Below, piece by piece: positions 1 through 55,124 of a stretch of DNA of 55,124 bases. Under the pieces are notes generated by a model that had not been told where the DNA came from, did not search any database, and worked only from the letters and a program-made list of their open reading frames with translations. Numbering within the stretch: the first letter of the stretch is position 1; each line of letters starts with the position of its first letter. The DNA is from a virus. Taxonomy: Duplodnaviria; Caudoviricetes. The stretch spans positions 1-55,124 of IMG/VR virus record IMGVR_UViG_3300021957_000047. One strand, given 5' to 3'. Position numbers and translations under genes: made by a program.

Positions 1-642
1 TGATCCAGAACCAGAGAAGCAGTCTAATACAGTCTCATCTTGCGGACAGTATGCATTGATCATTCTCTGTAATATGAATTGAGGCTTGACTGTAGGATGA
101 AAGTTAGATTCTTGTGCCTCTTTAGATACGGTGGTCAAATTACCTTCCCATACAGTTGTGGGTATCGTACCATTCGTGTAGTCTTTACCAGTACGCAAGT
201 TACGTTTCATCTTACGTTCTACTTCTACCTTAGTGCGATCAAAGAAGAACTCTTTACCCTTGCTGTAGCACCACGCTGTCTCAAACTTATGTGCGAAGTT
301 GTTACGGGGTCTACCACCCCAGTTATATGACCAATGAATAGCTGGCTGTGCAACTAGTCCATCAATCTGATTTAGTACCTCTAACTTGAGACGAAAGAAC
401 AGGTCAGTCTTTTGTGTACCCCAAACGCACATCATACGTCCATCTTTCAGTACACGGGCGCACTCAGTAATCCACTGTCTGCACCATTCTAGATAAGCAT
501 CTTCTGTGGGAAATGTATCCCAGCCAGCACCACCATCATACCCGATGTTATATGGAGGATCATTGTTGATATGACCAACAGAGTTGTCGGGCAATGACTT
601 TAGAAAGTCAAGGCAGTCTTGGTTGCTTATCTCAATTGTCAT
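1..642 (-). CDS. DNA amino-methyltransferase (N6-A/N4-C, beta class), truncated by the window edge
   Basis: Absent from the ORF track; translated by hand from ATG at 642: MTIEISNQDCLDFLKSLPDNSVGHINNDPPYNIG...HPTVKP...VLDCFSGSGS. Catalytic DPPY precedes the FxGxG SAM-binding motif. Confidence 0.92.
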   Translation of the reverse strand, partial: MTIEISNQDCLDFLKSLPDNSVGHINNDPPYNIGYDGGAGWDTFPTEDAYLEWCRQWITECARVLKDGRMMCVWGTQKTDLFFRLKLEVLNQIDGLVAQPAIHWSYNWGGRPRNNFAHKFETAWCYSKGKEFFFDRTKVEVERKMKRNLRTGKDYTNGTIPTTVWEGNLTTVSKEAQESNFHPTVKPQFILQRMINAYCPQDETVLDCFSGSGS

Positions 643-823
643 AGCTACCGACCTTGACAAACTTACGTCTCGACTTTGAGAACTGCTTCATAGGCGTACT
701 GAATACTTTCAACTCAGCATCAGGCGCTTGATAAGCCACTAGATGGCCATTTTGATCTACATGATAATTACCCTTAGGCATATCCCAATCAGTCACTTCT
801 TTCAATATACTAATCAAATTCAT
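632..823 (-). CDS. small hypothetical protein
   Basis: Likely ATG at 823 with a GGAG SD; overlaps both neighbours. Confidence 0.65.
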   Translation of the reverse strand: MNLISILKEVTDWDMPKGNYHVDQNGHLVAYQAPDAELKVFSTPMKQFSKSRRKFVKVGSYDN

Positions 824-1409
824 TATACTCCGGATTTTTATATACTGTAGTATACATGGTTTTATCAGCCAAGTCAATCTTTACCGTATTGAGGTTAGTT
901 GTCTGTCCTGGCTTTCGCTTTGCATTGTTCTCTGTAAGTTGACGAATCACCTCATCAGTCTTGGGTCGAATGATCATCATGCAGGTTTCTTTGTAGAACA
1001 CCCCATAGTAGTGATCGACCTCTGCATAAGCATCAAGGGCAGATTGCTTATAAGCACCGTTGTATACACCCTCAACTTTCAGAGATGAGAATAGCTTGCC
1101 AGTTTTAGGATAGCGAACTCGCTGAAACAGGTTGTTCAGTTGCTTGTCTTCGATTGCTTTGGATTTGTATTCGGCAAACTTACCATTAGCTTCGTCCCAA
1201 GCATCAGAGCCGTACTCATCAGAGCCTGCACCCGCTGATATCTTGGTGTGTGCCTTGTGACCTAGCTTCTCTGCCATCACGGGCTCACGCCATTTGGTCT
1301 TGTCTGTGACTTTGTGAAAGCCGTCTATCTCACCCTTGACGTACAAGGCTGCCGCTAGTTCTTCATAAGTTAGTTGATCGGCTAAACTCTTTACTGCTTC
1401 CAAATTCAT
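810..1409 (-). CDS. putative PD-(D/E)XK nuclease (restriction-endonuclease-like)
   Basis: E...GSDAWD...AEYKSK pattern; ATGA overlap with the upstream gene; lies just upstream of the MTase. Confidence 0.5.
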   Translation of the reverse strand: MNLEAVKSLADQLTYEELAAALYVKGEIDGFHKVTDKTKWREPVMAEKLGHKAHTKISAGAGSDEYGSDAWDEANGKFAEYKSKAIEDKQLNNLFQRVRYPKTGKLFSSLKVEGVYNGAYKQSALDAYAEVDHYYGVFYKETCMMIIRPKTDEVIRQLTENNAKRKPGQTTNLNTVKIDLADKTMYTTVYKNPEYNEFD

Positions 1410-1837
1410 AATGTAAACTCCAGTTGCTCTATGCATTCTAACGCATATTTACGCTCAAGTCTATAGGCTTCTTTTTCCCATGGAGCATCGATGTAAGATA
1501 CGTTATTATAACTTTTCTTTTTCCACATTGTGTTGCCGTGGGCAACTCGTAACTCACGCCTTGCATACTGCTTTACGTGAATCATTTCGTGGATGATCGT
1601 TCCGACCAATTCAAATATAGGTAAAGATTTGCGAATAGTAACGGTGAACTCACGATTGGTATCTTCTTCCATACAGTAACCGTATGCATCGTCACCATTC
1701 ATTGAACTGAGTTCAACAGCGATATCGAGTGTTCGCATTTTGGGCATCAACTTCGTGATACTCCAGTTGACAACCATCTCAGCTAATTCACGTTGCTTTT
1801 TGGTACCGCCTGTGACACAAACTTCATTCATAATCAA
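1406..1837 (-). CDS. HExxH zinc metallopeptidase-like protein
   Basis: TIIHEMIHVKQY and downstream PWEKEAY. Confidence 0.75.
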   Translation of the reverse strand: MIMNEVCVTGGTKKQRELAEMVVNWSITKLMPKMRTLDIAVELSSMNGDDAYGYCMEEDTNREFTVTIRKSLPIFELVGTIIHEMIHVKQYARRELRVAHGNTMWKKKSYNNVSYIDAPWEKEAYRLERKYALECIEQLEFTL

Positions 1838-1861
1838 ACCTCATCTCAACGAAACAAGTAT

Positions 1862-1890
1862 AGTATCTCACATATCTATGAGCGTGTCAA
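1862..1890 (-). promoter_or_regulatory. sigma70-type promoter for the peptidase-nuclease-MTase operon
   Basis: TTGACA-17-GATACT (followed by ATACT), A-tract upstream. Confidence 0.65.
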
Positions 1891-1921
1891 CACTTTTTTT
1901 AAAAAAAGATTTGCTTATAGA

Positions 1922-2212
1922 TCAAGCACTTAGGTCATAAAAGGTATATTTGCATAAAATTTCTTCACCTGGCCAGATATCTTTGGTAGCTACCATGAAG
2001 AATCTACTGTCTTTTTGCTCTTTGGCGATGTTTGCGTTGTCTTCATCGTGGTTATAGAAAGCGCCAAGGGGTGTCCTCATAAGGTGTTCACCCCAATAGA
2101 AATGAGACATCCCTATCTCTTCGCCCTTTTCTATCTTCTCTATACACCACAGACCTAGTCCGTGTATGCTCGACTTCTTGATTGTTACACAAGATGGTAG
2201 TGGTGTGTACAT
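1922..2212 (-). CDS. SET-domain protein (putative lysine methyltransferase)
   Basis: SSIHGLGL, FYNH, ATKDIWPGEEILCKY match the SET motifs GxG, NH and EL-x-x-x-Y. Confidence 0.8.
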   Translation of the reverse strand: MYTPLPSCVTIKKSSIHGLGLWCIEKIEKGEEIGMSHFYWGEHLMRTPLGAFYNHDEDNANIAKEQKDSRFFMVATKDIWPGEEILCKYTFYDLSA

Positions 2213-2224
2213 TGTATATCCTTT

Positions 2225-2683
2225 CTAGCGTTTGATGCCTTTGACGATACGAACTATCTTGCTCATAAGCATCTTGATTACAGTGAAGTGAAATAGACCA
2301 TGACCGTATAGCCAATGGAATGTGTGGTTATTTTCTATCTGATCTTTACTACCGAACTTACGAGTCCAGTTGTCTACGTACTCGCCTTTGTATCTTAGTA
2401 CAGCGTGTGATATTTTAGACTTCGATGGTCCTACACAACAAATACCTGCTTGTCTTGTGAGTAGCATCCACCACATTTTTATATCGCTCTCTCCACAAAG
2501 TCGCCATAATAGCGACAAAGCGTAGTCTTCGCAATCCCCTTCGAACTTACCTTCTTCACTTTCGTTACGAATGATGCACCAAGCATCTGCCATTCCGTAT
2601 TGTTCTTTGTCATACCTATACTTCCATTTGGCAGTAAAGGCTGAAGTAACGGCGTCTCTATCCCGTATCTCCTCTCTCTTCAT
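2225..2683 (-). CDS. transglutaminase-like cysteine peptidase (BTLCP/LapG-like)
   Basis: GDCEDYA, HAVL and VDN give a Cys-His-Asp triad pattern. Confidence 0.7.
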   Translation of the reverse strand: MKREEIRDRDAVTSAFTAKWKYRYDKEQYGMADAWCIIRNESEEGKFEGDCEDYALSLLWRLCGESDIKMWWMLLTRQAGICCVGPSKSKISHAVLRYKGEYVDNWTRKFGSKDQIENNHTFHWLYGHGLFHFTVIKMLMSKIVRIVKGIKR

Positions 2684-3089
2684 CTCTCAGACTCCTTACA
2701 TGTGTCTTATGTATCTTACAATTGATTATGCCATTGTAGTAATCATCAGACAATAACACTTCTCTATCGAATTGTTCCTTTGCTTCAAGGTAACTCATTA
2801 CCCCTTTAGAACTACATAAATGTAAAATCTCTCTGCGAAACGAATCAGCACCGTGTTCTTCAACAAGTGCTTTGACTTCATCAGAAGAGCCAAAGTATGT
2901 TTTCCAATCACTCTCAATGACTTTTTTTCTTTTTCTAGTTTTACCCTTTAGCGGCGGTAATCTCCGTGTGGACTGAAACAGCTTCTTGCCTACATAAGAC
3001 TTCTCATTCTGATCAGTTATTATGTACACAAAGCCCACATATTCTTCTATCATATCACTGGTAAATTCTTTACCTTGGTAATGCCACAT
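2658..3089 (-). CDS. stand-alone GIY-YIG family endonuclease (Seg-like)
   Basis: GFVYIIT...YVGKK, YFGSS, FRREIL, E...YYN. Confidence 0.75.
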   Translation of the reverse strand: MWHYQGKEFTSDMIEEYVGFVYIITDQNEKSYVGKKLFQSTRRLPPLKGKTRKRKKVIESDWKTYFGSSDEVKALVEEHGADSFRREILHLCSSKGVMSYLEAKEQFDREVLLSDDYYNGIINCKIHKTHVRSLRDEERGDTG

Positions 3090-3092
3090 GTT

Positions 3093-3281
3093 CTATAATC
3101 CTATAAGTTTCCATCCATGATTAGCTATTGCATTCAATATAATTGCTAGGCAACATATAATATGTAGTAAAACCCAAAACGTGCGTATTACAGCAACTTT
3201 GTCAGCCTTTCGATCTTCTTCGTATTCCTTTGCTCCAATAGCCTTGCACCAATATTCCCAGATACGTCTGATCTTATTCAT
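3093..3281 (-). CDS. small membrane protein
   Basis: Likely start MNKIRRIW; hydrophobic C-terminal segment. Confidence 0.6.
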   Translation of the reverse strand: MNKIRRIWEYWCKAIGAKEYEEDRKADKVAVIRTFWVLLHIICCLAIILNAIANHGWKLIGL

Positions 3282-3444
3282 ATTCCTCTTCGTCTTCTCC
3301 ACTCCATGGTTCACGCTCTAACTCTGGGTCAGGCAGTTCCTCACCACAGGAAGGACAAAATATTAGTTCGTCATCTTCCATCTCAAACTCTATCATAAAT
3401 TGTGTATCACAGTAAGGACATTTTTCCTCAACTCTATTGATCAT
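3274..3444 (-). CDS. 56-aa acidic zinc-ribbon protein
   Basis: Hand translation MINRVEEKCPYCDTQF...FCPSCGEELPD...EEEYE; two CxxC motifs; fills the gap between genes. Confidence 0.7.
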   Translation of the reverse strand: MINRVEEKCPYCDTQFMIEFEMEDDELIFCPSCGEELPDPELEREPWSGEDEEEYE

Positions 3445-3895
3445 ATGCTTGCTCTACCTCTATGCTACATTTACGAAGAAATTCTACTCCGTCCTCGTTT
3501 CGGTATTTATTTTTGTAATAGACAGACGTGATTCCACTGGTATATATAAGTTTCGCACAGTCTAAACATGGCGCATGGGTTATATACATCGTACTGTTTT
3601 CGCCACTTTCATTCGATCTTGCTAACTTAGCGATAGCATTTGCTTCGGCATGAATCACTTCTGGCTTAGTCTTAGTGTCAGTGTATATATCAATGTCATT
3701 TGGGTGCACCTTGAAGTGTGGCTCGTTGATGACATCTTCACACTCATTAGACCAACCAGAAGGCATACCGTTATAGCCAATAGAAATGATCCGATTGTCT
3801 TTTACAACAATCGAACCAACCTGTAATCTCTTGGCTGAAGACAGAGAAGCGAACCTCTCTGCCGTATCCATATAAGCGTGTTGCCACTTATCCAA
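3434..3895 (-). CDS. cd: dCMP deaminase
   Basis: GYNG, HAEANA, APCLDC motifs; probable TTG start at 3895. Confidence 0.93.
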   Translation of the reverse strand: MDKWQHAYMDTAERFASLSSAKRLQVGSIVVKDNRIISIGYNGMPSGWSNECEDVINEPHFKVHPNDIDIYTDTKTKPEVIHAEANAIAKLARSNESGENSTMYITHAPCLDCAKLIYTSGITSVYYKNKYRNEDGVEFLRKCSIEVEQAYDQ

Positions 3896-5093
3896 AGTTA
3901 TATGCCTCATTCCAATCGCCTTTGAGACCTGCAACTTCATATTCTGTTACACGGTTTTCAAAGAAGTTGGTATGATCTGCACCATTTAGAATCCATTCTA
4001 ACCACGGTAGTGGGTTGTCTTTTACTTTGAAGTTAGGTTTCATGCCTAGCTGAATCAAACGTCTGTCGCTAATATATCGTACATACTGCTTGACTTCGTT
4101 AGACTCTAGACCTTCGATCTCACCCATATCGTATGCTAGATCAACAAACTTGTCTTCTAGCTTTACTGCGTTGCGTGACATCTCGTAGATATCTTTCTTG
4201 AAGCTATCGTCTACAATGCGTGGATGCTCCTTACAGAATGTCTTGAATAACTTAGCGATACCCTCGACATGCATTGACTCATCACGAATCGACCACTCGA
4301 CAACTTTACCCATACCCTTCATCTTACCGTAACGCTGAAAGTTCAGTAGCATTACGAATGATGCAAACAATGCAACACCTTCGTTCATTACTGACTTAGC
4401 AAGGGCAAGACCTAGACCACGCATTGTATTGACATCTGAGTCCATGATAAAATCAATCTTATCAGCCATCTCTTGATACTCAAGGAATGCGTGATACTCA
4501 GAGTCAGGTAATCCTAGCGTTTCATTCAATAGTGCATATGCTCTCTGGTGAATACCTTCACGTGTAGCGAATGAGCCTAGCATGTTACGAACTTCGTTGT
4601 TCTTGAATTTAGGAATGAACTGGTCAAAGTAGTTCTGTCCAACAGCAACGTCTGACTGTGTGAAGAGGCGAAGAATGTTTGTCACATATTCTTTTTCAAC
4701 CTCTGTCATCTTGCCACCTTTCCAATCAGTGACATCTTCTCCCAGATCAATCTCATCTTCGATCCAGTGTGCTTTCTCATGGCGTGTAGTCATCTCTACT
4801 GCCCATGGATAATGAAAGGGCTTATATGTTTCAGAAAACTCTAGCAGACCACCGCCAGCTTTCTTTAGTAAAGTACTAGCCTGTGACATCAAATCATTAT
4901 ACGTACCGATCAGTTTGTCGTTGATAAAGATTTGGGGTACAGACCTAGCATTAGGCATCTTCTGATAGAATGCCATGCGCTCTTCTTCACTGTCTAGTTT
5001 GATCTCAGTGTAAGTTAGGCTATGTGTCGTAAACCACGCTTTCGCTTTCTCGCAGAAAGGGCAGTTCGACTTCGAATAAATTAGTACGTCCAT
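3888..5093 (-). CDS. nrdB: ribonucleotide reductase class Ia beta subunit with N-terminal glutaredoxin domain
   Basis: N-terminal CPFC...SVPQIFI...IG glutaredoxin domain, then FTQSD, EGIHQRAY, EG, WSIRDESMH, NFFENRVTEY. Confidence 0.93.
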   Translation of the reverse strand: MDVLIYSKSNCPFCEKAKAWFTTHSLTYTEIKLDSEEERMAFYQKMPNARSVPQIFINDKLIGTYNDLMSQASTLLKKAGGGLLEFSETYKPFHYPWAVEMTTRHEKAHWIEDEIDLGEDVTDWKGGKMTEVEKEYVTNILRLFTQSDVAVGQNYFDQFIPKFKNNEVRNMLGSFATREGIHQRAYALLNETLGLPDSEYHAFLEYQEMADKIDFIMDSDVNTMRGLGLALAKSVMNEGVALFASFVMLLNFQRYGKMKGMGKVVEWSIRDESMHVEGIAKLFKTFCKEHPRIVDDSFKKDIYEMSRNAVKLEDKFVDLAYDMGEIEGLESNEVKQYVRYISDRRLIQLGMKPNFKVKDNPLPWLEWILNGADHTNFFENRVTEYEVAGLKGDWNEAYNFG

Positions 5094-5121
5094 TTTTTCT
5101 CCCAATGTATCATTCCTCTTT

Positions 5122-5697
5122 TTAGATTGACATTTGTAAATTTGCATCAGCATGACGTTGTTCATCTTCCCGAACTTTTATAATCATGTCTGACAGTTTA
5201 GCATCATCTGGTAGACTGTAATACTCTTTTGCCATTTTTGGACAAGGAGCATTATATATCTTACCTGATTGTATTCTATTCAAATACTGCGAATAGCTTA
5301 TCACCGCTTCTTGTTCGAAGTAGTGAATCATTCTGTGGCACGTCTTCGGAAAGAAGATATACAACAGAAGGTAATAGTGCCAGAATAAGAACTGAGCGAT
5401 AAAGATCAATAGTCTCTCTACCCAGTTTGGATTAGCAATCTCAATGAAGAACATCAAATGCATTCTCTCATTTTCTGCTTCTGCTAGTAACTCACGGATA
5501 TCTGGACCGTATCCTTTCTTAGCTTTACGTAGTGACTTTAGATGTATCCACATTCCTGCTACCATGCCTGGCACACCAGCAATTGTTTCTAATACAACTG
5601 CTCGGTGACCATAACGTTTAGCAAAGAATGTGTCCGCAAAGAAGCGAAACATCATTGTCATACCTTTAGCAAAGTAATCACTTATTATCCCTGACAT
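5122..5697 (-). CDS. aox: alternative oxidase (AOX, diiron ubiquinol oxidase)
   Basis: LETIAGVPGMV, EAENERMHL, FEQEAVISY, REDEQRH. Confidence 0.9.
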   Translation of the reverse strand: MSGIISDYFAKGMTMMFRFFADTFFAKRYGHRAVVLETIAGVPGMVAGMWIHLKSLRKAKKGYGPDIRELLAEAENERMHLMFFIEIANPNWVERLLIFIAQFLFWHYYLLLYIFFPKTCHRMIHYFEQEAVISYSQYLNRIQSGKIYNAPCPKMAKEYYSLPDDAKLSDMIIKVREDEQRHADANLQMSI

Positions 5698-7493
5698 GCA
5701 ACACATTCGTCCTGTTGTTCTTCACTACCATTGATGAAGTTCATTTTGCTTGCGTCCATGTTTACCACATTATCTAGTGTCTCACGTTCAACTTTCTCAG
5801 CAACGTTCTCTGCTCTGTTAGTGGCTTCTGTTCTGAGATAATATAGACCCTTACATCCATTTGCCCACGCCGCATAGTGTACTTTACTTAGATAAGATTT
5901 TTCTGCGCCTGCGGGAAAGAAGATGTTCAATGACTGACCTTGACACAGGTATCTCTGTCTCTGACCAGCGAGTTCTACAATCCGCATTTGATCTAACTCA
6001 ATAGCAGTTGCGAATACTTTCTTCTCATGATCTACTAAGAAGTCTAGGTGCTCAACTGATCCACCATTGGTGATAATAGATGACCATATAGCTTCTGTGT
6101 TTTTGCCACGCTCTTCTAAGAGTGCCTCTAGATACTTGTTCTTGTTCAGGTGTGAACCCACACGTGTACGTGAAGTAAATGCATTTGCTTTCCATGGTTC
6201 AATAGATGGCGATGTGCCAGCGATCATCGAACTATTAGCATTAGGTGCAATGGCAAGCATGTGTGCATTTCTACGACCAGTACCCTTCATGTCAGGTGCT
6301 TCTCCTAGTGTCTTGCCAAGTCGTAAAGTCTCTTCTACTGCATTGTCGTAGATATCACAGAAGATATCTTCGTTGGCTTTTACTGCCTCTTCACTATCAA
6401 ATGCAATCATATGTTTCTGAAAATAAGAGTGGAGACCCATAGCACCGAGTCCAAGAGACCGCTCCTGCTGTGCTGAGTATCTAGCACGACTAATCTCATC
6501 ACCAGCGTTGTCTATAAAGAATTGTAGTACGTTGTCTAAGAATCTAACTAGATCAGCGATCATAGTAGTGTCTTTCCAATCGTCATACATCTCTAAGTTG
6601 ACAGACGATAGACAGCACACAGCGGTGCGATCTTCGCTAGTTGCTAAGTGAATTTCGTTACATAGATTAGACCCACGAATCTTCAGACCCAAGTCTTTCT
6701 GAGATTGAGGCATAGCACGATTAGCAGTATCGATAAAGTTGAGATACGGCTCACCAGTTCTGTAACGAGTTTCAAGAATTACTTCCCATAACTTACGTGC
6801 AGGCATAGTGTCACGTATTTCATTAGAATTAGGATCACGTAGATGCCATTCGCTGTCATCACGTACCGCTTCCATAAACTCATCAGTGATGTTTACTGCG
6901 TGGTGTAGATTCAAGTTCTTACGATTTACGTCACCAGTTGGCACTCGCATATTCAAGAACTCAATAATGTCTGGATGAGATGCTTCGATGTAAGCCGCAT
7001 ATGAACCTTTGCGTGTACGTCCTTGACGATAGGCAACCATGTCTGCGTCTACTGTATGTAGAAACGGCATAGGTCCTGGGGCTTTCTTAGATACTGCACG
7101 AACATCTGACCAGTGACCACCAACGCCACCACCTTTTACTGATAACCATCGTAGTTCTGCCGTATGATCGATAAGACCCTCAAGTGTGTCGGGTACATAT
7201 GTAAGAAAACAAGAGATAGGTAATGCCTTGGGTTTCTCATCTGGTAACGGCGCATTCGATAGTACAGGCGAGGCATACATAAACCAGCCCTTCGATACGT
7301 AGTCATAAATTCGTTGTGATAATTCTAAATCGCCATATGAATAGGCGACAGCCGCACGTGCAAAAGATTCTTGAGGCGTCTTCTCAGTATCATTGCAGTA
7401 GTAATCTGTTAGTAATTTTAGAGACTGTTCTGATAACAGACGGTCTCTAGAGGCATCAATTTTGATGCCGAGGTGTGTTCTTGTTCTCGACAC
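5685..7493 (-). CDS. nrdA: ribonucleotide reductase class Ia alpha subunit
   Basis: ISCFL, SNLCNEI, VCCLSS, AIAPNA, LYYLR and C-terminal CVACQG. Confidence 0.95.
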   Translation of the reverse strand: MSRTRTHLGIKIDASRDRLLSEQSLKLLTDYYCNDTEKTPQESFARAAVAYSYGDLELSQRIYDYVSKGWFMYASPVLSNAPLPDEKPKALPISCFLTYVPDTLEGLIDHTAELRWLSVKGGGVGGHWSDVRAVSKKAPGPMPFLHTVDADMVAYRQGRTRKGSYAAYIEASHPDIIEFLNMRVPTGDVNRKNLNLHHAVNITDEFMEAVRDDSEWHLRDPNSNEIRDTMPARKLWEVILETRYRTGEPYLNFIDTANRAMPQSQKDLGLKIRGSNLCNEIHLATSEDRTAVCCLSSVNLEMYDDWKDTTMIADLVRFLDNVLQFFIDNAGDEISRARYSAQQERSLGLGAMGLHSYFQKHMIAFDSEEAVKANEDIFCDIYDNAVEETLRLGKTLGEAPDMKGTGRRNAHMLAIAPNANSSMIAGTSPSIEPWKANAFTSRTRVGSHLNKNKYLEALLEERGKNTEAIWSSIITNGGSVEHLDFLVDHEKKVFATAIELDQMRIVELAGQRQRYLCQGQSLNIFFPAGAEKSYLSKVHYAAWANGCKGLYYLRTEATNRAENVAEKVERETLDNVVNMDASKMNFINGSEEQQDECVACQG

Positions 7494-7513
7494 TTCTTAT
7501 CTCCTTGGTTTTC

Positions 7514-8191
7514 TTATAAATTTATAAAGTCTTCAGTCATCGGAAAGATTTTAGCAATTGCCTTTCCTATCTCACGTGCGAGTATAATATGCTCTTTCTG
7601 TGTACCGTTAGCGGAACGTAATTCTATGTAGTGAATCCAAGAGCGAATAGTACCATTTGCATAAAGAGTAGATACTGTGTTCCCTTCTGGGAGCACCGCA
7701 CGTGCCTGCTCTTTAGCAATGCCATTGTCAATTGCCCAGTTGTACGCAATTTTAGCTTCTTCTATAAGTCGCTCTTGTACTTGGTACCAACGATCCTGAA
7801 GACCACCTTCGTATTCATCAGACATGTCTAGTTCTATACTGTTTTGACGGTTCTTTGGATCTTGTAACCGTGCCTCTCTGAGTACAAAATTATTATCTTG
7901 GTCTTTAGGGTTAGCATATCTCTGTGAGAACTCTTGGAAAGAGAACGAGCGATGCCGTAGGAATTGACGTGCAATATCACGGGTCGTTTCTACTTCTAGT
8001 GTAGCAGATGCCATTTCGAATGGCGACCAATGTTTGTGTTTCATCAAATACTTTAGAAGACGTTCAGATGTTTCACTGTTGATCTGATTAGTTGGGTTTG
8101 ATACCCTTGCACAATACGCAATCAAATCTTGCACATTATCTAATCCAATGATATCGCACGGTTGCGTGTATCCTATAAGTCTCGCCTTCAT
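7514..8191 (-). CDS. thyX: FAD-dependent thymidylate synthase
   Basis: HWSPFE and RHRSFSFQEFSQRY signature. Confidence 0.95.
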   Translation of the reverse strand: MKARLIGYTQPCDIIGLDNVQDLIAYCARVSNPTNQINSETSERLLKYLMKHKHWSPFEMASATLEVETTRDIARQFLRHRSFSFQEFSQRYANPKDQDNNFVLREARLQDPKNRQNSIELDMSDEYEGGLQDRWYQVQERLIEEAKIAYNWAIDNGIAKEQARAVLPEGNTVSTLYANGTIRSWIHYIELRSANGTQKEHIILAREIGKAIAKIFPMTEDFINL

Positions 8192-9225
8192 TAGCATTTT
8201 CTCCAATAACTAAGTTGTAATTTGGCTTGTAAGCCATCATGTGTGTTCTGGTCTATGATCAGATGTAAATCCGCAGATGATATACCAGATAATATCATAT
8301 CGTTGATGTCTTTGTCAAGTATATTCGTGGGCCATATGCAAACTTTCTCCCCTCTCTCAATACACTTTTCCATACGTCTAACAATCTCTAAATTTCTAGG
8401 TTCGTTATCAAAGACAAACGTAGCATTATCTATACTCTCCAGACCAGCACCATTTCCATCTGCACCTGCCATAGCAACAGCGTTATCTAAGAAGAGACTA
8501 TCTATTGGTCCCTCTACTACATAGTAACGCTTCGTAAAGTTCACAGTGTTCAGACCAAAAATTTTGGGCATAGAATCCTCTAGCATAATCGTGATGTAAC
8601 GTATGCTTTCAGAGTCAAATGCTCTTCCTTGATATCCGAATACTGTCCCGTTCTGATCTATGAACGGTAGCACCAATCGAGGCTTGACTTGCTTCTCTGA
8701 CAACTTATCAGGCATCAGCGAATTTGTCCACGTCTCAAATTTTGGAGCGTAATATAATTTATATTGTTGAGATGCTGGGATCCTTCTTTTTTCAACATAT
8801 TTCTTGACTGGATGAGAAAAATTTAGACTAGACACTTTTTTAATTTGGAGTAGAGGACTACCCTTCTTAGTAAACTTTGGTCTACTAGTAGTAAGAGTAT
8901 CAAGAGGACTAACAATATCTTGCTTTGGTGGTTTTGTGCGATAGCCCTTCTCTAGAGCCATGTCTACTACATACTCATTGTGGAGGTTAGGGTCGATTGC
9001 TTTCAGGAAGTTACGCATGCCATGAGAGGCATTGCAATTGTGACAATAGAAGATAGCCGAGTTGTCCTTCTCAAGGATCCAACCACGTGCTTTCATCTTT
9101 GACTTTTGGGAATCACCACATATAGGACAACGAAAGTTCGCTCTGTATGGTGTTTGTGATTTGATTGTGAATCGTTCTAGCCTTGTTGACAAGATACCAG
9201 AATACTTCACGTCTACGAGATTCAT
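8191..9225 (-). CDS. gp61: DNA primase (T4 gp61-like)
   Basis: Zn finger CPICGDS...CHNC; TOPRIM motifs VEGPIDS, FDNE, KDIND. Confidence 0.93.
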   Translation of the reverse strand: MNLVDVKYSGILSTRLERFTIKSQTPYRANFRCPICGDSQKSKMKARGWILEKDNSAIFYCHNCNASHGMRNFLKAIDPNLHNEYVVDMALEKGYRTKPPKQDIVSPLDTLTTSRPKFTKKGSPLLQIKKVSSLNFSHPVKKYVEKRRIPASQQYKLYYAPKFETWTNSLMPDKLSEKQVKPRLVLPFIDQNGTVFGYQGRAFDSESIRYITIMLEDSMPKIFGLNTVNFTKRYYVVEGPIDSLFLDNAVAMAGADGNGAGLESIDNATFVFDNEPRNLEIVRRMEKCIERGEKVCIWPTNILDKDINDMILSGISSADLHLIIDQNTHDGLQAKLQLSYWRKC

Positions 9226-9259
9226 ACTCTACTCCATAATATATTCAAACTGTATAGAG

Positions 9260-9288
9260 ATTATACTCTAAACAGGTACGGCTGTCAA
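9260..9288 (-). promoter_or_regulatory. sigma70 consensus promoter upstream of the primase
   Basis: TTGACA-17-TATAAT. Confidence 0.85.
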
Positions 9289-9291
9289 GTA

Positions 9292-9759
9292 CTAATTAGC
9301 AAGAACTTTTAGAATACCGCCCATCTGAAGTACTGTCGCAATGATAAATCCGACGACCCATGAGCCTCCCATGATCCACCATTTCCAGCGTTCTAGTATT
9401 GTAACACGACCAGATAGATTTTTCAACTCACTGCCTACTTCTTCATCCATCTTGTCAAGCTTTGCCATGATCTCATCATGATTACGGCGATGATTTTCTG
9501 CACTCTCATCTTTCATGTCAGTGATTCTTCTGTGCAGTAGTTCAGTTTCTTTCTCAGCAAGGCGCTTGCGCTCTGAGATATCTTCGGCAAGAGTTCCTAT
9601 ATTTTGCTCATGCACTGCCAAGATTTGAGATATACCACCTGAAGCATCTGCGATTTTATCAATAGCAGTGTCCAGACGACCAAGTAATCCTTGAATACTT
9701 GACACATCTCTTTTTAGTATTTCTACATCAGTTTTCACTGAACTTAGTCCATCAGTCAT
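9292..9759 (-). CDS. coiled-coil protein with C-terminal transmembrane helix (possible holin/XhlA-like)
   Basis: Heptad-rich body, then LERWKWWIMGG and a hydrophobic tail. Confidence 0.55.
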   Translation of the reverse strand: MTDGLSSVKTDVEILKRDVSSIQGLLGRLDTAIDKIADASGGISQILAVHEQNIGTLAEDISERKRLAEKETELLHRRITDMKDESAENHRRNHDEIMAKLDKMDEEVGSELKNLSGRVTILERWKWWIMGGSWVVGFIIATVLQMGGILKVLAN

Positions 9760-9764
9760 AGTAC

Positions 9765-10295
9765 CTATTTACCTATAGTGTCCTTGAACCTCTTCAAAGG
9801 CTGCTGGTTATCTTTTTTATACTTTCGCATAGCCTTTTTTGTAAAACCTGGTTCTCCATCGGGTCCTACTCCAATACCTGCGATGTCTCCACCGCCTGCG
9901 CTGTTTGCGATTGCATCCTCAAACATATCATCGTAGTTCCGAGTTTCTTGAACTATAGACATATAGTCGATTAGTTTATCTTCTAACTGTTCTTCAGATA
10001 GAAAGTCTCCGTGCTTCTCAATCGCTTCATTCTCTTTGATGAGATATAGAGCGGCGGCATAAGAGGCAATTCTTGAACTGCCACCAGGTACCTTACCAAG
10101 AAGTCTCTTTAGTTTAGTAATCATCAAATCGAACTTGCCCCAAGCCTTACGCTCCTCTACAGTGCGTAACTCTCTAGCTTTCTTGAGTATATTCCCGTCT
10201 TCATCAATAATACCTAGCTTGTACGCATCCCACTCTTTGAATGGGGTTGCGAGTCTACGTATAAATTGATATACGAGAAATAAGTCAACAATCAT
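9765..10295 (-). CDS. T4-like hypothetical late protein
   Basis: 176-aa ORF coupled to the upstream gene. Confidence 0.75.
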   Translation of the reverse strand: MIVDLFLVYQFIRRLATPFKEWDAYKLGIIDEDGNILKKARELRTVEERKAWGKFDLMITKLKRLLGKVPGGSSRIASYAAALYLIKENEAIEKHGDFLSEEQLEDKLIDYMSIVQETRNYDDMFEDAIANSAGGGDIAGIGVGPDGEPGFTKKAMRKYKKDNQQPLKRFKDTIGK

Positions 10296-10666
10296 AGTTC
10301 TCTCAGTTCTTTTACTATATTAGCATCAAGCGGAATGCTCGATGTCTCTATTCTTTTTTCACCGTACTCTACAACATCTGGTAAGTAACCTTGGAATACC
10401 AGAAACGGTTTCAAGTACTTGTGATACTCTTCTAGTCTCAAAAACAACATAGGTGTTCCTGCAAGCCCAAAACAGTTATATATTACTATCATATGATTTA
10501 GAATCAGACGTACCTTCAATTCATCAAATTCCTCATATCTTCGAAACAATCTTTTCAGATATTGAAATCTTTTGAGATCATCATAAAATTCTTCCGTAGA
10601 AGCCGCCTTCTTCATATCATAATGCTTAGCCGCATATAACATAAATGTACTTTCATCTAACACCAT
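10292..10666 (-). CDS. conserved T4-like hypothetical protein
   Basis: EEFYDDLKRFQYLKRL...RLILNH motif; likely start MVLDE at 10666. Confidence 0.75.
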   Translation of the reverse strand: MVLDESTFMLYAAKHYDMKKAASTEEFYDDLKRFQYLKRLFRRYEEFDELKVRLILNHMIVIYNCFGLAGTPMLFLRLEEYHKYLKPFLVFQGYLPDVVEYGEKRIETSSIPLDANIVKELREL

Positions 10667-10689
10667 ACTTTGTTCACCATTATTATTAT

Positions 10690-10721
10690 AAATTTGATGA
10701 GGGCATGTTTCAGCCCTCATC
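10690..10721 (-). terminator. hairpin, probable intrinsic terminator
   Basis: 9-bp stem GATGAGGGC/GCCCTCATC. Confidence 0.5.
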
Positions 10722-10729
10722 TTTATTTA

Positions 10730-11011
10730 TTAGCTGTCTGCAACGACTGCATCTTCATCACTAGCTGTACCAGTAGTACCAGTATCACCTGCTTGTGCAA
10801 CAGTTCTAGTCATAGCGACTAGTGTTTCAACACGCTTACGTCCAGAACCATACTCTTCGTATAAATTCCAACCGGTCGTCTTCAAACCTTTTGCTCTGTT
10901 AGCAGTAACACCAGCTTCTGTGGTATCGATGAAATAGCACTTTGCGTTGTCGCCAGCTGTCAAGTACTTCGGGATTGAAGCATCAACATCTGTATCTCCC
11001 CATAAAGCCAT
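10730..11011 (-). CDS. hypothetical protein, probably virion-associated
   Basis: 93-aa ORF with a GGAG SD in the late block. Confidence 0.7.
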   Translation of the reverse strand: MALWGDTDVDASIPKYLTAGDNAKCYFIDTTEAGVTANRAKGLKTTGWNLYEEYGSGRKRVETLVAMTRTVAQAGDTGTTGTASDEDAVVADS

Positions 11012-11012
11012 A

Positions 11013-11306
11013 TCAGTTCTCCTTGTTGTGTTTTTCGATTTCTTGCATCATAAACTCTTTAGTTCTTCTACGATCTAATTTCAAACCTATTTTACGTCCG
11101 TAAATGTCTAGCTCTGTTTTAGTCATTGCACTAAGGTCGGGAGTTTTCGACTTCTTCTTCGCCGGCTTCTTTGCCACTGTAGCTTTCGCTTTTTGGGGCT
11201 TGGAAGGGGCTTGGCGCTTTACTGGAGCAGGCTCCACAGCTTTCGTCTCAACAGTTGATACATTCGCTTCACTCATTCCAAACAATTTTTTAATCCAACC
11301 AATCAT
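11013..11306 (-). CDS. basic protein with possible Rho-N/HeH-like C-terminal motif
   Basis: K/P/A-rich linker, then DLSAMTKTELDIYGRKIGLKL. Confidence 0.6.
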   Translation of the reverse strand: MIGWIKKLFGMSEANVSTVETKAVEPAPVKRQAPSKPQKAKATVAKKPAKKKSKTPDLSAMTKTELDIYGRKIGLKLDRRRTKEFMMQEIEKHNKEN

Positions 11307-11315
11307 AATTTCCTC

Positions 11316-13154
11316 CTAAGAAATATACATATTTAATTCATAACGACCTTGGTCATAGTAAACTTGCATTTGCAATTTCTGCCTTACATCTTTACCATTC
11401 TTAGACAAGTTGATTGAGTAAGAGTTGGTCTTACCTTTACTTGGCTTACGAGGTCCCATTGCAACCTTACGGTCCCAGTCATCTTCATCAACTGCATAGC
11501 CACGCTTCTTAGCGACAGCGATTGCATGTTGAACCGCAGATGAAAACGTTTTGTGATATATAGTGTAATCTGAATTCTTTGCTTCGTTCAGTTTCGCTTC
11601 AGTCAGGTCTGCAACTGATTCTTCGCCTAACATCTTAGATGCTTGCTTCATACCTACAGTTTGAAACCTTCCAGATTCGTCTGTGATGCGAAACGAGAAC
11701 TTACCATTATCAAAGCCCACCATTACATCAAATTTCTTGTTACCTTTGCCACGTATACCAGTAGCAGAGATAGTGCCTTTAGCTTTGCCCTTCTGAATCT
11801 GTGGCGGTCTAGCCTCGTCAAGTTCCACTTCTTCACGAACAAATTGGCGTTTATCTAATTCAATACCACCAGATTTAACACCTCTTTGAATTACTGGAAT
11901 ACTTATTTTACTTGCATCCCCACGAGTTCCAATTTTAATTTTTCCAACAAATTTGTTTTGTCTTGAGGGAACTTCTGTATCAGTAATAAGACCGCCTAAT
12001 CTTTTGACAGCACCTCTGATTGCTTGAACGTGCAATTTAAAATCGTTTTTAATATCAGCAACTTCAGATGGTTTTGCATCAGATGGAGCGTCAGCAGTAA
12101 TTTTAATTGTATGAACATGTTGCAGTGCTTCGTCTAATTCAGTTTCTTCGTTCTGTCTCTTTAGAACAGCAGAAACTTGTGGATGATCAGATAGACCTTT
12201 CTTTAGCTTATCGATTGCTTTGACTGCACCAGTCATATTGCCACCAGCATATCTTTTGTCTGATGCAATACCGATTGCCATTTTGATTTCTCTTGGTGAG
12301 AATCTTTCATTTAGCCCCTCTAGTTCGGCAGATTCGTCTACAGAGGCATTAGGCTTTTTTACAGATTCGTCTTTTGACAACGCTTTAGAAATCGCTTTAC
12401 GGCGCTTGTGCAGATATTCATCTGACTCATCTTCGTCACCGTCATTATCGATATCTTTGTCTTTACGATCATCGAACTTCTTCTTGACCGCTTTAGGATT
12501 TACTGGATCGATTTCTTCTTTCTTAGCTTTAGGCTTGTATGAAGATGATACTGTGCTACAGGTACTTTCGTATGCTTCACTCAGACTCTTTTCAACGTCT
12601 GCGATAGTCTTACACGATTTATCACATCCGAGACTTTTCTTAGCGTAAGCAATAAGTTTAGCGTCCGGACCAGTCATTTCAACATCATCTCCACCAAACG
12701 AAGATGAACCGATCTTTTTCATCTTGATACCCGCTGGTGCTTTACCGGTGAATGACTTTACAGTAATAGTAGCTTCGTCTAACTCAGCTTCTTCCTTGAC
12801 TTCTTTCCAGCCCATCTGAAGATATGTCTTCAACTCTTGCTTGTTGACCATCTTCTCATCTTTACCGTCTTTGGCGATCTTGATGTTACGCACTTCTTCT
12901 AACGCTTCAATCTCTTCTTTGACAGAAGCCATAGCTTCGCCTTGAGATTTGTCGCCCTTACGTGCAGGTGCTTTCTTATCGGCAGTTACTTTTTCTTCTT
13001 CGCCAGAAATATCTTGTGGCTTAGTATCACCATCAGAACGATCTGACTTACGAGAAGCAGGTGCTTCTTGCATGTGTTGCAATTTGTTGATTGTCCTGCT
13101 AATAGCATCAGCGAAACCTTCTGGTAATGGTGCTATCTCTTTCTTATAGTTCAT
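11316..13154 (-). CDS. 612-aa modular protein, probable capsid-internal polyprotein
   Basis: Basic modules separated by repeated EExELDEA / LxEA linkers. Confidence 0.65.
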   Translation of the reverse strand: MNYKKEIAPLPEGFADAISRTINKLQHMQEAPASRKSDRSDGDTKPQDISGEEEKVTADKKAPARKGDKSQGEAMASVKEEIEALEEVRNIKIAKDGKDEKMVNKQELKTYLQMGWKEVKEEAELDEATITVKSFTGKAPAGIKMKKIGSSSFGGDDVEMTGPDAKLIAYAKKSLGCDKSCKTIADVEKSLSEAYESTCSTVSSSYKPKAKKEEIDPVNPKAVKKKFDDRKDKDIDNDGDEDESDEYLHKRRKAISKALSKDESVKKPNASVDESAELEGLNERFSPREIKMAIGIASDKRYAGGNMTGAVKAIDKLKKGLSDHPQVSAVLKRQNEETELDEALQHVHTIKITADAPSDAKPSEVADIKNDFKLHVQAIRGAVKRLGGLITDTEVPSRQNKFVGKIKIGTRGDASKISIPVIQRGVKSGGIELDKRQFVREEVELDEARPPQIQKGKAKGTISATGIRGKGNKKFDVMVGFDNGKFSFRITDESGRFQTVGMKQASKMLGEESVADLTEAKLNEAKNSDYTIYHKTFSSAVQHAIAVAKKRGYAVDEDDWDRKVAMGPRKPSKGKTNSYSINLSKNGKDVRQKLQMQVYYDQGRYELNMYIS

Positions 13155-13185
13155 TGATTATCTCCCGAATATCTGTTATTATTTA

Positions 13186-13542
13186 TTAGTTGTCTACTTT
13201 AGCACCAGCCCGCCATTGATAGCAAGACCAATATTTTGCTTTCCACTTAGGACCTGGATTATCACAGCCATGTCTTGCACGAAAACTTTTTCTTCTAGCA
13301 GGGTCGTCACGCTTGATCTCCATGTTAGGATCACCAAATGTTACTTTGACAACATTGCCTTTCTCGTTCTTTACGTATACGCCGAACTTACTCTTAGAGC
13401 CTGATGGCATTCTGAATGGGTCGTTTAGCGAAACTTTACGTCCCTGATACTCAGATGCTTCTGTAACTAAGTCATCATATATGTTGCATTCTTCACAGAA
13501 TGTATCTATATGTGTTGCTCTATGTGTTCTAAAAGTTTTCAT
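13186..13542 (-). CDS. probable internal head protein
   Basis: MKTF start, VTEA putative cleavage site, RRKSFRARHGC...YWSC module. Confidence 0.65.
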   Translation of the reverse strand: MKTFRTHRATHIDTFCEECNIYDDLVTEASEYQGRKVSLNDPFRMPSGSKSKFGVYVKNEKGNVVKVTFGDPNMEIKRDDPARRKSFRARHGCDNPGPKWKAKYWSCYQWRAGAKVDN

Positions 13543-13766
13543 TATTGCGTTCTCGCTTCGTAATATGATTTGTCTAACTCGCCAACCGCAGTCGGATTAT
13601 TGATCTTTCTGCACTTGATAAAAGTAGTGCGTAGTCTGCCATCTGGCATAGTATATGTCCTAACACCAGCGGCGACATTTCCAGGTGTGCGTGGATAGGT
13701 ATCTGATATCGTTGCTGTGTTATCAAATTCCCATGAAGGATTATTCGGTACTGCAATCCAAGCCAT
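13542..13766 (-). CDS. hypothetical protein
   Basis: 74-aa ORF with TAATG coupling at both ends. Confidence 0.65.
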   Translation of the reverse strand: MAWIAVPNNPSWEFDNTATISDTYPRTPGNVAAGVRTYTMPDGRLRTTFIKCRKINNPTAVGELDKSYYEARTQ

Positions 13767-13999
13767 TACTCTTCTCCGTCTTTGTTCATCATGTAACGAT
13801 GTGCAGAGTTTAGATAGTCGGCAGCCTTAGTGATCTTGTTCTGTACCCACTCTGGCAGATTGTCATCGTCACCAAACATCTTGATCATATGATCTGCATC
13901 AGCAATAACACCACGTAGTTGGGTCTTAGCCATACCACCTTCGTTATCGTATTCGCCTGGGTCTTTTGCTTCTGCAATATGTTCTACAAAACTTTTCAT
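13766..13999 (-). CDS. internal head protein with capsid-targeting-like N-terminus
   Basis: Starts MKSFVEHIAEA (compare T4 IPIII MKTYQEFIAE). Confidence 0.7.
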   Translation of the reverse strand: MKSFVEHIAEAKDPGEYDNEGGMAKTQLRGVIADADHMIKMFGDDDNLPEWVQNKITKAADYLNSAHRYMMNKDGEE

Positions 14000-14004
14000 G
14001 TTAC

Positions 14005-14325
14005 CTATCTCTTCTTAGCCATTGTTATCTTACGTTTGTAAGGACTCTTCTTCATCTCTTCTTCAGCGTCTTTGATTGCTTGTAGCTTTGCGACTACAGC
14101 ACCAGCTCCCGACTTGTCTAAGAGTAGACTGTATGCGATATCAAAATCATTTCTACTCGCACGTTTACCTACATCGGTCAACTGTCTCGCAACACTATTT
14201 CTTAGTTGAGATAGAAGCATAGAACCAAACCCCGGCACCATTACTTCTGGATCTTCGGGATTATCTATAGTATTCTGACTCTTCATCATAATACTTTCAG
14301 ACATATGTTCTACAAACGATTTCAT
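14005..14325 (-). CDS. internal head protein with capsid-targeting-like N-terminus
   Basis: Starts MKSFVEHMSES. Confidence 0.7.
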   Translation of the reverse strand: MKSFVEHMSESIMMKSQNTIDNPEDPEVMVPGFGSMLLSQLRNSVARQLTDVGKRASRNDFDIAYSLLLDKSGAGAVVAKLQAIKDAEEEMKKSPYKRKITMAKKR

Positions 14326-14334
14326 CTTAGCCTC

Positions 14335-15207
14335 TTATCCAAACATCTTTCTTAGTGTAGTTGGTCCAGCAACGCCGTCTGCTAACAAACCGTTAGAAGC
14401 TTGAAACTGCTTCACTGCACGTTTTGTACCTGGGCCATAAATACCATCGTCACCTAATCCTAGGTGTTGCTGAATTGCCTTTACTGTTTCTCCACGTGAA
14501 CCTATTGAGCAAACTTCATCTAAGTTTACATCTGATTTAGGCGCAGGTACAGATAGTTCTACTTCACCGCCCATGATAGCAATAGCTTTCTCATAGCGTG
14601 ATGTTCTATCTTCTAGACCAATAGTACCGCCATTGATCTTCTTAGTCATTGCAACAATATCGCCTTTATCAGCAATCTTGTTCAACTTCGCTGTATCCCA
14701 GAACCAACATGCTGACTCAACAGCACCCTTTTCTGTTGCTACGTATTCTACTGCTTCTTCGGCAGTCAGGTCTACAGTCTTACCAAATGCTGTGTAGTTA
14801 TTACGACCAGTAAGTTGCTTCAAGCCACGACCACGAAATAACCATCCGTCACCGTCATTTACGTTGCCCATTGCACCACGCTTAGTACGATACTCATCTT
14901 GATAAACGTAGTTCGCAATCATCTCTGGATTACGAGCATACTCAGATGCATCACGCTTCTTTTTACCTGTACCAAAGTAACGACCAAACACTGCATTCAG
15001 TGCTTTCTCGCTGTAGTTCAAGTTCTCTTCAAGTCTCTTGAAGTCTGCGCTTTCGTGGGCGCACTGTGCAATAAATCCAGCGATACGCTCAGGAGTATCG
15101 ATTTCATATTTTGGCATGATCTCTTCAAGTGCCTCAAACCATTCATCGGCTTTTGGATTGTTGTTGATCATTGCACTTAGCATTTCTTTAGTCAGTGGAA
15201 AACTCAT
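14335..15207 (-). CDS. endolysin: GH19 domain plus C-terminal peptidoglycan-binding domain
   Basis: FIAQCAHES, FRGRGLKQLTGRNNY, INGG; DGIYGPGT...FQ...DGVAGPTT. Confidence 0.9.
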   Translation of the reverse strand: MSFPLTKEMLSAMINNNPKADEWFEALEEIMPKYEIDTPERIAGFIAQCAHESADFKRLEENLNYSEKALNAVFGRYFGTGKKKRDASEYARNPEMIANYVYQDEYRTKRGAMGNVNDGDGWLFRGRGLKQLTGRNNYTAFGKTVDLTAEEAVEYVATEKGAVESACWFWDTAKLNKIADKGDIVAMTKKINGGTIGLEDRTSRYEKAIAIMGGEVELSVPAPKSDVNLDEVCSIGSRGETVKAIQQHLGLGDDGIYGPGTKRAVKQFQASNGLLADGVAGPTTLRKMFG

Positions 15208-15246
15208 AATTTTATCTCCTATATTCTATATTTATCTGCTCACTGG

Positions 15247-18200
15247 TTAGTATTTTACGATCTTATTAGGCGTCTTGAAATCTTTCTTACGCATGATCGT
15301 TTTGTTTACTACTTCAAATTCATTCTTTGCTTTGTCGTAGTTGATGACTACAGGCAAGTTCAAGTCTGCTTGAATATCTTTTAGCACTGCTTCAGAGTCA
15401 CCTAGTTGTTTGATATCTTTCGCCTTGTTCTTAGCAACCTTCTTGAAGAAACGCTGTAACTCAGGAATAGAAATCTTAGGGTTGTTTCTATCATCGTTCA
15501 TACGATCAGCAAAGTGACGTGTAAATTCTACGTCTACGCCAAACTTGTCTAGCAGTCTATCAGCAAACTTTTCGAGGTCACTGATTTGCTTCTGTGATAC
15601 ATCTTCGTTGAATTGCTTGAAGCCTTCACGTTCACTGATTACAGATTCGAACATATCATCTAACTCAAGTTCTTCACGCTTGCCCGCATACTGTCTTAGT
15701 CTTCTCTCACGATCTGCTTCTCTACGCTTACGATCATCATCAGTCTGCTTTTGACCAATCTTCATCTTACGTATGTTACGCTCACGCTCAACGTTCTGCT
15801 TGTGTCTCAGATCCTCTTTCTGCTTATCAGTCATCTTAGACATTGGCTTAGGCACTGGTCCTTCGCTCTCTGATACGCTTTCACCAGGAGTATCTTTCTT
15901 GTAACGCTTAGTTAGTTTATCTGTGCCTCTATCGCCAGCACCACCCTCTTCAAAGACATACTCTTCGCCTAGCATTTTGTGTAGTACTTTACCGTCTACA
16001 TCTTTATACGTTCTAGCAATCTGTGCGGCATAGTATTCAGAACTATGTCTCATGCCAGTCTTCTTGGCTTTTGCCTCTTTCTTCTTGCGATCAATAACAC
16101 TCTTCAGTGTATTCAATGCATGGTCATACATCTTTTTGTTGACTGACACAGACTTGATTTTATTAGACATGTATCCTTCGAACATATCTTCAAACTCTTC
16201 GTCTAACTTTTCTTTCTTCTTCTTAGCAATCGCAATAGCGGCTTGCTGTGCTGGAGATACTGCTTCGTTCTTAGGCACACAGTTAGGTACTAGCTTGCCA
16301 CCTTTCTTTTTCATGCCACGCTTTTCGTGTGTATCCCAACATGGATCATCTTCAGTGATAATCTTTGTCTTCTTATATGACAGTGACCCATCTTTCTTCT
16401 TATCGATAGGTGACTCTACTTCTTCTTTCTTAGAACTGCCACGTACTTTAGCGGCAAGGTCTGCGTCTGCTTTACCCCATGTTCCAGATGATTTAGTAAC
16501 AAATGAATTTACACGTGCAAAACCCCATTGCTGTGGAGTAGTACCTGGTCTATGTCCAGTTCTCCATGCGGCAACGCCTCTGTTGTACACTTGACGTAAA
16601 ATGCCAAGTGGCATACCAGACTTCTCTGCTTTTGCTTTCAGACCTGCATCGCCCTTTGCTTCACTCAGTTCTACTGAATCAGCGATATCACTTGTCACTT
16701 CTTCGATGAATGCTAGTAATGCTTCATCAGTATCAAACTCTTCTTTCTGTAGATCACGAATCTGCCTACGTAAACCACGTGACTTTACTGCGTCTAGTTC
16801 TTTATCGTGTTCACGCTTCATGTTCTCACGTTCAGACTTGTGCTGTGATCTCAAACGCTCTTCTGCTTTGTTCTCATCAATAACTTTATTCTTGATCTCT
16901 GCTTTATCTGGTGTATCACCAGCTTCAGCATTCTTCTTTCTGAAAATCTTGAATCGACCATCAGTCTTCACACTGCCGTCTTTCTTCTGTGCAGAGTGAA
17001 ACTTAGATAATGGTATAAGTTCTTCACCATACATATCTTTGAATTTCTTTGTGTGCTTAGATGGCTTAGTCTCAGCAGTTGCGTCACCAGGTGCTGGCTT
17101 GTATGCCGCTGGATTATCATCGTCCATCTTTGTACCCTTCTTGAAGTGGGCATCACGCTTATCTTTTGTTGACTTAGATAGACCTTTGTAGTAGACAGCT
17201 GGCTGTGTGCCTTTCTTGTCTTTGATATCTGGGTCTTGACCTACAGTTGGCTCTTCGATGAATAGATCGAAATGCTCATCTAAGTTATACTCTTCGCTTA
17301 CCTTTTTGCCTTGTACTCTAGCAATATCAGCACGGCGAACTTTAGGTAGAAGTTTCTTAGCGATACGATCAATAACTGCTTTACGCTTTGCTACTTTCTG
17401 ATCGATCATCATCTTCTCGGCAGTAGAGAGTTCGCTATAACGCTTACCCTTATCTCCTGCAACTTTGCCACGAATGATTGCGATTGCCTTCTTACGTGCT
17501 TTCTTCTGTAATCTATCTTTGGTAGCAACTCGCTTCGACATTCTCTTACGGGCAGCGGCAATCTTAGACTTATACTTACGCATAGTCATGGCACGTTGTC
17601 TACGTTGTGCGAATGATAGAATTGCTTCGTCTAGTTCTAACTCTTCTGAAATCTTCATGCCACCACGTACCATGTCGTATACGTCTTTAGCGTTTGCTTT
17701 CAGTTTCTTAGGTAGACCTTTAGAAAATGACTCCATGTCACCATCTTTTGCCAATGCCCTCATTTTAGAGGCTGACATACCTGTCACATCATCGGCATCT
17801 GGGTCTCGGTCACCAGCAGAAACAACCTTGATACTATCAAAGCTGTAATCTTTTCCGTTATATTTGTTTAGTAGATCATCAAAAGTTTTTACACGATCTG
17901 AGCCAACTACAAGAACAATGTTCTTATACTTTTTCTGTAGTTCTTGTGCGGCTTGAATAATCGTCTTTGATCTAGACTTACGAACTATCTTGCCAAACGC
18001 TTTCGTTGCAAGCATGTATTTGTCATCGTAAGTAAGGGGATTCTTTTTTGCGTCTTGCGAATGCGTCAGAAATAGAATAGGATCTCCACCTTCTGAACGT
18101 GCGACTGAGTTGATTTTGTTGACTAGTTTTTCATGGCCAACAGTGATGGGATTCATACGACCCCAACCAATCACCGCTGTTTTCCCAGGAGCTTCTTCTA

Positions 18201-18357
18201 GCTTGGGCTTGAGTTCAATCGTATTTTTGACGAGAATTTCATCAGCATCCTCACCCTTCTTTGCCTTCTTTGGCTCGGGCTTCTTTTTCTTCGGTTGCTC
18301 TTTTTCAACTGATTTTTCGTTTTCGGCCTCTACAGCCTTATCTTCTTCTTTATCCAT
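15247..18357 (-). CDS. 1036-aa multidomain late protein: HxGH nucleotidyltransferase followed by many small modules
   Basis: GRMNPITVGH, VVGSDR, MSASKMR in about aa 58-235; later modules separated by acidic LxE linkers. Confidence 0.8.
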   Translation of the reverse strand: MDKEEDKAVEAENEKSVEKEQPKKKKPEPKKAKKGEDADEILVKNTIELKPKLEEAPGKTAVIGWGRMNPITVGHEKLVNKINSVARSEGGDPILFLTHSQDAKKNPLTYDDKYMLATKAFGKIVRKSRSKTIIQAAQELQKKYKNIVLVVGSDRVKTFDDLLNKYNGKDYSFDSIKVVSAGDRDPDADDVTGMSASKMRALAKDGDMESFSKGLPKKLKANAKDVYDMVRGGMKISEELELDEAILSFAQRRQRAMTMRKYKSKIAAARKRMSKRVATKDRLQKKARKKAIAIIRGKVAGDKGKRYSELSTAEKMMIDQKVAKRKAVIDRIAKKLLPKVRRADIARVQGKKVSEEYNLDEHFDLFIEEPTVGQDPDIKDKKGTQPAVYYKGLSKSTKDKRDAHFKKGTKMDDDNPAAYKPAPGDATAETKPSKHTKKFKDMYGEELIPLSKFHSAQKKDGSVKTDGRFKIFRKKNAEAGDTPDKAEIKNKVIDENKAEERLRSQHKSERENMKREHDKELDAVKSRGLRRQIRDLQKEEFDTDEALLAFIEEVTSDIADSVELSEAKGDAGLKAKAEKSGMPLGILRQVYNRGVAAWRTGHRPGTTPQQWGFARVNSFVTKSSGTWGKADADLAAKVRGSSKKEEVESPIDKKKDGSLSYKKTKIITEDDPCWDTHEKRGMKKKGGKLVPNCVPKNEAVSPAQQAAIAIAKKKKEKLDEEFEDMFEGYMSNKIKSVSVNKKMYDHALNTLKSVIDRKKKEAKAKKTGMRHSSEYYAAQIARTYKDVDGKVLHKMLGEEYVFEEGGAGDRGTDKLTKRYKKDTPGESVSESEGPVPKPMSKMTDKQKEDLRHKQNVERERNIRKMKIGQKQTDDDRKRREADRERRLRQYAGKREELELDDMFESVISEREGFKQFNEDVSQKQISDLEKFADRLLDKFGVDVEFTRHFADRMNDDRNNPKISIPELQRFFKKVAKNKAKDIKQLGDSEAVLKDIQADLNLPVVINYDKAKNEFEVVNKTIMRKKDFKTPNKIVKY

Positions 18358-18405
18358 TTTATCCTCTTGGTAGGTTTTCCGTAGACTTACTACAAGTATG
18401 TGTTG

Positions 18406-18413
18406 TATTTATA
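18406..18413 (-). promoter_or_regulatory. T4-type late promoter
   Basis: TATAAATA about 50 nt upstream of the 1036-aa gene. Confidence 0.85.
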
Positions 18414-18415
18414 GA

Positions 18416-19129
18416 TTAGTTATCTTCATCGAATAGCGCCTCAAAGTCGCTGTTGATGATAAATGATCTCAGAAATGTAAAGTTCTGTAGATCGGCATCC
18501 CCATCCCATATTGTCGATTCTCTTATCCAGCCCATAGCAGATATTGGATCACAGATGCTAATAGGTACCTTTGATACTAACTCTGGATAGTTTCTCATAA
18601 AATATCTATTGTCAACAGCTTCTTCTGCGCCTTTCTCATATAACTCTTTGAGTAGCATATGAGCGGTTACATATGTGATAGCATACGCATGGGCTCCTCC
18701 ATGCATTCCAATTGGTATAAGTCGAACAGATGGTCCTGCTCTTTCGTGATCATATGCAGTGATGTTTGGATACTTATAGCCTAAACAGACTATTTCATTA
18801 TCTGGTATATCTATTTCTAGTTTGTGTAACATGACTGCATCGTGTTCTAATATAATAGCACACTCTTTATTCTCTGCTATTCTTTGCCACACTAAGGCGT
18901 GTGTTGCAGAGGCACATGCGGCTTTATCATCCATTTCAGCACGAATGATTATACCTTCTTTTACGTGCGCCCATGCTTGTACTAAATCTAAGTCTTGCAA
19001 TCCTTGTATAATTTGATACTCAATACCTAAGTCGTTACAACTCTTCACTGCGTGTGCGGCATATTCAATTGAAAGAGGATCATTGATTACAATAATATAT
19101 GCTTTCTCGGGTTTCATTTTACACCTCAA
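18416..19129 (-). CDS. glycosyltransferase family 25-like
   Basis: AYIIVI, ACASATHALVWQRI, IILEHDA, GAHAYAI. Confidence 0.75.
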   Translation of the reverse strand: MRCKMKPEKAYIIVINDPLSIEYAAHAVKSCNDLGIEYQIIQGLQDLDLVQAWAHVKEGIIIRAEMDDKAACASATHALVWQRIAENKECAIILEHDAVMLHKLEIDIPDNEIVCLGYKYPNITAYDHERAGPSVRLIPIGMHGGAHAYAITYVTAHMLLKELYEKGAEEAVDNRYFMRNYPELVSKVPISICDPISAMGWIRESTIWDGDADLQNFTFLRSFIINSDFEALFDEDN

Positions 19130-20262
19130 TATCTAGATGGCTTCACTCTCTTGTAAGGTAGTCTTGTGTCTGGATCAGTTGATAGATTCACGACCTCACA
19201 GTTATGCTCTTGAGCAACGTCTTCAAGTCTTCGATAGATATTAGTGAGATAGTTAGGATCACCGTCTCCATACATCTTAGCCATTCTATCTGGATCTGGT
19301 ATACCGTTCTGTTTGATATCATTACCCACACCATAGATAGAAGTAGCTCCGTCATTAGTAGGCGTGTAGTTCATATCACAGCCTAGGAAAGCAATAACAC
19401 TGGGTGCTAGTTCTGACAATGCCCAATATCCTGCATTCAGAGTAATAGAGAAACCACACGCTTTCTGACCGCCATACTTGTTCAGTGCAGGACCATATGC
19501 TTTCACAATTGTTTGATGCTCTTTAGCTACTGCTTGCTCACCTTCAAAATCTGGTGGTCTGACCCAGTAGTCCCAATCACAAACTCTATATCCATTGTTG
19601 ATAGCAACGACAGTCCAACCTTCTTGCTTATATGGATAATCGTTGATCTGCTTAGATGATAATCCGCTTGCTACTAGTAACACTTTACTTTGTTTGATTT
19701 GACCAGTGCGTCTGAAAAACAATCCTCTGCTACGTACAAAGTCACGTTTCATGGTAGATGCTTGACGAATTTGATGTGTACTAGCTTCGTCAAACTCAAA
19801 GCCATACTTACCGAATACTTTGATCCAGTAGTCTTCTTCTTTTAGATTTACGTGATGTGTACCGTTAGTACCAGGAGGTGCGTATGTAATGAATGCATAC
19901 TTACACTTAGCGAATGATTGCATGTAGTTATCGATATACTTTTCTTCTACATGCTCTACAAATTCTGTTGACCAAGCTAGGTCATAGTCTTTCTCTGTGT
20001 ACGTTGTTTCTGCAAAGTCACAGGGAATAATATTGATATCTGGATTTTCTGGAATGACCCGAACATCACCATCAATACCTTCTGCATCAATACCAACTTC
20101 TTTTGCAACCCTAATGTTACCACCAGGACCACATCCTATATCTAGCATTGTGCCTATTTTGAATTTTTGTTTGATTAGTTCTAGCGAACCTTTATCGGTA
20201 TGTGATACCCAATTATGTCCGCCTAGATGTTTTTTATATACTGTAGGATCACCGTATGCCAT
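19126..20262 (-). CDS. class I SAM methyltransferase fused to a DUF115/sialyltransferase-like domain
   Basis: MLDIGCGPG, EFVEHV, HHVN in the N-half; VLLVASGLS, VVAINN, AFLGCDM in the C-half. Confidence 0.7.
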   Translation of the reverse strand: MAYGDPTVYKKHLGGHNWVSHTDKGSLELIKQKFKIGTMLDIGCGPGGNIRVAKEVGIDAEGIDGDVRVIPENPDINIIPCDFAETTYTEKDYDLAWSTEFVEHVEEKYIDNYMQSFAKCKYAFITYAPPGTNGTHHVNLKEEDYWIKVFGKYGFEFDEASTHQIRQASTMKRDFVRSRGLFFRRTGQIKQSKVLLVASGLSSKQINDYPYKQEGWTVVAINNGYRVCDWDYWVRPPDFEGEQAVAKEHQTIVKAYGPALNKYGGQKACGFSITLNAGYWALSELAPSVIAFLGCDMNYTPTNDGATSIYGVGNDIKQNGIPDPDRMAKMYGDGDPNYLTNIYRRLEDVAQEHNCEVVNLSTDPDTRLPYKRVKPSRY

Positions 20263-20292
20263 TTTCTATCCTCATCAATTGTTATAATAAAT

Positions 20293-20316
20293 AAAAAAGG
20301 AGCCGAAGCCCCTTTC
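20293..20316 (-). terminator. intrinsic terminator with cUUCGg loop
   Basis: GGGGC-TTCG-GCTCC-TTTTTT. Confidence 0.85.
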
Positions 20317-20338
20317 AAGTCCTCAAGTGTATTTAGTG

Positions 20339-20524
20339 TTACCTATTTTGTAACTTCGTAATCTCTAACATACACTGTTTCGATTCCTCGTGGTAACCCT
20401 GCCTTGCGAGTTCCGCCGCTGCCCGTGAGTACCCCACTATCTGCGAATAACGATCTACTGATGACCAGAATCCCGACAACGGTGAAAATACATAGTTTGC
20501 TACTAAAGCTGTCATTAGACCCAC
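20339..20524 (-). CDS. small hypothetical protein
   Basis: 61-aa ORF (GYSRAAAELARQGY) directly downstream of the DUF1127 gene. Confidence 0.65.
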   Translation of the reverse strand: MGLMTALVANYVFSPLSGFWSSVDRYSQIVGYSRAAAELARQGYHEESKQCMLEITKLQNR

Positions 20525-20757
20525 CCCCGTAAATTTGGATTATCTGATCTATCTGGAGAATATGCGCCGATTGATACTGAGTGGATTAGTCCTCTGTGCA
20601 AACCGATGTCTGCTAGTTCTTTGTCTGTAAGTTTTGATAGTTGATTATATGTTTCTCTATAAGTCTTGCGGTCTTCGAAGTATCTCACCACTTTATAGAT
20701 GTAAGCTGATAAGAATGAGAAGTCTAGAAATCGTACTGCGGCTAATACGTGTGCCAT
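20515..20757 (-). CDS. DUF1127 (YjiS-like) small protein
   Basis: YRETYNQLSKLTDKELADIGLHRGLI; ends NPNLRGWV. Confidence 0.85.
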   Translation of the reverse strand: MAHVLAAVRFLDFSFLSAYIYKVVRYFEDRKTYRETYNQLSKLTDKELADIGLHRGLIHSVSIGAYSPDRSDNPNLRGWV

Positions 20758-20810
20758 TATGAAACCTTTCGTATGTGATAAATGTATTATGTCAATCTTG
20801 TTGACGCAAA

Positions 20811-20818
20811 TATTTATA
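20811..20818 (-). promoter_or_regulatory. T4-type late promoter
   Basis: TATAAATA upstream of the DUF1127 gene. Confidence 0.75.
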
Positions 20819-20901
20819 CAAGAAAAGTTGATTTTTACTCTAAATTACGATGACATTTCCGAATACCCGTAATGCTGGTATTGCATCTGTGACAACCTGA
20901 C

Positions 20902-22131
20902 TTACTTCTGCCAGCCTTTGATTATTTCTGGAGAAAAGTTAGCATTACTAAACTGTAGTCTGTCTACTAGTTTGACTGCATTTTTACCCATACGATCAAT
21001 AGCGACAAAGCCTTCTTGCTCTGTTACTTTGAATCCATCTGCGGTCTTTAGAAACGTACCGATGCTCTTAGTCTTATCTAGTTTACGTATTAGCATAAGC
21101 TTGGCTTCAACGATTAGATTATAGAGTTCGAACAATGCCACAATCTGAGACTTAGGTACGTTAGCGAAGTACGACAGAATGTCTTTGCGCTTCTCTACTC
21201 TACCAGCTTTACTCTTCGCAGTCTTTAGCTTGTCGATCTCTTTTTGGTAGTAGTCATGAATATAGTCCATGAGTTCTGTGACAAACCTATTAGGGTTTTT
21301 GATTTGCTCACCCTGTCTTACTTTAGAGTTGATGAATGTCTTCACTCTCAACAATCTATCGGGATGATTCGTAATACCGTCAAACGTACCACGCTTGATA
21401 GTATTGAATTTCTTACCAGCGGCAGATAATACCTTAGTGATATCTGCGGTCTCTTTCTTGGTCATGCTTGCATTACCAGAGACATCTTTATACACTGCGT
21501 CTACTGACCAGACTTGTTTGCTTTCTTTGAGTTTGCTCGCAATCTCTTCTCCAAAACTTGCTGACATTTCCTCAAAGCTATTTCCTCTGTAAGTAGTGTG
21601 CCATACCACACCGATGCTGGATCGCATGATTCTCTTAGCAAGGTCGCTTTTCGTTGGTATCGCATAAACAATGGTGTTAGGATGGAAAGTAATATACGAT
21701 GTTCCATCAATAGTTTCTTTTCTAATATCTTCTTTCGCATATAGGAAATCACCTTGGACAACTCCTTCAATTCCTAGAGATGGAAAGTGCTCCAACGCTA
21801 GTTTCAATTTTGTATTCAAATCACCAGATGTGTCTGCATCTATGTCTGCATCACTCTTATACACTTTGGGATTCTTGTTGAAGATACCTTTCTTGGCAAC
21901 AAAAAACTTGCCGTCAGAGGGATCTTTACCTGCAAAGATAGCGGGAGCTCCGTCCCATTTGACAGTTAGATTGACTGGTGCCTTTGCATCACCTGCCATC
22001 ATGTCACGCAATGAACGTAAGTAGTTTATACTTTGTCTTGCGCCAGTTACACCAGCATTGAGGACATTATCCTCTAAATGCTCCATGTGTACATTCTTTT
22101 CTTCAGTAAGATAGTTCGTTAGTCTCATCAT
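20902..22131 (-). CDS. covalent nucleotidyltransferase / ATP-dependent ligase-like protein (DUF6267-like)
   Basis: Motif I VKWDG, motif III-like QGDFL, motif IV EGFV, motif V VKL. Confidence 0.65.
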   Translation of the reverse strand: MMRLTNYLTEEKNVHMEHLEDNVLNAGVTGARQSINYLRSLRDMMAGDAKAPVNLTVKWDGAPAIFAGKDPSDGKFFVAKKGIFNKNPKVYKSDADIDADTSGDLNTKLKLALEHFPSLGIEGVVQGDFLYAKEDIRKETIDGTSYITFHPNTIVYAIPTKSDLAKRIMRSSIGVVWHTTYRGNSFEEMSASFGEEIASKLKESKQVWSVDAVYKDVSGNASMTKKETADITKVLSAAGKKFNTIKRGTFDGITNHPDRLLRVKTFINSKVRQGEQIKNPNRFVTELMDYIHDYYQKEIDKLKTAKSKAGRVEKRKDILSYFANVPKSQIVALFELYNLIVEAKLMLIRKLDKTKSIGTFLKTADGFKVTEQEGFVAIDRMGKNAVKLVDRLQFSNANFSPEIIKGWQK

Positions 22132-23204
22132 AGCTTTATCTTCAATCCTACACGTGTTGATCCACCCGATGCGCCACCGTATGTAGCAAGCACAAATGAT
22201 TTGAATACTGGAAGTTCTGGCATTTTCAGTACGTTGCCAGCATCACCGCCACCTACGTAGTATATCTCAAACTTATCGCCAGAACGATTGTGTACTACAA
22301 AGTAGTCATCACCACCTTCACCGAAGTGATCGATAATAACACTACGCATCTTCGATAAGATTGTTCTATCGGTGATGGCAAACTCAGCGGGTAACTTACC
22401 AGACTTCACTACGCCTGTATCACCTGCTAGTCCTATTGTAGAATTGCGAGAGTTGAAGTAGTCGATCAATCCAATAAACGTTGGAGGCAACTTCATCTTT
22501 CTCATCTCAGCATCTACTTTCTTGCCATCGACTCTCAGAGTGGTTCTGTATACATCTGCAATCTCTTCAATTATCTCTGGCTTACGACCACCACGCTTGA
22601 CTGATTTGTCAAAGAACGTAATCGGTGCTGTACGATTACTTGTACCTTTGATCTCAAACTGAGTAGTCTTCTTGTCAATAGTCATTACTAGATCGGGAAT
22701 AGTTGACCCTGGTCTAGCTGTCTTGAATTCTGTCTCTACTTCGATACCATTCTTGAACGCATGGTCTTTCACATATAGTGCAACCATATCTTGCGTTTTA
22801 GATCCAGCGCCTACACGTCCTTGTGCGCCCCCACCTGGCTTCACTATTGCACTAATAGCAACATAGCCATCTGGTCGCTGATCAAATCCTTTGAGTGAAA
22901 CTGGTGCGAGAGTTGTACGTCTCGTAATGCCAAACTCTGTTGATCTATGTAATGTAGCAGGAATGGTAAAGTGTACTGTTTCGCCCTTCTTCAATTGCTT
23001 TACAACAGTACCGTCTTCTGAATACAAAGGTGCAGGCTTCTCCATAGGAAAGCCCTCTTTGAATTTGTAATCGGTCAGAACCTCTGGCGCATAGGTCGTT
23101 CTTTCACCAGCACCAGTAAAATCTCTGTTCTTACCTACATCTGACGGAAAGTTTTTAGGACTGAATGTCGCCACTTCTGCTAGGTATCCTCTAAAAGTCT
23201 TCAT
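22128..23204 (-). CDS. PD-(D/E)XK nuclease-like protein with capsid-targeting-like N-terminus
   Basis: Likely start MKTFRGYLAEV; IPDLVM...QFEIKG. Confidence 0.6.
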   Translation of the reverse strand: MKTFRGYLAEVATFSPKNFPSDVGKNRDFTGAGERTTYAPEVLTDYKFKEGFPMEKPAPLYSEDGTVVKQLKKGETVHFTIPATLHRSTEFGITRRTTLAPVSLKGFDQRPDGYVAISAIVKPGGGAQGRVGAGSKTQDMVALYVKDHAFKNGIEVETEFKTARPGSTIPDLVMTIDKKTTQFEIKGTSNRTAPITFFDKSVKRGGRKPEIIEEIADVYRTTLRVDGKKVDAEMRKMKLPPTFIGLIDYFNSRNSTIGLAGDTGVVKSGKLPAEFAITDRTILSKMRSVIIDHFGEGGDDYFVVHNRSGDKFEIYYVGGGDAGNVLKMPELPVFKSFVLATYGGASGGSTRVGLKIKL

Positions 23205-23239
23205 ATCTCTTCTATTCATTTCTGTTGACTAGACAGTGT

Positions 23240-23247
23240 TATTTATA
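23240..23247 (-). promoter_or_regulatory. T4-type late promoter
   Basis: TATAAATA immediately after a terminator. Confidence 0.85.
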
Positions 23248-23249
23248 AT

Positions 23250-23278
23250 AAAGGGAGACAGCGTTGCCACTATCTCCC
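23250..23278 (-). terminator. intrinsic terminator
   Basis: GGGAGATAG-TGGCAACG-CTGTCTCCC-TTT. Confidence 0.75.
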
Positions 23279-23307
23279 CACCCCTCTACTATCAGTTCCT
23301 TCTGATC

Positions 23308-23799
23308 TTAGGCTGCCTTGAGATACGACTCAAGTTGCTTATAAGGGATAACACTGTTGTCTTCCATGACAAACTGAGATGTGTAGTTATCCCTATCATT
23401 CTCAGGAAGAACAGTCCAAGTCTCAATCTTAGTTTTGATCTCAGACCTCATATAACCAAACTCACCATTCTCAGTTGTTTTGGTCGCAACGAACCCATCA
23501 TCTTGAGCAGTGAGATAGATTGGCGCTTCCCACTCCTGAATATGGTCCTCAAGTTTGAAGTCACACTCATCAATAACTTCCATGCCAAGGATATACTCCT
23601 GAGCCATATCGTTAGAGTATTCGATGTGTGCCTCTAGATTGCTCCAGAATGTAGACGCCTGAGCCTGCTCAACCGTAGCATCAACGATGTACGTATCACC
23701 GCCCTTGTACTTCCAGTACGCATCTGTACCAGTACCGAGGGAACCATCTTCGTTCCAAGCGTAGTTTTCCATAAACTGAGTCTGAATAACAATCTTCAT
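23308..23799 (-). CDS. hypothetical early protein
   Basis: 163 aa; IQTQFMENY...YWKYKGG; GGAG SD. Confidence 0.75.
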   Translation of the reverse strand: MKIVIQTQFMENYAWNEDGSLGTGTDAYWKYKGGDTYIVDATVEQAQASTFWSNLEAHIEYSNDMAQEYILGMEVIDECDFKLEDHIQEWEAPIYLTAQDDGFVATKTTENGEFGYMRSEIKTKIETWTVLPENDRDNYTSQFVMEDNSVIPYKQLESYLKAA

Positions 23800-23802
23800 A
23801 AT

Positions 23803-24015
23803 CTATCTCTCCAAGATAACTAAGTCACCGAAGTAACTATCAAACGTTAGTAAAAGGTCTTCGTAATCACCCGCAGTCATTTCAGAACATACGGTCTGCC
23901 AATCGTTACCAGTCTTATGAGATAACTGTCTGGCTAGTTGTAACAGGTAATACGAATTACCATCTGGGCCCGATAAGTCGATAATCAATTCCTTATCAGT
24001 CTTCTCCCTGATCAC
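23803..24015 (-). CDS. hypothetical early protein
   Basis: 70 aa; IDLSGPDGN motif. Confidence 0.7.
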   Translation of the reverse strand: MIREKTDKELIIDLSGPDGNSYYLLQLARQLSHKTGNDWQTVCSEMTAGDYEDLLLTFDSYFGDLVILER

Positions 24016-24155
24016 GACATTTGACCAGATTGAACCATTGCAACTCCCTGTTGACTGTACATAGAGTGAACAGCACGTGACTGCTCTTCAGTCAAATACT
24101 CGTAACGCTCTTTTTCGCCAGTCTCGACACTAATCAAAGCTTCTACAAACCACAT
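24012..24155 (-). CDS. 47-aa hypothetical early protein
   Basis: Hand translation MWFVEALISVETGEKERYEYL...; AAGGA SD; GTGA overlap with the next gene. Confidence 0.65.
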   Translation of the reverse strand: MWFVEALISVETGEKERYEYLTEEQSRAVHSMYSQQGVAMVQSGQMS

Positions 24156-24186
24156 AATATATTTCCTTTCATGAACTTACTATACT

Positions 24187-24220
24187 AATATAGTACATCT
24201 GTACCAGATTGTCAACCCCT
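24187..24220 (-). promoter_or_regulatory. early promoter, AGGGGTTGACA type
   Basis: AGGGG-TTGACA-17-TATATT. Confidence 0.8.
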
Positions 24221-24410
24221 AAAACAAATAATTTTGAATTTCTTCGTAAACGAAATCCGCATTCTCATTTATGGCGTCAAGTTGTTCTTCAGTAGCTGGC
24301 TCACCATCTACTAAGGCTTCTTCGATATAAGCATCGCAGAAGTCTGGATAGTCTTTCATATCCAAATCACCAATGTATTGTACATCAACTTTTGTAAAAT
24401 CAATATTCAT
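24219..24410 (-). CDS. small acidic early protein
   Basis: Start MNIDF; DMKDYPDFCDAYI. Confidence 0.7.
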   Translation of the reverse strand: MNIDFTKVDVQYIGDLDMKDYPDFCDAYIEEALVDGEPATEEQLDAINENADFVYEEIQNYLF

Positions 24411-24441
24411 AATATAACTCACTTTCTTTATGTTATACTGT

Positions 24442-24475
24442 ACTGTACAACACATTTTCGGAAATGTCAACCCCT
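24442..24475 (-). promoter_or_regulatory. early promoter, AGGGGTTGACA type
   Basis: AGGGG-TTGACA-17-TACAGT with an extended TG. Confidence 0.75.
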
Positions 24476-24716
24476 AAAATGCACTATTTTCAAAAAAATT
24501 ATCAACTACTTTATCCATTTCTCCGAATGGACCAATAGAGTTCTCCTCTTCTTGGGCATCTTGGATATCCATTAGATCAACTTTCAGTTCAGCTAACAGC
24601 ACCTTAGTTTCTTGAGGTATCGCACCTGGACGAATACTTTCTATAGTAGCGAAGGCATTCTGAGCGGCACTAATCGCCTGCATCTTCTGTTGAACGTTTT
24701 TCATTTTCATCTCCAT
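24474..24716 (-). CDS. hypothetical early protein
   Basis: 80-aa ORF between two promoters. Confidence 0.65.
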   Translation of the reverse strand: MEMKMKNVQQKMQAISAAQNAFATIESIRPGAIPQETKVLLAELKVDLMDIQDAQEEENSIGPFGEMDKVVDNFFENSAF

Positions 24717-24732
24717 TTCAATTTACTATGCT

Positions 24733-24765
24733 ATGATAACAGGTTTGGCAGAAATGTCAACCCCT
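24733..24765 (-). promoter_or_regulatory. early promoter, AGGGGTTGACA type
   Basis: AGGGG-TTGACA-16-TATCAT. Confidence 0.65.
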
Positions 24766-24945
24766 TTTTGAAAATATTTCACACATAAATTGATCTATTT
24801 CTTCAGTTGTCATGGTAGTACCAGATAACCTCTGGGCCGTAACTAACATCCTTTCTTTAGAGTACTCTTCCATTGCACACTCGAGGATACGTGCTTCTTC
24901 GATTGCCTCAATGATCTGGTCTACTAATTTTTCGCTCTTTGCCAT
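24757..24945 (-). CDS. hypothetical protein
   Basis: 62 aa with a GGGAG SD. Confidence 0.65.
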   Translation of the reverse strand: MAKSEKLVDQIIEAIEEARILECAMEEYSKERMLVTAQRLSGTTMTTEEIDQFMCEIFSKRG

Positions 24946-25240
24946 AATATGACTCCCATAATACTTTTACACTTGAGAATGTGTGTGTCGGGTAATCCTC
25001 TAACCTATTACCTTCACGCACATCTTCTAACGAGATAAAGCTTTTGTATCTATGCTCTATCTTATCCCAATATTGTATCATACGATTGCGTAGCTTGTCA
25101 AGTACTTTCTCATCTAAGAGAGTTTCGCCTAATTCATCTTTTGCGTACATTGCCATAATGTACCAAGGTATTATTAGATTCATATCATCATCAACTATCT
25201 GTAGACAAGCATAACTAAGATTGTCTTTTGGATCGTCCAT
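24908..25240 (-). CDS. hypothetical protein, weakly resembling the NAD-ligase Ia subdomain
   Basis: WYIMAMYA...LLDEKVLDKL...WDKIEH; degenerate motif. Confidence 0.55.
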   Translation of the reverse strand: MDDPKDNLSYACLQIVDDDMNLIIPWYIMAMYAKDELGETLLDEKVLDKLRNRMIQYWDKIEHRYKSFISLEDVREGNRLEDYPTHTFSSVKVLWESYYGKERKISRPDH

Positions 25241-25268
25241 GTAGTTCCTTCTCTGAATTTCGTGTTTG

Positions 25269-25276
25269 TATAAATA
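25269..25276 (+). promoter_or_regulatory. T4-type late promoter on the plus strand
   Basis: Exact TATAAATA, opposite to all flanking genes. Confidence 0.75.
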
Positions 25277-25277
25277 A

Positions 25278-25440
25278 GATCGGGTGCGTGTTAGTACGTG
25301 TAAACAACGTAAGAGGCAAGTGTTTGAGAAATCATACCAGGAATAGCAGACGTAACATCAAGAATGTCCGTGGGGTTCGGGTCTGCCACGTATCAGTCCA
25401 GTAAAGAGGGTGATTATTCTAGCGAGTAGTCGCCTTTTTT
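25278..25440 (+). ncRNA. candidate structured non-coding RNA of about 160 nt
   Basis: Bounded by a late promoter and a plus-strand terminator; several nested helices; no SD-led ORF. Confidence 0.65.
25403..25440 (+). terminator. plus-strand intrinsic terminator
   Basis: AAAGAGGGTGATTATTC-TAGC-GAGTAGTCGCCTTTTTT: 17 contiguous pairs, 5 of them G-U, ending in U6. Confidence 0.7.
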
Positions 25441-25626
25441 ATTGGGCTGATAAAAAACTCCCAACCCCATAAAACTAGGGCTCCAGCCCCCGAAACCATT
25501 ACCAAGATTTAGCTGAGTGCATAACTCCCTTGCTTGTGTTTTATTACTAAACTTCTGCATAATCAGACTACTTCTTTTCTCCACTACCATGTGGATACTA
25601 TTATCACTCTTGATAACATACGACAT
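25414..25626 (-). CDS. hypothetical protein
   Basis: 70 aa coupled to gp41; LNLGNGFGGWSPSF. Confidence 0.65.
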   Translation of the reverse strand: MSYVIKSDNSIHMVVEKRSSLIMQKFSNKTQARELCTQLNLGNGFGGWSPSFMGLGVFYQPNKKGDYSLE

Positions 25627-27044
25627 TACTTGAATCCCTCAAACTTAGGCTTAGACTTACCCTTGAAACTGAGGACAGTATCGCCATCATTTTCACTGCT
25701 CATTCTTTGACCAACGGGTGTCTTGTTCATCACTGGACTGTCATCCATAAGACCTTGTTGGGCACTCTCTTCAGCATCAAATAAACGCATCTTCGATCTG
25801 TCGATACCGACAACGAAACGCTTGTGAGCATTGGTATCGCCCCAACGATTTTTGAGTTGCTTGATCATCAACTGACCAAGGGATTCTAATTCTTCTGTAG
25901 AGATCAAACCAAACATAAAGTCAGCCGTTGCGGGTAGACCAAATGATTCTGAGGTGTCTTCTAAGTTCAAGTCAGAACTACTGAACCCAGTTCGATTAGT
26001 CTGAGTAGCAGACATGATAGGCACATTGAACTCAACAGCAAGACCACGTAACTCTTCTGCGATTGCTTTGATTAGTGTGTAAGAGTTTACACTACCACCC
26101 ATGCGAATACGAGAAGACATACAGATGTTCAGATAATCGATGTAGATCATATCTGGCTTGAAGTTACGTTTTAGTTTCAATTCGTTTAGCAGATGTCGGA
26201 AGTGATTAGAACCAGCACTAGCAGTTGGATATTCTTTTACGATCAACTTACCAGTAGACTTATTCTTCACACGACCGAGTCTTTTCTCGTAGACATCACG
26301 TGGTACTTCACGCAACTGGTCTACAGTCAAGTCTAATAGATTGGCATCGATACGCTCTGCAATACGTTCTTCTGCCATTTCCATTGTGATATAGAGTACA
26401 TTCAATCCGGCAGTCAGATTGGCTGCCGCACAGTGGGTCATGAACAATGTCTTACCAACACCTGTACCTGCAAGCGCAACGCTGAGTGATTTACGTGACA
26501 CACCACCTTTAGTGATAACGTTCATCAAATCCAGATCGAATGGAATCTTATCTTCTTTAGTGTGGTAGAAATTGTAACGTTCATCAGAATCATCTAAGTA
26601 ATCGTGACCCACACTGTTATCAAAGGATACACCCAGAGCCTTCTCAAGAAGTTCTGGGATAGCACCCTTATCTAATTGTTTGTGATTACCATCTAGCACT
26701 AGAATGGACTCACGAACAGCATTATAGATGGCTTTGTCTTGACAGAACTTTTCAGTCTTGTCAACCAGCCAGTCGAGGTCAGTCTTATCGTCATACGATA
26801 AAGAATCAATCATATCATTGATTTGCTTGTATTGCTCCTCATTGATATTAGATTTCTCATCGATAGACACCTTCAATGCACCCTTGGTAGGGATACTATT
26901 GTAACTGTCTACGTACTGAGCGACCTCGACAAATACAGTCTGGTGTGACTGCTGGTCGAAATAATCATTTTGGAGAAACGGCAGAACCTTTCGTGCATAT
27001 TCATCATTACTAATAAGTCCCGCTAAGATTGTTTCTTCGATCAT
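25626..27044 (-). CDS. gp41: replicative DNA helicase
   Basis: AGTGVGKT, TMEM, IDYLNI, SATQTNR, ESFGLPATAD, KNR. Confidence 0.95.
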   Translation of the reverse strand: MIEETILAGLISNDEYARKVLPFLQNDYFDQQSHQTVFVEVAQYVDSYNSIPTKGALKVSIDEKSNINEEQYKQINDMIDSLSYDDKTDLDWLVDKTEKFCQDKAIYNAVRESILVLDGNHKQLDKGAIPELLEKALGVSFDNSVGHDYLDDSDERYNFYHTKEDKIPFDLDLMNVITKGGVSRKSLSVALAGTGVGKTLFMTHCAAANLTAGLNVLYITMEMAEERIAERIDANLLDLTVDQLREVPRDVYEKRLGRVKNKSTGKLIVKEYPTASAGSNHFRHLLNELKLKRNFKPDMIYIDYLNICMSSRIRMGGSVNSYTLIKAIAEELRGLAVEFNVPIMSATQTNRTGFSSSDLNLEDTSESFGLPATADFMFGLISTEELESLGQLMIKQLKNRWGDTNAHKRFVVGIDRSKMRLFDAEESAQQGLMDDSPVMNKTPVGQRMSSENDGDTVLSFKGKSKPKFEGFK

Positions 27045-27163
27045 TCCTCTTTTAGCTCCTCTAACAATTGCTGTATTTCGATTAGTTTTTCAACTAGTGC
27101 TTTGGTGTAATCAATGTCTTGGACACTAGCTGTGTCCAATTCAATTTCAAGCTTCAGTTTCAC
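27041..27163 (-). CDS. 40-aa hypothetical protein
   Basis: Hand translation MKLKLEIELDT...LKEE; overlaps the uvsX end and gp41 start. Confidence 0.55.
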   Translation of the reverse strand: MKLKLEIELDTASVQDIDYTKALVEKLIEIQQLLEELKEE

Positions 27164-28214
27164 TTTCAACTTCCTCAATCTCATCGGAGATCAACGCACC
27201 GTTAGCCATACTGTATCGTTTACGAATAGCATCAGCTAAATCGGTTTTAGTCAACATCATCTTCCAGAAGTCACCGTTGACAGCAAACTCTTTCGCTCTC
27301 ATAAGTTTATCTGAAAGTACCTCACCAGTACTTGGATTTACAGCCTCGTACCAGCCCACTTTAGGTTTATTGATATAACCTAACTTCTCACTAATATCAA
27401 GTAGTCCAGACCACTTACTTATGCCACCCTCAAAGGTAACTGTAATCGGGATCTTAGACTTCTCACGCACATGACGTGATTTCTCGATATTGATGACAAA
27501 GTGATAACCTGCAATCTCGGTGCCTTCTTTCTCTTGTTGGCGACCAATGATCCAGATAGCATCTGAACTGTAGTAAGAACCAGTACCGCCAGACACGATG
27601 TCTTTAGGGAACATACCGATCTCTTTGTACGTGTGGTTGACACATACTAACGGGATGTCTTTTAGGTTCAAGTGTGGCGTGACGATACGGAACAAAGACT
27701 TCAATTGCTTTGCACGTGACATATCTGCCACTGACTTACCATCCAGTGCATCATCTACTTCTTTCTTCGAAGCAAGGTTACCGATAGAGTCGATAATGAT
27801 AACGACTTTCTCACCCTTGTCAATTTGGTTCAATTGAGTTGTAATATCAAACTTGAGTTGCTCTACGTCAGTAATAGGCGTATGCAACACTCTGTCAAGA
27901 TCAATACCAAAACTCTCAAAGTATGACTGTGGAGTACCAAACTCCGAGTCATAAAACAGTACGACAGCATCATCGTATTTTTTCTGATATGCGGCAGCCA
28001 TCATCAGCGCAAAGGCTGACTTGAAGTGTTTCGATGGTCCAGCAAGCATCAGAAGCCCAGGAACAAGGCCACCATCAATGCGACCAGATAGTGCTACGTT
28101 TACCATAGGTACTGGTGTAGTAGCCATCTCTTTTTTGCCATAGACTTTAGAGTCCATAATTGGCGCAGTCTGCTTGATAGAACTGTTCTTCATTAGTTTT
28201 TCAATTAGCGACAT
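27147..28214 (-). CDS. uvsX: RecA-like recombinase
   Basis: AGPSKHFKS, YDSEFG, IDSIGNLASKKE, DMSRAK. Confidence 0.95.
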   Translation of the reverse strand: MSLIEKLMKNSSIKQTAPIMDSKVYGKKEMATTPVPMVNVALSGRIDGGLVPGLLMLAGPSKHFKSAFALMMAAAYQKKYDDAVVLFYDSEFGTPQSYFESFGIDLDRVLHTPITDVEQLKFDITTQLNQIDKGEKVVIIIDSIGNLASKKEVDDALDGKSVADMSRAKQLKSLFRIVTPHLNLKDIPLVCVNHTYKEIGMFPKDIVSGGTGSYYSSDAIWIIGRQQEKEGTEIAGYHFVINIEKSRHVREKSKIPITVTFEGGISKWSGLLDISEKLGYINKPKVGWYEAVNPSTGEVLSDKLMRAKEFAVNGDFWKMMLTKTDLADAIRKRYSMANGALISDEIEEVESETEA

Positions 28215-28246
28215 AATATCTCCTATATTGTGTATTCAATTTATTC

Positions 28247-28275
28247 ATAGTAACAGGAAAGGGCTTGCTTGTCAA
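28247..28275 (-). promoter_or_regulatory. sigma70-type promoter for uvsX
   Basis: TTGACA-17-TACTAT with an extended TG. Confidence 0.75.
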
Positions 28276-28276
28276 G

Positions 28277-28540
28277 TCAACTATTATAGATTTCGAACAG
28301 CTTGGCTTCGAATTCTTCGATCTTCGCTGTTCTGTTTGGCCAGAGAATGTACTCTTTCTCTGGGTTCTTTTTCAGATTAGCCAGCAACGGTGCAATAGCA
28401 TTGTACAACTTGTCTAATGTTTCTTGCGTTGCTTCTGCCGTGCTTGATGCGGCGGCTACCTTTTCTTCGACAGCCTTGACTGCCTGTAATTCGTCTTCGT
28501 CTACGGCTGTAAAGCCGAAATCAAATATATCATCGCTCAT
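28277..28540 (-). CDS. hypothetical protein
   Basis: FDFGFTAVDE...NPEKEYILWPNR; ATGA overlap with gp43. Confidence 0.75.
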   Translation of the reverse strand: MSDDIFDFGFTAVDEDELQAVKAVEEKVAAASSTAEATQETLDKLYNAIAPLLANLKKNPEKEYILWPNRTAKIEEFEAKLFEIYNS

Positions 28541-31050
28541 GAGAAAAAATCCTCCAATGTGTTAGTCTCTTCTAAGTTCCAGTTGATAGCATCACTGACC
28601 AGCTTTAGTGGCTCTTTGAATGTCTTATCGAACTGAGTTTGATAATCTATGTATGTGTCTAGATCGAACTCTTTAGGCAAGAACTGAGGAAACGAGATGA
28701 CGTTCTCTCTCAGTGGATTAGGAGTTTTGAGATAGCAGAACTTTACTTTGCTACCATCTTTGATACCCTCCATTACTCTATCAAGTCCAGTCTCTTTCAT
28801 TTTGTGGTTGAACATAATCGCACCACGCACATGTATAGGTGTGCCTTTCTTGTACATAGTGGTCGTATCTTTCCACTTTGTTAGATCGGATACGCCACGT
28901 GGAAACGAGACGCTTTCGGCAGGTAGGCTAGTAAACTCTTCATAGAAGTCAGACACGAACTTCTGTAACTCACTCTCACTACCACTCAAAATAATCTGGT
29001 ACGCTTGCTTGAACTTATCACGCACTACTTGAGGTGTCGATGACTTGACTGCCTCAATGCCCATGATCTTTAGTTTAGGCACTGCGTACTGCACACCTTC
29101 ATTATTATGTACGTTCAGAATGTACCGCTTCTTAGCAGTCCAAACACCACGATCAGCAATAGCTTCACGTGCCATCTCCATACGATTTTCGTATGCATTC
29201 ATTCGGTCAAACAACACAGCATAAGAACGCTCTAGAACTGGCTCAAACTTTTCTTGGCAGGCTTTGTCAATAAACTTCACTGGATCAGAAGGGTTTACCA
29301 TCTTGACCAGTGGTGCCATGTCAACATAAAGAGAGTCAGTATCGATAGCAATTACATAATCTTCTTCATCGGTCTTGAGTAGTTTGTTCATGTATTTGTT
29401 CATGGCTTTCTCAGCCCATCGAACAGATAGTTGACCAGATAATGTAATGCCTTCAGCAATGGACATTTCGAAGTAACGGAAGTATTGATTGCCGAGTGCG
29501 CCATAAAGCGAGTTGAGCAAAATCTTGACCGCTTGCTGTGTGTTGTTTAGTCTATTTATCTCTCGCTTCAAGTCGTGGGAGCCATCAGACTGAGATTCTT
29601 GCTGTAACTCAAGCATCTTGTTCTTAGTCTCACGGCGTTCATTGTACAGATCAATAATGATCTCAGGCATGAAACCACGTTTGTCTTTACGATATGTAGA
29701 TCCATTTGCGGCGATAGCGACACCGTGATTCAACTGTGCATCGGATACAGGAGTATCATTTGCGAGATAAGTATCAACACCCATGGGATACATATCAGCC
29801 GGGGTGCGTATCAACGTCTCGGGCGACATGTTGTACTGTACAATTAGGTTAGGGTACAGACTGTTCAAGTCAAACGAGGTAATCCATTCACTCATGCCAA
29901 CACGTGGGTCTTTCACATAGCCACCAGGATATGGATTCTTGTGCTTATCTTTGTTTGGTGGTACAGCAATCTTACGTTCAGACAAGTAGCGATAGATGAT
30001 AGAATCCCATATGCCCGTAGTACCGAACACATCTGGGTAATTCACACCACCTTTGTATGCGATTACGAGAGCCAAGTCCATAAGACCAGTCTCTTTGTCA
30101 ATGCGGTCAACTAGATCAACGTCTCGTATGTTATAGTCGATGAACTTCTGGTGATTCTCTTTGTATAGATTGTGTAGAGTACCGAACTCTTCATAAGATA
30201 TCTTCTTCTCACCGAGAACTGTATGAGCAATATGGTTGAGTGCATAACTCTCTTGATTACCATACGTGTAGCCAAACTTCTGAAACAGATCGTAGTAGTC
30301 AACTTGGGCAATGCCGTAAAGTTCATATGCATCCATCGACTTACCCTTGATGCCGATCTGACGGTGCTTGTATATCTTCCATGGTGAATAGAGTTTGGTA
30401 GTCTCTTCGCCACATACTTTGAGTGTACGATTGATCATGTACGGGATATCGAACAAGCGAATGTTCCAACCAGTGATGATGTCAGGCGTGTTATTCTGCC
30501 AGAAGACCAGAAACTTTTCGATCAGGTCTTTCTCATTGTCACAGTGACGATACTGTATCAACTCAATACTATCTAGTTCGCTCTTGGTAGAGTCATAATG
30601 ACCTAGACCCCATACATGATAGACTTTGCTTTTGCTGTCTTTGTATGCGATAGAGATGATAGGATGATCAGCTTGCTCTGGGTGAGGAAAGCCATCGTCT
30701 GATGCAACCTCGATATCGATATTACCAACACAGATATGTCGCAACTTATAATCGATCTCACCAGGGAACGCCTTCTCAATGAACTGTGCCACGAAGTTGT
30801 TGTTGCCGTGAACTTTGAAGTTGTCTACGTCTGCGTAACTCTTAGAGAATTCTTGCGCTTCAGACATACTATCGAACTGCATAGGTTCAACCGCACTACC
30901 GTCTAGTGCTTTCCACTCAGACGATTTGTTAGATGGGACGAATAGTGTTGGCTTGAATGGCACTCTCTTGTGAATGCGTTGACCGTCGGCTGTGTAGCCA
31001 CGGAATAGCATCTTGTTGCCATATCTATGTACGGAAGTGTAAAAACTCAT
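28537..31050 (-). CDS. gp43: family B DNA polymerase
   Basis: DIE exonuclease motif, DLNSLYP, KILLNSLYG, DTDS, KKRY; C-terminal LEDFF clamp motif. Confidence 0.97.
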   Translation of the reverse strand: MSFYTSVHRYGNKMLFRGYTADGQRIHKRVPFKPTLFVPSNKSSEWKALDGSAVEPMQFDSMSEAQEFSKSYADVDNFKVHGNNNFVAQFIEKAFPGEIDYKLRHICVGNIDIEVASDDGFPHPEQADHPIISIAYKDSKSKVYHVWGLGHYDSTKSELDSIELIQYRHCDNEKDLIEKFLVFWQNNTPDIITGWNIRLFDIPYMINRTLKVCGEETTKLYSPWKIYKHRQIGIKGKSMDAYELYGIAQVDYYDLFQKFGYTYGNQESYALNHIAHTVLGEKKISYEEFGTLHNLYKENHQKFIDYNIRDVDLVDRIDKETGLMDLALVIAYKGGVNYPDVFGTTGIWDSIIYRYLSERKIAVPPNKDKHKNPYPGGYVKDPRVGMSEWITSFDLNSLYPNLIVQYNMSPETLIRTPADMYPMGVDTYLANDTPVSDAQLNHGVAIAANGSTYRKDKRGFMPEIIIDLYNERRETKNKMLELQQESQSDGSHDLKREINRLNNTQQAVKILLNSLYGALGNQYFRYFEMSIAEGITLSGQLSVRWAEKAMNKYMNKLLKTDEEDYVIAIDTDSLYVDMAPLVKMVNPSDPVKFIDKACQEKFEPVLERSYAVLFDRMNAYENRMEMAREAIADRGVWTAKKRYILNVHNNEGVQYAVPKLKIMGIEAVKSSTPQVVRDKFKQAYQIILSGSESELQKFVSDFYEEFTSLPAESVSFPRGVSDLTKWKDTTTMYKKGTPIHVRGAIMFNHKMKETGLDRVMEGIKDGSKVKFCYLKTPNPLRENVISFPQFLPKEFDLDTYIDYQTQFDKTFKEPLKLVSDAINWNLEETNTLEDFFS

Positions 31051-31119
31051 AAGACCTCAATCTGTTTCATATAATTTACAATGTATCGGATATGATACAT
31101 TTTGTCGAATATAACGTGT

Positions 31120-31148
31120 ATTCTATCACATCCGATATCACTTGTCAA
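31120..31148 (-). promoter_or_regulatory. sigma70-type promoter for gp43
   Basis: TTGACA-17-TAGAAT with an extended TG. Confidence 0.8.
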
Positions 31149-31350
31149 TGCTAGTGTACTGACCGAACACGCTAGGAGCAAGTCTCTGTGCTTCTTCCAT
31201 GTAGTATTCACCGGGGTAATGCTTCAAGCATCGGTACGCTTCTTTACGTATAGCACTTGGTACTCTAGGAGTTTTCTTAGGATCCATAAGGTCTACCAAA
31301 AACAATCTAGTGTTATCGATAGCCCATTTTCGTTCATTAGGCATCGTCAT
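31138..31350 (-). CDS. small hypothetical protein
   Basis: TPRVPSAIRKEAYRCLKHYP motif. Confidence 0.7.
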   Translation of the reverse strand: MTMPNERKWAIDNTRLFLVDLMDPKKTPRVPSAIRKEAYRCLKHYPGEYYMEEAQRLAPSVFGQYTSIDK

Positions 31351-32480
31351 TAGTCTTCCCTCTGTCCAAAACCATAATCAATAACTACAGGAAATCTTGG
31401 CACACCATCAGGTGTAAGACCAAAGTATCTCAGTGTAGCCCATGTTGGTGTATCACCAACTTCCCACAACTCTTTCAGAACTTCTTGCTTGCCTCTAACT
31501 CCAGCACCACAGGTCTCACCACTTGGCAAAGTAAGAGCGAAGTGTTTCACATGACCTGCCCAGTTGCCTTGACCTTCTAGCATAGACACCACTGTAAACT
31601 CTTCAGTGATGAACTCTTTACGCTTGAGTAAGCCATTCGATCTCTTGTTCTCATAAGGAGTATCTTTACGTACCATCTGACCCTCATAGCCATCTGTCAT
31701 ATATTTAGAATACAACTCATCAAGTTCTTCTTGATTGACACACAGTTCTGTAGGCACTTTCTTGAGGAACAGACACTTATCGTTGACTAGACTGTCAATC
31801 ATGGTGCTACGTAACGAGAACGACAATTCAGGTGATAGTGAATCTTGTGCATCATAGATGTGATATTGCACCAACTCTTTCGCTTCTTTCATGTCTGCTT
31901 CTGTAGACTTTAGCTTTCTAACTAGTGAGGTGATCTTGTTGAAATCATCTTTGAGTTCGTGGTTATACAACTCACCATCTAATGTTAGTGTAGGGTTTGC
32001 TACTAGTATTGGCTTGACTGCATTCCAGATATGTGGACAACTTGTGATTGGTTTACCCGCTCTTGTCCATAGTCCAGTAGAGTTAGCGACACATCTAATA
32101 CCGTCTAGCTTAGGCTGACTAAAGCCAGAGTCAAGTTGAACTCTTTGCTTAGTGTAGTCACCCGCAAGCATAGGCTTGAACTTCTCGTATGTATCGATTA
32201 GTTTGATATCAGCGAAGTACTCTTTCTCGCTCTTCTTATCCCAACTTGCTTGGGCTTCAGCGATAGCTTGAGTGATATTGGTCGTTGCGTTTACCTTACC
32301 AACGTTTTTTGGTAAGCATAGTTTCCATCCAGAGGTCACTAGTTGACCGTCTTGAATACCCGCAATCGATCTTGTGCCTGCAGTGGATTCATCATCATAA
32401 CCATACTCAATGGTCAGTACCCTCACTTTGCCTTTAGTGTCACGCTTATACAGCGTGGGTAATGCTGTTACGTTTTTCAT
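31350..32480 (-). CDS. ATP-dependent DNA ligase
   Basis: PMLA, QPKLDGIRC, LDGELY, YEGQMVR, LLKRK and an OB domain ending PRFP. Confidence 0.92.
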   Translation of the reverse strand: MKNVTALPTLYKRDTKGKVRVLTIEYGYDDESTAGTRSIAGIQDGQLVTSGWKLCLPKNVGKVNATTNITQAIAEAQASWDKKSEKEYFADIKLIDTYEKFKPMLAGDYTKQRVQLDSGFSQPKLDGIRCVANSTGLWTRAGKPITSCPHIWNAVKPILVANPTLTLDGELYNHELKDDFNKITSLVRKLKSTEADMKEAKELVQYHIYDAQDSLSPELSFSLRSTMIDSLVNDKCLFLKKVPTELCVNQEELDELYSKYMTDGYEGQMVRKDTPYENKRSNGLLKRKEFITEEFTVVSMLEGQGNWAGHVKHFALTLPSGETCGAGVRGKQEVLKELWEVGDTPTWATLRYFGLTPDGVPRFPVVIDYGFGQRED

Positions 32481-32505
32481 ATTATATTCTCCGTGTTAGA
32501 CGTGT

Positions 32506-32535
32506 ATTATAACACGAATGTCAAGCGGATGTCAA
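32506..32535 (-). promoter_or_regulatory. sigma70-type promoter for the ligase
   Basis: TTGACA-18-TATAAT. Confidence 0.75.
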
Positions 32536-32549
32536 CAACTAATTTGAAG

Positions 32550-32578
32550 AAAAAAGAATAGCAGAATGACTGCTATTC
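32550..32578 (-). terminator. intrinsic terminator
   Basis: GAATAGCAG-TCATT-CTGCTATTC-TTTTTT. Confidence 0.85.
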
Positions 32579-32604
32579 CTAGATGTGTTCCTGTTACTTT
32601 CAAG

Positions 32605-32715
32605 CTATTGCCAGATACCCATCGTCAGTAAGGGTATACCAACGATAATAAAAACGATAACAAGAAATGCAGGAAAGAGCCCCTTTGTGGTGCAGTAGTT
32701 TTGATGTTCATTCAT
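32605..32715 (-). CDS. 36-aa membrane peptide
   Basis: Hand translation MNEHQNYCTTKGLFPAFLVIVFIIVGIPLLTMGIWQ. Confidence 0.55.
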   Translation of the reverse strand: MNEHQNYCTTKGLFPAFLVIVFIIVGIPLLTMGIWQ

Positions 32716-32718
32716 CTA

Positions 32719-32886
32719 TTACCAACCTTTCATTGCTCGGTTGTCAAAGTGATATTGCTTGCATTCTTTCATAGTCTCAGATACTCCTTCTTGAAGTTCT
32801 TTTTTACATAGTGCGTTCAACTTAGCGTTACCGCTTGTTGCGCTGATTGTACCCACGACTACTATAACCCAAAATACTATGCTCAT
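32719..32886 (-). CDS. 55-aa membrane-anchored or exported peptide
   Basis: AGGAG SD; MSIVFWVIVVVG...LCKKE...ECKQY. Confidence 0.65.
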   Translation of the reverse strand: MSIVFWVIVVVGTISATSGNAKLNALCKKELQEGVSETMKECKQYHFDNRAMKGW

Positions 32887-32906
32887 ACTTTACTCCTTTT
32901 TTAAAT

Positions 32907-32941
32907 AAAAAAATGCGAAAGCCTATTGACCTTCGCATTTT
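32907..32941 (-). terminator. intrinsic terminator
   Basis: ATGCGAAGG-loop-CTTTCGCAT-TTTTTT. Confidence 0.8.
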
Positions 32942-32954
32942 ACCGACGTGTTGT

Positions 32955-33188
32955 TTATTTCTTTTCAGCTACGAAAGAATATAACTCCTTTGCTTTTTCC
33001 ATCAACTCTTCCATTGAGTACATTTTATAGGCATCTTTGACTTGCGCCTCAATGTCTTTGCGGGCTTTTTCACCCTCTCCGATCATGTTCTCATAGAACT
33101 GGATGTTCATATGATACTGTTGATCCATGTATTCTTTTGCAAGTTGAAGCATTTCTGCTCTGATTTCAAACGGGTTTTTATTAGACAT
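32955..33188 (-). CDS. hypothetical protein
   Basis: Start MSNKNPFEIR; AGGAG SD preceded by an ACACAC tract. Confidence 0.75.
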   Translation of the reverse strand: MSNKNPFEIRAEMLQLAKEYMDQQYHMNIQFYENMIGEGEKARKDIEAQVKDAYKMYSMEELMEKAKELYSFVAEKK

Positions 33189-33223
33189 ACTTTTCTCCTG
33201 TGTTGTGTGTGTTGTCTTCATTC

Positions 33224-33346
33224 TTAGGATATGCTACTTAGACATGTAGCTATTACAAAGACACATAATCCACTCAATGCAACTTGTGCAACTGCATCGC
33301 AGAATGTGCCATCGCAACTCTTCAGAAAAGAGATTGCTCTATTCAT
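33224..33346 (-). CDS. 40-aa Cys-rich membrane peptide
   Basis: Hand translation MNRAISFLKSCDGTFCDAVAQVALSGLCVFVIATCLSSIS; SD present. Confidence 0.55.
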   Translation of the reverse strand: MNRAISFLKSCDGTFCDAVAQVALSGLCVFVIATCLSSIS

Positions 33347-33378
33347 CGCCTCTTTTACTCCTATTGGTGCGTGGATGA

Positions 33379-33403
33379 TAAGGGAGGGATTTGCACCCCT
33401 CCC
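33379..33403 (-). terminator. hairpin after hsp20
   Basis: GGGAGGGG-TGCAAA-TCCCTCCC-TT. Confidence 0.65.
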
Positions 33404-33410
33404 CAGGTTC

Positions 33411-33863
33411 TTATTTGTCTTCTGTTAGAAAGACTTCCTCTCCGGATCCAATATCGATCTTTCGAGGCTTTTTCTCTTCTGGAATTACGTTCTCTAGGTC
33501 AATCTTTAGGATACCATTTACAAGGTCTGCCCCTCGTACTTCAACGGTATCTGCAAGAGTGAATGTGCGTGTAAAGTCACGTGCGGCGATGCCTTTGTGA
33601 AGATACTCTGCACTGTCATCTAGTTTCTTCGTACCAGATACTTTCAACTCTCCATCTTCAACAGTAATATTGATTTCGTCCTGAATGAATCCAGCGACGG
33701 CAATTTCGATCACGTAATGATCGTCCTCAGTCTTTACGATGTTGTAGGGAGGATAGTTACTTTGTTTTTGTTGAATGCCATTCAACATGTGCATACGATC
33801 AAAGATTCGGTCGAAACCAACTAAGTCGTTGCGTAGGCTATTGTTTACTTGCGTAAATGTCAT
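33411..33863 (-). CDS. hsp20: small heat-shock protein (IbpA-like)
   Basis: GFDRIF, NYPPYNI, IEIAVAGF, YLHKGIA, NGIL, IPEEKKPRKI. Confidence 0.95.
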   Translation of the reverse strand: MTFTQVNNSLRNDLVGFDRIFDRMHMLNGIQQKQSNYPPYNIVKTEDDHYVIEIAVAGFIQDEINITVEDGELKVSGTKKLDDSAEYLHKGIAARDFTRTFTLADTVEVRGADLVNGILKIDLENVIPEEKKPRKIDIGSGEEVFLTEDK

Positions 33864-33922
33864 ATCATTTCTCCTTTATAAAAGCAAGATTAATTATGTA
33901 AGCCCTCAAGGGCGCTTACGTC
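33864..33922 (-). promoter_or_regulatory. ROSE-like RNA thermometer in the hsp20 5' UTR
   Basis: 5' hairpin, then TCTTGCT pairing with SD AGGAGA with a bulged G. Confidence 0.65.
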
Positions 33923-33924
33923 TT

Positions 33925-33932
33925 TATTTATA
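33925..33932 (-). promoter_or_regulatory. T4-type late promoter for hsp20
   Basis: TATAAATA. Confidence 0.8.
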
Positions 33933-33997
33933 CATGAAGAATGGTAATGCTACAAAAAATCTTCATGTATTTTAGTAATGACTAGGATGTTACTGAG

Positions 33998-34663
33998 TTA
34001 TACTCCAGTACTACCAAAGCCACCGCTTCTGTCAGTCTTCAAACCAGGCTCTTCGTCTACAACTTCAAACGTGACTTGTTCCATTGGAACTACCTCGCCT
34101 TGTGCAATACGATCACCGTCTCTAATATGAAACGGCTCATGTGAGATGTTGTGAAGCATGACAAAAGTTTGGTTCACATAATCAGAATCTACAATGCCTT
34201 CGCAGTTAGCAACTACGATACCATTCTTCAATGCAAGTCCTGATCTAGGGTGAATTCGTAAACTTTTGTTTGCGTCTAAGTCGAACACTAGTCCCGTAGG
34301 CACTAGAATGCGCTCATCTGAGTATAGTGTCAATGCACCATATTCATCGACTGTACGTTTACCTTTTTTACTAACGTTACCGTATACAGTTACTTCGTCA
34401 AAGGCACGTAGACTTGCTTTTAGATCAAAGCAGGCAGCCCATTGGCTACCGTATTCAGGCAACCACGCATCTTCCCAAAGTTTGTACACTCGTAGTGTTG
34501 TGGGCCAAACATGGTCCCATGACACCTTTACGTTGGATGGAATTGAATACTCACTCGTAATAGGGTAATCCACTGTAAAGGATGTACTCACGCCGAGTGT
34601 GTCTGGAAAAAGGTCTAACTGTGGAGTACCAAACTCCGAGTCATAAAGTTGCTTCTCTGTCAT
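33998..34663 (-). CDS. dut: trimeric dUTPase with N-terminal extension
   Basis: ACFDL, HPRSGLA, GIVDSDY, GDRIAQ, RSGGFGSTG. Confidence 0.93.
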   Translation of the reverse strand: MTEKQLYDSEFGTPQLDLFPDTLGVSTSFTVDYPITSEYSIPSNVKVSWDHVWPTTLRVYKLWEDAWLPEYGSQWAACFDLKASLRAFDEVTVYGNVSKKGKRTVDEYGALTLYSDERILVPTGLVFDLDANKSLRIHPRSGLALKNGIVVANCEGIVDSDYVNQTFVMLHNISHEPFHIRDGDRIAQGEVVPMEQVTFEVVDEEPGLKTDRSGGFGSTGV

Positions 34664-34770
34664 TGTCTAAGGTCCTCATACATTTCACTATAAAGTCGAT
34701 GTTTGCTCAAGTCGCCTTGAGGCTTTGGGTCGTTCAGAAGTTTCCACCAACGCTTGATGCGTTCTATCAT
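34660..34770 (-). CDS. 36-aa hypothetical protein
   Basis: AGGAG SD; MIERIKRWWK...; ATGA overlap with dut. Confidence 0.55.
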   Translation of the reverse strand: MIERIKRWWKLLNDPKPQGDLSKHRLYSEMYEDLRQ

Positions 34771-34785
34771 AACAAATTCTCCTGT

Positions 34786-35181
34786 TTACTTTTTCTTGCC
34801 GATACTGTACTTCGCTACCAGTTCCCACTGGTCCTTCTCTTTGTATGGCAATATTTTGATTTGCGACAAGGGTGCCGCTGGCTCATCTGCTATTGATGCA
34901 GACATAGTTTTGATCAGTCCCCATTCTTCAAGAAGTTTCACAATGGTATTTCTACGTGCTTTATCTTCATCAGAGAAGTTGTTTATCTTGCCGTCAAGCA
35001 TAAACAGTTCTTTGAAGTGTACGATATAGTACTTACCTTGTTTGTGAAGAATGTGACAGGATTGATATAATTTCTTGTCTTTTCTCGAAGCGATTCCAAT
35101 ACGAGTCAATGTCTCTTTGATTTTTAGAAAACTTTCTTCGCTTGGTAGTTCGACTTCGACAAGTCTCTCTACGATATTCAT
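34786..35181 (-). CDS. regA: translational repressor
   Basis: FLKIKETLTRIGIAS, QSCHILHKQGKYYIVHFKEL. Confidence 0.96.
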   Translation of the reverse strand: MNIVERLVEVELPSEESFLKIKETLTRIGIASRKDKKLYQSCHILHKQGKYYIVHFKELFMLDGKINNFSDEDKARRNTIVKLLEEWGLIKTMSASIADEPAAPLSQIKILPYKEKDQWELVAKYSIGKKK

Positions 35182-35573
35182 TTTTTATTTCCACCTGTTT
35201 CTAGTTGTTGTTCCATAAAATTTAGCTGTTCACTGGACAACAAAGGTAGATATTCTCTTGCGATATTGCGGTTACATTTATAAGTAGCGCATATCATATC
35301 CAATTCCTTATCACCAGCATCTTTTACCCACCTCGCAAATCGCTTTTGAGGTCTTACACTATTTAGTAAAAACTCGTACTGAGGACGATGGTCTAGACTG
35401 TGGAATTGGTTTACTAGATTGGCGTGGAGAATAGTGTCTGGGAAGTAAGACAGTGCTTTGTTCACTAGAAACGGACTGTACTGCTTCTCAGCCAAAGCAT
35501 CATTCTCGCTGTCACGCATCATATTCTTTTTGCTTTGGTTTATGGTATTTACATAATCAAACGGATTGCTCAT
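35178..35573 (-). CDS. gp62: clamp loader small subunit
   Basis: YSPFLVNKALSYFPDT...QYEFLLNSVR; position between gp44 and regA. Confidence 0.9.
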   Translation of the reverse strand: MSNPFDYVNTINQSKKNMMRDSENDALAEKQYSPFLVNKALSYFPDTILHANLVNQFHSLDHRPQYEFLLNSVRPQKRFARWVKDAGDKELDMICATYKCNRNIAREYLPLLSSEQLNFMEQQLETGGNKK

Positions 35574-35733
35574 AGTCTTCACTCACATAAGTTAGGTCGT
35601 GCTTTTCGGAGCACTTTTCACATACATACACTTCACCTATTCTTTCATCTTCATATCGATACTTGATGGTTGAGTATGTTTTGCCGCATTTCTTACGACA
35701 GATTAGGCACTTCTTAGTATTCAGGAGTTTCAT
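35557..35733 (-). CDS. small zinc-finger protein between gp44 and gp62
   Basis: CLIC...CEKC; ATGA coupling to gp44. Confidence 0.6.
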   Translation of the reverse strand: MKLLNTKKCLICRKKCGKTYSTIKYRYEDERIGEVYVCEKCSEKHDLTYVSEDYEQSV

Positions 35734-36671
35734 TTCCAATCGATCTCTGCCATGAGAGTAGCGAGTGCGGCTACACGGTTGATCTCAGAGTTAGCAACGA
35801 ATGCTTCTTTGTACTGATATTCAGCCAGAATGATGATAGCATCTGCCACGCTTTGTGTACTATTTACTTTACTTGGCAGTATATCATACAACTGGCGATA
35901 CAAGACCGCACTGTCTATATCAGTGTTCTCTGCAACCCACTTACGCATGTTAGTGAAGTCACGCTCTTTCATCATAGTGATGAGTGTACTAATGTTGTCA
36001 CTAGACTTATTGGCTAAGATACCAGAGTCGATGCGACCAGTAGAAGAGTAACGCTGTAGTTCGTTGAGGACTCTACGCCAATCAGGGAAATAAGTCTTGA
36101 CCAACTCAGCAACAGCATTACTATCGTATTCGATATTTTCGTCATTGAGAATGCCTTTTACACGTTTGAAAAATTGACCAGCAATTGCTTGCTTTTCATC
36201 TTTAGGGATACTGAACTCAACAACACTACACCGTGAGTGCAAGGGTTCAATGATACGGTTCTTGAAGTTACAAGTTAGAATGAAACCGCAGTTCTTACTG
36301 AACTCTTCCATAAAGTTCCGCAATGCAGGTTGCGTAGAGTTGGGGTTCAAGTAGTCTGCTTCATCTAATATAACATACTTACGACCACCACTGAATGATA
36401 CAGTAGAAGCGAAGTTGGCAATTTCAACACGTAGCGTATCGATGTTACCATTCATAGAGCCGTTGATAACTATATAGTCTGCATTGATTTCATCAAGCAT
36501 TGCTTTAGCGATAGTTGTCTTACCGACACCAGCACGACCAGTTAGTAATAAATTAGGAACGTTGTCTTGATCGACAAACTGTTGGAATGTAGTCTTTAGA
36601 GACTCAGGTAGTACAGCATCTTGCACAGTGTGCGGGCGATACTTCTCTACCCATAGAAAGTCTTCTGTCAT
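35730..36671 (-). CDS. gp44: clamp loader large subunit
   Basis: WVEKYRP, GVGKTT, LDEAD, SRC. Confidence 0.95.
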   Translation of the reverse strand: MTEDFLWVEKYRPHTVQDAVLPESLKTTFQQFVDQDNVPNLLLTGRAGVGKTTIAKAMLDEINADYIVINGSMNGNIDTLRVEIANFASTVSFSGGRKYVILDEADYLNPNSTQPALRNFMEEFSKNCGFILTCNFKNRIIEPLHSRCSVVEFSIPKDEKQAIAGQFFKRVKGILNDENIEYDSNAVAELVKTYFPDWRRVLNELQRYSSTGRIDSGILANKSSDNISTLITMMKERDFTNMRKWVAENTDIDSAVLYRQLYDILPSKVNSTQSVADAIIILAEYQYKEAFVANSEINRVAALATLMAEIDWK

Positions 36672-36702
36672 AGGTCACCTCATAATAAAAATATATCAAC
36701 AT

Positions 36703-36741
36703 AGTATAGAGTAAAAAGGGGGCTATGTCAAGCCCCCTTTT
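36703..36741 (-). promoter_or_regulatory. sigma70 promoter overlapping a bidirectional terminator hairpin
   Basis: TTGACA-17-TATACT; the -35 lies in the loop of AAAAGGGGGCT...AGCCCCCTTTT. Confidence 0.75.
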
Positions 36742-36748
36742 CGTGGAA

Positions 36749-37033
36749 TTAGCTAGATGCTTCTTCCGTTGCTTGCTCAGGTGCAGGCGCTGGTGATTCT
36801 GGCATCGGGTCGCCAGGAACACGGTCGATCTGACCTTGCTCTTTGGCATGATTCAAGAACGCCATGAAACGCTCACGAACTGTCCCGACAGGAACCAGCT
36901 CCTCGCCTCTGATAGCACCTCTCGCAGTAACGGCATCGATAATCTGCACAGTGGCGGCGATGTCGTTTAGTGAAAGACCAGGACCCTGGTCTGGTGCTTG
37001 CTCAGTTGCCTGAGTGTCTGTTGCTTCAGTCAT
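36749..37033 (-). CDS. hypothetical protein
   Basis: AGGAG SD; LSLNDI...IIDAVTARGAIRGEEL. Confidence 0.75.
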   Translation of the reverse strand: MTEATDTQATEQAPDQGPGLSLNDIAATVQIIDAVTARGAIRGEELVPVGTVRERFMAFLNHAKEQGQIDRVPGDPMPESPAPAPEQATEEASS

Positions 37034-37043
37034 AATATTACTC

Positions 37044-37694
37044 CTATTTACTGTTGATTGCAATCCAGTATTGTACCTTGTCAGATTTGAAATGTGCCAT
37101 ACCTTTAGAAGACAAGGCGACTTCATAGTCGTATGGCATTAGCTTGAGATTGTCAACTTTGATTGTCATAGTGAAATGACCAAAGTCTCCGTTCTCACCA
37201 ACAACAACGTCATAATTGTCAGATGTTGGATTTTTGCTGTCAACGGCAGCCAATGAAAGAGTGCTACCTTCGCCTTTGAAAGCGATCTCAGGTAGTCCTA
37301 GTACACCAGCGGCACGAATGACACTATCGATATCATCCCAAGTCACTTTGACAACTGCTTCAGGATCTGGAACAGTAATGTCTTTGTTCGGTGGAACGAC
37401 AATCATATTTTCAGCAGTGTAAGTATAGTTCAAAGAACTGCGCTTACCTTTGATGTTGAATCGACCATCGCCAAATGCAACATCTGCATCTTCAAATAAA
37501 CCAAGCGTGGCAAGGAATCGACCTAAGTCGTATACACCAGCTTGACTATCAAAATTCTCACTCACAGTTGCGGCAGCCATAACTGTCTTCTGTGGAGAGA
37601 TTGTTCTAATCATATCACCAGGTCTGAACAACAGACTTGGGTTGATCTGAGAGAAGTTTTTCAAAACGCTCATTGTTTCGTCACTAAATTTCAT
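37044..37694 (-). CDS. gp45: sliding clamp
   Basis: LKNFSQINPS, VYDLGRFL, NLKLMP, YWIA. Confidence 0.93.
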   Translation of the reverse strand: MKFSDETMSVLKNFSQINPSLLFRPGDMIRTISPQKTVMAAATVSENFDSQAGVYDLGRFLATLGLFEDADVAFGDGRFNIKGKRSSLNYTYTAENMIVVPPNKDITVPDPEAVVKVTWDDIDSVIRAAGVLGLPEIAFKGEGSTLSLAAVDSKNPTSDNYDVVVGENGDFGHFTMTIKVDNLKLMPYDYEVALSSKGMAHFKSDKVQYWIAINSK

Positions 37695-37697
37695 AAT

Positions 37698-38627
37698 CTA
37701 TTTCCTCTTCTTTCTACGGTTAGTAGGTTTATTTATACTCGATTTTGCCGTCTTTGTCAAGTCTTTTTCATTATTATCATAATGTTTTTTACTTGACTCT
37801 TTACTCGCTGTAGGTGATGCATCGATCATAGCGATATGACCTAAGCTACCTCCAAAAGTATAAGACCCCACATGTTTGATCTGCATCCATGGACACATCC
37901 ATATGCTTAGACCAATCTTACGAGCATAGTTACTAAACATGTAGTCTTCTGACAAATACCTTTTTGACACTGGTTCAATCATCGTATCAAAGAATGCTGT
38001 GATCTCATGCGAACCATCAAAGTTCTCAGTTCGTACATGATCAGGCTTGTAGCGTAACTCAGGATACTTATCAGCATACTTGATAAACGCTTTCTTATCT
38101 ACGCACATGAAACCTGTGCCGCCCTCTTTGATTTCGGTTACCTCTTTTATCTGAAACGACTTCATGCCGTCTATAGTATTGAAGACGTAATCTCCACCAA
38201 AATCTTCTAGATCGAATGGGTTCTTGTCACCGTATCCAAGATCAGATGCTTTCTTGATCTTCTCCCAAGCTATTGTCTTTTTAGGATACGGTCCACACAC
38301 AACGTCTTTACCTGCGTCACTATCTGTAAGAAACAGTAGTGTCAAGGCATCACGATAGTCGAACCCAATGTCACTATCAATAAAGAGTAAGTGGGTAGCA
38401 TCAGAACGTAGAAACTCATCTACGCAATAATTTCTAGCCCTAGTAATTAGAGACTCATTGAACATGTAGTAATGTCTAAGACTAATCCCATGCTTTGTGC
38501 ATATAGACGTTAGATCGTTTACTGACTTAGTGTATAAGCCTGCACATTGTCCACCGTACATAGGCGTTGCAACAAATAGCCGCTTGCCTCTTAGTACTTC
38601 AAGATCAAGATTCATTATATTCCTCAC
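37698..38627 (-). CDS. GT-A fold glycosyltransferase-like protein
   Basis: VATPMYGG, SLITRARN, LLFIDSDI (DxD), GTGFM, LSEDY. Confidence 0.75.
   Translation of the reverse strand: MRNIMNLDLEVLRGKRLFVATPMYGGQCAGLYTKSVNDLTSICTKHGISLRHYYMFNESLITRARNYCVDEFLRSDATHLLFIDSDIGFDYRDALTLLFLTDSDAGKDVVCGPYPKKTIAWEKIKKASDLGYGDKNPFDLEDFGGDYVFNTIDGMKSFQIKEVTEIKEGGTGFMCVDKKAFIKYADKYPELRYKPDHVRTENFDGSHEITAFFDTMIEPVSKRYLSEDYMFSNYARKIGLSIWMCPWMQIKHVGSYTFGGSLGHIAMIDASPTASKESSKKHYDNNEKDLTKTAKSSINKPTNRRKKRK
37730..37760 (-). promoter_or_regulatory. overlapping sigma70 and late promoters for gp45
   Basis: TTGACA-17-TATAAATA inside the end of the upstream gene. Confidence 0.65.
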
Positions 38628-39132
38628 GCTTTCTTTTGAATTCTTCAGCGAGATTCAATTGCTCTTGAATCCACTTTGCAGATTGTTTAGATGTAAATGC
38701 GCCACCATCTACGCTAGGCATACGATCATCTGTGCCGATGCCTCTAATAACAGATGAAGATAACATCAACGCACCAGCCATAATCATACAGACGTGATGC
38801 ATACCAGATCCATCTGAGCCATTGTCATAATCACGACCACGCTCAAAATCATCGATGTGTCTCTTTAGACTATCAATCATCTGTTGCCATGGAAGACCTT
38901 TCTCCCAGTTACGATCAGCGTACTTCTGCGCTCCATATTCTAAGGCTGCCGCACCGGCGGCTAGCCCCTCTAGAGGTAATTGTTTCATGTAAGGCACACC
39001 AAGTGCTTCTCGCTCTGCACCACTCTCTGATGCCGCAAACTTACCAATACTCTCTAGGTCTATCTTAGGACCGCATTTACTTTCTTTCACATTATGCAAT
39101 TGTGCTTGTAAGCCACTTGCTCCAATTTTCAT
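38605..39132 (-). CDS. dATP/dGTP diphosphohydrolase-domain protein (DUF5664-like)
   Basis: YGAQKYADRNWEKG, SLKRH, D..SGMHH. Confidence 0.75.
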   Translation of the reverse strand: MKIGASGLQAQLHNVKESKCGPKIDLESIGKFAASESGAEREALGVPYMKQLPLEGLAAGAAALEYGAQKYADRNWEKGLPWQQMIDSLKRHIDDFERGRDYDNGSDGSGMHHVCMIMAGALMLSSSVIRGIGTDDRMPSVDGGAFTSKQSAKWIQEQLNLAEEFKRKREEYNES

Positions 39133-39135
39133 TAT

Positions 39136-39780
39136 CTACCTCTCAGTTTGGTCATGTCCATTTTCAGCACGATGGATCATTTGTAGTCTAAGAATATCTG
39201 CCGCTACATCATGGGTGCTATCATGTGCAACGAAAGTTTTATGCCAGTAATCTTCATCTGCTACTGGGATGAACCCATTGTGCTTGATGCCGAAGTTGAA
39301 TTTGGCATCGATGAAGGTACGTATATCACGAACTTTGTAGTACTTTAGATACTCGCTAAACAAGTGTCCGTTACCACTCTCGTTCATAATTCTCCATATG
39401 ATAATGGGATCAAAGGTGTTACTTCTTGACCACCAGTAATCCACATTTCTCTGTTCTCTTAGATATGCTAGTATAATATCACAAAAGGGCTGTACTGTCA
39501 AGTCATTTTCTGTTGGCTTGAGTTTATCTCTTGCGGCTTTAGGCAATCTCTGCCAGAACTTGAGGTCTTCTTGTTCGAAGCCACATTTCCAGTTCTCGAC
39601 TTGATCTCTTACATCTAGCTTGACCGTTTGAATGTTGGACGCTAACTCCTCAAACGAGTAAGGGTTCTCTACAAACCTATCCCACTCAAATGCGTAGTAC
39701 GCCATATCAACTATTGGACAGATGTGAACGTTGGCACCAACTGTCTCTAAATCAAATATAAAATCTTTTTTCATTCTCAC
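39136..39780 (-). CDS. DEDDh 3'-5' exonuclease (DexA-like)
   Basis: FDLET, FDP, RDIRT, HDSTHDVAAD. Confidence 0.8.
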   Translation of the reverse strand: MRMKKDFIFDLETVGANVHICPIVDMAYYAFEWDRFVENPYSFEELASNIQTVKLDVRDQVENWKCGFEQEDLKFWQRLPKAARDKLKPTENDLTVQPFCDIILAYLREQRNVDYWWSRSNTFDPIIIWRIMNESGNGHLFSEYLKYYKVRDIRTFIDAKFNFGIKHNGFIPVADEDYWHKTFVAHDSTHDVAADILRLQMIHRAENGHDQTER

Positions 39781-41303
39781 TCTTGAAAGTTCGTTTCAAG
39801 CCTCATACCATATTCATTGTTATCAGATGATATTATAACATCTTTCTTCAACTTTAGCAAGTTCTTTTTGAAAGGAGTGTAATCTACAAAGTGGTGCCAT
39901 CTACCATATCTCCAGACAAGTCTTGCTACGTCTGGGTGCATGTCAACTAGCATCTGTGACTTATTCACAGTACCCTCTGTGTTGTATCCAGTCTCTTTGA
40001 ACCCCTCACTTTCTACATTCTCTGCGTGATAAAACTCAGCAGTATTACCACCTGCAACTGTTTGAGTAGCCGCTTTGCCCTGTAAGAAAGCATTGAACTG
40101 TACACATACATCACCGTCTTTCATTACTCGTAGGCAGATGTCAGTATCTTCGTTATATCTACCACGCCATCTATGCTTACAATCATTCCTGATAAGAAGA
40201 CTAGAATATATACGGGTGTTGGCAACGTAAGGAGGATACTTCTGATCTGGCGCAATAAAGAATCTATACTGTGGACCAGCGATGTAAACATTGTCATATC
40301 TTCCTACAAAATCTTCCATGGCTCTAAAGCCAGCTCCGCTCTCAAAGCGAATGCGTTTGTTCTCGTTTAGGCGATAGAAGTCAGAGATGTTATCATCAAA
40401 CACCCAGTGACTTGTAGCCCCTAAACTTATAGAGTGGTCCCATGCCCAGTTTCTTGCCCTACCTGGACCATCACCATGATTTGAAAAAGGGGCAACTAGG
40501 AGCGTCACGTAATCACGTATGCTGAAGTTGTCTAACGCCTTATCATAGTCATCAAAGTCTTGTGGTTCTATCACGATGTAATGCGGAATCTTCATGCGGG
40601 CAAGTGACCTTGACGTATGCATGGATTCGTGACGACCCTTTGACACGATGTACATGGGAAACTGTGGGAGTGTCTGCGACTCATCTACCCAACGTAGTAG
40701 TCTATTAGCAGTTATCTCCAATTTGGGATGCCAGATAGACTTAGATTTTTCACTAAGATGCTTCTGACCAATTCTTTTTGCGAAGTCTTTGTAATGCTCT
40801 TCTGTTCTGAACATGACGTGAACTGTGCGATATGGTGGACAGTCTTCTTGTATGAACTCTGGCATACCTTGCCAATGTTCTGACCACTTAGCGTTCTTAT
40901 CGCCATCTTCTGCAAGTTCGACATCAAGAGTAGTATCGACTTTCGCTTTTCTGTTTGCCCTCTTAGGCTTTACCAGTTGTTTGTCAACTTCAATATTAGT
41001 TGCTTGCTCTTCTGGGAATAATGACTCAGCAGGATCGTTCAGAGGAAAGAATACTGCTTTATCGTTTGAGTGTATGATCTGTCCTATCTTAGAACAGAAA
41101 TCAGCAACGTCATCCAAACTACGGAAGTGTACGTATAATACTTTATACACGTCATCGTACTGGCTCTTAGCTTTAGTCTGATCATACAGAACTGGCTGTA
41201 CAGGCTCATCCATAAACCTATCTAAACTAATACCGTACTCATCCTTATCACGCTTGTCTGCGTCTAAGAAGTTATCGTAATTTGCACTTTCTTTTACACT
41301 CAT
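39777..41303 (-). CDS. GREB1/TAGT-like GT-A glycosyltransferase with duplicated N-terminal module
   Basis: YIVSKGR, GPGRARN, WVFDDNI, RYNEDTDICLR, GGNT, HHFVDY. Confidence 0.7.
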   Translation of the reverse strand: MSVKESANYDNFLDADKRDKDEYGISLDRFMDEPVQPVLYDQTKAKSQYDDVYKVLYVHFRSLDDVADFCSKIGQIIHSNDKAVFFPLNDPAESLFPEEQATNIEVDKQLVKPKRANRKAKVDTTLDVELAEDGDKNAKWSEHWQGMPEFIQEDCPPYRTVHVMFRTEEHYKDFAKRIGQKHLSEKSKSIWHPKLEITANRLLRWVDESQTLPQFPMYIVSKGRHESMHTSRSLARMKIPHYIVIEPQDFDDYDKALDNFSIRDYVTLLVAPFSNHGDGPGRARNWAWDHSISLGATSHWVFDDNISDFYRLNENKRIRFESGAGFRAMEDFVGRYDNVYIAGPQYRFFIAPDQKYPPYVANTRIYSSLLIRNDCKHRWRGRYNEDTDICLRVMKDGDVCVQFNAFLQGKAATQTVAGGNTAEFYHAENVESEGFKETGYNTEGTVNKSQMLVDMHPDVARLVWRYGRWHHFVDYTPFKKNLLKLKKDVIISSDNNEYGMRLETNFQE

Positions 41304-42397
41304 AAAAACCTCGTTAAATCTGAAAAAGATTTATTGTGGTCATTATAACGTATATCGATCACCTTGTCAAGTCTTATTTTCCAATTTGATAGACTATGCT
41401 TCTCTTTTGTCATCTCCGCTATCTCTCTACGAAATGGTGACATAGCCTTAGTGTGCTTCAATATAGCAGACTCAAAGTCGCTACTGCTACACTTACGTCT
41501 GATCATATAGGTGTGTCTTGGATCAGCGGCGATGCCTTCGCTTGAGTGAGTGATAGTATCGTCACACATTAGCAAAGTTGGTACACCACAGCCTAATGCT
41601 TCCATTGCTGTGATACCCCAGGACTCTTTAGGCCAAGTTGAACAGAAACTAAGAGACTTAGCAATGTTCTTCATTACGTCATCATGAGCCAAACCACGCA
41701 TAGTAAAGCGTGGATCTTTCCAGTGTTGATTGTTCAGCACATAGTCGTTGACTGTGCTACTCTTATATACACCATCGTTAGTCATCACTAGGCTGTTTAG
41801 CTTAGATCGCTCTAACTTACTATGTACGAGAAATGGTGCCTTCTCGTTGTCACATCTGCCTACTGTAGAGACATCGTAACATATATCTTCATTGTTCCAC
41901 GTGTTCTCAAACGGAGTATCTTTTGGCAGATATGAAGGGTTGATATATCCCTTGATCTCACCGAAGTCTACGTTACGTATTCTCAATGCCATTTCTTTGT
42001 GGTACTCATATTGTTTAGGACTCACAAAGTAGATATGGCATCCACTCTCGTTCAAATCTCTCAATATTGTGCCGAGTTCTACCATACGTATATCACGCAC
42101 AAGTGGTTCATGCATAATACAAATTAGTGGTACGTTGAAAGACATCATCATATTTCCCCACCAAGGATTGTTGAACAAGATCATATCTGGATCATGCTCC
42201 GCAATAGCGTCAGTGATTACTTTACGTGTACGTCTCTTCTCTTTATCTTCTTTAGTGACTGCAACTGGTATGATGCCATCAATATTATTCTCTAAGTCCT
42301 GGCAGAACTTCTCAATACCACCAGTGATCACTTTACCGTTAGTTTCAGCGTTCTCTACTAATTCGAAATGTGTGGAGTATGGTAAGAGTATCTTCAT
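41300..42397 (-). CDS. GT-B fold glycosyltransferase (GT4-like)
   Basis: GGIEKF, VGR...K, ESWGITAMEALGCGVP (E-x7-E motif). Confidence 0.8.
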   Translation of the reverse strand: MKILLPYSTHFELVENAETNGKVITGGIEKFCQDLENNIDGIIPVAVTKEDKEKRRTRKVITDAIAEHDPDMILFNNPWWGNMMMSFNVPLICIMHEPLVRDIRMVELGTILRDLNESGCHIYFVSPKQYEYHKEMALRIRNVDFGEIKGYINPSYLPKDTPFENTWNNEDICYDVSTVGRCDNEKAPFLVHSKLERSKLNSLVMTNDGVYKSSTVNDYVLNNQHWKDPRFTMRGLAHDDVMKNIAKSLSFCSTWPKESWGITAMEALGCGVPTLLMCDDTITHSSEGIAADPRHTYMIRRKCSSSDFESAILKHTKAMSPFRREIAEMTKEKHSLSNWKIRLDKVIDIRYNDHNKSFSDLTRFL

Positions 42398-42843
42398 TTT
42401 TTCTTGTTCACAAAATCTGACTCGCCCCATACTACGTTTGTACGTAGACTGCTAGACGAAAATCTATGGTCTCTATTGTTGAAGTAAAGTTCTATGTTTC
42501 GCTTATCACAAACATCTCTACCAGTGAATTCTTTGTCTTTATATTCTGGACCTAAGATACGAACATCAATGAGATATAGTTCGAGGATATCTTTCAAGTC
42601 GTTTTCAGTGGCATACACAATAACTTCATCAACGTACTTCACAGCCGACAGTTGTGTATAACGCTCAACAATGGATTGAATGGGAGAGTTCTTCTCTGGT
42701 CGATCCAGAGCAGGATCGATTTGAAGACCACATATCAAGTGATCACATTGCTCTTTTGCTTCACGTAGCATCATAACATGTCCTGCGTGTAACAGGTCAA
42801 ACGTACTACATGTAAATCCTACACGCTTCGATTTCTTCATCAT
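42394..42843 (-). CDS. cytidylyltransferase (TagD/glycerol-3-phosphate CT-like)
   Basis: TFDLLHAGH, YVDEV, FSSSSLR. Confidence 0.88.
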   Translation of the reverse strand: MMKKSKRVGFTCSTFDLLHAGHVMMLREAKEQCDHLICGLQIDPALDRPEKNSPIQSIVERYTQLSAVKYVDEVIVYATENDLKDILELYLIDVRILGPEYKDKEFTGRDVCDKRNIELYFNNRDHRFSSSSLRTNVVWGESDFVNKKK

Positions 42844-42853
42844 ATAATTCACC

Positions 42854-43030
42854 TTATGAGTTAGCGGCAATCTTCCTTTCGATGGATACCATTTCATCTT
42901 TCATTCTCAATTTCTCTTTCTTGAGAGGTGTCACATACTTAGACTGACACTTCTCTGCTTCAAGAACCTCTATGCGAGTGTGAAGTTCGTGATGCTTTCG
43001 TTTCAGTGATGATAGTCTGTCTTCTAACAT
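42854..43030 (-). CDS. DUF465/YdcH-like small coiled-coil protein
   Basis: Hand translation MLEDRLSSLKRKHHELHTRIE...LKKEKLRMKDEM; AGGAG SD. Confidence 0.75.
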   Translation of the reverse strand: MLEDRLSSLKRKHHELHTRIEVLEAEKCQSKYVTPLKKEKLRMKDEMVSIERKIAANS

Positions 43031-43040
43031 TAGTCATCTC

Positions 43041-44750
43041 CTATGAAGCCATTCTACTAAAGTTCTTCACCTTTTCGAATCTGATTACGTTGTCAAACTT
43101 CTCATAGAGTTGATCGCCTTTGTGACTTATTATAAAGATATTTGAGTCGGCTGTCAACTCATTTATTATTTTTAGGAACTCATCTGTACCTGCGTTGTCG
43201 AGTGATGAGTCCATGATCTCATCCATCAATAGCAAATTGGTAGACACTGAGTTACGCAATTTAGATACAGCCCGCCACGTGAACAGAAGGGCTAGATCAA
43301 TTCTTAGTTTCTCACCCTCAGAGAAAGAGGAGTAAGAGAATACGTCACGGAATCTGGACTTGATAGTTTCGTTGAATCCCTCATCCAGTTCAAACTGAAC
43401 GAAGAAGTCCATCGCCGCTAGGTATTTATTGATTAGTTTATTCATGACTGGAACGTACTGCTTGATGATACGAGTCTTGATACCACCATCTTTCAGCATA
43501 GACGATACAATGCCCATCATCTCTTTGTCATCGAACAACTGGTTCTGTCTATTGTGATACGTCAACAGATCGCCCTGTAACTTCTCAATAGCAGATGTGT
43601 CGATTGCTTCTACAGACTTCTCTGCTTCTGTTAGTTCATTCTTGATGGACTTACATACACCCATAGCAACACGGTGTGTGGCATTGTGTTCGCTCATCTG
43701 CATGTTCTTATCAGATATAACGGACTCTACCTCATCAATCTCAGTAAGTCGTTCATTGACCTTAGTGAATCTACCATCAAGTTCAACTGTCGCTTCTTCG
43801 ATCTTGTTGATCTTATCGCTAGAGCCTTGTATGGTCTCCTCTTTGAAATGATGGTCGATACCTTGCTTACAAGTGGGACAGTCATCGTTGTGCTGGTAGA
43901 AAGCAATATCTTTACGTAGCTTCTTCAACTTATCTGATAACTGACCCTCAACTTTTTCTAGTTCTTGTAACTTCTTCTTGACTGTAGCCTTGTCAGCAAT
44001 AGTCTCACCCATCTCTTTGATCTCTTCTATAAGAGTATCTACTGCCGATTGCTCGGCTTCAATGAGTTCGATTTGTTCTTTCAACTTGTCTTTGAGTTTA
44101 GTTACCTCTGTCTCTTTCAGTTGTCGAATAGATTCATTATGCTCTGTAGCACTTTCAATCTTATTAGATAGTAGATCGATCTGGTACTTTATCTCTTGAA
44201 TCTCTTCTTTGTTCTCTGAGACACGTTCTTTGAGGAGCGTGTTCATCACAGTAAAGATTTGAATGTCAAGCAGGTCTTCTATGACCTCACGTCGGTCTTT
44301 AGCAGATAGTTGCATAAATGGTACAAACGTACTAGAACCCAGTACAACTACTTGACCAAAAGACTTGTAGTTCATCTTTAGAATAGTCTCTTCTAGGTAC
44401 GCTTGGTAGTCACGCACAGATGCATCTTGGTTGAGTAGTTGATCGTTCTTCCATATCTCAAAGATGTTTGGCTTGATACCACGCTTGATAGTATACTTGT
44501 TGCCTGAGATGTTGAAGTCCAGTTCTACCATCAGTTCTTTCTGATTGATAGAGTTCAATAGCTGTGGCTTTTTGATATTACGGAATGCTTTGCCATACAG
44601 AGCAAAGGCGATAGCGTCTAACATAGTAGACTTACCAGCACCGTTGTCGCCAACAATTAGAGTAGACTTACTCTTATCTAAGATAATTTCTGTCCACGAA
44701 TTGCCTGTTGATAATATATTTTTATATCTTACCGCCTTGAATAAGATCAT
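43041..44750 (-). CDS. gp46: recombination nuclease ATPase subunit (Rad50/SbcC-like)
   Basis: GDNGAGKS, CPTC hook, FSEGE, LLMDE, ISH. Confidence 0.95.
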   Translation of the reverse strand: MILFKAVRYKNILSTGNSWTEIILDKSKSTLIVGDNGAGKSTMLDAIAFALYGKAFRNIKKPQLLNSINQKELMVELDFNISGNKYTIKRGIKPNIFEIWKNDQLLNQDASVRDYQAYLEETILKMNYKSFGQVVVLGSSTFVPFMQLSAKDRREVIEDLLDIQIFTVMNTLLKERVSENKEEIQEIKYQIDLLSNKIESATEHNESIRQLKETEVTKLKDKLKEQIELIEAEQSAVDTLIEEIKEMGETIADKATVKKKLQELEKVEGQLSDKLKKLRKDIAFYQHNDDCPTCKQGIDHHFKEETIQGSSDKINKIEEATVELDGRFTKVNERLTEIDEVESVISDKNMQMSEHNATHRVAMGVCKSIKNELTEAEKSVEAIDTSAIEKLQGDLLTYHNRQNQLFDDKEMMGIVSSMLKDGGIKTRIIKQYVPVMNKLINKYLAAMDFFVQFELDEGFNETIKSRFRDVFSYSSFSEGEKLRIDLALLFTWRAVSKLRNSVSTNLLLMDEIMDSSLDNAGTDEFLKIINELTADSNIFIISHKGDQLYEKFDNVIRFEKVKNFSRMAS

Positions 44751-45814
44751 AGATTGATAGCCTCACTATATAAATCACCTAGAAATTTCTCTAGTTTCAT
44801 CTTGTCACCCTTCACTTCCAAATTCTCAAGATACTGACGCAATATGGTCATCGTGTCCTGAGCCTCATCAATCAGTTCTGATTCGTCTACAAGGTCTAAG
44901 TTCTGATGATCATCAACAACTTTGATGTCGGCAGGGTTAGCAGATTGTAGCCTATCAAGGAACAAATCGAAGATGTATGGATTCTCCTTATTAGATACTA
45001 TAACTTTTATGAAGGTGTTTGTCAAGAGCGAAGTGTCTAAATTTGCAACATCTTCTATAGTCATGTCAGCATCATTGTACATAATCTTATGGAATAGACT
45101 GTACGGGTTGCGTACATGCTCCATAGTGCGTGTCTCAGTATCGAATACACTAAAGCCACGTTTCTGTTCGTGATCAGACCAAGTCATCTCATATTGAGCG
45201 CCTAGATAAGTGATGTTACCTAGCTTAGATGGCTGATGAAAGTGACCAGAGTATACTGAGTCAAACTTTTGGAAGATGTTACGATCTAGTCCAGTCTCAC
45301 ATATATGACCTTTATCCATCTCATAACCTACGATCTCAAAGTGACCCATGAGTACTTGCGCTTTAGTATCAGCAAAAGCCTTCATGCTCTTATCGTAGTT
45401 ATCTGCACACATCCATGGTGCTAACATAACCTTACACCCGTCCATGTCGAGTTCTACTGGCTCTTCCCAGTATAGATGTAAGTTCTCGTAGTTAGACGTG
45501 CCATACAATTGTCGTAGGCTGTTCACTGAGTTAGTATTCTTGAAGTATGTGTCATGATTACCAGCAACGATATAAAGCTGGATATCTTCTTCTGCACACA
45601 CCTTCATGAAGTTTTCTTCTAAGTTCTTCGCTGTAACAAAATTGATATACTTACGTCTATCTGTCAAATCTCCTAAGTGAAAGATCGTCTTGATACCGTT
45701 TTCACGTAGATAGGGGAAGAATACCTCACGATAGAACATATGCATATGCTCTGCAATGGCGGCGTTGTCGTTACGAGCGCCCCAGTGTGTGTCGTTGAGT
45801 ATCGCTATCTTCAT
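44747..45814 (-). CDS. gp47: recombination nuclease subunit (Mre11/SbcD-like)
   Basis: DTH, GD, GNHD, GHFH. Confidence 0.95.
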   Translation of the reverse strand: MKIAILNDTHWGARNDNAAIAEHMHMFYREVFFPYLRENGIKTIFHLGDLTDRRKYINFVTAKNLEENFMKVCAEEDIQLYIVAGNHDTYFKNTNSVNSLRQLYGTSNYENLHLYWEEPVELDMDGCKVMLAPWMCADNYDKSMKAFADTKAQVLMGHFEIVGYEMDKGHICETGLDRNIFQKFDSVYSGHFHQPSKLGNITYLGAQYEMTWSDHEQKRGFSVFDTETRTMEHVRNPYSLFHKIMYNDADMTIEDVANLDTSLLTNTFIKVIVSNKENPYIFDLFLDRLQSANPADIKVVDDHQNLDLVDESELIDEAQDTMTILRQYLENLEVKGDKMKLEKFLGDLYSEAINL

Positions 45815-46383
45815 TCTTTTTCCTCTTTTTTATCCTCATCGATAAACTTCTCAAGACCCTTTCGTGCCTTGGTAGTCTGCTTCTTCTTAGACTCCATGCG
45901 CTTCTCATAGTTAGCAACGAAGTCAGTCATGTAGTCATTGTTCAGGTCGACATAGTTAGCATCGCCCTCAGCATCACCATCTTTGTCTACTAGTGTGCCT
46001 GTGAGCATAGAGTTTTCTGTCACCTTATGTCTAATATACACTTGTTTCTTCTCTTTGTCAATACGTCTGAGAAAGGCATACCAGATTATTTGTGTGAAAT
46101 ATGCAAAGGGGTTCTTAGATTTTGTTGGATCAAAGTTGCCTAGTGCTTGGATAGCGTTCTCTAGGCCATCACTTACCATCTCTTCTCTGTAGGTGTAACC
46201 TGAGAAGTTTGGCTTAGTAGATAATCTGTTCGAAATCTGATAGATACACTCACCGATGTAGTTCGGTATCTGAGGATTTGGATCACCTGAAGCCTCTGCT
46301 TCTTCGCATAGCTTCTTGTAGTTGATAATCGCTTCCAGAAACTCTGCGTTGTTTACGTAATTTTTAGAGGCTCTTTTTTTCAT
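45811..46383 (-). CDS. gp55: late transcription sigma factor
   Basis: NYVNN, NFSGYTYREEM, NPFAYFTQI. Confidence 0.93.
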   Translation of the reverse strand: MKKRASKNYVNNAEFLEAIINYKKLCEEAEASGDPNPQIPNYIGECIYQISNRLSTKPNFSGYTYREEMVSDGLENAIQALGNFDPTKSKNPFAYFTQIIWYAFLRRIDKEKKQVYIRHKVTENSMLTGTLVDKDGDAEGDANYVDLNNDYMTDFVANYEKRMESKKKQTTKARKGLEKFIDEDKKEEKE

Positions 46384-46422
46384 TTATAGTTCTCCGTATA
46401 ATAAAGTTATACAATAGTCTAT

Positions 46423-46451
46423 ATAATATCACAAACACGACTGCCTGTCAA
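46423..46451 (-). promoter_or_regulatory. sigma70 promoter for gp55
   Basis: TTGACA-17-TATTAT. Confidence 0.8.
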
Positions 46452-46475
46452 GTAAAAGTTTTTTTCATTTATGTA

Positions 46476-46504
46476 TTGACAAACGGTGAGACCATGTGTA
46501 TAAT
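46476..46504 (+). promoter_or_regulatory. consensus sigma70 promoter facing antisense
   Basis: TTGACA-17-TATAAT; no plus-strand gene follows. Confidence 0.75.
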
Positions 46505-46528
46505 CTCTTTAACGCCTTTGAGATAAGA

Positions 46529-46906
46529 CTAATGTTTTATAGATGACTTAGCTTCAAGCATGGTTGTAAACATATCTTCGAGGTCATCATTGTCATCATC
46601 TGACATAGAGTAGTCAGCATCTTCAGTCTGGTATCCGGTAGTTATTCTCACAACAAAATCATCATAGTATTGAGTGGCTTTCGTACTGGCTTTAGACATG
46701 TGTATGATATCTTTTTTAGCGAAGACGCACGAAGTCTCTTCGGAGAAGAGCAAGTAAGACTTAGCGTACAATCCTTGATGCGGATCTACTACAACTTGGA
46801 TGGGGTTATTTACTAGAACATTTTCGCCAGTTTCAACGTTGCCAGCCTCGACAACGCCAATGATATCCTGACCTGATGATAATTTTATCGTTACGTATTC
46901 AGTCAT
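46529..46906 (-). CDS. conserved T4-like protein (possible Sm-like fold)
   Basis: IKLSSGQDIIG...NPI; between uvsW and gp55. Confidence 0.7.
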   Translation of the reverse strand: MTEYVTIKLSSGQDIIGVVEAGNVETGENVLVNNPIQVVVDPHQGLYAKSYLLFSEETSCVFAKKDIIHMSKASTKATQYYDDFVVRITTGYQTEDADYSMSDDDNDDLEDMFTTMLEAKSSIKH

Positions 46907-46909
46907 TTG

Positions 46910-48361
46910 TTATCCCTTTATGTCAACGTTGTAGATTCTGAATTCAAACTCTTCATCACTATAAATTTTCACACGTTCTTTGAAATGCTTCACAGCGAAG
47001 TTTTCTTTCTGCTTCCACTGTAAGTTGTCTACTATGTCGTATAGAGTTGCTTTATCTTTGCCGTTGCCTTTTCTCAGAACTCTACCTATCGATTGGAGAT
47101 TTCTGATTTTCGATTTACTCGGGCTTGCAAAGATAATGTTATCCAAACGCTTGATATTGACACCAGTACTAAAGGTACCATAACTAGCGAGAATAATATT
47201 GTCAGTCCCTGACTCAACCAAATGTCTAACTGCCTCACGTTCCTCCCCACTAATTGCTCCGTGGATAAAGTGTACGGCTTTATTCTCATTCTGTAACATT
47301 GGATGCAATATCTTACCATGCTTCTCAACAAACTGAAACAGTATGAGAGTGTTACCCTCAAGTGACCAAGCCAAATTTCTAATAAACTTATTACGTGCTT
47401 CACTCTTTACTATCCAATCAATTTCTTCTTGATATGACTTATTCTTATTTATCTGTCTTATTTCTTGCTGGTATTCCAATATGATTGCTTTGATGTTGAA
47501 GTCGGCTAGTGTCTGCTCCTCGATCAGTTTCTTAGTCTCTGTAACTTTATACACTTTACCGAACAGTCCTTCAAGTACCAGCTTATGAGTCTGTGAGTCA
47601 TCTAGTGTACCAGTGAAGCCAAATCTATACTTGACGTTCGGAGTTTTCTCTAGTATCTTAGTGAGAGACTTTGCTTTGAATAAGTGTGCTTCGTCACCCA
47701 TGACCACATCAAACTTGTCGAACCAGTCTTTACGCTGTTTGTAGATAGACTGCCAAGTTGTGACTGTATAGTCTGCTTCTACATTCTTATCGACACCACC
47801 AGTAATCTTGTGTATGTCTAGTTCTCTGTTCTTGTTATACTCTACAAAATCAGTAGACATCTGTAACACAAGAGATGTAGTCGGCACAATGATAAGAACT
47901 TTACGTCCTTGTTCTACGTGATATCTTGCTAGTGTATAGATGATATAAGACTTACCAGACGCTGTAGGTGAAAGAAACAATGCACGATTGTACTTTAGAC
48001 CACGAACGATAGCGTTGTTCTGATAGTCTCTTGGAGGAAAAGAACTGTCAAACTCTTTAGCAAGTTGATAGCCTGCGTCATCGTTTACTTCTTGCGCCTC
48101 GTACACATCATTGATATGTTCTACTGTGTAGCCTCTGTCGTAACAAAACTTCTCGACATATCTTGTAAGACCTGCGTATACCATACCAGTCATACTATTG
48201 AATAGTCTGATCTTACCGTCCCACATACGGTTACGATATGCTGGCATGAACTTATAACCAGGTACGTAGAATTCAAAATACTCACTCAACTCCATCTTAG
48301 TCGATGGTTCTGCGTGTATGCGTATGTTGATCTCATCGACCTTTTCAATCTGCACTGTCAT
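46910..48361 (-). CDS. uvsW: SF2 RNA-DNA/DNA helicase
   Basis: PTASGKS, DEAH, TGT, QSIGRVLR. Confidence 0.95.
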   Translation of the reverse strand: MTVQIEKVDEINIRIHAEPSTKMELSEYFEFYVPGYKFMPAYRNRMWDGKIRLFNSMTGMVYAGLTRYVEKFCYDRGYTVEHINDVYEAQEVNDDAGYQLAKEFDSSFPPRDYQNNAIVRGLKYNRALFLSPTASGKSYIIYTLARYHVEQGRKVLIIVPTTSLVLQMSTDFVEYNKNRELDIHKITGGVDKNVEADYTVTTWQSIYKQRKDWFDKFDVVMGDEAHLFKAKSLTKILEKTPNVKYRFGFTGTLDDSQTHKLVLEGLFGKVYKVTETKKLIEEQTLADFNIKAIILEYQQEIRQINKNKSYQEEIDWIVKSEARNKFIRNLAWSLEGNTLILFQFVEKHGKILHPMLQNENKAVHFIHGAISGEEREAVRHLVESGTDNIILASYGTFSTGVNIKRLDNIIFASPSKSKIRNLQSIGRVLRKGNGKDKATLYDIVDNLQWKQKENFAVKHFKERVKIYSDEEFEFRIYNVDIKG

Positions 48362-48678
48362 CTAAATAATTCCCAAAATCTGCCAATCAAAATCAAAATA
48401 CCTACTGCTATGAACCAAGTGAGTGCATCACCCAAATCTGATTCATACCACACAAGTATTGTACCTACTATCCATATAACTTTTGCTGTGTATGCTTTCC
48501 AGTTCCACATTACATACAACAGACCTTCCCAACTACGCATATTTTCAGGCTTATCAAAGCCAAAGTCTGTCTTCTCTTTCTGATGTTCAAACCAACCCAA
48601 GCGCCAAAAAATTAGAGCAGGTACTCCAATCACTAGAAATAATGCGAGTAAGCCCATGAGTGGATCTGATTGTTCCAT
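48358..48678 (-). CDS. membrane protein with about three TM segments
   Basis: Hydrophobic segments; coupled to uvsY and uvsW. Confidence 0.65.
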   Translation of the reverse strand: MEQSDPLMGLLALFLVIGVPALIFWRLGWFEHQKEKTDFGFDKPENMRSWEGLLYVMWNWKAYTAKVIWIVGTILVWYESDLGDALTWFIAVGILILIGRFWELFR

Positions 48679-49115
48679 TACATAGCGCCTGTTCTAAATC
48701 TCTCCCAGTCAACAATAGTCTTCAACTGAAAGCCTCTGTTACTGATCATTTTTATGATAGACTCAAGATATGATACCTTCTCTTCAGCAAAGCCAATGCG
48801 TAGCGATAGATGTATAACATCTTTATCTGCTTCGACATATGCGGCAATGTCTTGTCTGAGTATCTTGAGAGGTTGTACTTCCCAGCCTAAAGAGTTCAGT
48901 TCAGTGATATCTAGTTCACCACGATAGTACTGACCCTTGAGTTTACATAACTCTTTATAGTCTGCTTTGAGTTTCTTCAAGCGTAGACCCTCGTCTACGT
49001 AGTGCTTGAAGTACTTGTTGTGTAGTTTAGGTATCTTTGCGCTTTCGTTAGATACGTTGGTCTGATCGATTTCACTATCTTCAGCCCACATTGTGTAGAT
49101 GTCTTCTATATTCAT
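48678..49115 (-). CDS. uvsY: recombination mediator
   Basis: WAEDSEID, IPKLHNKY, YYRG, RGFQLK...W. Confidence 0.9.
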   Translation of the reverse strand: MNIEDIYTMWAEDSEIDQTNVSNESAKIPKLHNKYFKHYVDEGLRLKKLKADYKELCKLKGQYYRGELDITELNSLGWEVQPLKILRQDIAAYVEADKDVIHLSLRIGFAEEKVSYLESIIKMISNRGFQLKTIVDWERFRTGAM

Positions 49116-49150
49116 TCAATTCCTCACGGTCAAAAAATACATGCTTATAC

Positions 49151-49179
49151 ATTATAACTGGCTAGAAGCCAAAAGTCAA
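49151..49179 (-). promoter_or_regulatory. sigma70 promoter for uvsY
   Basis: TTGACT-17-TATAAT. Confidence 0.8.
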
Positions 49180-49670
49180 GATAGAACTTTGATGGTGTAC
49201 GATGAGTATCTAAAAGTAATATCTGTTGTTGGTACAGTAGGCACACTATTAGTTATATCAAGTGGCAAACCGCCAACGCTGGTCGGGAACATATCGATAA
49301 AGGTGAACTCTACGTTAGGGTTCTTACCGTTAGTTAGTAGTGTAAGTGTAGCATCAGAGTATACTCCGTCGCCACCATCGCCGATCAAATCTGCGTATTG
49401 TTCAAAGCCCTCAGGTTTTGTTAGACTGATCAGCCAGTTCCACGCATCTAAGTACGCACCAAGATTTTCATCTATAGCGATTTGCATCGTGAGATCACCA
49501 AACTGCACTTTATCGCCTGGACGATATACAGTCTTGAATGGTGTCATCTGTTCAGTTACGCCAGATGAAATGTCTGGTATAGTAACGTTCTGAACAAAGA
49601 ACTGTGTGTTGGGCATACGCTTTAGTTGAAAGCGAAACTCAACTGGATTTAGAAAATTTTGTAACTTCAT
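49176..49670 (-). CDS. gp3: tail tube terminator / tail completion protein
   Basis: NFLNPVEF, PGDKVQFGDL, SDATL, FIDMFPTS; follows gp23. Confidence 0.85.
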   Translation of the reverse strand: MKLQNFLNPVEFRFQLKRMPNTQFFVQNVTIPDISSGVTEQMTPFKTVYRPGDKVQFGDLTMQIAIDENLGAYLDAWNWLISLTKPEGFEQYADLIGDGGDGVYSDATLTLLTNGKNPNVEFTFIDMFPTSVGGLPLDITNSVPTVPTTDITFRYSSYTIKVLS

Positions 49671-49703
49671 ATTACCCTCATAGAAGTAATTTGGCTCTGT
49701 TAC

Positions 49704-49711
49704 TATTTATA
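49704..49711 (-). promoter_or_regulatory. T4-type late promoter
   Basis: TATAAATA upstream of gp3. Confidence 0.85.
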
Positions 49712-49716
49712 CGCAC

Positions 49717-49741
49717 AAAAAAAGGGAGCCCGAAGGCTCCC
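49717..49741 (-). terminator. gp23 intrinsic terminator with cUUCGg loop
   Basis: GGGAGCC-TTCG-GGCTCCC-TTTTTTT. Confidence 0.92.
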
Positions 49742-49786
49742 TAATCTGTTCAGTCAACTAGCTTCCCGCTAGTCTCTGACTTCTTA

Positions 49787-51064
49787 TTATAGAAGGTTGG
49801 TTACTGCTGTACGTCTGTAGTAGACGTTAGTGTTAGCAGCCAGTGCGCCTTGGTTTGTTTGAGTTGCGCCACGTGCGAATGGGTTTGCAACCATTCCGTA
49901 ACGAGTCTTGAAACCAATTTTTGACTGGAAGCTGTTCTCACCAACTGCACGAACCATTTGCAATGGAACGTATGGGCAATAGAACAGACCGGCATCAAAT
50001 GCACTTGAGCCTTTGTAGCCAACAACCATGTAGTTTGCGCCTGCATATGGATCAACATATACACGGAAACGACCATTCAGAACACCGACGAAAGTGTTAC
50101 CAGTATCGTCAGGCTGTAGGTTGTTAGAGTTCAACGCTGGAGCGTAGTCTAGTACACCAGCCATTTGTAGAGCAGATGCTACATCTGATGAACAAAGGAT
50201 AATGTTACCTTTCCCTCTACGAGTAGCTTTCGCAATTGCGTTAGCTTCTGTTTCGATTTGGAACATAAGACCTTTGAACTTCTCTACTGACCAACGACCG
50301 TTAGCATCGACATCTAAGTCGAAAGTACCGGCAGAAGCAGTACCCGCAGAACCTGCAACAGCGTTGCTGTATACAGTACGGATCACTTCACGGTTGATCT
50401 CAGCTAGAAGCTCGGCAGACAACATGTTAGCCAACTCAGTTTCAGCATCCAAACCATGGATAGCTTTTAGATCCTGAGCGAGTTCAGTTGTGTACTCTGC
50501 TTTCAAGGCACGTGACTTAGCTTCAACAGAAACTTTGTCGATTTGGAATGACATCTCAGCGAAAGATCCAGCAGTAGTGCCTAGTTCTTCAGCGGCATTA
50601 GTAGTCATACCAGTACCTGATGTTTCTGATCCTGCACCCAATGCGTTAGCGTGAGTACCAGTACCAGAGAAGTCTGTGTCTGCTTCGTTATAGAACGCTT
50701 CAGATTTGACTTCGTTGTTTGCGCCATCTACGTAGTTGCTACGCATTGCAAAGATCAGACCAGTTGGTCCAGTCATAGGCTGTACGCCTGCAATATCGTA
50801 TGCTACCAAATTAGGCATCGCACGGCGTACTAAAGAAATTAGTACGGGATCATACTTGTCCATTTGGCCAACGTTGTTGACGGGTCCTAATTCAGCTTCA
50901 GAAAGAAGTGTATTAGGTGAATATGACTGACCCTCTTTCAAGGCAGTCTCTGTGTTTTCAAGCAAAGTGGCTGTAACAGCTTGACGATGCTTGTCTTGAA
51001 TGCCAGGAAGTGCTTCATGCTCAAGCACTGGGCCCCATTTTTGCATTAGTTCTTCGTTTCTCAT
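49787..51064 (-). CDS. gp23: major capsid protein
   Basis: LVRRAMPNL, GVQPMTGPTGLIFAMR, ELAQDLKAIHG, GFKTRYG. Confidence 0.97.
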   Translation of the reverse strand: MRNEELMQKWGPVLEHEALPGIQDKHRQAVTATLLENTETALKEGQSYSPNTLLSEAELGPVNNVGQMDKYDPVLISLVRRAMPNLVAYDIAGVQPMTGPTGLIFAMRSNYVDGANNEVKSEAFYNEADTDFSGTGTHANALGAGSETSGTGMTTNAAEELGTTAGSFAEMSFQIDKVSVEAKSRALKAEYTTELAQDLKAIHGLDAETELANMLSAELLAEINREVIRTVYSNAVAGSAGTASAGTFDLDVDANGRWSVEKFKGLMFQIETEANAIAKATRRGKGNIILCSSDVASALQMAGVLDYAPALNSNNLQPDDTGNTFVGVLNGRFRVYVDPYAGANYMVVGYKGSSAFDAGLFYCPYVPLQMVRAVGENSFQSKIGFKTRYGMVANPFARGATQTNQGALAANTNVYYRRTAVTNLL

Positions 51065-51097
51065 TTGAAATTCTCCTTTTTGAGATTTATCTAATGT

Positions 51098-51105
51098 TAT
51101 TTATA
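51098..51105 (-). promoter_or_regulatory. T4-type late promoter
   Basis: TATAAATA upstream of gp23. Confidence 0.9.
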
Positions 51106-51112
51106 AATTTGT

Positions 51113-52039
51113 TTAGCTTGCTAAACGACCAAGGCTTGCGGCGTAGGCGGCGATCTGTGGATCGACTACTACTTTAGTTGCTTCCTCTTCCTCAGCGGCT
51201 TCTTCTAACAGTTCAGTAGCATCTTCTACTGGAGCAACTGTTTCGGCAAAGTAGCTGTCTTTGATTGCGGCAACTTTTGAAGCATATTCTTCAACTGATT
51301 CAAAGCTGATACCTTCGGACAGAGTAGCAAGTTTCTCAACTTGGGTGTCTGTGAGACCTTCAGTCACTTCTTTAAATTTAGCTTCAGTTTCAAGCTTCTG
51401 CTTTTCCTCTCTGATGGTCATCAACTCTTCTACAACTTCGTTGTACTTTGTCTTTGACTCTTCAAGTTTCTCTTCTGCCTGAGCAACATGATCAACTGAT
51501 TCTTGATCAACTTCCATGTTATGCTCTGATACAAGAGACTTGATTCCACCTAGTAGCGACTCTGCAACTTCAACTTTGATGTTGCTTTCAATCGATACTC
51601 TGTTTTCTTCCATCCAACCTTCGATAACGTAGTCTAGATAAGAATCAACTTTTTCTACTAGGTCTTCTACAGCAGATTCAACCTGCTCCTGAAGATCGTT
51701 TTCAAATTTCTCTTCTAGTGAAGCTTTCTCTGCTAGTACATTCTCATGTACAGCCGCTTCAAATACTGCTTCGACCTTAGTTTTGAAATCTTCGCTTAGG
51801 TCTTGGCCTTCGAAAAGACCTTGAAATGCTTCTTTCAAACCGGCATCGTTAGTACCTTGGGGAGTCTTTACAGAATCCTCAACGTTGTCCGCCTTAGGGT
51901 CAGCCGACTTCTTCAAGTCGCCCTTACGTTTCTTGACTGCTCCTCCTGCTGGAGTTACGGCATCCGCAGATTCCGAATCTTCACCAGTCGCCTTAGCTTC
52001 GTCAAGTTCTAGGTCTAGATTTTGTTCTAGTTCACTCAT
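51113..52039 (-). CDS. gp22: prohead core scaffold
   Basis: Acidic coiled coil, LSEDFK...VFEAAV, YLDYV..W; position between gp21 and gp23. Confidence 0.9.
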   Translation of the reverse strand: MSELEQNLDLELDEAKATGEDSESADAVTPAGGAVKKRKGDLKKSADPKADNVEDSVKTPQGTNDAGLKEAFQGLFEGQDLSEDFKTKVEAVFEAAVHENVLAEKASLEEKFENDLQEQVESAVEDLVEKVDSYLDYVIEGWMEENRVSIESNIKVEVAESLLGGIKSLVSEHNMEVDQESVDHVAQAEEKLEESKTKYNEVVEELMTIREEKQKLETEAKFKEVTEGLTDTQVEKLATLSEGISFESVEEYASKVAAIKDSYFAETVAPVEDATELLEEAAEEEEATKVVVDPQIAAYAASLGRLAS

Positions 52040-52074
52040 TTGACTTCTCCTTTAACAAGTATTATTGTCTTGTG

Positions 52075-52082
52075 TATTTATA
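52075..52082 (-). promoter_or_regulatory. T4-type late promoter
   Basis: TATAAATA upstream of gp22. Confidence 0.85.
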
Positions 52083-52086
52083 AATT

Positions 52087-52785
52087 TCATTTCTTCGTCA
52101 GCGAATTTATAAACCGTTCAAAGATAACCGAAGCTTTAGCTTCTAATTCTTCAACAGAATATTTTGCGGTTTCTTTTATTTCTTCTTCAATTTGATCAAA
52201 AGCCTGAGCCGCAGTCCAAGATGAAGAAGCAACATCGTAAACCCATTCTACTCCTTCCATGACGCCTTTTACAAAAGCATCAGGAGCAGATGGATCTGCA
52301 ACGATATCACCAGCAGTAGCAAGCATAAAATCGTCTTGCACTTCCATGATTCCTTGACCATTCTTTTTCAATGATCCCATACCACGTGATGAAATACCTA
52401 AGTTAGCACCTTCATCGATAAGATTCTTTACGATCTTACCCATTGGTGTATCCATCACTTTAGCACGTCCGATAACATTCGGTCCGTCCTCTTTGAGTTC
52501 GGTAAACATATGTGATACACGGTCCAAATTGATTGTTGGACCAGCTGGATGTCCCAGTTCACCATATGCACGTTTCGCTTCAACGTAGTTTTTGTTATAT
52601 CTAGCCATCTCTTTCATTAGAGTAGATGCTGGATATACACGTCCGTTTCTATTTTTGATGTCACCTTGCATGATGACGCCTTCGATGAAGTAGTTCTTTT
52701 TACCCGTTGCTTCACCAGCTTCGTTTAGTACATCTTCTGAGATATACTGAACGTCTTCAACGATTTCTTTGATTAGTAATGACAT
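52087..52785 (-). CDS. gp21: prohead protease
   Basis: NRNGRVY, GELGHP, GISSRGMGS, DIVADPSAPDA. Confidence 0.95.
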   Translation of the reverse strand: MSLLIKEIVEDVQYISEDVLNEAGEATGKKNYFIEGVIMQGDIKNRNGRVYPASTLMKEMARYNKNYVEAKRAYGELGHPAGPTINLDRVSHMFTELKEDGPNVIGRAKVMDTPMGKIVKNLIDEGANLGISSRGMGSLKKNGQGIMEVQDDFMLATAGDIVADPSAPDAFVKGVMEGVEWVYDVASSSWTAAQAFDQIEEEIKETAKYSVEELEAKASVIFERFINSLTKK

Positions 52786-53507
52786 TATCTTTTCTTACCT
52801 CCGCTGAATGCAAAGTCTAGCATCTTCATGAACATATTTTCGTTCTTGTTGATAGCATCTGCAAACTTCTTGGCATTGCCTGAGTTCAGCTTATCGTGTA
52901 CTTGTACCATTGCACTTGCAGTAGTCATGTCAACTTTTAGCTTCTGCCCATCTTTAAACTTGACATCTTTGGCGCCTTTTGTCTTTACGATCTTACGTAG
53001 ATCATCAATGACTGCCTCAGATATCTCCTCTTCTGTTTCTTCTTTCATCGCCATTTTAGTTGCAGTGGCATGCATCACTTCGTCTGCTTTGTCACCGTAA
53101 CGATCTTTGAAGCCTTTGATGTTCTTCTTCATAGACTTGACGATTTCTTCTTTCTTCTTAGCCTGTGCATCAGTCATCTCTTCTTCAGACATAGGCTTCT
53201 TTTTCTTTTTGTAAGAAGAAGTCATGTAGCCTTCTTTATGCTCTTTAGCACAATCAGGGCACTCTTCTTCTTTAGGATACATACAGCCACAGTCTTCGCA
53301 TTCGATCTGTCTAGCTTCTTCGTAAACTGCCGCATCGTCCTCATGATCTGCTTTACGCTTTGCCTTTTTTGCTTTGGATACGAACTGGTCGTCCTTAGCA
53401 ACAGGGTGATCTTTCTTATCTACAATATGTTTGTCAACGAAATTCTTTTCGTCCTCACCCTTTGGAGGATTTACTGTCTCGCCGATCATTTCTTTGAACG
53501 ATTTCAT
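52785..53507 (-). CDS. modular prohead core protein (gp68 position)
   Basis: Starts MKSFKEMIGE; internal CxxC-CxxC module; acidic linkers. Confidence 0.7.
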   Translation of the reverse strand: MKSFKEMIGETVNPPKGEDEKNFVDKHIVDKKDHPVAKDDQFVSKAKKAKRKADHEDDAAVYEEARQIECEDCGCMYPKEEECPDCAKEHKEGYMTSSYKKKKKPMSEEEMTDAQAKKKEEIVKSMKKNIKGFKDRYGDKADEVMHATATKMAMKEETEEEISEAVIDDLRKIVKTKGAKDVKFKDGQKLKVDMTTASAMVQVHDKLNSGNAKKFADAINKNENMFMKMLDFAFSGGKKR

Positions 53508-53515
53508 TTTAGCAC

Positions 53516-53755
53516 CTACTGTTCCTGTTCAGTTGTTTCTTCTACTGACTCTTCGACTTCAGCTTCTACTTCTACTTCCGTAGGTTCAAGATCCGCTTCT
53601 ACACTCTCTTCTGCTGGAGAGCCGTACATCGAATCGAACTTAGCACCTAAGCTTACTTCCATCTTGTCAGCCATAACTTGATTGAAAGCCGCTTCGAATC
53701 CAGAAGCGTCTTTGTTATATGCATGATTGATCATGTCCTTTACATTCTCACTCAT
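53516..53755 (-). CDS. prohead core protein (gp67-like)
   Basis: Small acidic ORF immediately after the portal gene. Confidence 0.7.
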   Translation of the reverse strand: MSENVKDMINHAYNKDASGFEAAFNQVMADKMEVSLGAKFDSMYGSPAEESVEADLEPTEVEVEAEVEESVEETTEQEQ

Positions 53756-53795
53756 AATATTTCTCCTTTATCTTATATACTGTATTTATCAAAAT

Positions 53796-55124
53796 TTAGA
53801 ATTGATCAGAATCACCTTCGTCATCTGGTTCATTCTGCTTCTCATCATCTATTTGCTTGTCAATGTCTTCGATTTCATCCTCATTCATAAAGAGAACTTT
53901 CTTACGAATCCAGTTTTTAGAGAAGTATTCACCCTTATACTCATCAATATCACGTAGAATTTGTAGTCTGTTCTGTAACATCTCAGACTCTTTCAATTCT
54001 TCAAAATGGTTATCAACCATATAATCATATCTAATCGCAGCCTGAATAGATGCCCACTCTTCTGGTGCAATAACACCTTTTAGAATGAGTTGCTTCTCAA
54101 GTATCTTATCGAATAAGATAGAGAAACGGGCTCTCAGTCTACGAATAAACTTACCAAACTTGATCTCATCACGGCTAATTTCTGAAGCACGACCAAGTGA
54201 AAATCCTGTATCACTTTCTAAACGAGAGATAGGCACGTTCAATGCCTTATATAATCTCTTCTGAAAGTATAGTACATCTTCCATCTCACCCAGGTTTTGT
54301 CCACCTGGTAGAGTAGTAATCTCTGTCCCTCTGCCACCTTCACGTCTAGGTAACCAGAAGTCATCTGTCATTGACATGTGGCGTCTATCGTCTCTAACAT
54401 CACCAGTAGTCATGTCATATGTAAGACGATTCTTATGCTTAGTCATCATGTCACGTAGGTATTGCTCTGCTTTCATCTTCGGCAAGTTACCTACATCAAT
54501 ATAAAAAATTCTTCTTTCAGGCGCACGTGAAATACGATAGATAACAACAGCATCTTCCATCATGCGTAACTGATTCAGTGGCTTCATTGCTTTGTGTAGA
54601 TGTGACAACACTAGCGTATTGTTCTCATTCAATACACCAGAATTACAGTTCACAATGCTATCTTTAGCAATGCGTAGCCCAGTTTGATTAGCGTTGTTTA
54701 GATCAAACCCTTGACTAATCTGACCAGAGTTCTTATGAAAACCCTTGTCGTTGTATATAAAGTATTCGTTCTTTACTCTCTTAGTAAAGCCGTTATTACC
54801 ATTTGTACCAGCTTTGTCTTTTGCATATTCACGTACTTTACGTAACTTGCGTGGATCAACAAACCTGAGTTCTTGAATGCCCTTCTTAGGTGCGCTATCA
54901 TCTATCATCACGTGATAGTTTACACGACCATCGACATACCATTTTTGTACTGTGTCGTAGCCTTGGTTAGAAAAGTCAAGAAGTTTGAGTACTGTATCAA
55001 ACTCTTCTCGTATTCTCTTTTTGATGTTATCTGGTAGGTCTAGATCATCTGTAACACACTCAATAGGCTTTTCAGATGATGATATATTTACCAGTTCATT
55101 TACGATATCATCAACAGCCTGTTG
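53796..55124 (-). CDS. gp20: portal protein, 5' end outside the window
   Basis: NQLRMMEDA, RAPERRIFYIDVGNLP, WLPRREGGRGTEITTLPGG; frame open to the window end. Confidence 0.96.
   Translation of the reverse strand, partial: QQAVDDIVNELVNISSSEKPIECVTDDLDLPDNIKKRIREEFDTVLKLLDFSNQGYDTVQKWYVDGRVNYHVMIDDSAPKKGIQELRFVDPRKLRKVREYAKDKAGTNGNNGFTKRVKNEYFIYNDKGFHKNSGQISQGFDLNNANQTGLRIAKDSIVNCNSGVLNENNTLVLSHLHKAMKPLNQLRMMEDAVVIYRISRAPERRIFYIDVGNLPKMKAEQYLRDMMTKHKNRLTYDMTTGDVRDDRRHMSMTDDFWLPRREGGRGTEITTLPGGQNLGEMEDVLYFQKRLYKALNVPISRLESDTGFSLGRASEISRDEIKFGKFIRRLRARFSILFDKILEKQLILKGVIAPEEWASIQAAIRYDYMVDNHFEELKESEMLQNRLQILRDIDEYKGEYFSKNWIRKKVLFMNEDEIEDIDKQIDDEKQNEPDDEGDSDQF

Follow-up and report, generated by a model that had tools for sequence, protein, structure and literature searches.

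T4-like phages count among the most numerous viruses in both oceans and lakes, and their gene repertoire is widely regarded as well charted. Orphan structured RNA motifs of phages and marine metagenomes have reportedly been found through comparative genomics, with covariation-supported folds and often an internal terminator. T4 itself carries two small RNAs, rnaC and rnaD (species 1 and 2), which are annotated in NC_000866 at 139 and 119 nt. In addition, PMC10690425 gives 8,495 IMG/VR csRNA candidates.

The window analysed here is the whole 55,124-nt stretch of IMG/VR record IMGVR_UViG_3300021957_000047, which amounts to 31% of the genome. Positions 25269-25441 of its plus strand form a complete small transcription unit that lies 3′ of the gene for the replicative helicase gp41 and is flanked by minus-strand genes, an arrangement that the initial annotation had described and that was confirmed here. 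With the phage csRNAs of PMC10690425 it shares a covariation-supported fold, a phage and aquatic origin and, as is often the case among them, a terminator inside the unit. It resembles T4 rnaC and rnaD as a small, stable-looking RNA of a T4-type phage, of similar size and unknown function. The segment is almost certainly a real, independent structured RNA gene. Its features are given below (A1 is the first of two alignments of relatives and R1 the family model); each of the helices P1 to P4b is accompanied by compensatory changes in relatives, which bears out all six body helices of the initial annotation.

24908-25240, minus strand: flanking ORF, 110 aa
25269-25441, plus strand: candidate RNA gene
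25269-25276, plus strand: T4-type late promoter box TATAAATA, exact match, with a predicted start at about 25282-25285
25282-25397, plus strand: RNA core, about 115 nt, a four-way junction P1-P4 with P4 leading to P4a and P4b (model R1, covariation and strand-specific fold)
25283-25290/25387-25394, plus strand: P1
25295-25299/25307-25311, plus strand: P2
25311-25320, plus strand: joiner J2/3, AAGAGGCAAG, modelled as unpaired; A25311 closes P2 and G25320 abuts P3
25325-25327/25332-25334, plus strand: P3, extended by 25322-25323/25336-25337
25338-25345, plus strand: joiner J3/4, CAGGAAUA, containing the invariant GGAA
25346-25351/25381-25386, plus strand: P4
25355-25367, plus strand: optional hairpin P4a (25355-25358/25364-25367), marker of the long form; 4 of 4 pairs covary in A1
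25368-25370/25378-25380, plus strand: P4b
25371-25377, plus strand: 7-nt loop of P4b, UGGGGUU
25402-25441, plus strand: predicted intrinsic terminator, an 18-bp hairpin with five G-U/U-G pairs, then T6 (25435-25440)
25414-25626, minus strand: conserved 70-aa protein with the motif LNLGxGFxGWxPxF, encoded between gp41 and the RNA gene (tblastn)
25626-27044, minus strand: gp41 replicative helicase, the constant upstream landmark (phrog_19, E 1.5e-121)
45811-46383: gp55 late sigma homologue (phrog_234, E 3.8e-61)

With its terminator the RNA is about 157 nt long. All of its neighbours in the window lie on the opposite strand, and no plus-strand gene follows 3′ of it. The last 27 nt of the opposite-strand 70-aa ORF lie within the terminator.

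The late box named in the initial annotation is exact and is the sole plus-strand copy of TATAAATA in the window. Nine copies occur in total against 3.51 expected, a number reached in 2 of 100 shuffles, and the other eight all lie on the coding strand. Homologues of gp45 and gp23 are present in the window as well. The layout is thus that of a T4-type late unit, with TATAAATA just 5′ of the start and a phage-encoded gp55, and because the window holds both the promoter box and the gp55 homologue, the RNA is probably transcribed late in infection. Among the matches listed, 58 of 60 long-form relatives have an exact TATAAATA 4-9 nt 5′ of the RNA start, and in 60 of 82 relatives of the second set an exact box precedes the RNA.

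At the other end, a G+C-containing hairpin is directly followed by a U-run, as in an intrinsic terminator. The initial annotation was right about its plus-strand hairpin, U6 and five wobble pairs, and its 17-bp stem is corrected to 18 bp. A hairpin with a T-run stands 3′ of the core in 62 of 62 relatives of the first set and 81 of 81 of the second, among the matches listed; the shape of these terminators is conserved and their sequence variable. In many of them the hairpin is preceded by an A-run and followed by a T-run, and these could act both ways.

Metatranscriptome data offer a weak hint of transcription: one contig of 157 nt covers exactly 25285-25441 without differences. These RNA data are assembled contigs from four runs, have a depth of 2-6 and may include DNA. 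The predicted RNA ends are not reflected in the contigs of runs X1 and X12, and a contig of run X6 starts at 25279 and continues past the predicted end to 25753.

The plus strand folds at -49.7 kcal/mol (z -3.49), which 1 of 200 shuffles equals, and the minus strand at -29.0 (z -0.55), equalled by 54 of 200; the fold is strand-specific because of its G-U pairs. Homologues were detected by blastn 3′ of gp41 in nine of the closest loci, and two pattern scans of viral contigs yielded at least 117 and at least 120 stretches, with at least 128 distinct cores from both. Family members measure about 95-130 nt and, among the matches listed, come from phages spanning 37-61% G+C. In A1 (62 rows among the matches listed), 94.4% of cells are paired, against 27-48% when the partners are slid, and compensatory change is found in 20 of 29 pairs (278 cells), a level reached by none of 500 shuffles. 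Similarly, in the second alignment, A2 (82 distinct rows among the matches listed), 96.0% are paired against 30-49% slid, and compensation is seen at 25 of 29 pairs, among them all six of P1; A2 was aligned to the model, so these counts lean towards the structure. The initial annotation had staked its functional structured RNA on conservation and covariation among relatives downstream of gp41, and both were found there, the covariation being strong.

Model R1 scores 106 bits on the window (E 5e-21, at 25282-25395), a value that is not independent since the window is among the 62 building sequences; relatives outside the building set score up to 63.6 bits. The window carries all that defines this gp41-downstream late RNA family, namely the P1-P4 junction, the joiners, the loop, the late box, the terminator and the position. 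The RNA lies 3′ of gp41 in 55 of 55 listed loci in which gp41 is visible. In each of six records R1 finds a single copy, one of these records being 99% complete. A search for flanking repeats, as expected of a mobile cassette, found none and gave only two 10-nt inverted pairs of 90% identity.

Two forms occur, a long one, as in the window, and a short one that lacks P4a and represents a natural minimal version; P4a is gapped in 59 of the 82 distinct A2 rows among the matches listed. The long form lies opposite to gp41 in 18 loci and on the same strand in one, whereas for the short form 35 loci share the strand of gp41 and one is opposite, again among the matches listed. The earlier description of a gene running against the genome therefore holds for the window and for 18 of 19 listed long-form loci, but not for the short form. 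Because orientation differs between the forms, it counts against both cis-antisense action and a leader function. In the short-form loci inspected, the terminator is followed by a second late box and the start of the next gene. The late genes downstream of the short form gave no Pfam family above threshold and no similarity to the 363-aa ORF of the window.

Conservation is concentrated in the junctions and one loop, whereas the P2 and P3 loops and P4a are variable in length or dispensable. The joiners, AAGAGGCAAG and GGAAUAG, are near-invariant and purine-rich. GGAA and UGGGGUU are invariant in all 62 A1 rows, and A1 was selected on neither; full invariance of J2/3 in A1 is a consequence of the search pattern, which fixed GGGTGCGTG and AAGAGGCAAG in the first set and GGTGGGGTTCC, GGAA and GGCA in the second. 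The GGCA core of J2/3 is nonetheless present in 16 of 17 matches found via gp41 alone. P4 stacks on P4b without any unpaired 3′-strand nucleotide, and the three pairs that close the 7-nt terminal loop covary in A1 (CG/AU/UA, GC/CG/AU and GC/CG/UA). A mutual-information scan for pseudoknot or tertiary pairs returned only known helices among its top pairs, an analysis in which the invariant loop is uninformative. The degree to which nucleotides are fixed is what is usual for RNAs with a specific binding partner.

The 70-aa protein was found by tblastn beside the RNA in at least 54 of 117 and at least 80 of 120 loci, as at least 93 distinct ORFs, and also occurs in loci without the RNA. Judged by gene order, it is a syntenic neighbour of the RNA gene. 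It matched no Pfam family, and in the Atlas only unnamed viral clusters (score 0.83). Its AlphaFold model has three strands and a helix at a mean pLDDT of 77.9. The best Foldseek match (E 0.73) and the best VIA-align matches (Z 4.9 for YaiA and 4.1 for an AP2 domain) are too weak for inference.

The family has no counterpart among the Rfam families, in keeping with the initial annotation, which assigned it to none. Across the whole window, Rfam 15 (4227 models) gave no match that reached the gathering score; when E up to 10 was allowed, the five weak matches in 24000-27000 all fell outside 25269-25441. On 20 family loci, Rfam returned 32 weak matches, each of which fell far short of the gathering score and most of which lay on terminators; GibS was among them in 2 of the 20, scoring 35.3 and 24.7 bits where gathering requires 115. 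When three family members were compared by BLAST with 50,697 GenBank phage records, no match emerged. R1 found the RNA in none of nine whole GenBank phage records (S-SM2, phiM12, S-SRM01, Melnitz EXVC044M, DLP_6, three AG-345 marine viruses and T4), and by the same route recovered six of six records known to carry it. A pattern scan of the genomes of 185,579 species returned 56 stretches, about the number expected by chance, and none of these 56 reached E < 0.01 with R1 (best two, E 0.11 and 0.29). As far as searched, the family appears to be restricted to uncultured aquatic T4-like phages. The papers listed on noncoding RNA and late promoters of T4-like phages and cyanophages include no description of this RNA, and motif strings had no match in six supplementary files of PMC10690425. 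The family is undescribed in having no Rfam match; with the 8,495 IMG/VR candidates of PMC10690425, the comparison extends to motif strings only.

On balance, the explanation that best fits the evidence as a whole is a late-made, trans-acting structured RNA that binds a conserved partner. Phage gp55-directed RNA polymerase would transcribe the gene late in infection, the transcript would end at the U-tract, and the RNA would then act in trans as a folded molecule. The joiners AAGAGGCAAG and GGAAUAG together with the UGGGGUU loop may form a pre-organised surface or pocket for a conserved partner, which would most likely be a phage or host protein and less likely a small ligand. Action in trans by binding a protein or ligand is itself proposed tentatively, and the binding mechanism is drawn from the conservation pattern alone. 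Antisense pairing and control of neighbouring genes are less likely.

A variant of this explanation, which is improbable, makes the RNA a stand-alone, late, trans-acting aptamer or catalytic RNA of a new class, whose G-run core captures a universal host or phage factor or metabolite. The invariant G-runs (one GG each in GGCA and GGAA, and GGGG in the loop) would, with the purine-rich junction, form a compact core, perhaps a two-layer G-quadruplex, and capture by this core would time or tune the late phase. If true, no natural phage RNA of this kind would have been known before, and a large share of aquatic T4-like phages would have it. A trans-acting base-pairing sRNA is likewise unlikely, although such a role keeps some plausibility because the unpaired joiners resemble Shine-Dalgarno sequences. 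On this account the joiners AAGAGGCAAG or AAGGAAUAG, or the G-rich loop, would pair with pyrimidine-rich targets in phage or host mRNAs or with the anti-Shine-Dalgarno end of 16S rRNA, altering late translation or stability. The joiners are indeed unpaired and nearly invariant and contain GAGG and AAGGA, and the succession of promoter, RNA of about 115 nt and intrinsic terminator is the usual sRNA layout. Yet the complements of joiner and loop are not convincingly enriched in the window: CTTGCCTCTT, with at most one mismatch, occurs six times against 4.56 expected (28 of 100 shuffles reach six), and AACCCCA six times against 2.28 (3 of 100), with no copy at a gene start; both counts include the RNA gene's own complement and cover the 31% of the genome that the window represents. 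Furthermore, a whole four-way junction with optional arms exceeds what a seed region needs.

Regulation of the neighbourhood in cis fits less well. As a cis-antisense regulator, which is quite unlikely, the late transcript would form a duplex with read-through messages of the early gp43-uvsX-gp41 operon and shut off or process them; its orientation against all neighbours in the window, the 27-nt overlap with the 70-aa ORF and the shared orientation of 18 of the 19 listed long-form loci with gp41 in view suit such a role. The coding overlap, however, consists of the terminator only, covariation shows selection on the RNA's own fold, and 35 of 36 listed short-form loci carry the same core fold on the gp41 strand, so that antisense action cannot explain the conserved structure. 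A riboswitch-like element, in which the four-way junction is the aptamer and a ligand sets termination at the hairpin or read-through into the flanking DNA, is still less probable. The fixed junction and variable peripheral loops are aptamer-like, a terminator follows every listed copy, and the short form has a late gene downstream on the same strand; but in the short-form loci inspected this gene is preceded, beyond the terminator, by a late box of its own, and the long form has no downstream gene on the RNA strand. A variable linker of about 7-15 nt separates P1 from the terminator, inspection of the sequences revealed no alternative pairing between terminator and aptamer, and no Rfam riboswitch matched. 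The tRNA-like or T-loop decoy suggested in the initial annotation, in which the 3′ part CGTGG...CCACG with its 7-nt loop would mimic a tRNA or Y RNA, can claim a cloverleaf-like four-way junction and a 7-nt terminal loop. It is nevertheless highly improbable: ARAGORN found no tRNA or tmRNA genes in the window, no Rfam tRNA, tmRNA or YrlA model matched at E up to 10, and the alternative stem would break the covarying P4b, P4 and P1. The T-loop consensus has a U...A pattern, which UGGGGUU lacks. Hardly credible, finally, is the absence of any RNA gene, the segment being a short protein-coding gene or DNA signals only (a promoter and a two-way inter-operon terminator). Three ORFs are available (20-aa GTG, 25284-25346; 21-aa ATG, 25364-25429; 58-aa TTG, 25228-25404), and many terminators with flanking A- and T-runs could be bidirectional. 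The GTG frame nevertheless ranges from 5 to 43 codons among 62 listed relatives and has 20 codons in only one, which settles in favour of structure a point that the initial annotation had raised against itself. Core lengths modulo 3 are spread 26/19/17 with no ORF conserved, and neither coding nor DNA signals can produce compensatory changes in 20-25 of 29 pairs. The fold is, moreover, strand-specific through its G-U pairs.

As a structured RNA gene the segment is invisible to annotation pipelines, yet its fold, promoter, terminator and position are kept in well over a hundred distinct uncultured phages. It indicates that a T4-type late box can drive non-coding genes and that the same cassette can stand in either orientation, which is useful when annotating other orphan late units. 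The partner, if found, would add an RNA player to the T4-type late programme, and the family offers a small, covariation-rich target for structure determination and ligand screening.

Among known systems, T4 rnaC and rnaD lie in a tRNA cluster, whereas the window RNA adjoins gp41 with its own late box and terminator in a tRNA-free window. Homology to them was rejected, since this context differs and R1 finds nothing on the T4 genome NC_000866, the best match on the rnaC/rnaD stretch with filters off being 4 bits. SAM-I-type aptamers show a similar plan: four helices meet at a junction whose nucleotides are fixed, the peripheral loops vary and a terminator lies downstream. Unlike SAM-I-type riboswitches, the present family has no consistent regulated gene, no conserved orientation and no match to a riboswitch model. 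T4-type packaging is not known to require RNA. The phi29 pRNA, 6S RNA and bacterial Y RNAs are stand-alone folded RNAs of 100-200 nt that act via protein binding, and although their Rfam models give no match to the window RNA, protein binding of this kind is by analogy the most likely way in which it would act.

The plus-strand unit at 25269–25441 is an independent gene for a folded RNA, present as a single copy, and its family occurs widely among uncultured aquatic T4-like phages. The unit comprises a late box, a core of about 115 nt (25282–25397) and a terminator. The core folds into a four-way junction of helices P1, P2, P3 and P4, with P4 branching into P4a and P4b. The window record (55,124 bases, IMG/VR) has an estimated completeness of 31%, and 61 of the 65 ORFs of at least 75 aa called in it lie on the minus strand.

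Features around the RNA gene, and the late sigma factor gene
24908–25240: 110-aa ORF
173-bp gap between the 110-aa and 70-aa ORFs: holds the RNA unit
25414–25626, minus strand: 70-aa ORF
25626–27044: DnaB-like helicase gp41 (phrog_19, E 1.5e-121)
27147–28214: UvsX, near the RNA gene
28537–31050: DNA polymerase gp43, near the RNA gene
45811–46383: late sigma factor gp55 (T4-type)

The window also codes for the clamp gp45, RegA, gp46/47, UvsW, UvsY and head genes gp20–gp23. Judged by gp41, the nearest cultured relatives are found among cyanophages and Sinorhizobium phages, with identities of no more than about 55–58%. Elsewhere, the product of 3888–5165 (minus strand) appears to be a fused redoxin–NrdB, with a thioredoxin-like domain in N-terminal residues 19–93 and the ribonucleotide reductase small subunit in residues 113–424. 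The cytidyltransferase-like N-terminal part of a 1036-aa protein (15247–18357, minus strand) matches phrog_455, as does a 409-aa DUF6267 protein (20902–22131, minus strand); these are two related late-region genes with no function assigned.

The initial annotation had placed a complete plus-strand transcription unit here, and its elements were borne out. The late box TATAAATA at 25269–25276 is the sole plus-strand copy among nine in the window (3.51 expected by chance; nine or more in 2 of 100 shuffles). On the plus strand, 25277–25441 folds at −49.7 kcal/mol (z −3.49; 1 of 200 shuffles equally good), compared with only −29.0 kcal/mol on the minus strand (z −0.55; 54 of 200), and all helices named initially are present in the minimum-energy fold. 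The terminator, measured at 25402–25441 (the last 40 nt), is an 18-pair hairpin ending in T6, in which five pairs are G–U or U–G and would become A–C mismatches if read on the opposite strand. A 10-nt, 90% inverted repeat joins 25371–25380 (TGGGGTTCGG, in the invariant loop region) with 25460–25469 (CCCAACCCCA), which sits just past the terminator within the 70-aa ORF; pairing would need a read-through transcript, and the repeat is probably due to chance.

Selection on the fold was shown by comparison across relatives. When 80 loci were fetched through gp41, blastn found the gap sequence in the nine closest (longest aligned stretches 70–87% identical), each time opposite in strand to gp41 and downstream of it. 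In their alignment TATAAATA is invariant, as are the blocks GGGTGCGTGT, AAGAGGCAAGTGT, AGGAATAG and TGGGGTT; the stems covary visibly, and the terminators vary in sequence and keep their shape. A pattern of the first two fixed blocks, scanned over viral contigs, gave at least 117 stretches, one of which (L100) was excluded as a chance match; 62 distinct cores of 112–131 nt from the matches listed formed a first alignment, A1. Its six-helix structure has standard pairs in 94.4% of 1,790 cells, compared with 27–48% when the 3′ partners are slid by 1–3 columns. Both sides change at 20 of 29 pairs, over 278 cells, and none of 500 column shuffles attains any of five measures. Covariation is rich in P2, P4, P4a and P4b; variation in P1 is one-sided because the search pattern fixed its 5′ strand.

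A second pattern, made from the 3′ half of the RNA, yielded at least 120 further stretches, and R1, the covariance model built from A1, matches 97 of the first 100 at E < 0.01. In the second alignment, A2, whose 82 distinct rows were aligned to R1, 96.0% of cells are paired, compared with 30–49% when slid, and compensatory changes occur at 25 of 29 pairs, including all six of P1. Together, the two sets hold at least 128 distinct cores. The nucleotides themselves are fixed in one 7-nt loop and in the two joiners flanking P3; the loops of P2 and P3 are free to differ in length, and the RNA can do without P4a. The secondary structure is well determined, and a natural minimal form exists.

R1 scores 106 bits on the window, which is itself among the A1 rows behind the model. 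Among the 80 gp41-anchored loci it gives 16 matches at E < 1 (15 at E < 0.01): nine are of the long type, carrying P4a as in the window, and antisense to gp41, and seven are weaker (20–64 bits) and on the gp41 strand. In the latter, joiners resembling AAGAGGCAAG and GGAAUAG persist, as does the GGUGGGGUUCC hairpin; P4a is missing from most, and their P1 is quite different yet complementary (e.g. AAAUGUG/CACAUUU, GAUAUG/CAUAUC, GCAGC/GCUGC). This short form, without P4a, makes up 59 of the 82 A2 rows. Among the 128 distinct cores listed, gp41 is in the flank of 55, and the RNA lies downstream of it in all 55. Where gp41 is in view among the matches listed, 18 long-form loci oppose its strand and one shares it; of the short-form loci, 35 share it and one opposes it. 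The claim that the RNA runs against the genome thus holds for the window and for 18 of 19 long-form loci, and fails for 35 of 36 short-form loci. R1 matches once in the window's own record and once apiece in five long records, including one of 164,428 bases that is 99% complete. A 51,292-base IMG/VR contig (L098) carries an identical RNA unit; its 110-aa neighbour is just 97.3% identical, so it is a close strain and a different record.

At each of the seven same-strand loci the RNA has a late-type box of its own a few bases ahead (one a TGCTAAATA variant, one a CAAATAAATA variant) and a strong terminator just downstream. In five (L024, L029, L066, L020 and L015) the ribosome-binding site and start of the next gene come after the terminator; that start is preceded in the first four by a second late-type box and in L015 by a promoter-like stretch of a different kind. 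The L047 sequence stops at the terminator, and no next gene with ribosome-binding site and start was seen in the stretch read for L051.

Late boxes and terminators of the two pattern sets
Exact TATAAATA upstream, first set: 58 of 60 with enough upstream sequence, 4–9 nt ahead of the first G
Variant box, first set: the remaining 2 of 60, ACTAAATA
Exact TATAAATA upstream, second set: 60 of 82; one mismatch in 5, two mismatches in 15
Two-mismatch boxes, second set: 12 of 15 are ACTAAATA
No recognisable box, second set: 2 of 82
Hairpin of at least −8 kcal/mol strength ending in T4 or more: first set 62 of 62, second set 81 of 81

In 12 of 82 distinct copies (L258–L357) ACTAAATA replaces TATAAATA at the same distance to the RNA start, and may represent an alternative late box in part of the clade. 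In 21 of 74 long-form copies (L081–L197 flanks) the strand of the late box carries a TTGACA-like hexamer 14–19 nt upstream of it, so host sigma-70 polymerase may transcribe some copies as well; TTGAC on the opposite strand, in 20 of 74, is probably the divergent gene's promoter. Neither was found in the window at 25230–25268.

Three results count against reading the RNA as an antisense transcript, a leader or a partner of phage mRNA: orientation flips between the two forms, the next gene carries its own promoter, and the window shows no convincing excess of complementary sites. Because the unit brings its promoter and terminator along whichever way it points, the RNA is neither a neighbour-gene leader nor merely an antisense product. 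Nor does the unit code for protein. The window's 20-codon GTG ORF keeps that length in just 1 of 62 relatives (5–43 codons in the same frame elsewhere), core length modulo 3 is evenly spread (26/19/17 in A1, 29/28/25 in A2), and no shared ORF was found across the relatives' cores. Stop-free frames across the ~100-nt core are frequent on both strands, as expected of so short and purine-rich a core, and lack a common start.

The stand-alone RNA gene matched no described family in the collections searched. Rfam 15 gave no match on the window at gathering score and nothing within the unit at E up to 10; on 20 family loci, only weak matches far below gathering score arose, most of them on the terminator and not on the core. 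ARAGORN found no tRNA or tmRNA in the window. BLAST searches of the GenBank phage collection with three members gave no match, nor did R1 on nine whole GenBank phage records (S-SM2, phiM12, S-SRM01, Melnitz, DLP_6, three single-virus marine genomes and T4) or, filters off included, on the annotated T4 rnaC and rnaD. A pattern scan of 185,579 prokaryotic species, one genome each, returned 56 stretches, about the chance number, none passing R1 at E < 0.01. No paper describing this gp41-downstream RNA was found in a literature search. The family may well be among the 8,495 candidate structured RNAs catalogued from IMG/VR (PMC10690425); six of that paper's supplementary files, the alignments probably not among them, gave no hits.

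The region 25000–25700 is partly present in 20 of 23 listed public runs, from 15 studies, and eight of the 20 are on record as RNA. Four runs were compared as assembled contigs of depth 2–6, which carry no strand, end or level information and could derive from DNA. In the metatranscriptome X3, one 157-nt contig is exactly 25285–25441 with zero differences, flanked by 241 and 87 bases without cover; it corresponds to the predicted transcript from start through U-tract. A related-strain contig in X6 (12 differences) starts at 25279 and continues to 25753, and contigs in X1 (24984–25382 and 25406–25556) and X12 (25340–25587) ignore the predicted ends. The RNA-run contigs are a weak hint that the unit is transcribed.

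The other eight TATAAATA boxes (18406, 20811, 23240, 33925, 37730, 49704, 51098 and 52075) all lie on the minus, coding strand, several shortly ahead of gene starts (gp23, 51064; gp22, 52039; gp45, 37694; Hsp20, 33863), those of head and other late genes among them, which fits working late promoters. Given these boxes, the unit's own late box and the presence of gp55, gp55–RNA polymerase would transcribe the RNA gene late in infection.

As the neighbour gene's product, the 70-aa protein was examined as a candidate RNA partner. It bears the motif LNLGxGFxGWxPxF, is encoded between gp41 and the RNA gene whichever way the latter runs, and adjoins the RNA in 134 of 237 listed loci by tblastn (93 distinct ORFs in flanks); the family also occurs without the RNA. 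It matched no Pfam family, and its model (three strands and a helix, mean pLDDT 77.9) found nothing convincing in fold searches (Foldseek best E 0.73, VIA-align best Z 4.9). The window also encodes an RNA-binding protein, a homologue of the RegA-type translational repressor (34786–35181, minus strand; phrog_242, E 1.4e-57); no sequence hint tying it to the new RNA was seen.

A mutual-information scan, to which the invariant loop is uninformative, found no pairing past the six helices. The four invariant G-runs raise the possibility of a G-quadruplex core. The initial reading, a functional phage RNA not assigned to a family, was essentially right: the RNA represents a new family within a known general kind, the stand-alone structured phage RNAs, and its mechanism is hypothetical. 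The RNA may work in trans, binding a conserved partner as a folded particle, since a fixed junction and loop with a free periphery is the pattern of protein-binding RNAs and aptamers.

Follow-up and report, generated by a model that had tools for sequence, protein, structure and literature searches.

What do six tightly packed genes, set between two replication genes of a T4-like phage, do together, and on what substrate do they act? They lie in an uncultured marine T4-like phage. The window, i.e., the whole 55,124-nucleotide stretch that was analyzed (IMG/VR record IMGVR_UViG_3300021957_000047), contains six codirectional (−) strand ORFs that occupy 37698–42897, between gp46 and gp45. According to the original prediction, they form a single stepwise pathway, in which a CDP-activated polyol or sugar is built onto a DNA base at the fork. 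Profile, PDB, and fold matches agree with the gene-by-gene description given there, and a megablast search of the whole island against cultured phages found no match. The features discussed below are as follows.

28537–31050, (−): gp43 DNA polymerase; the transferase tails are compared with its C-terminal tail, NTLEDFFS
37044–37694, (−): gp45 sliding clamp, one flank of the island, to which the transferase tail is proposed to dock
37698–38627, (−): GT-A-fold transferase (phrog_1574), from an AF2 model, with a DSD motif; adjoins gp45
38605–39132, (−): MazZ-like NTP diphosphohydrolase domain protein (PF18909 dGTP_diPhyd_N, 5.3e-22, 78.1 bits against a cutoff of 27)
39136–39780, (−): DEDDh-type exodeoxyribonuclease, DexA-like (Rv2179c-like, 2.1e-6)
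39777–41303, (−): 508-aa TAGT-family GT-A protein (PF20691)
41300–42397 (ORF to 42430), (−): GT4-like GT-B glycosyltransferase with the tail SDLTRFL (family profile matches, ESWGITAMEALGCGVP block)
41342–41370, (−): second perfect sigma-70 consensus promoter, directly before the TAGT start
42394–42843 (ORF to 42897), (−): HxGH nucleotidyltransferase, TagD/ECT/RfaE-domain-II-like (PF01467 CTP_transf_like, 3.9e-13)
42854–43030, (−): 58-aa coiled-coil ORF (orf58, cluster c6), which travels with the nucleotidyltransferase
43041–44750: gp46, recombination-nuclease gene, the other flank of the island
43129–43157, (−): sigma-70 consensus promoter, TTGACA-17-TATAAT (12/12 match), inside the 3′ end of gp46 and upstream of orf58 and the nucleotidyltransferase

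Neighboring genes of the island overlap (ATGA or GTGA; about 11 nt for the MazZ-like and GT-A genes) or are separated by 3-nt gaps. The end at 42843 that was originally assigned to the island is likely the true start of the nucleotidyltransferase (M19; the relatives are 136–153 aa long).

The TAGT protein matches PF20691 over the entire model (positions 1–205 of 205 at aa 215–419; 7.5e-40, 137.5 bits against a cutoff of 27.5). The domain is preceded by two N-terminal β-α-β repeats (about aa 54–86 and 159–192) and followed by a conserved C-terminal region. Arg224, Asp303-Asp304-Asn305, and Glu385-Asp386-Thr387 are invariant, so that the motifs read DDN and EDT, whereas the published pattern is R…DDD…EDY/F. 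The core of the AF2 model is GT-A-like (Foldseek: LH3, ColGalT1, and SpsA; best E 2.4e-4), at a mean pLDDT of only 64.7. Foldseek with the full model returned generic GT-A and nucleotidyltransferase folds and no specific match, and an atlas look-up with aa 45–212 gave a best score of 0.84, under the meaningful level. TAGT relatives are encoded on 507 IMG/VR stretches. Among cultured phages, tblastn found 23 matching records, all below 60% identity and none from T-even phages. The gene lies among polymerase and helicase genes in the cultured phages, and it adjoins gp43, gp41/uvsX, or gp32 in other T4-like lineages. The GT-B protein of the window scores 18.3 bits against Glycos_transf_1, under the cutoff of 26.4; in its family, 11 of 11 members match this profile (best 3.5e-8) and 10 of 11 match Glyco_trans_1_4. 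Glu258 and Glu266 are invariant in the family and form an E-x7-E block, which we take to be the GT4-like GT-B motif. A tblastn search with the GT-B protein detected no likeness in cultured phages.

The arrangement of the slot in relatives separates the six genes into two groups. Among 80 IMG/VR loci, 34 carry both flanks, two of them from the window's own phage. The relatives keep TAGT in the gp46–gp45 slot, and the partner gene upstream is exchanged among five types. Directly upstream of TAGT stands a GT-B gene in 16 loci, a short TAGT paralogue in 10, and an RXYLT1_C-like gene in four; a kinase-nucleotidyltransferase (two loci), an FkbM methylase (one), and a nucleotidyltransferase (one) are rarer. 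In a sister lineage (contigs L108, L109, and L112), the slot is filled instead by a methyltransferase cassette, in which a C5 DNA methylase (2.1e-53) is accompanied by an Asn-synthase-like protein and a methyltransferase. We regard the stretch from gp46 to dexA, where the cassette lies, as a hot spot for DNA-modification genes.

The exonuclease, the MazZ-like protein, and the phrog_1574 GT-A protein co-occur with at least four cassette types, including the methyltransferase one. The exonuclease is present in 22 of the 34 flanked loci, alongside various cassettes, and over aa 6–204 it matches the 227-aa "Exodeoxyribonuclease" of PDB entries 8KEL and 8KEN (1.1e-12), the former presumably T4 DexA. 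The MazZ-like protein had no meaningful match among PDB sequences, and no PurZ or DatZ family, the Z-genome partners of such proteins, was found among the window ORFs (Pfam; incomplete record). A DUF3310 protein encoded at the same position in other relatives was considered as the same gene and rejected, as the two have no pairwise likeness. We judge the exonuclease and the MazZ-like protein to be lineage genes outside the cassette. The GT-A protein next to gp45 has no Pfam match, and the phrog_1574 profile has no match among PDB sequences. Its AF2 model (pLDDT 85.8, pTM 0.84) adopts a GT-A fold; the top PDB structure match is STIV A197 (2C0N, 8.3e-8), 158 PDB chains match at E ≤ 0.001 (those among the matches listed are GT-A enzymes), and the top BFVD match is "Glyco_tranf_GTA_type" (5e-25). 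Asp84 and Asp86 of the DSD motif are invariant in 37 sequences. This protein represents an independent and very abundant family. The nearest cultured capsid relatives, the Sinorhizobium phage phiM12 group, Caulobacter phage Cr30, and Stenotrophomonas phage DLP6 (gp23 identity, 67–70%), encode its homologue (50–56% identity) next to or near gp45 but by tblastn neither TAGT nor GT-B, and in phiM12 it is the only one of the six island genes between gp46 and gp45.

This distribution bears directly on the six-gene pathway, in which the MazZ-like protein would exclude a canonical dNTP and the exonuclease would assist. Tight gene coupling, the naming of PF18909 for dATP/dGTP diphosphohydrolase, and the run of three transferases with one activating enzyme speak for such a pathway. 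However, three of its members track the phage lineage rather than the cassette, the GT-A homologue stands by itself in phiM12, the exonuclease is similar to an ordinary phage exodeoxyribonuclease, and strong promoters lie inside the island. Moreover, the proposed exclusion of a canonical nucleotide has no support: ThyX, dUTPase, and dCMP deaminase of the window are all canonical. No PurZ-like gene was seen among the window ORFs (Pfam). A single pathway of six genes is therefore highly improbable.

The C terminus of the GT-B protein (…SFSDLTRFL) had been likened to the clamp-binding tails of gp43 (…NTLEDFFS) and gp55 (…GLEKFIDEDKKEEKE), both of which were quoted correctly. This idea holds and can be extended, because two unrelated transferase families that alternate upstream of TAGT share the gp43-like tail. 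All 30 ORFs of the GT-B family end with [STN]-L-x-x-F-[FLM], and the tail is present at a stricter cut in 21 of 21 ORFs of c10, the short GT-A paralogue of TAGT; nine of 10 gp43 ORFs have a similar one. The pattern [STNDA]-L-x-[DENRGQ]-F-[FLIM] terminates 55 of 1,434 ORFs, comprising 30 GT-B-family, 22 c10, one gp43, and two other ORFs. The transferase tail is retained in families down to 41% identity. A complex prediction of three gp45 chains with GT-B residues 320–365 gave a score of 0.55, compared with 0.17 for the best of three controls, and points weakly to clamp binding; the contacts agreed by at least 47% across runs, and the partner pLDDT was at least 34. Of 157 solved complexes, 116 passed the mark applied, as did two of 215 mismatched pairs, and scores of 0.60 or below account for only 18 of those solved complexes and both of the passing mismatches. 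The pass may also reflect memorization by the predictor, because a like complex has been solved (1B8H is among the gp45 matches). T4 α-glucosyltransferase, likewise a GT-B enzyme of a T4-like phage, binds the sliding clamp and copurifies with gp45 in a pull-down (PMC13216743, which cites Sommer et al. 2004). The protein of the window differs from it in belonging to a GT4-like family and in its predicted mode of contact, the gp43-like C-terminal tail. Such a tail suggests a general way to couple DNA modification to the sliding clamp.

The gp46–gp45 interval of relatives also houses hsp20, S21, CobS/CobT-like, HNH, and peptide deformylase genes, as might be expected if the transferase genes, too, were unrelated insertions into a variable region that have no function in common and whose tails are alike by chance or for structural reasons. 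This explanation is barely credible when a transferase directly precedes TAGT in 31 of the 34 loci, the tail occurs in every ORF of both families, and starts and stops overlap.

We propose, with a rough probability of 0.55, that the functional unit is the cassette of GT-B and TAGT, possibly fed by the nucleotidyltransferase, that this cassette is tethered to the clamp and places sugar on phage DNA, and that the other three genes are separate. As in the original prediction, the transferases are probably DNA-directed and coupled to the replisome, on the basis of the tail conserved on two families and the replacement by a C5 methyltransferase in the slot. The cassette would be expressed early from host-type promoters; on the (−) strand, the window has 17 sigma-70 sites with at least 11/12 matches, against 0.9 expected (maximum of 4 in 40 Markov simulations). 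GT-B probably rides gp45 behind the fork via its polymerase-like C-terminal tail and probably puts the first sugar on the DNA. TAGT may extend this sugar or work beside GT-B, and the sugar would shield the DNA from host nucleases. Marine viral contigs commonly carry the TAGT-centered cassette, whose wiring points to the replisome.

The one TAGT-family member of known activity, the T2/T6 enzyme, transfers a second glucose onto glucosyl-hmC DNA (PMC13216743 and PMC13390438, in the parts consulted); in T6, it thereby extends a sugar placed by another GT. This β-glucosyl-HMC-α-glucosyltransferase shares with the protein of the window the Pfam family over the full-length domain, probably the GT-A fold, and a location among replication genes. 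In contrast, about 210 additional N-terminal residues, which contain the two repeats, are present in the protein of the window, and the window lacks α-GT, β-GT, and dCMP hydroxymethylase. "Solitary" TAGTs occur in 288 of 753 phage genomes, and their function is flagged as an open question in PMC13216743 and by Pyle et al. (bioRxiv 10.1101/2023.12.21.572611). In the latter preprint, contig 53 (HAD/APH enzyme, cytidylyltransferase, and GT-B) makes heptosyl-5hmC DNA, a precedent for such a set of enzymes, and GT contigs next to gp45/clamp genes were already noted. Its metavirome clusters associated with 5mYOX/C5-MT or ThyS likewise combine GT-A and GT-B DNA transferases and encode enzymes that make the donor. 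Unlike these clusters, the window has no 5mYOX, C5-MT, or ThyS-type enzyme, its motifs are DDN and EDT, and its clamp-type tail and T4-like gp46–gp45 slot have no counterpart described in the sections consulted. The arabinosyl-5-hydroxycytosine clusters of RB69 and DLP3 also involve a phage-made NDP-sugar and several DNA GT-Bs in a T4-like genome, but they depend on three enzymes of which none was found here: a kinase, a dCTPase, and a ThyA-like 5hodCMP synthase with D169N (PMC13326640).

A point against the proposed cassette is that no enzyme known to generate the hydroxyl group for the sugar was found. The original prediction correctly stated that no hydroxymethylase, TET, or PurZ is encoded in the window; a Pfam scan of its ORFs (the record is 31% complete) found none of these, nor a ThyA-like hydroxymethylase, 5hoC synthase, TET/JBP, or C5 methylase. 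An association of TAGT with α- or β-GT, TET/JBP, or a hydroxymethyl-pyrimidine synthase is thus not seen among the window ORFs. To our knowledge, the bases known to be glycosylated in phage DNA are limited to 5hmC, 5hmU, and 5hoC, and a ThyA-like or TET-like enzyme makes each of them. A search of 50 relatives' contigs, from the 80 loci, gave ThyA-family matches (342–350 bits) in two, and the one inspected has the canonical D169/N177 pattern. As a candidate hydroxymethylase, the ThyA of relative G001 (350 bits, D169/N177, adjoining DHFR) was rejected. Tet_JBP was found in none of the five longest relatives (38–60% complete), a weak search because its control was silent in every genome. Four of the five cultured TAGT phages have one ThyA locus each (that of POP12 is split in two) and no further copy that passes the Pfam cutoff, and the fifth record, marked partial, has no ThyA. 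The canonical D169/N177 pattern was seen in Aeh1 and Paraglaciecola GD1, the two inspected. Literature searches on the phiM12 group (for DNA modification) and on Aeh1 gave nothing relevant among the matches listed. Should the cassette act on DNA, either its acceptor or the way in which the acceptor arises would be new. It is rather doubtful that the clamp-tethered transferase pair glycosylates DNA without a premade hydroxymethyl or hydroxyl pyrimidine, i.e., on a canonical base, on the backbone, or at an attachment point made by an enzyme family new to DNA modification; if true, a very abundant group of marine T4-like phages would possess a new DNA chemistry.

The same searches of the window, the 50 relatives' contigs, and the five cultured TAGT phages, in which no base-activating enzyme was found, would also be explained if the transferases act off DNA, on a phage or host protein (possibly at the replisome) or on a host envelope glycan, with an envelope-type donor such as CDP-glycerol or ADP-heptose. 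Among solved structures, those closest in fold to the two GT-A proteins (LH3, ColGalT1, GalNAc-Ts, TarP, and STIV A197) have proteins or polymers as substrates, the best PDB sequence match of GT-B is Gtf1, and the window contains a second glyco-type cluster at 15247–20262. In addition, about 65% of GT contigs are without a neighboring base-modification enzyme and are described as less obviously DNA-directed by Pyle et al. (bioRxiv 10.1101/2023.12.21.572611). An off-DNA target does not readily account for a gp43-like tail kept on two unrelated partner transferases, for TAGT genes in replication modules in five gene contexts, or for the exchange of the slot with a DNA methylase cassette, and the known TAGT-family activity, as far as the cited sources go, is on DNA. 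We consider this alternative possible but unlikely, and prefer the clamp-tethered cassette acting on DNA.

For that cassette, the nucleotidyltransferase presumably makes the activated donor, an NDP-sugar or a CDP-alcohol, as judged from its family. It passes only the general family cutoff (TIGR00125, 51 bits against 27.7) and does not reach the equivalog level of RfaE domain II (TIGR02199, 70.5 against 181.5) or of TagD glycerol-3-phosphate cytidylyltransferase (TIGR01518, 54.1 against 165.4). Its best PDB matches are ethanolamine-phosphate cytidylyltransferase (ECT; 3ELB, 1.3e-18) and TagD. The CDP-polyol proposed earlier is only one candidate donor, because RfaE-II (heptose-1-P), ECT, and TagD score similarly. 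The stop codon of the gene overlaps the GT-B start in ATGA, and the enzyme possibly feeds the donor to the GT-B/TAGT pair. It is not tied to GT-B, which is present in 11 of the 14 loci carrying the nucleotidyltransferase; it is also found in the methyltransferase cassette and without any glycosyltransferase partner, and its nearest cultured homologues (Vibrio phage Va1 and Acinetobacter phage Ab1-TPeters) have no partner genes in their context. The small orf58, which has no PHROG match, occurs in 13 of the 34 flanked loci, and the nucleotidyltransferase is present in all 13. Relatives also carry a PMM-like HAD gene.

The locus between gp46 and gp45 has a somewhat better than even chance (about 0.55) of being a clamp-tailed, early-expressed DNA glycosylation cassette of a GT-B transferase and a TAGT protein, perhaps fed by the neighboring nucleotidyltransferase. 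The original prediction had read six genes here as one stepwise base-hypermodification pathway; its observation was confirmed and its interpretation is partly supported, but the single six-gene unit did not hold. The space is filled by six minus-strand ORFs, as predicted, adjacent genes either overlapping (ATGA/GTGA, with one overlap of ~11 nt) or standing 3 bases apart. The nucleotidyltransferase belongs to the HxGH cytidylyltransferase family and lies under every equivalog cutoff (RfaE domain II, 70.5 of 181.5 bits; TagD, 54.1 of 165.4 bits); among solved structures, it is closest to ethanolamine-phosphate cytidylyltransferase and TagD. The GT-B assignment is based on Glycos_transf_1 matches in 11/11 family members (best 3.5e-8), weak PDB matches to GT4 enzymes, and an invariant E-x7-E motif. 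The island TAGT protein gave a strong family match. The exonuclease matched PDB 8KEL (exodeoxyribonuclease, 227 residues; 1.1e-12), presumably the same length as T4 DexA. The MazZ-like protein matched PF18909 and no solved structure. The sixth protein (37698–38627) had no Pfam match; its predicted fold is GT-A (pLDDT 85.8), with an invariant D84-x-D86. Ahead of the nucleotidyltransferase, a 58-residue ORF (orf58, 42854–43030, minus strand) contains an LKKEKLRMKDE stretch, presumably typical of DUF465, and accompanies the nucleotidyltransferase in 13/34 loci.

Gene membership was analyzed by searching IMG/VR with TAGT, which gave 507 stretches with full-length relatives, the best 80 of which were used. 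The comparison covered 34 loci with both gp46 and gp45 (two from the window's own phage), and their 286 island ORFs fell into 45 clusters. TAGT presence was the selection criterion; the other genes were found in 22 (exonuclease), 18 (MazZ-like), 16 (GT-B), 14 (nucleotidyltransferase), and 7 (phrog_1574 GT-A, the sixth protein) loci. The exonuclease and MazZ-like genes occur alongside all kinds of partner transferase and therefore track phage lineage, and phiM12 has only a GT-A homologue in this interval, which speaks against six genes acting as one unit. Clustered at 90% identity, the phrog_1574 family numbers at least 8,000 clusters, none of them named. We read the exonuclease, MazZ-like, and phrog_1574 genes as three unrelated lineage genes beside the cassette. 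The coherent unit is a partner transferase plus TAGT: the position immediately upstream of TAGT is most often taken by GT-B (16 loci) or a 285-residue TAGT paralogue (10), and more rarely by an RXYLT1_C-like protein (4), a kinase–nucleotidyltransferase (2), an FkbM methylase (1), or the nucleotidyltransferase (1). The nucleotidyltransferase is with GT-B in 11/14 of its loci, other partners also occurring, and also occurs in 132 records of cultured phages, there lacking an evident partner.

GT-B and the short TAGT paralogue have unrelated folds, and both end in a tail resembling that of the polymerase (NTLEDFFS). GT-B tails include SDLTRFL, SDLTEFFT, NDLMGFFNE, and NSLVDFFV, and those of the paralogue NSLEEFI, ASLTDFL, and NTLEDFMS. 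Among 1,434 ORFs (the window, 80 loci, and 60 kb of a close relative, G001), 55 carry the motif: 30 GT-B-family proteins, 22 short paralogues, one gp43, and two others. Coverage was 30/30 for the GT-B family, bearing out the predicted gp43-like tail, and 21/21 for the paralogue at a stricter cut; a close variant ends 9/10 gp43 ORFs. The complex predicted for three copies of gp45 and residues 320–365 of GT-B scored 0.55 (best of three controls, 0.17), with contact agreement of at least 47% and partner pLDDT of at least 34, and gives weak support to gp45 binding by the tail. The mark used is reached by 116/157 solved complexes and 2/215 mismatches, and scores ≤0.60 at that mark comprise just 18 of the 157 solved complexes plus both mismatches. 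Since a homologous clamp has already been solved with a peptide (1B8H, listed alongside 1B77), this pass may stem from the predictor having memorized such a structure. PMC13216743 reports co-purification of T4 alpha-GT with gp45.

The TAGT core is near-invariant among 30 sequences. Its N-terminal ~210 residues contain two beta-alpha-beta repeats, an internal duplication of a ~40-residue module (residues 50–212) that precedes the TAGT domain. A profile built on this region matched 2,711 representative clusters (1,066 at 1e-10), many short matches among which may be fragments. Pfam scanning of 23 of the 150 listed matches found the TAGT domain in 7, no match in 13, and only weak matches to other families in 3 (LAGLIDADG, zinc ribbon, DUF3102). 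The C terminus (39777–39830, minus strand) conserves N-x-Y-G-M-x-L-x-x-[ND]-F in 30 sequences, with N496, Y498, and M500 invariant, and may be a second docking motif.

The genomic context of TAGT points to DNA as the target. In other lineages (57–68% identity), the gene is just before gp43, after gp41, or adjoining gp32, and polymerase, recombinase, and helicase genes surround it in Paraglaciecola virus GD1 and Vibrio phage 1.124.O. A second scan was anchored on gp45 rather than TAGT (20 loci). Three sister contigs (L108, L109, and L112; gp46 77% and gp45 74% identical to the window) retain the nucleotidyltransferase, exonuclease, MazZ-like, and GT-A genes, and have GT-B and TAGT replaced by an Asn-synthase-like PP-loop protein, a C5 cytosine DNA methylase (2.1e-53), a second (SAM) methyltransferase, and a 462-residue protein with an HNH-like end. 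These genes and the nucleotidyltransferase form an overlapping operon (L108 3266–7929; likewise in L109 and L112), a possible alternative route to DNA hypermodification. Together with a Dam-type methylase and an ApaLI-like nuclease in other relatives, this operon marks the interval as a hot spot for DNA-modification genes; hsp20, S21, and CobS/T-like genes are also hosted there. A 450–473-residue protein between cassette and exonuclease (cluster c18; L026 8484–9905, L108 6541–7929) is shared by islands of the TAGT and the methylase type (31% identity, 1e-62). Its sequence features DGG.RKR and, toward the C terminus, an HNH-like GHI.AH..GG.T, with at most a faint Pfam HNH match, and presumably resembles DUF262/HNH (GmrSD-like) nucleases. 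In three other lineages (L074, L076, and L066), a staphylococcal-nuclease-like gene is found near TAGT or upstream of it.

On the minus strand of the window, 17 sigma-70 sites match at least 11/12 consensus bases, and on the plus strand one does (expected, 0.9; maximum of 40 first-order Markov simulations, 4). Perfect sites and examples of other near-perfect sites are as follows.

43157–43129, minus strand: perfect site before orf58 and the nucleotidyltransferase
41370–41342, minus strand: perfect site before TAGT
46451–46423, minus strand: near-perfect site
45025–44997, minus strand: near-perfect site
39501–39473, minus strand: near-perfect site
36731–36703, minus strand: near-perfect site
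32535–32506, minus strand: near-perfect site
9288–9260, minus strand: near-perfect site

Spacers in this coding-strand array are mostly 17 nt, and the gene before a site often contains it in its 3' end. A late-type motif, TATAAATA, is directly ahead of gp45.

The pyrimidine genes of the window are ThyX (151 bits, equivalog), dUTPase, and dCMP deaminase; no ThyA-like enzyme, TET/JBP, or C5 methylase was found there, in agreement with the predicted lack of a hydroxymethylase or TET. A ThyA-family match occurred in 2/50 relatives' contigs searched (of 80 loci), both at 342–350 bits; the one inspected has the canonical D169/N177 pattern and adjoins DHFR. At the place of the window's ThyX (7514–8206), G001 (L086 1498–2876) has canonical ThyA and DHFR, with serine hydroxymethyltransferase nearby, and another 45 kb of its sequence showed no acceptor-enzyme candidate. 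All metagenomic contigs searched are fragments, and absence of an acceptor enzyme is therefore not proven. Four of five cultured TAGT phages have one ThyA locus each, which in POP12 is broken into two pieces, and no further copy above the Pfam cut-off; the canonical pattern was read in Aeh1 and GD1 only. ThyA was absent from the remaining record, that of Vibrio 1.124.O, which is marked as partial.

According to PMC13216743, TAGT homologues occur without alpha- or beta-GT in 288/753 phage genomes, their function being called undefined. Pyle et al. (bioRxiv 10.1101/2023.12.21.572611) describe ~25,000 mined GT contigs, ~65% without neighboring 5mYOX or ThyS and some adjoining gp45/clamp genes, and a HAD/kinase enzyme, cytidylyltransferase, and GT-B that yield heptosyl-5hmC; its supplements may list contigs of such a cassette. 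Arabinosyl-5hoC is described in PMC13326640. No account of this cassette was met in the literature consulted on DNA modification by phages.

The window, an entire IMG/VR record of 55,124 bases (estimated completeness, 31%), covers part of a T4-like myovirus genome, and nearly all of its genes are encoded on the minus strand. Those recognized by Pfam and PHROGs include gp20, gp21–23, UvsY, UvsW, gp55, gp47, gp46, gp45, gp44, gp62, RegA, dUTPase, Hsp20, ligase, gp43, UvsX, gp41, primase, ThyX, NrdA/B, alternative oxidase, dCMP deaminase, and a partial N6/N4 DNA methylase. Megablast against cultured phages gave no near match; by capsid protein, the closest among them are Sinorhizobium phages of the phiM12 group (gp23 ~70% identity) along with Stenotrophomonas DLP6, Melnitz, and Mosig. 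At 3888–5706 (minus strand), a glutaredoxin–NrdB fusion is followed by the alternative oxidase (PF01786, 7e-65) between nrdB and nrdA. G001 (L097 1–13000) carries curli secretion genes (CsgG, CsgF, and curlin repeats), a CHASE2–adenylate/guanylate cyclase, heme oxygenase, and a bilin reductase-like gene. A second glyco-type cluster (15247–22131, minus strand) encodes a 1036-residue protein with N-terminal CTP_transf_like and DUF5824 (phrog_3041 "cytidyltransferase," 4e-100), a GT25-like protein, a SAM methyltransferase, and DUF6267; a single profile, PHROG 455, covers both DUF6267 and the cytidylyltransferase part.
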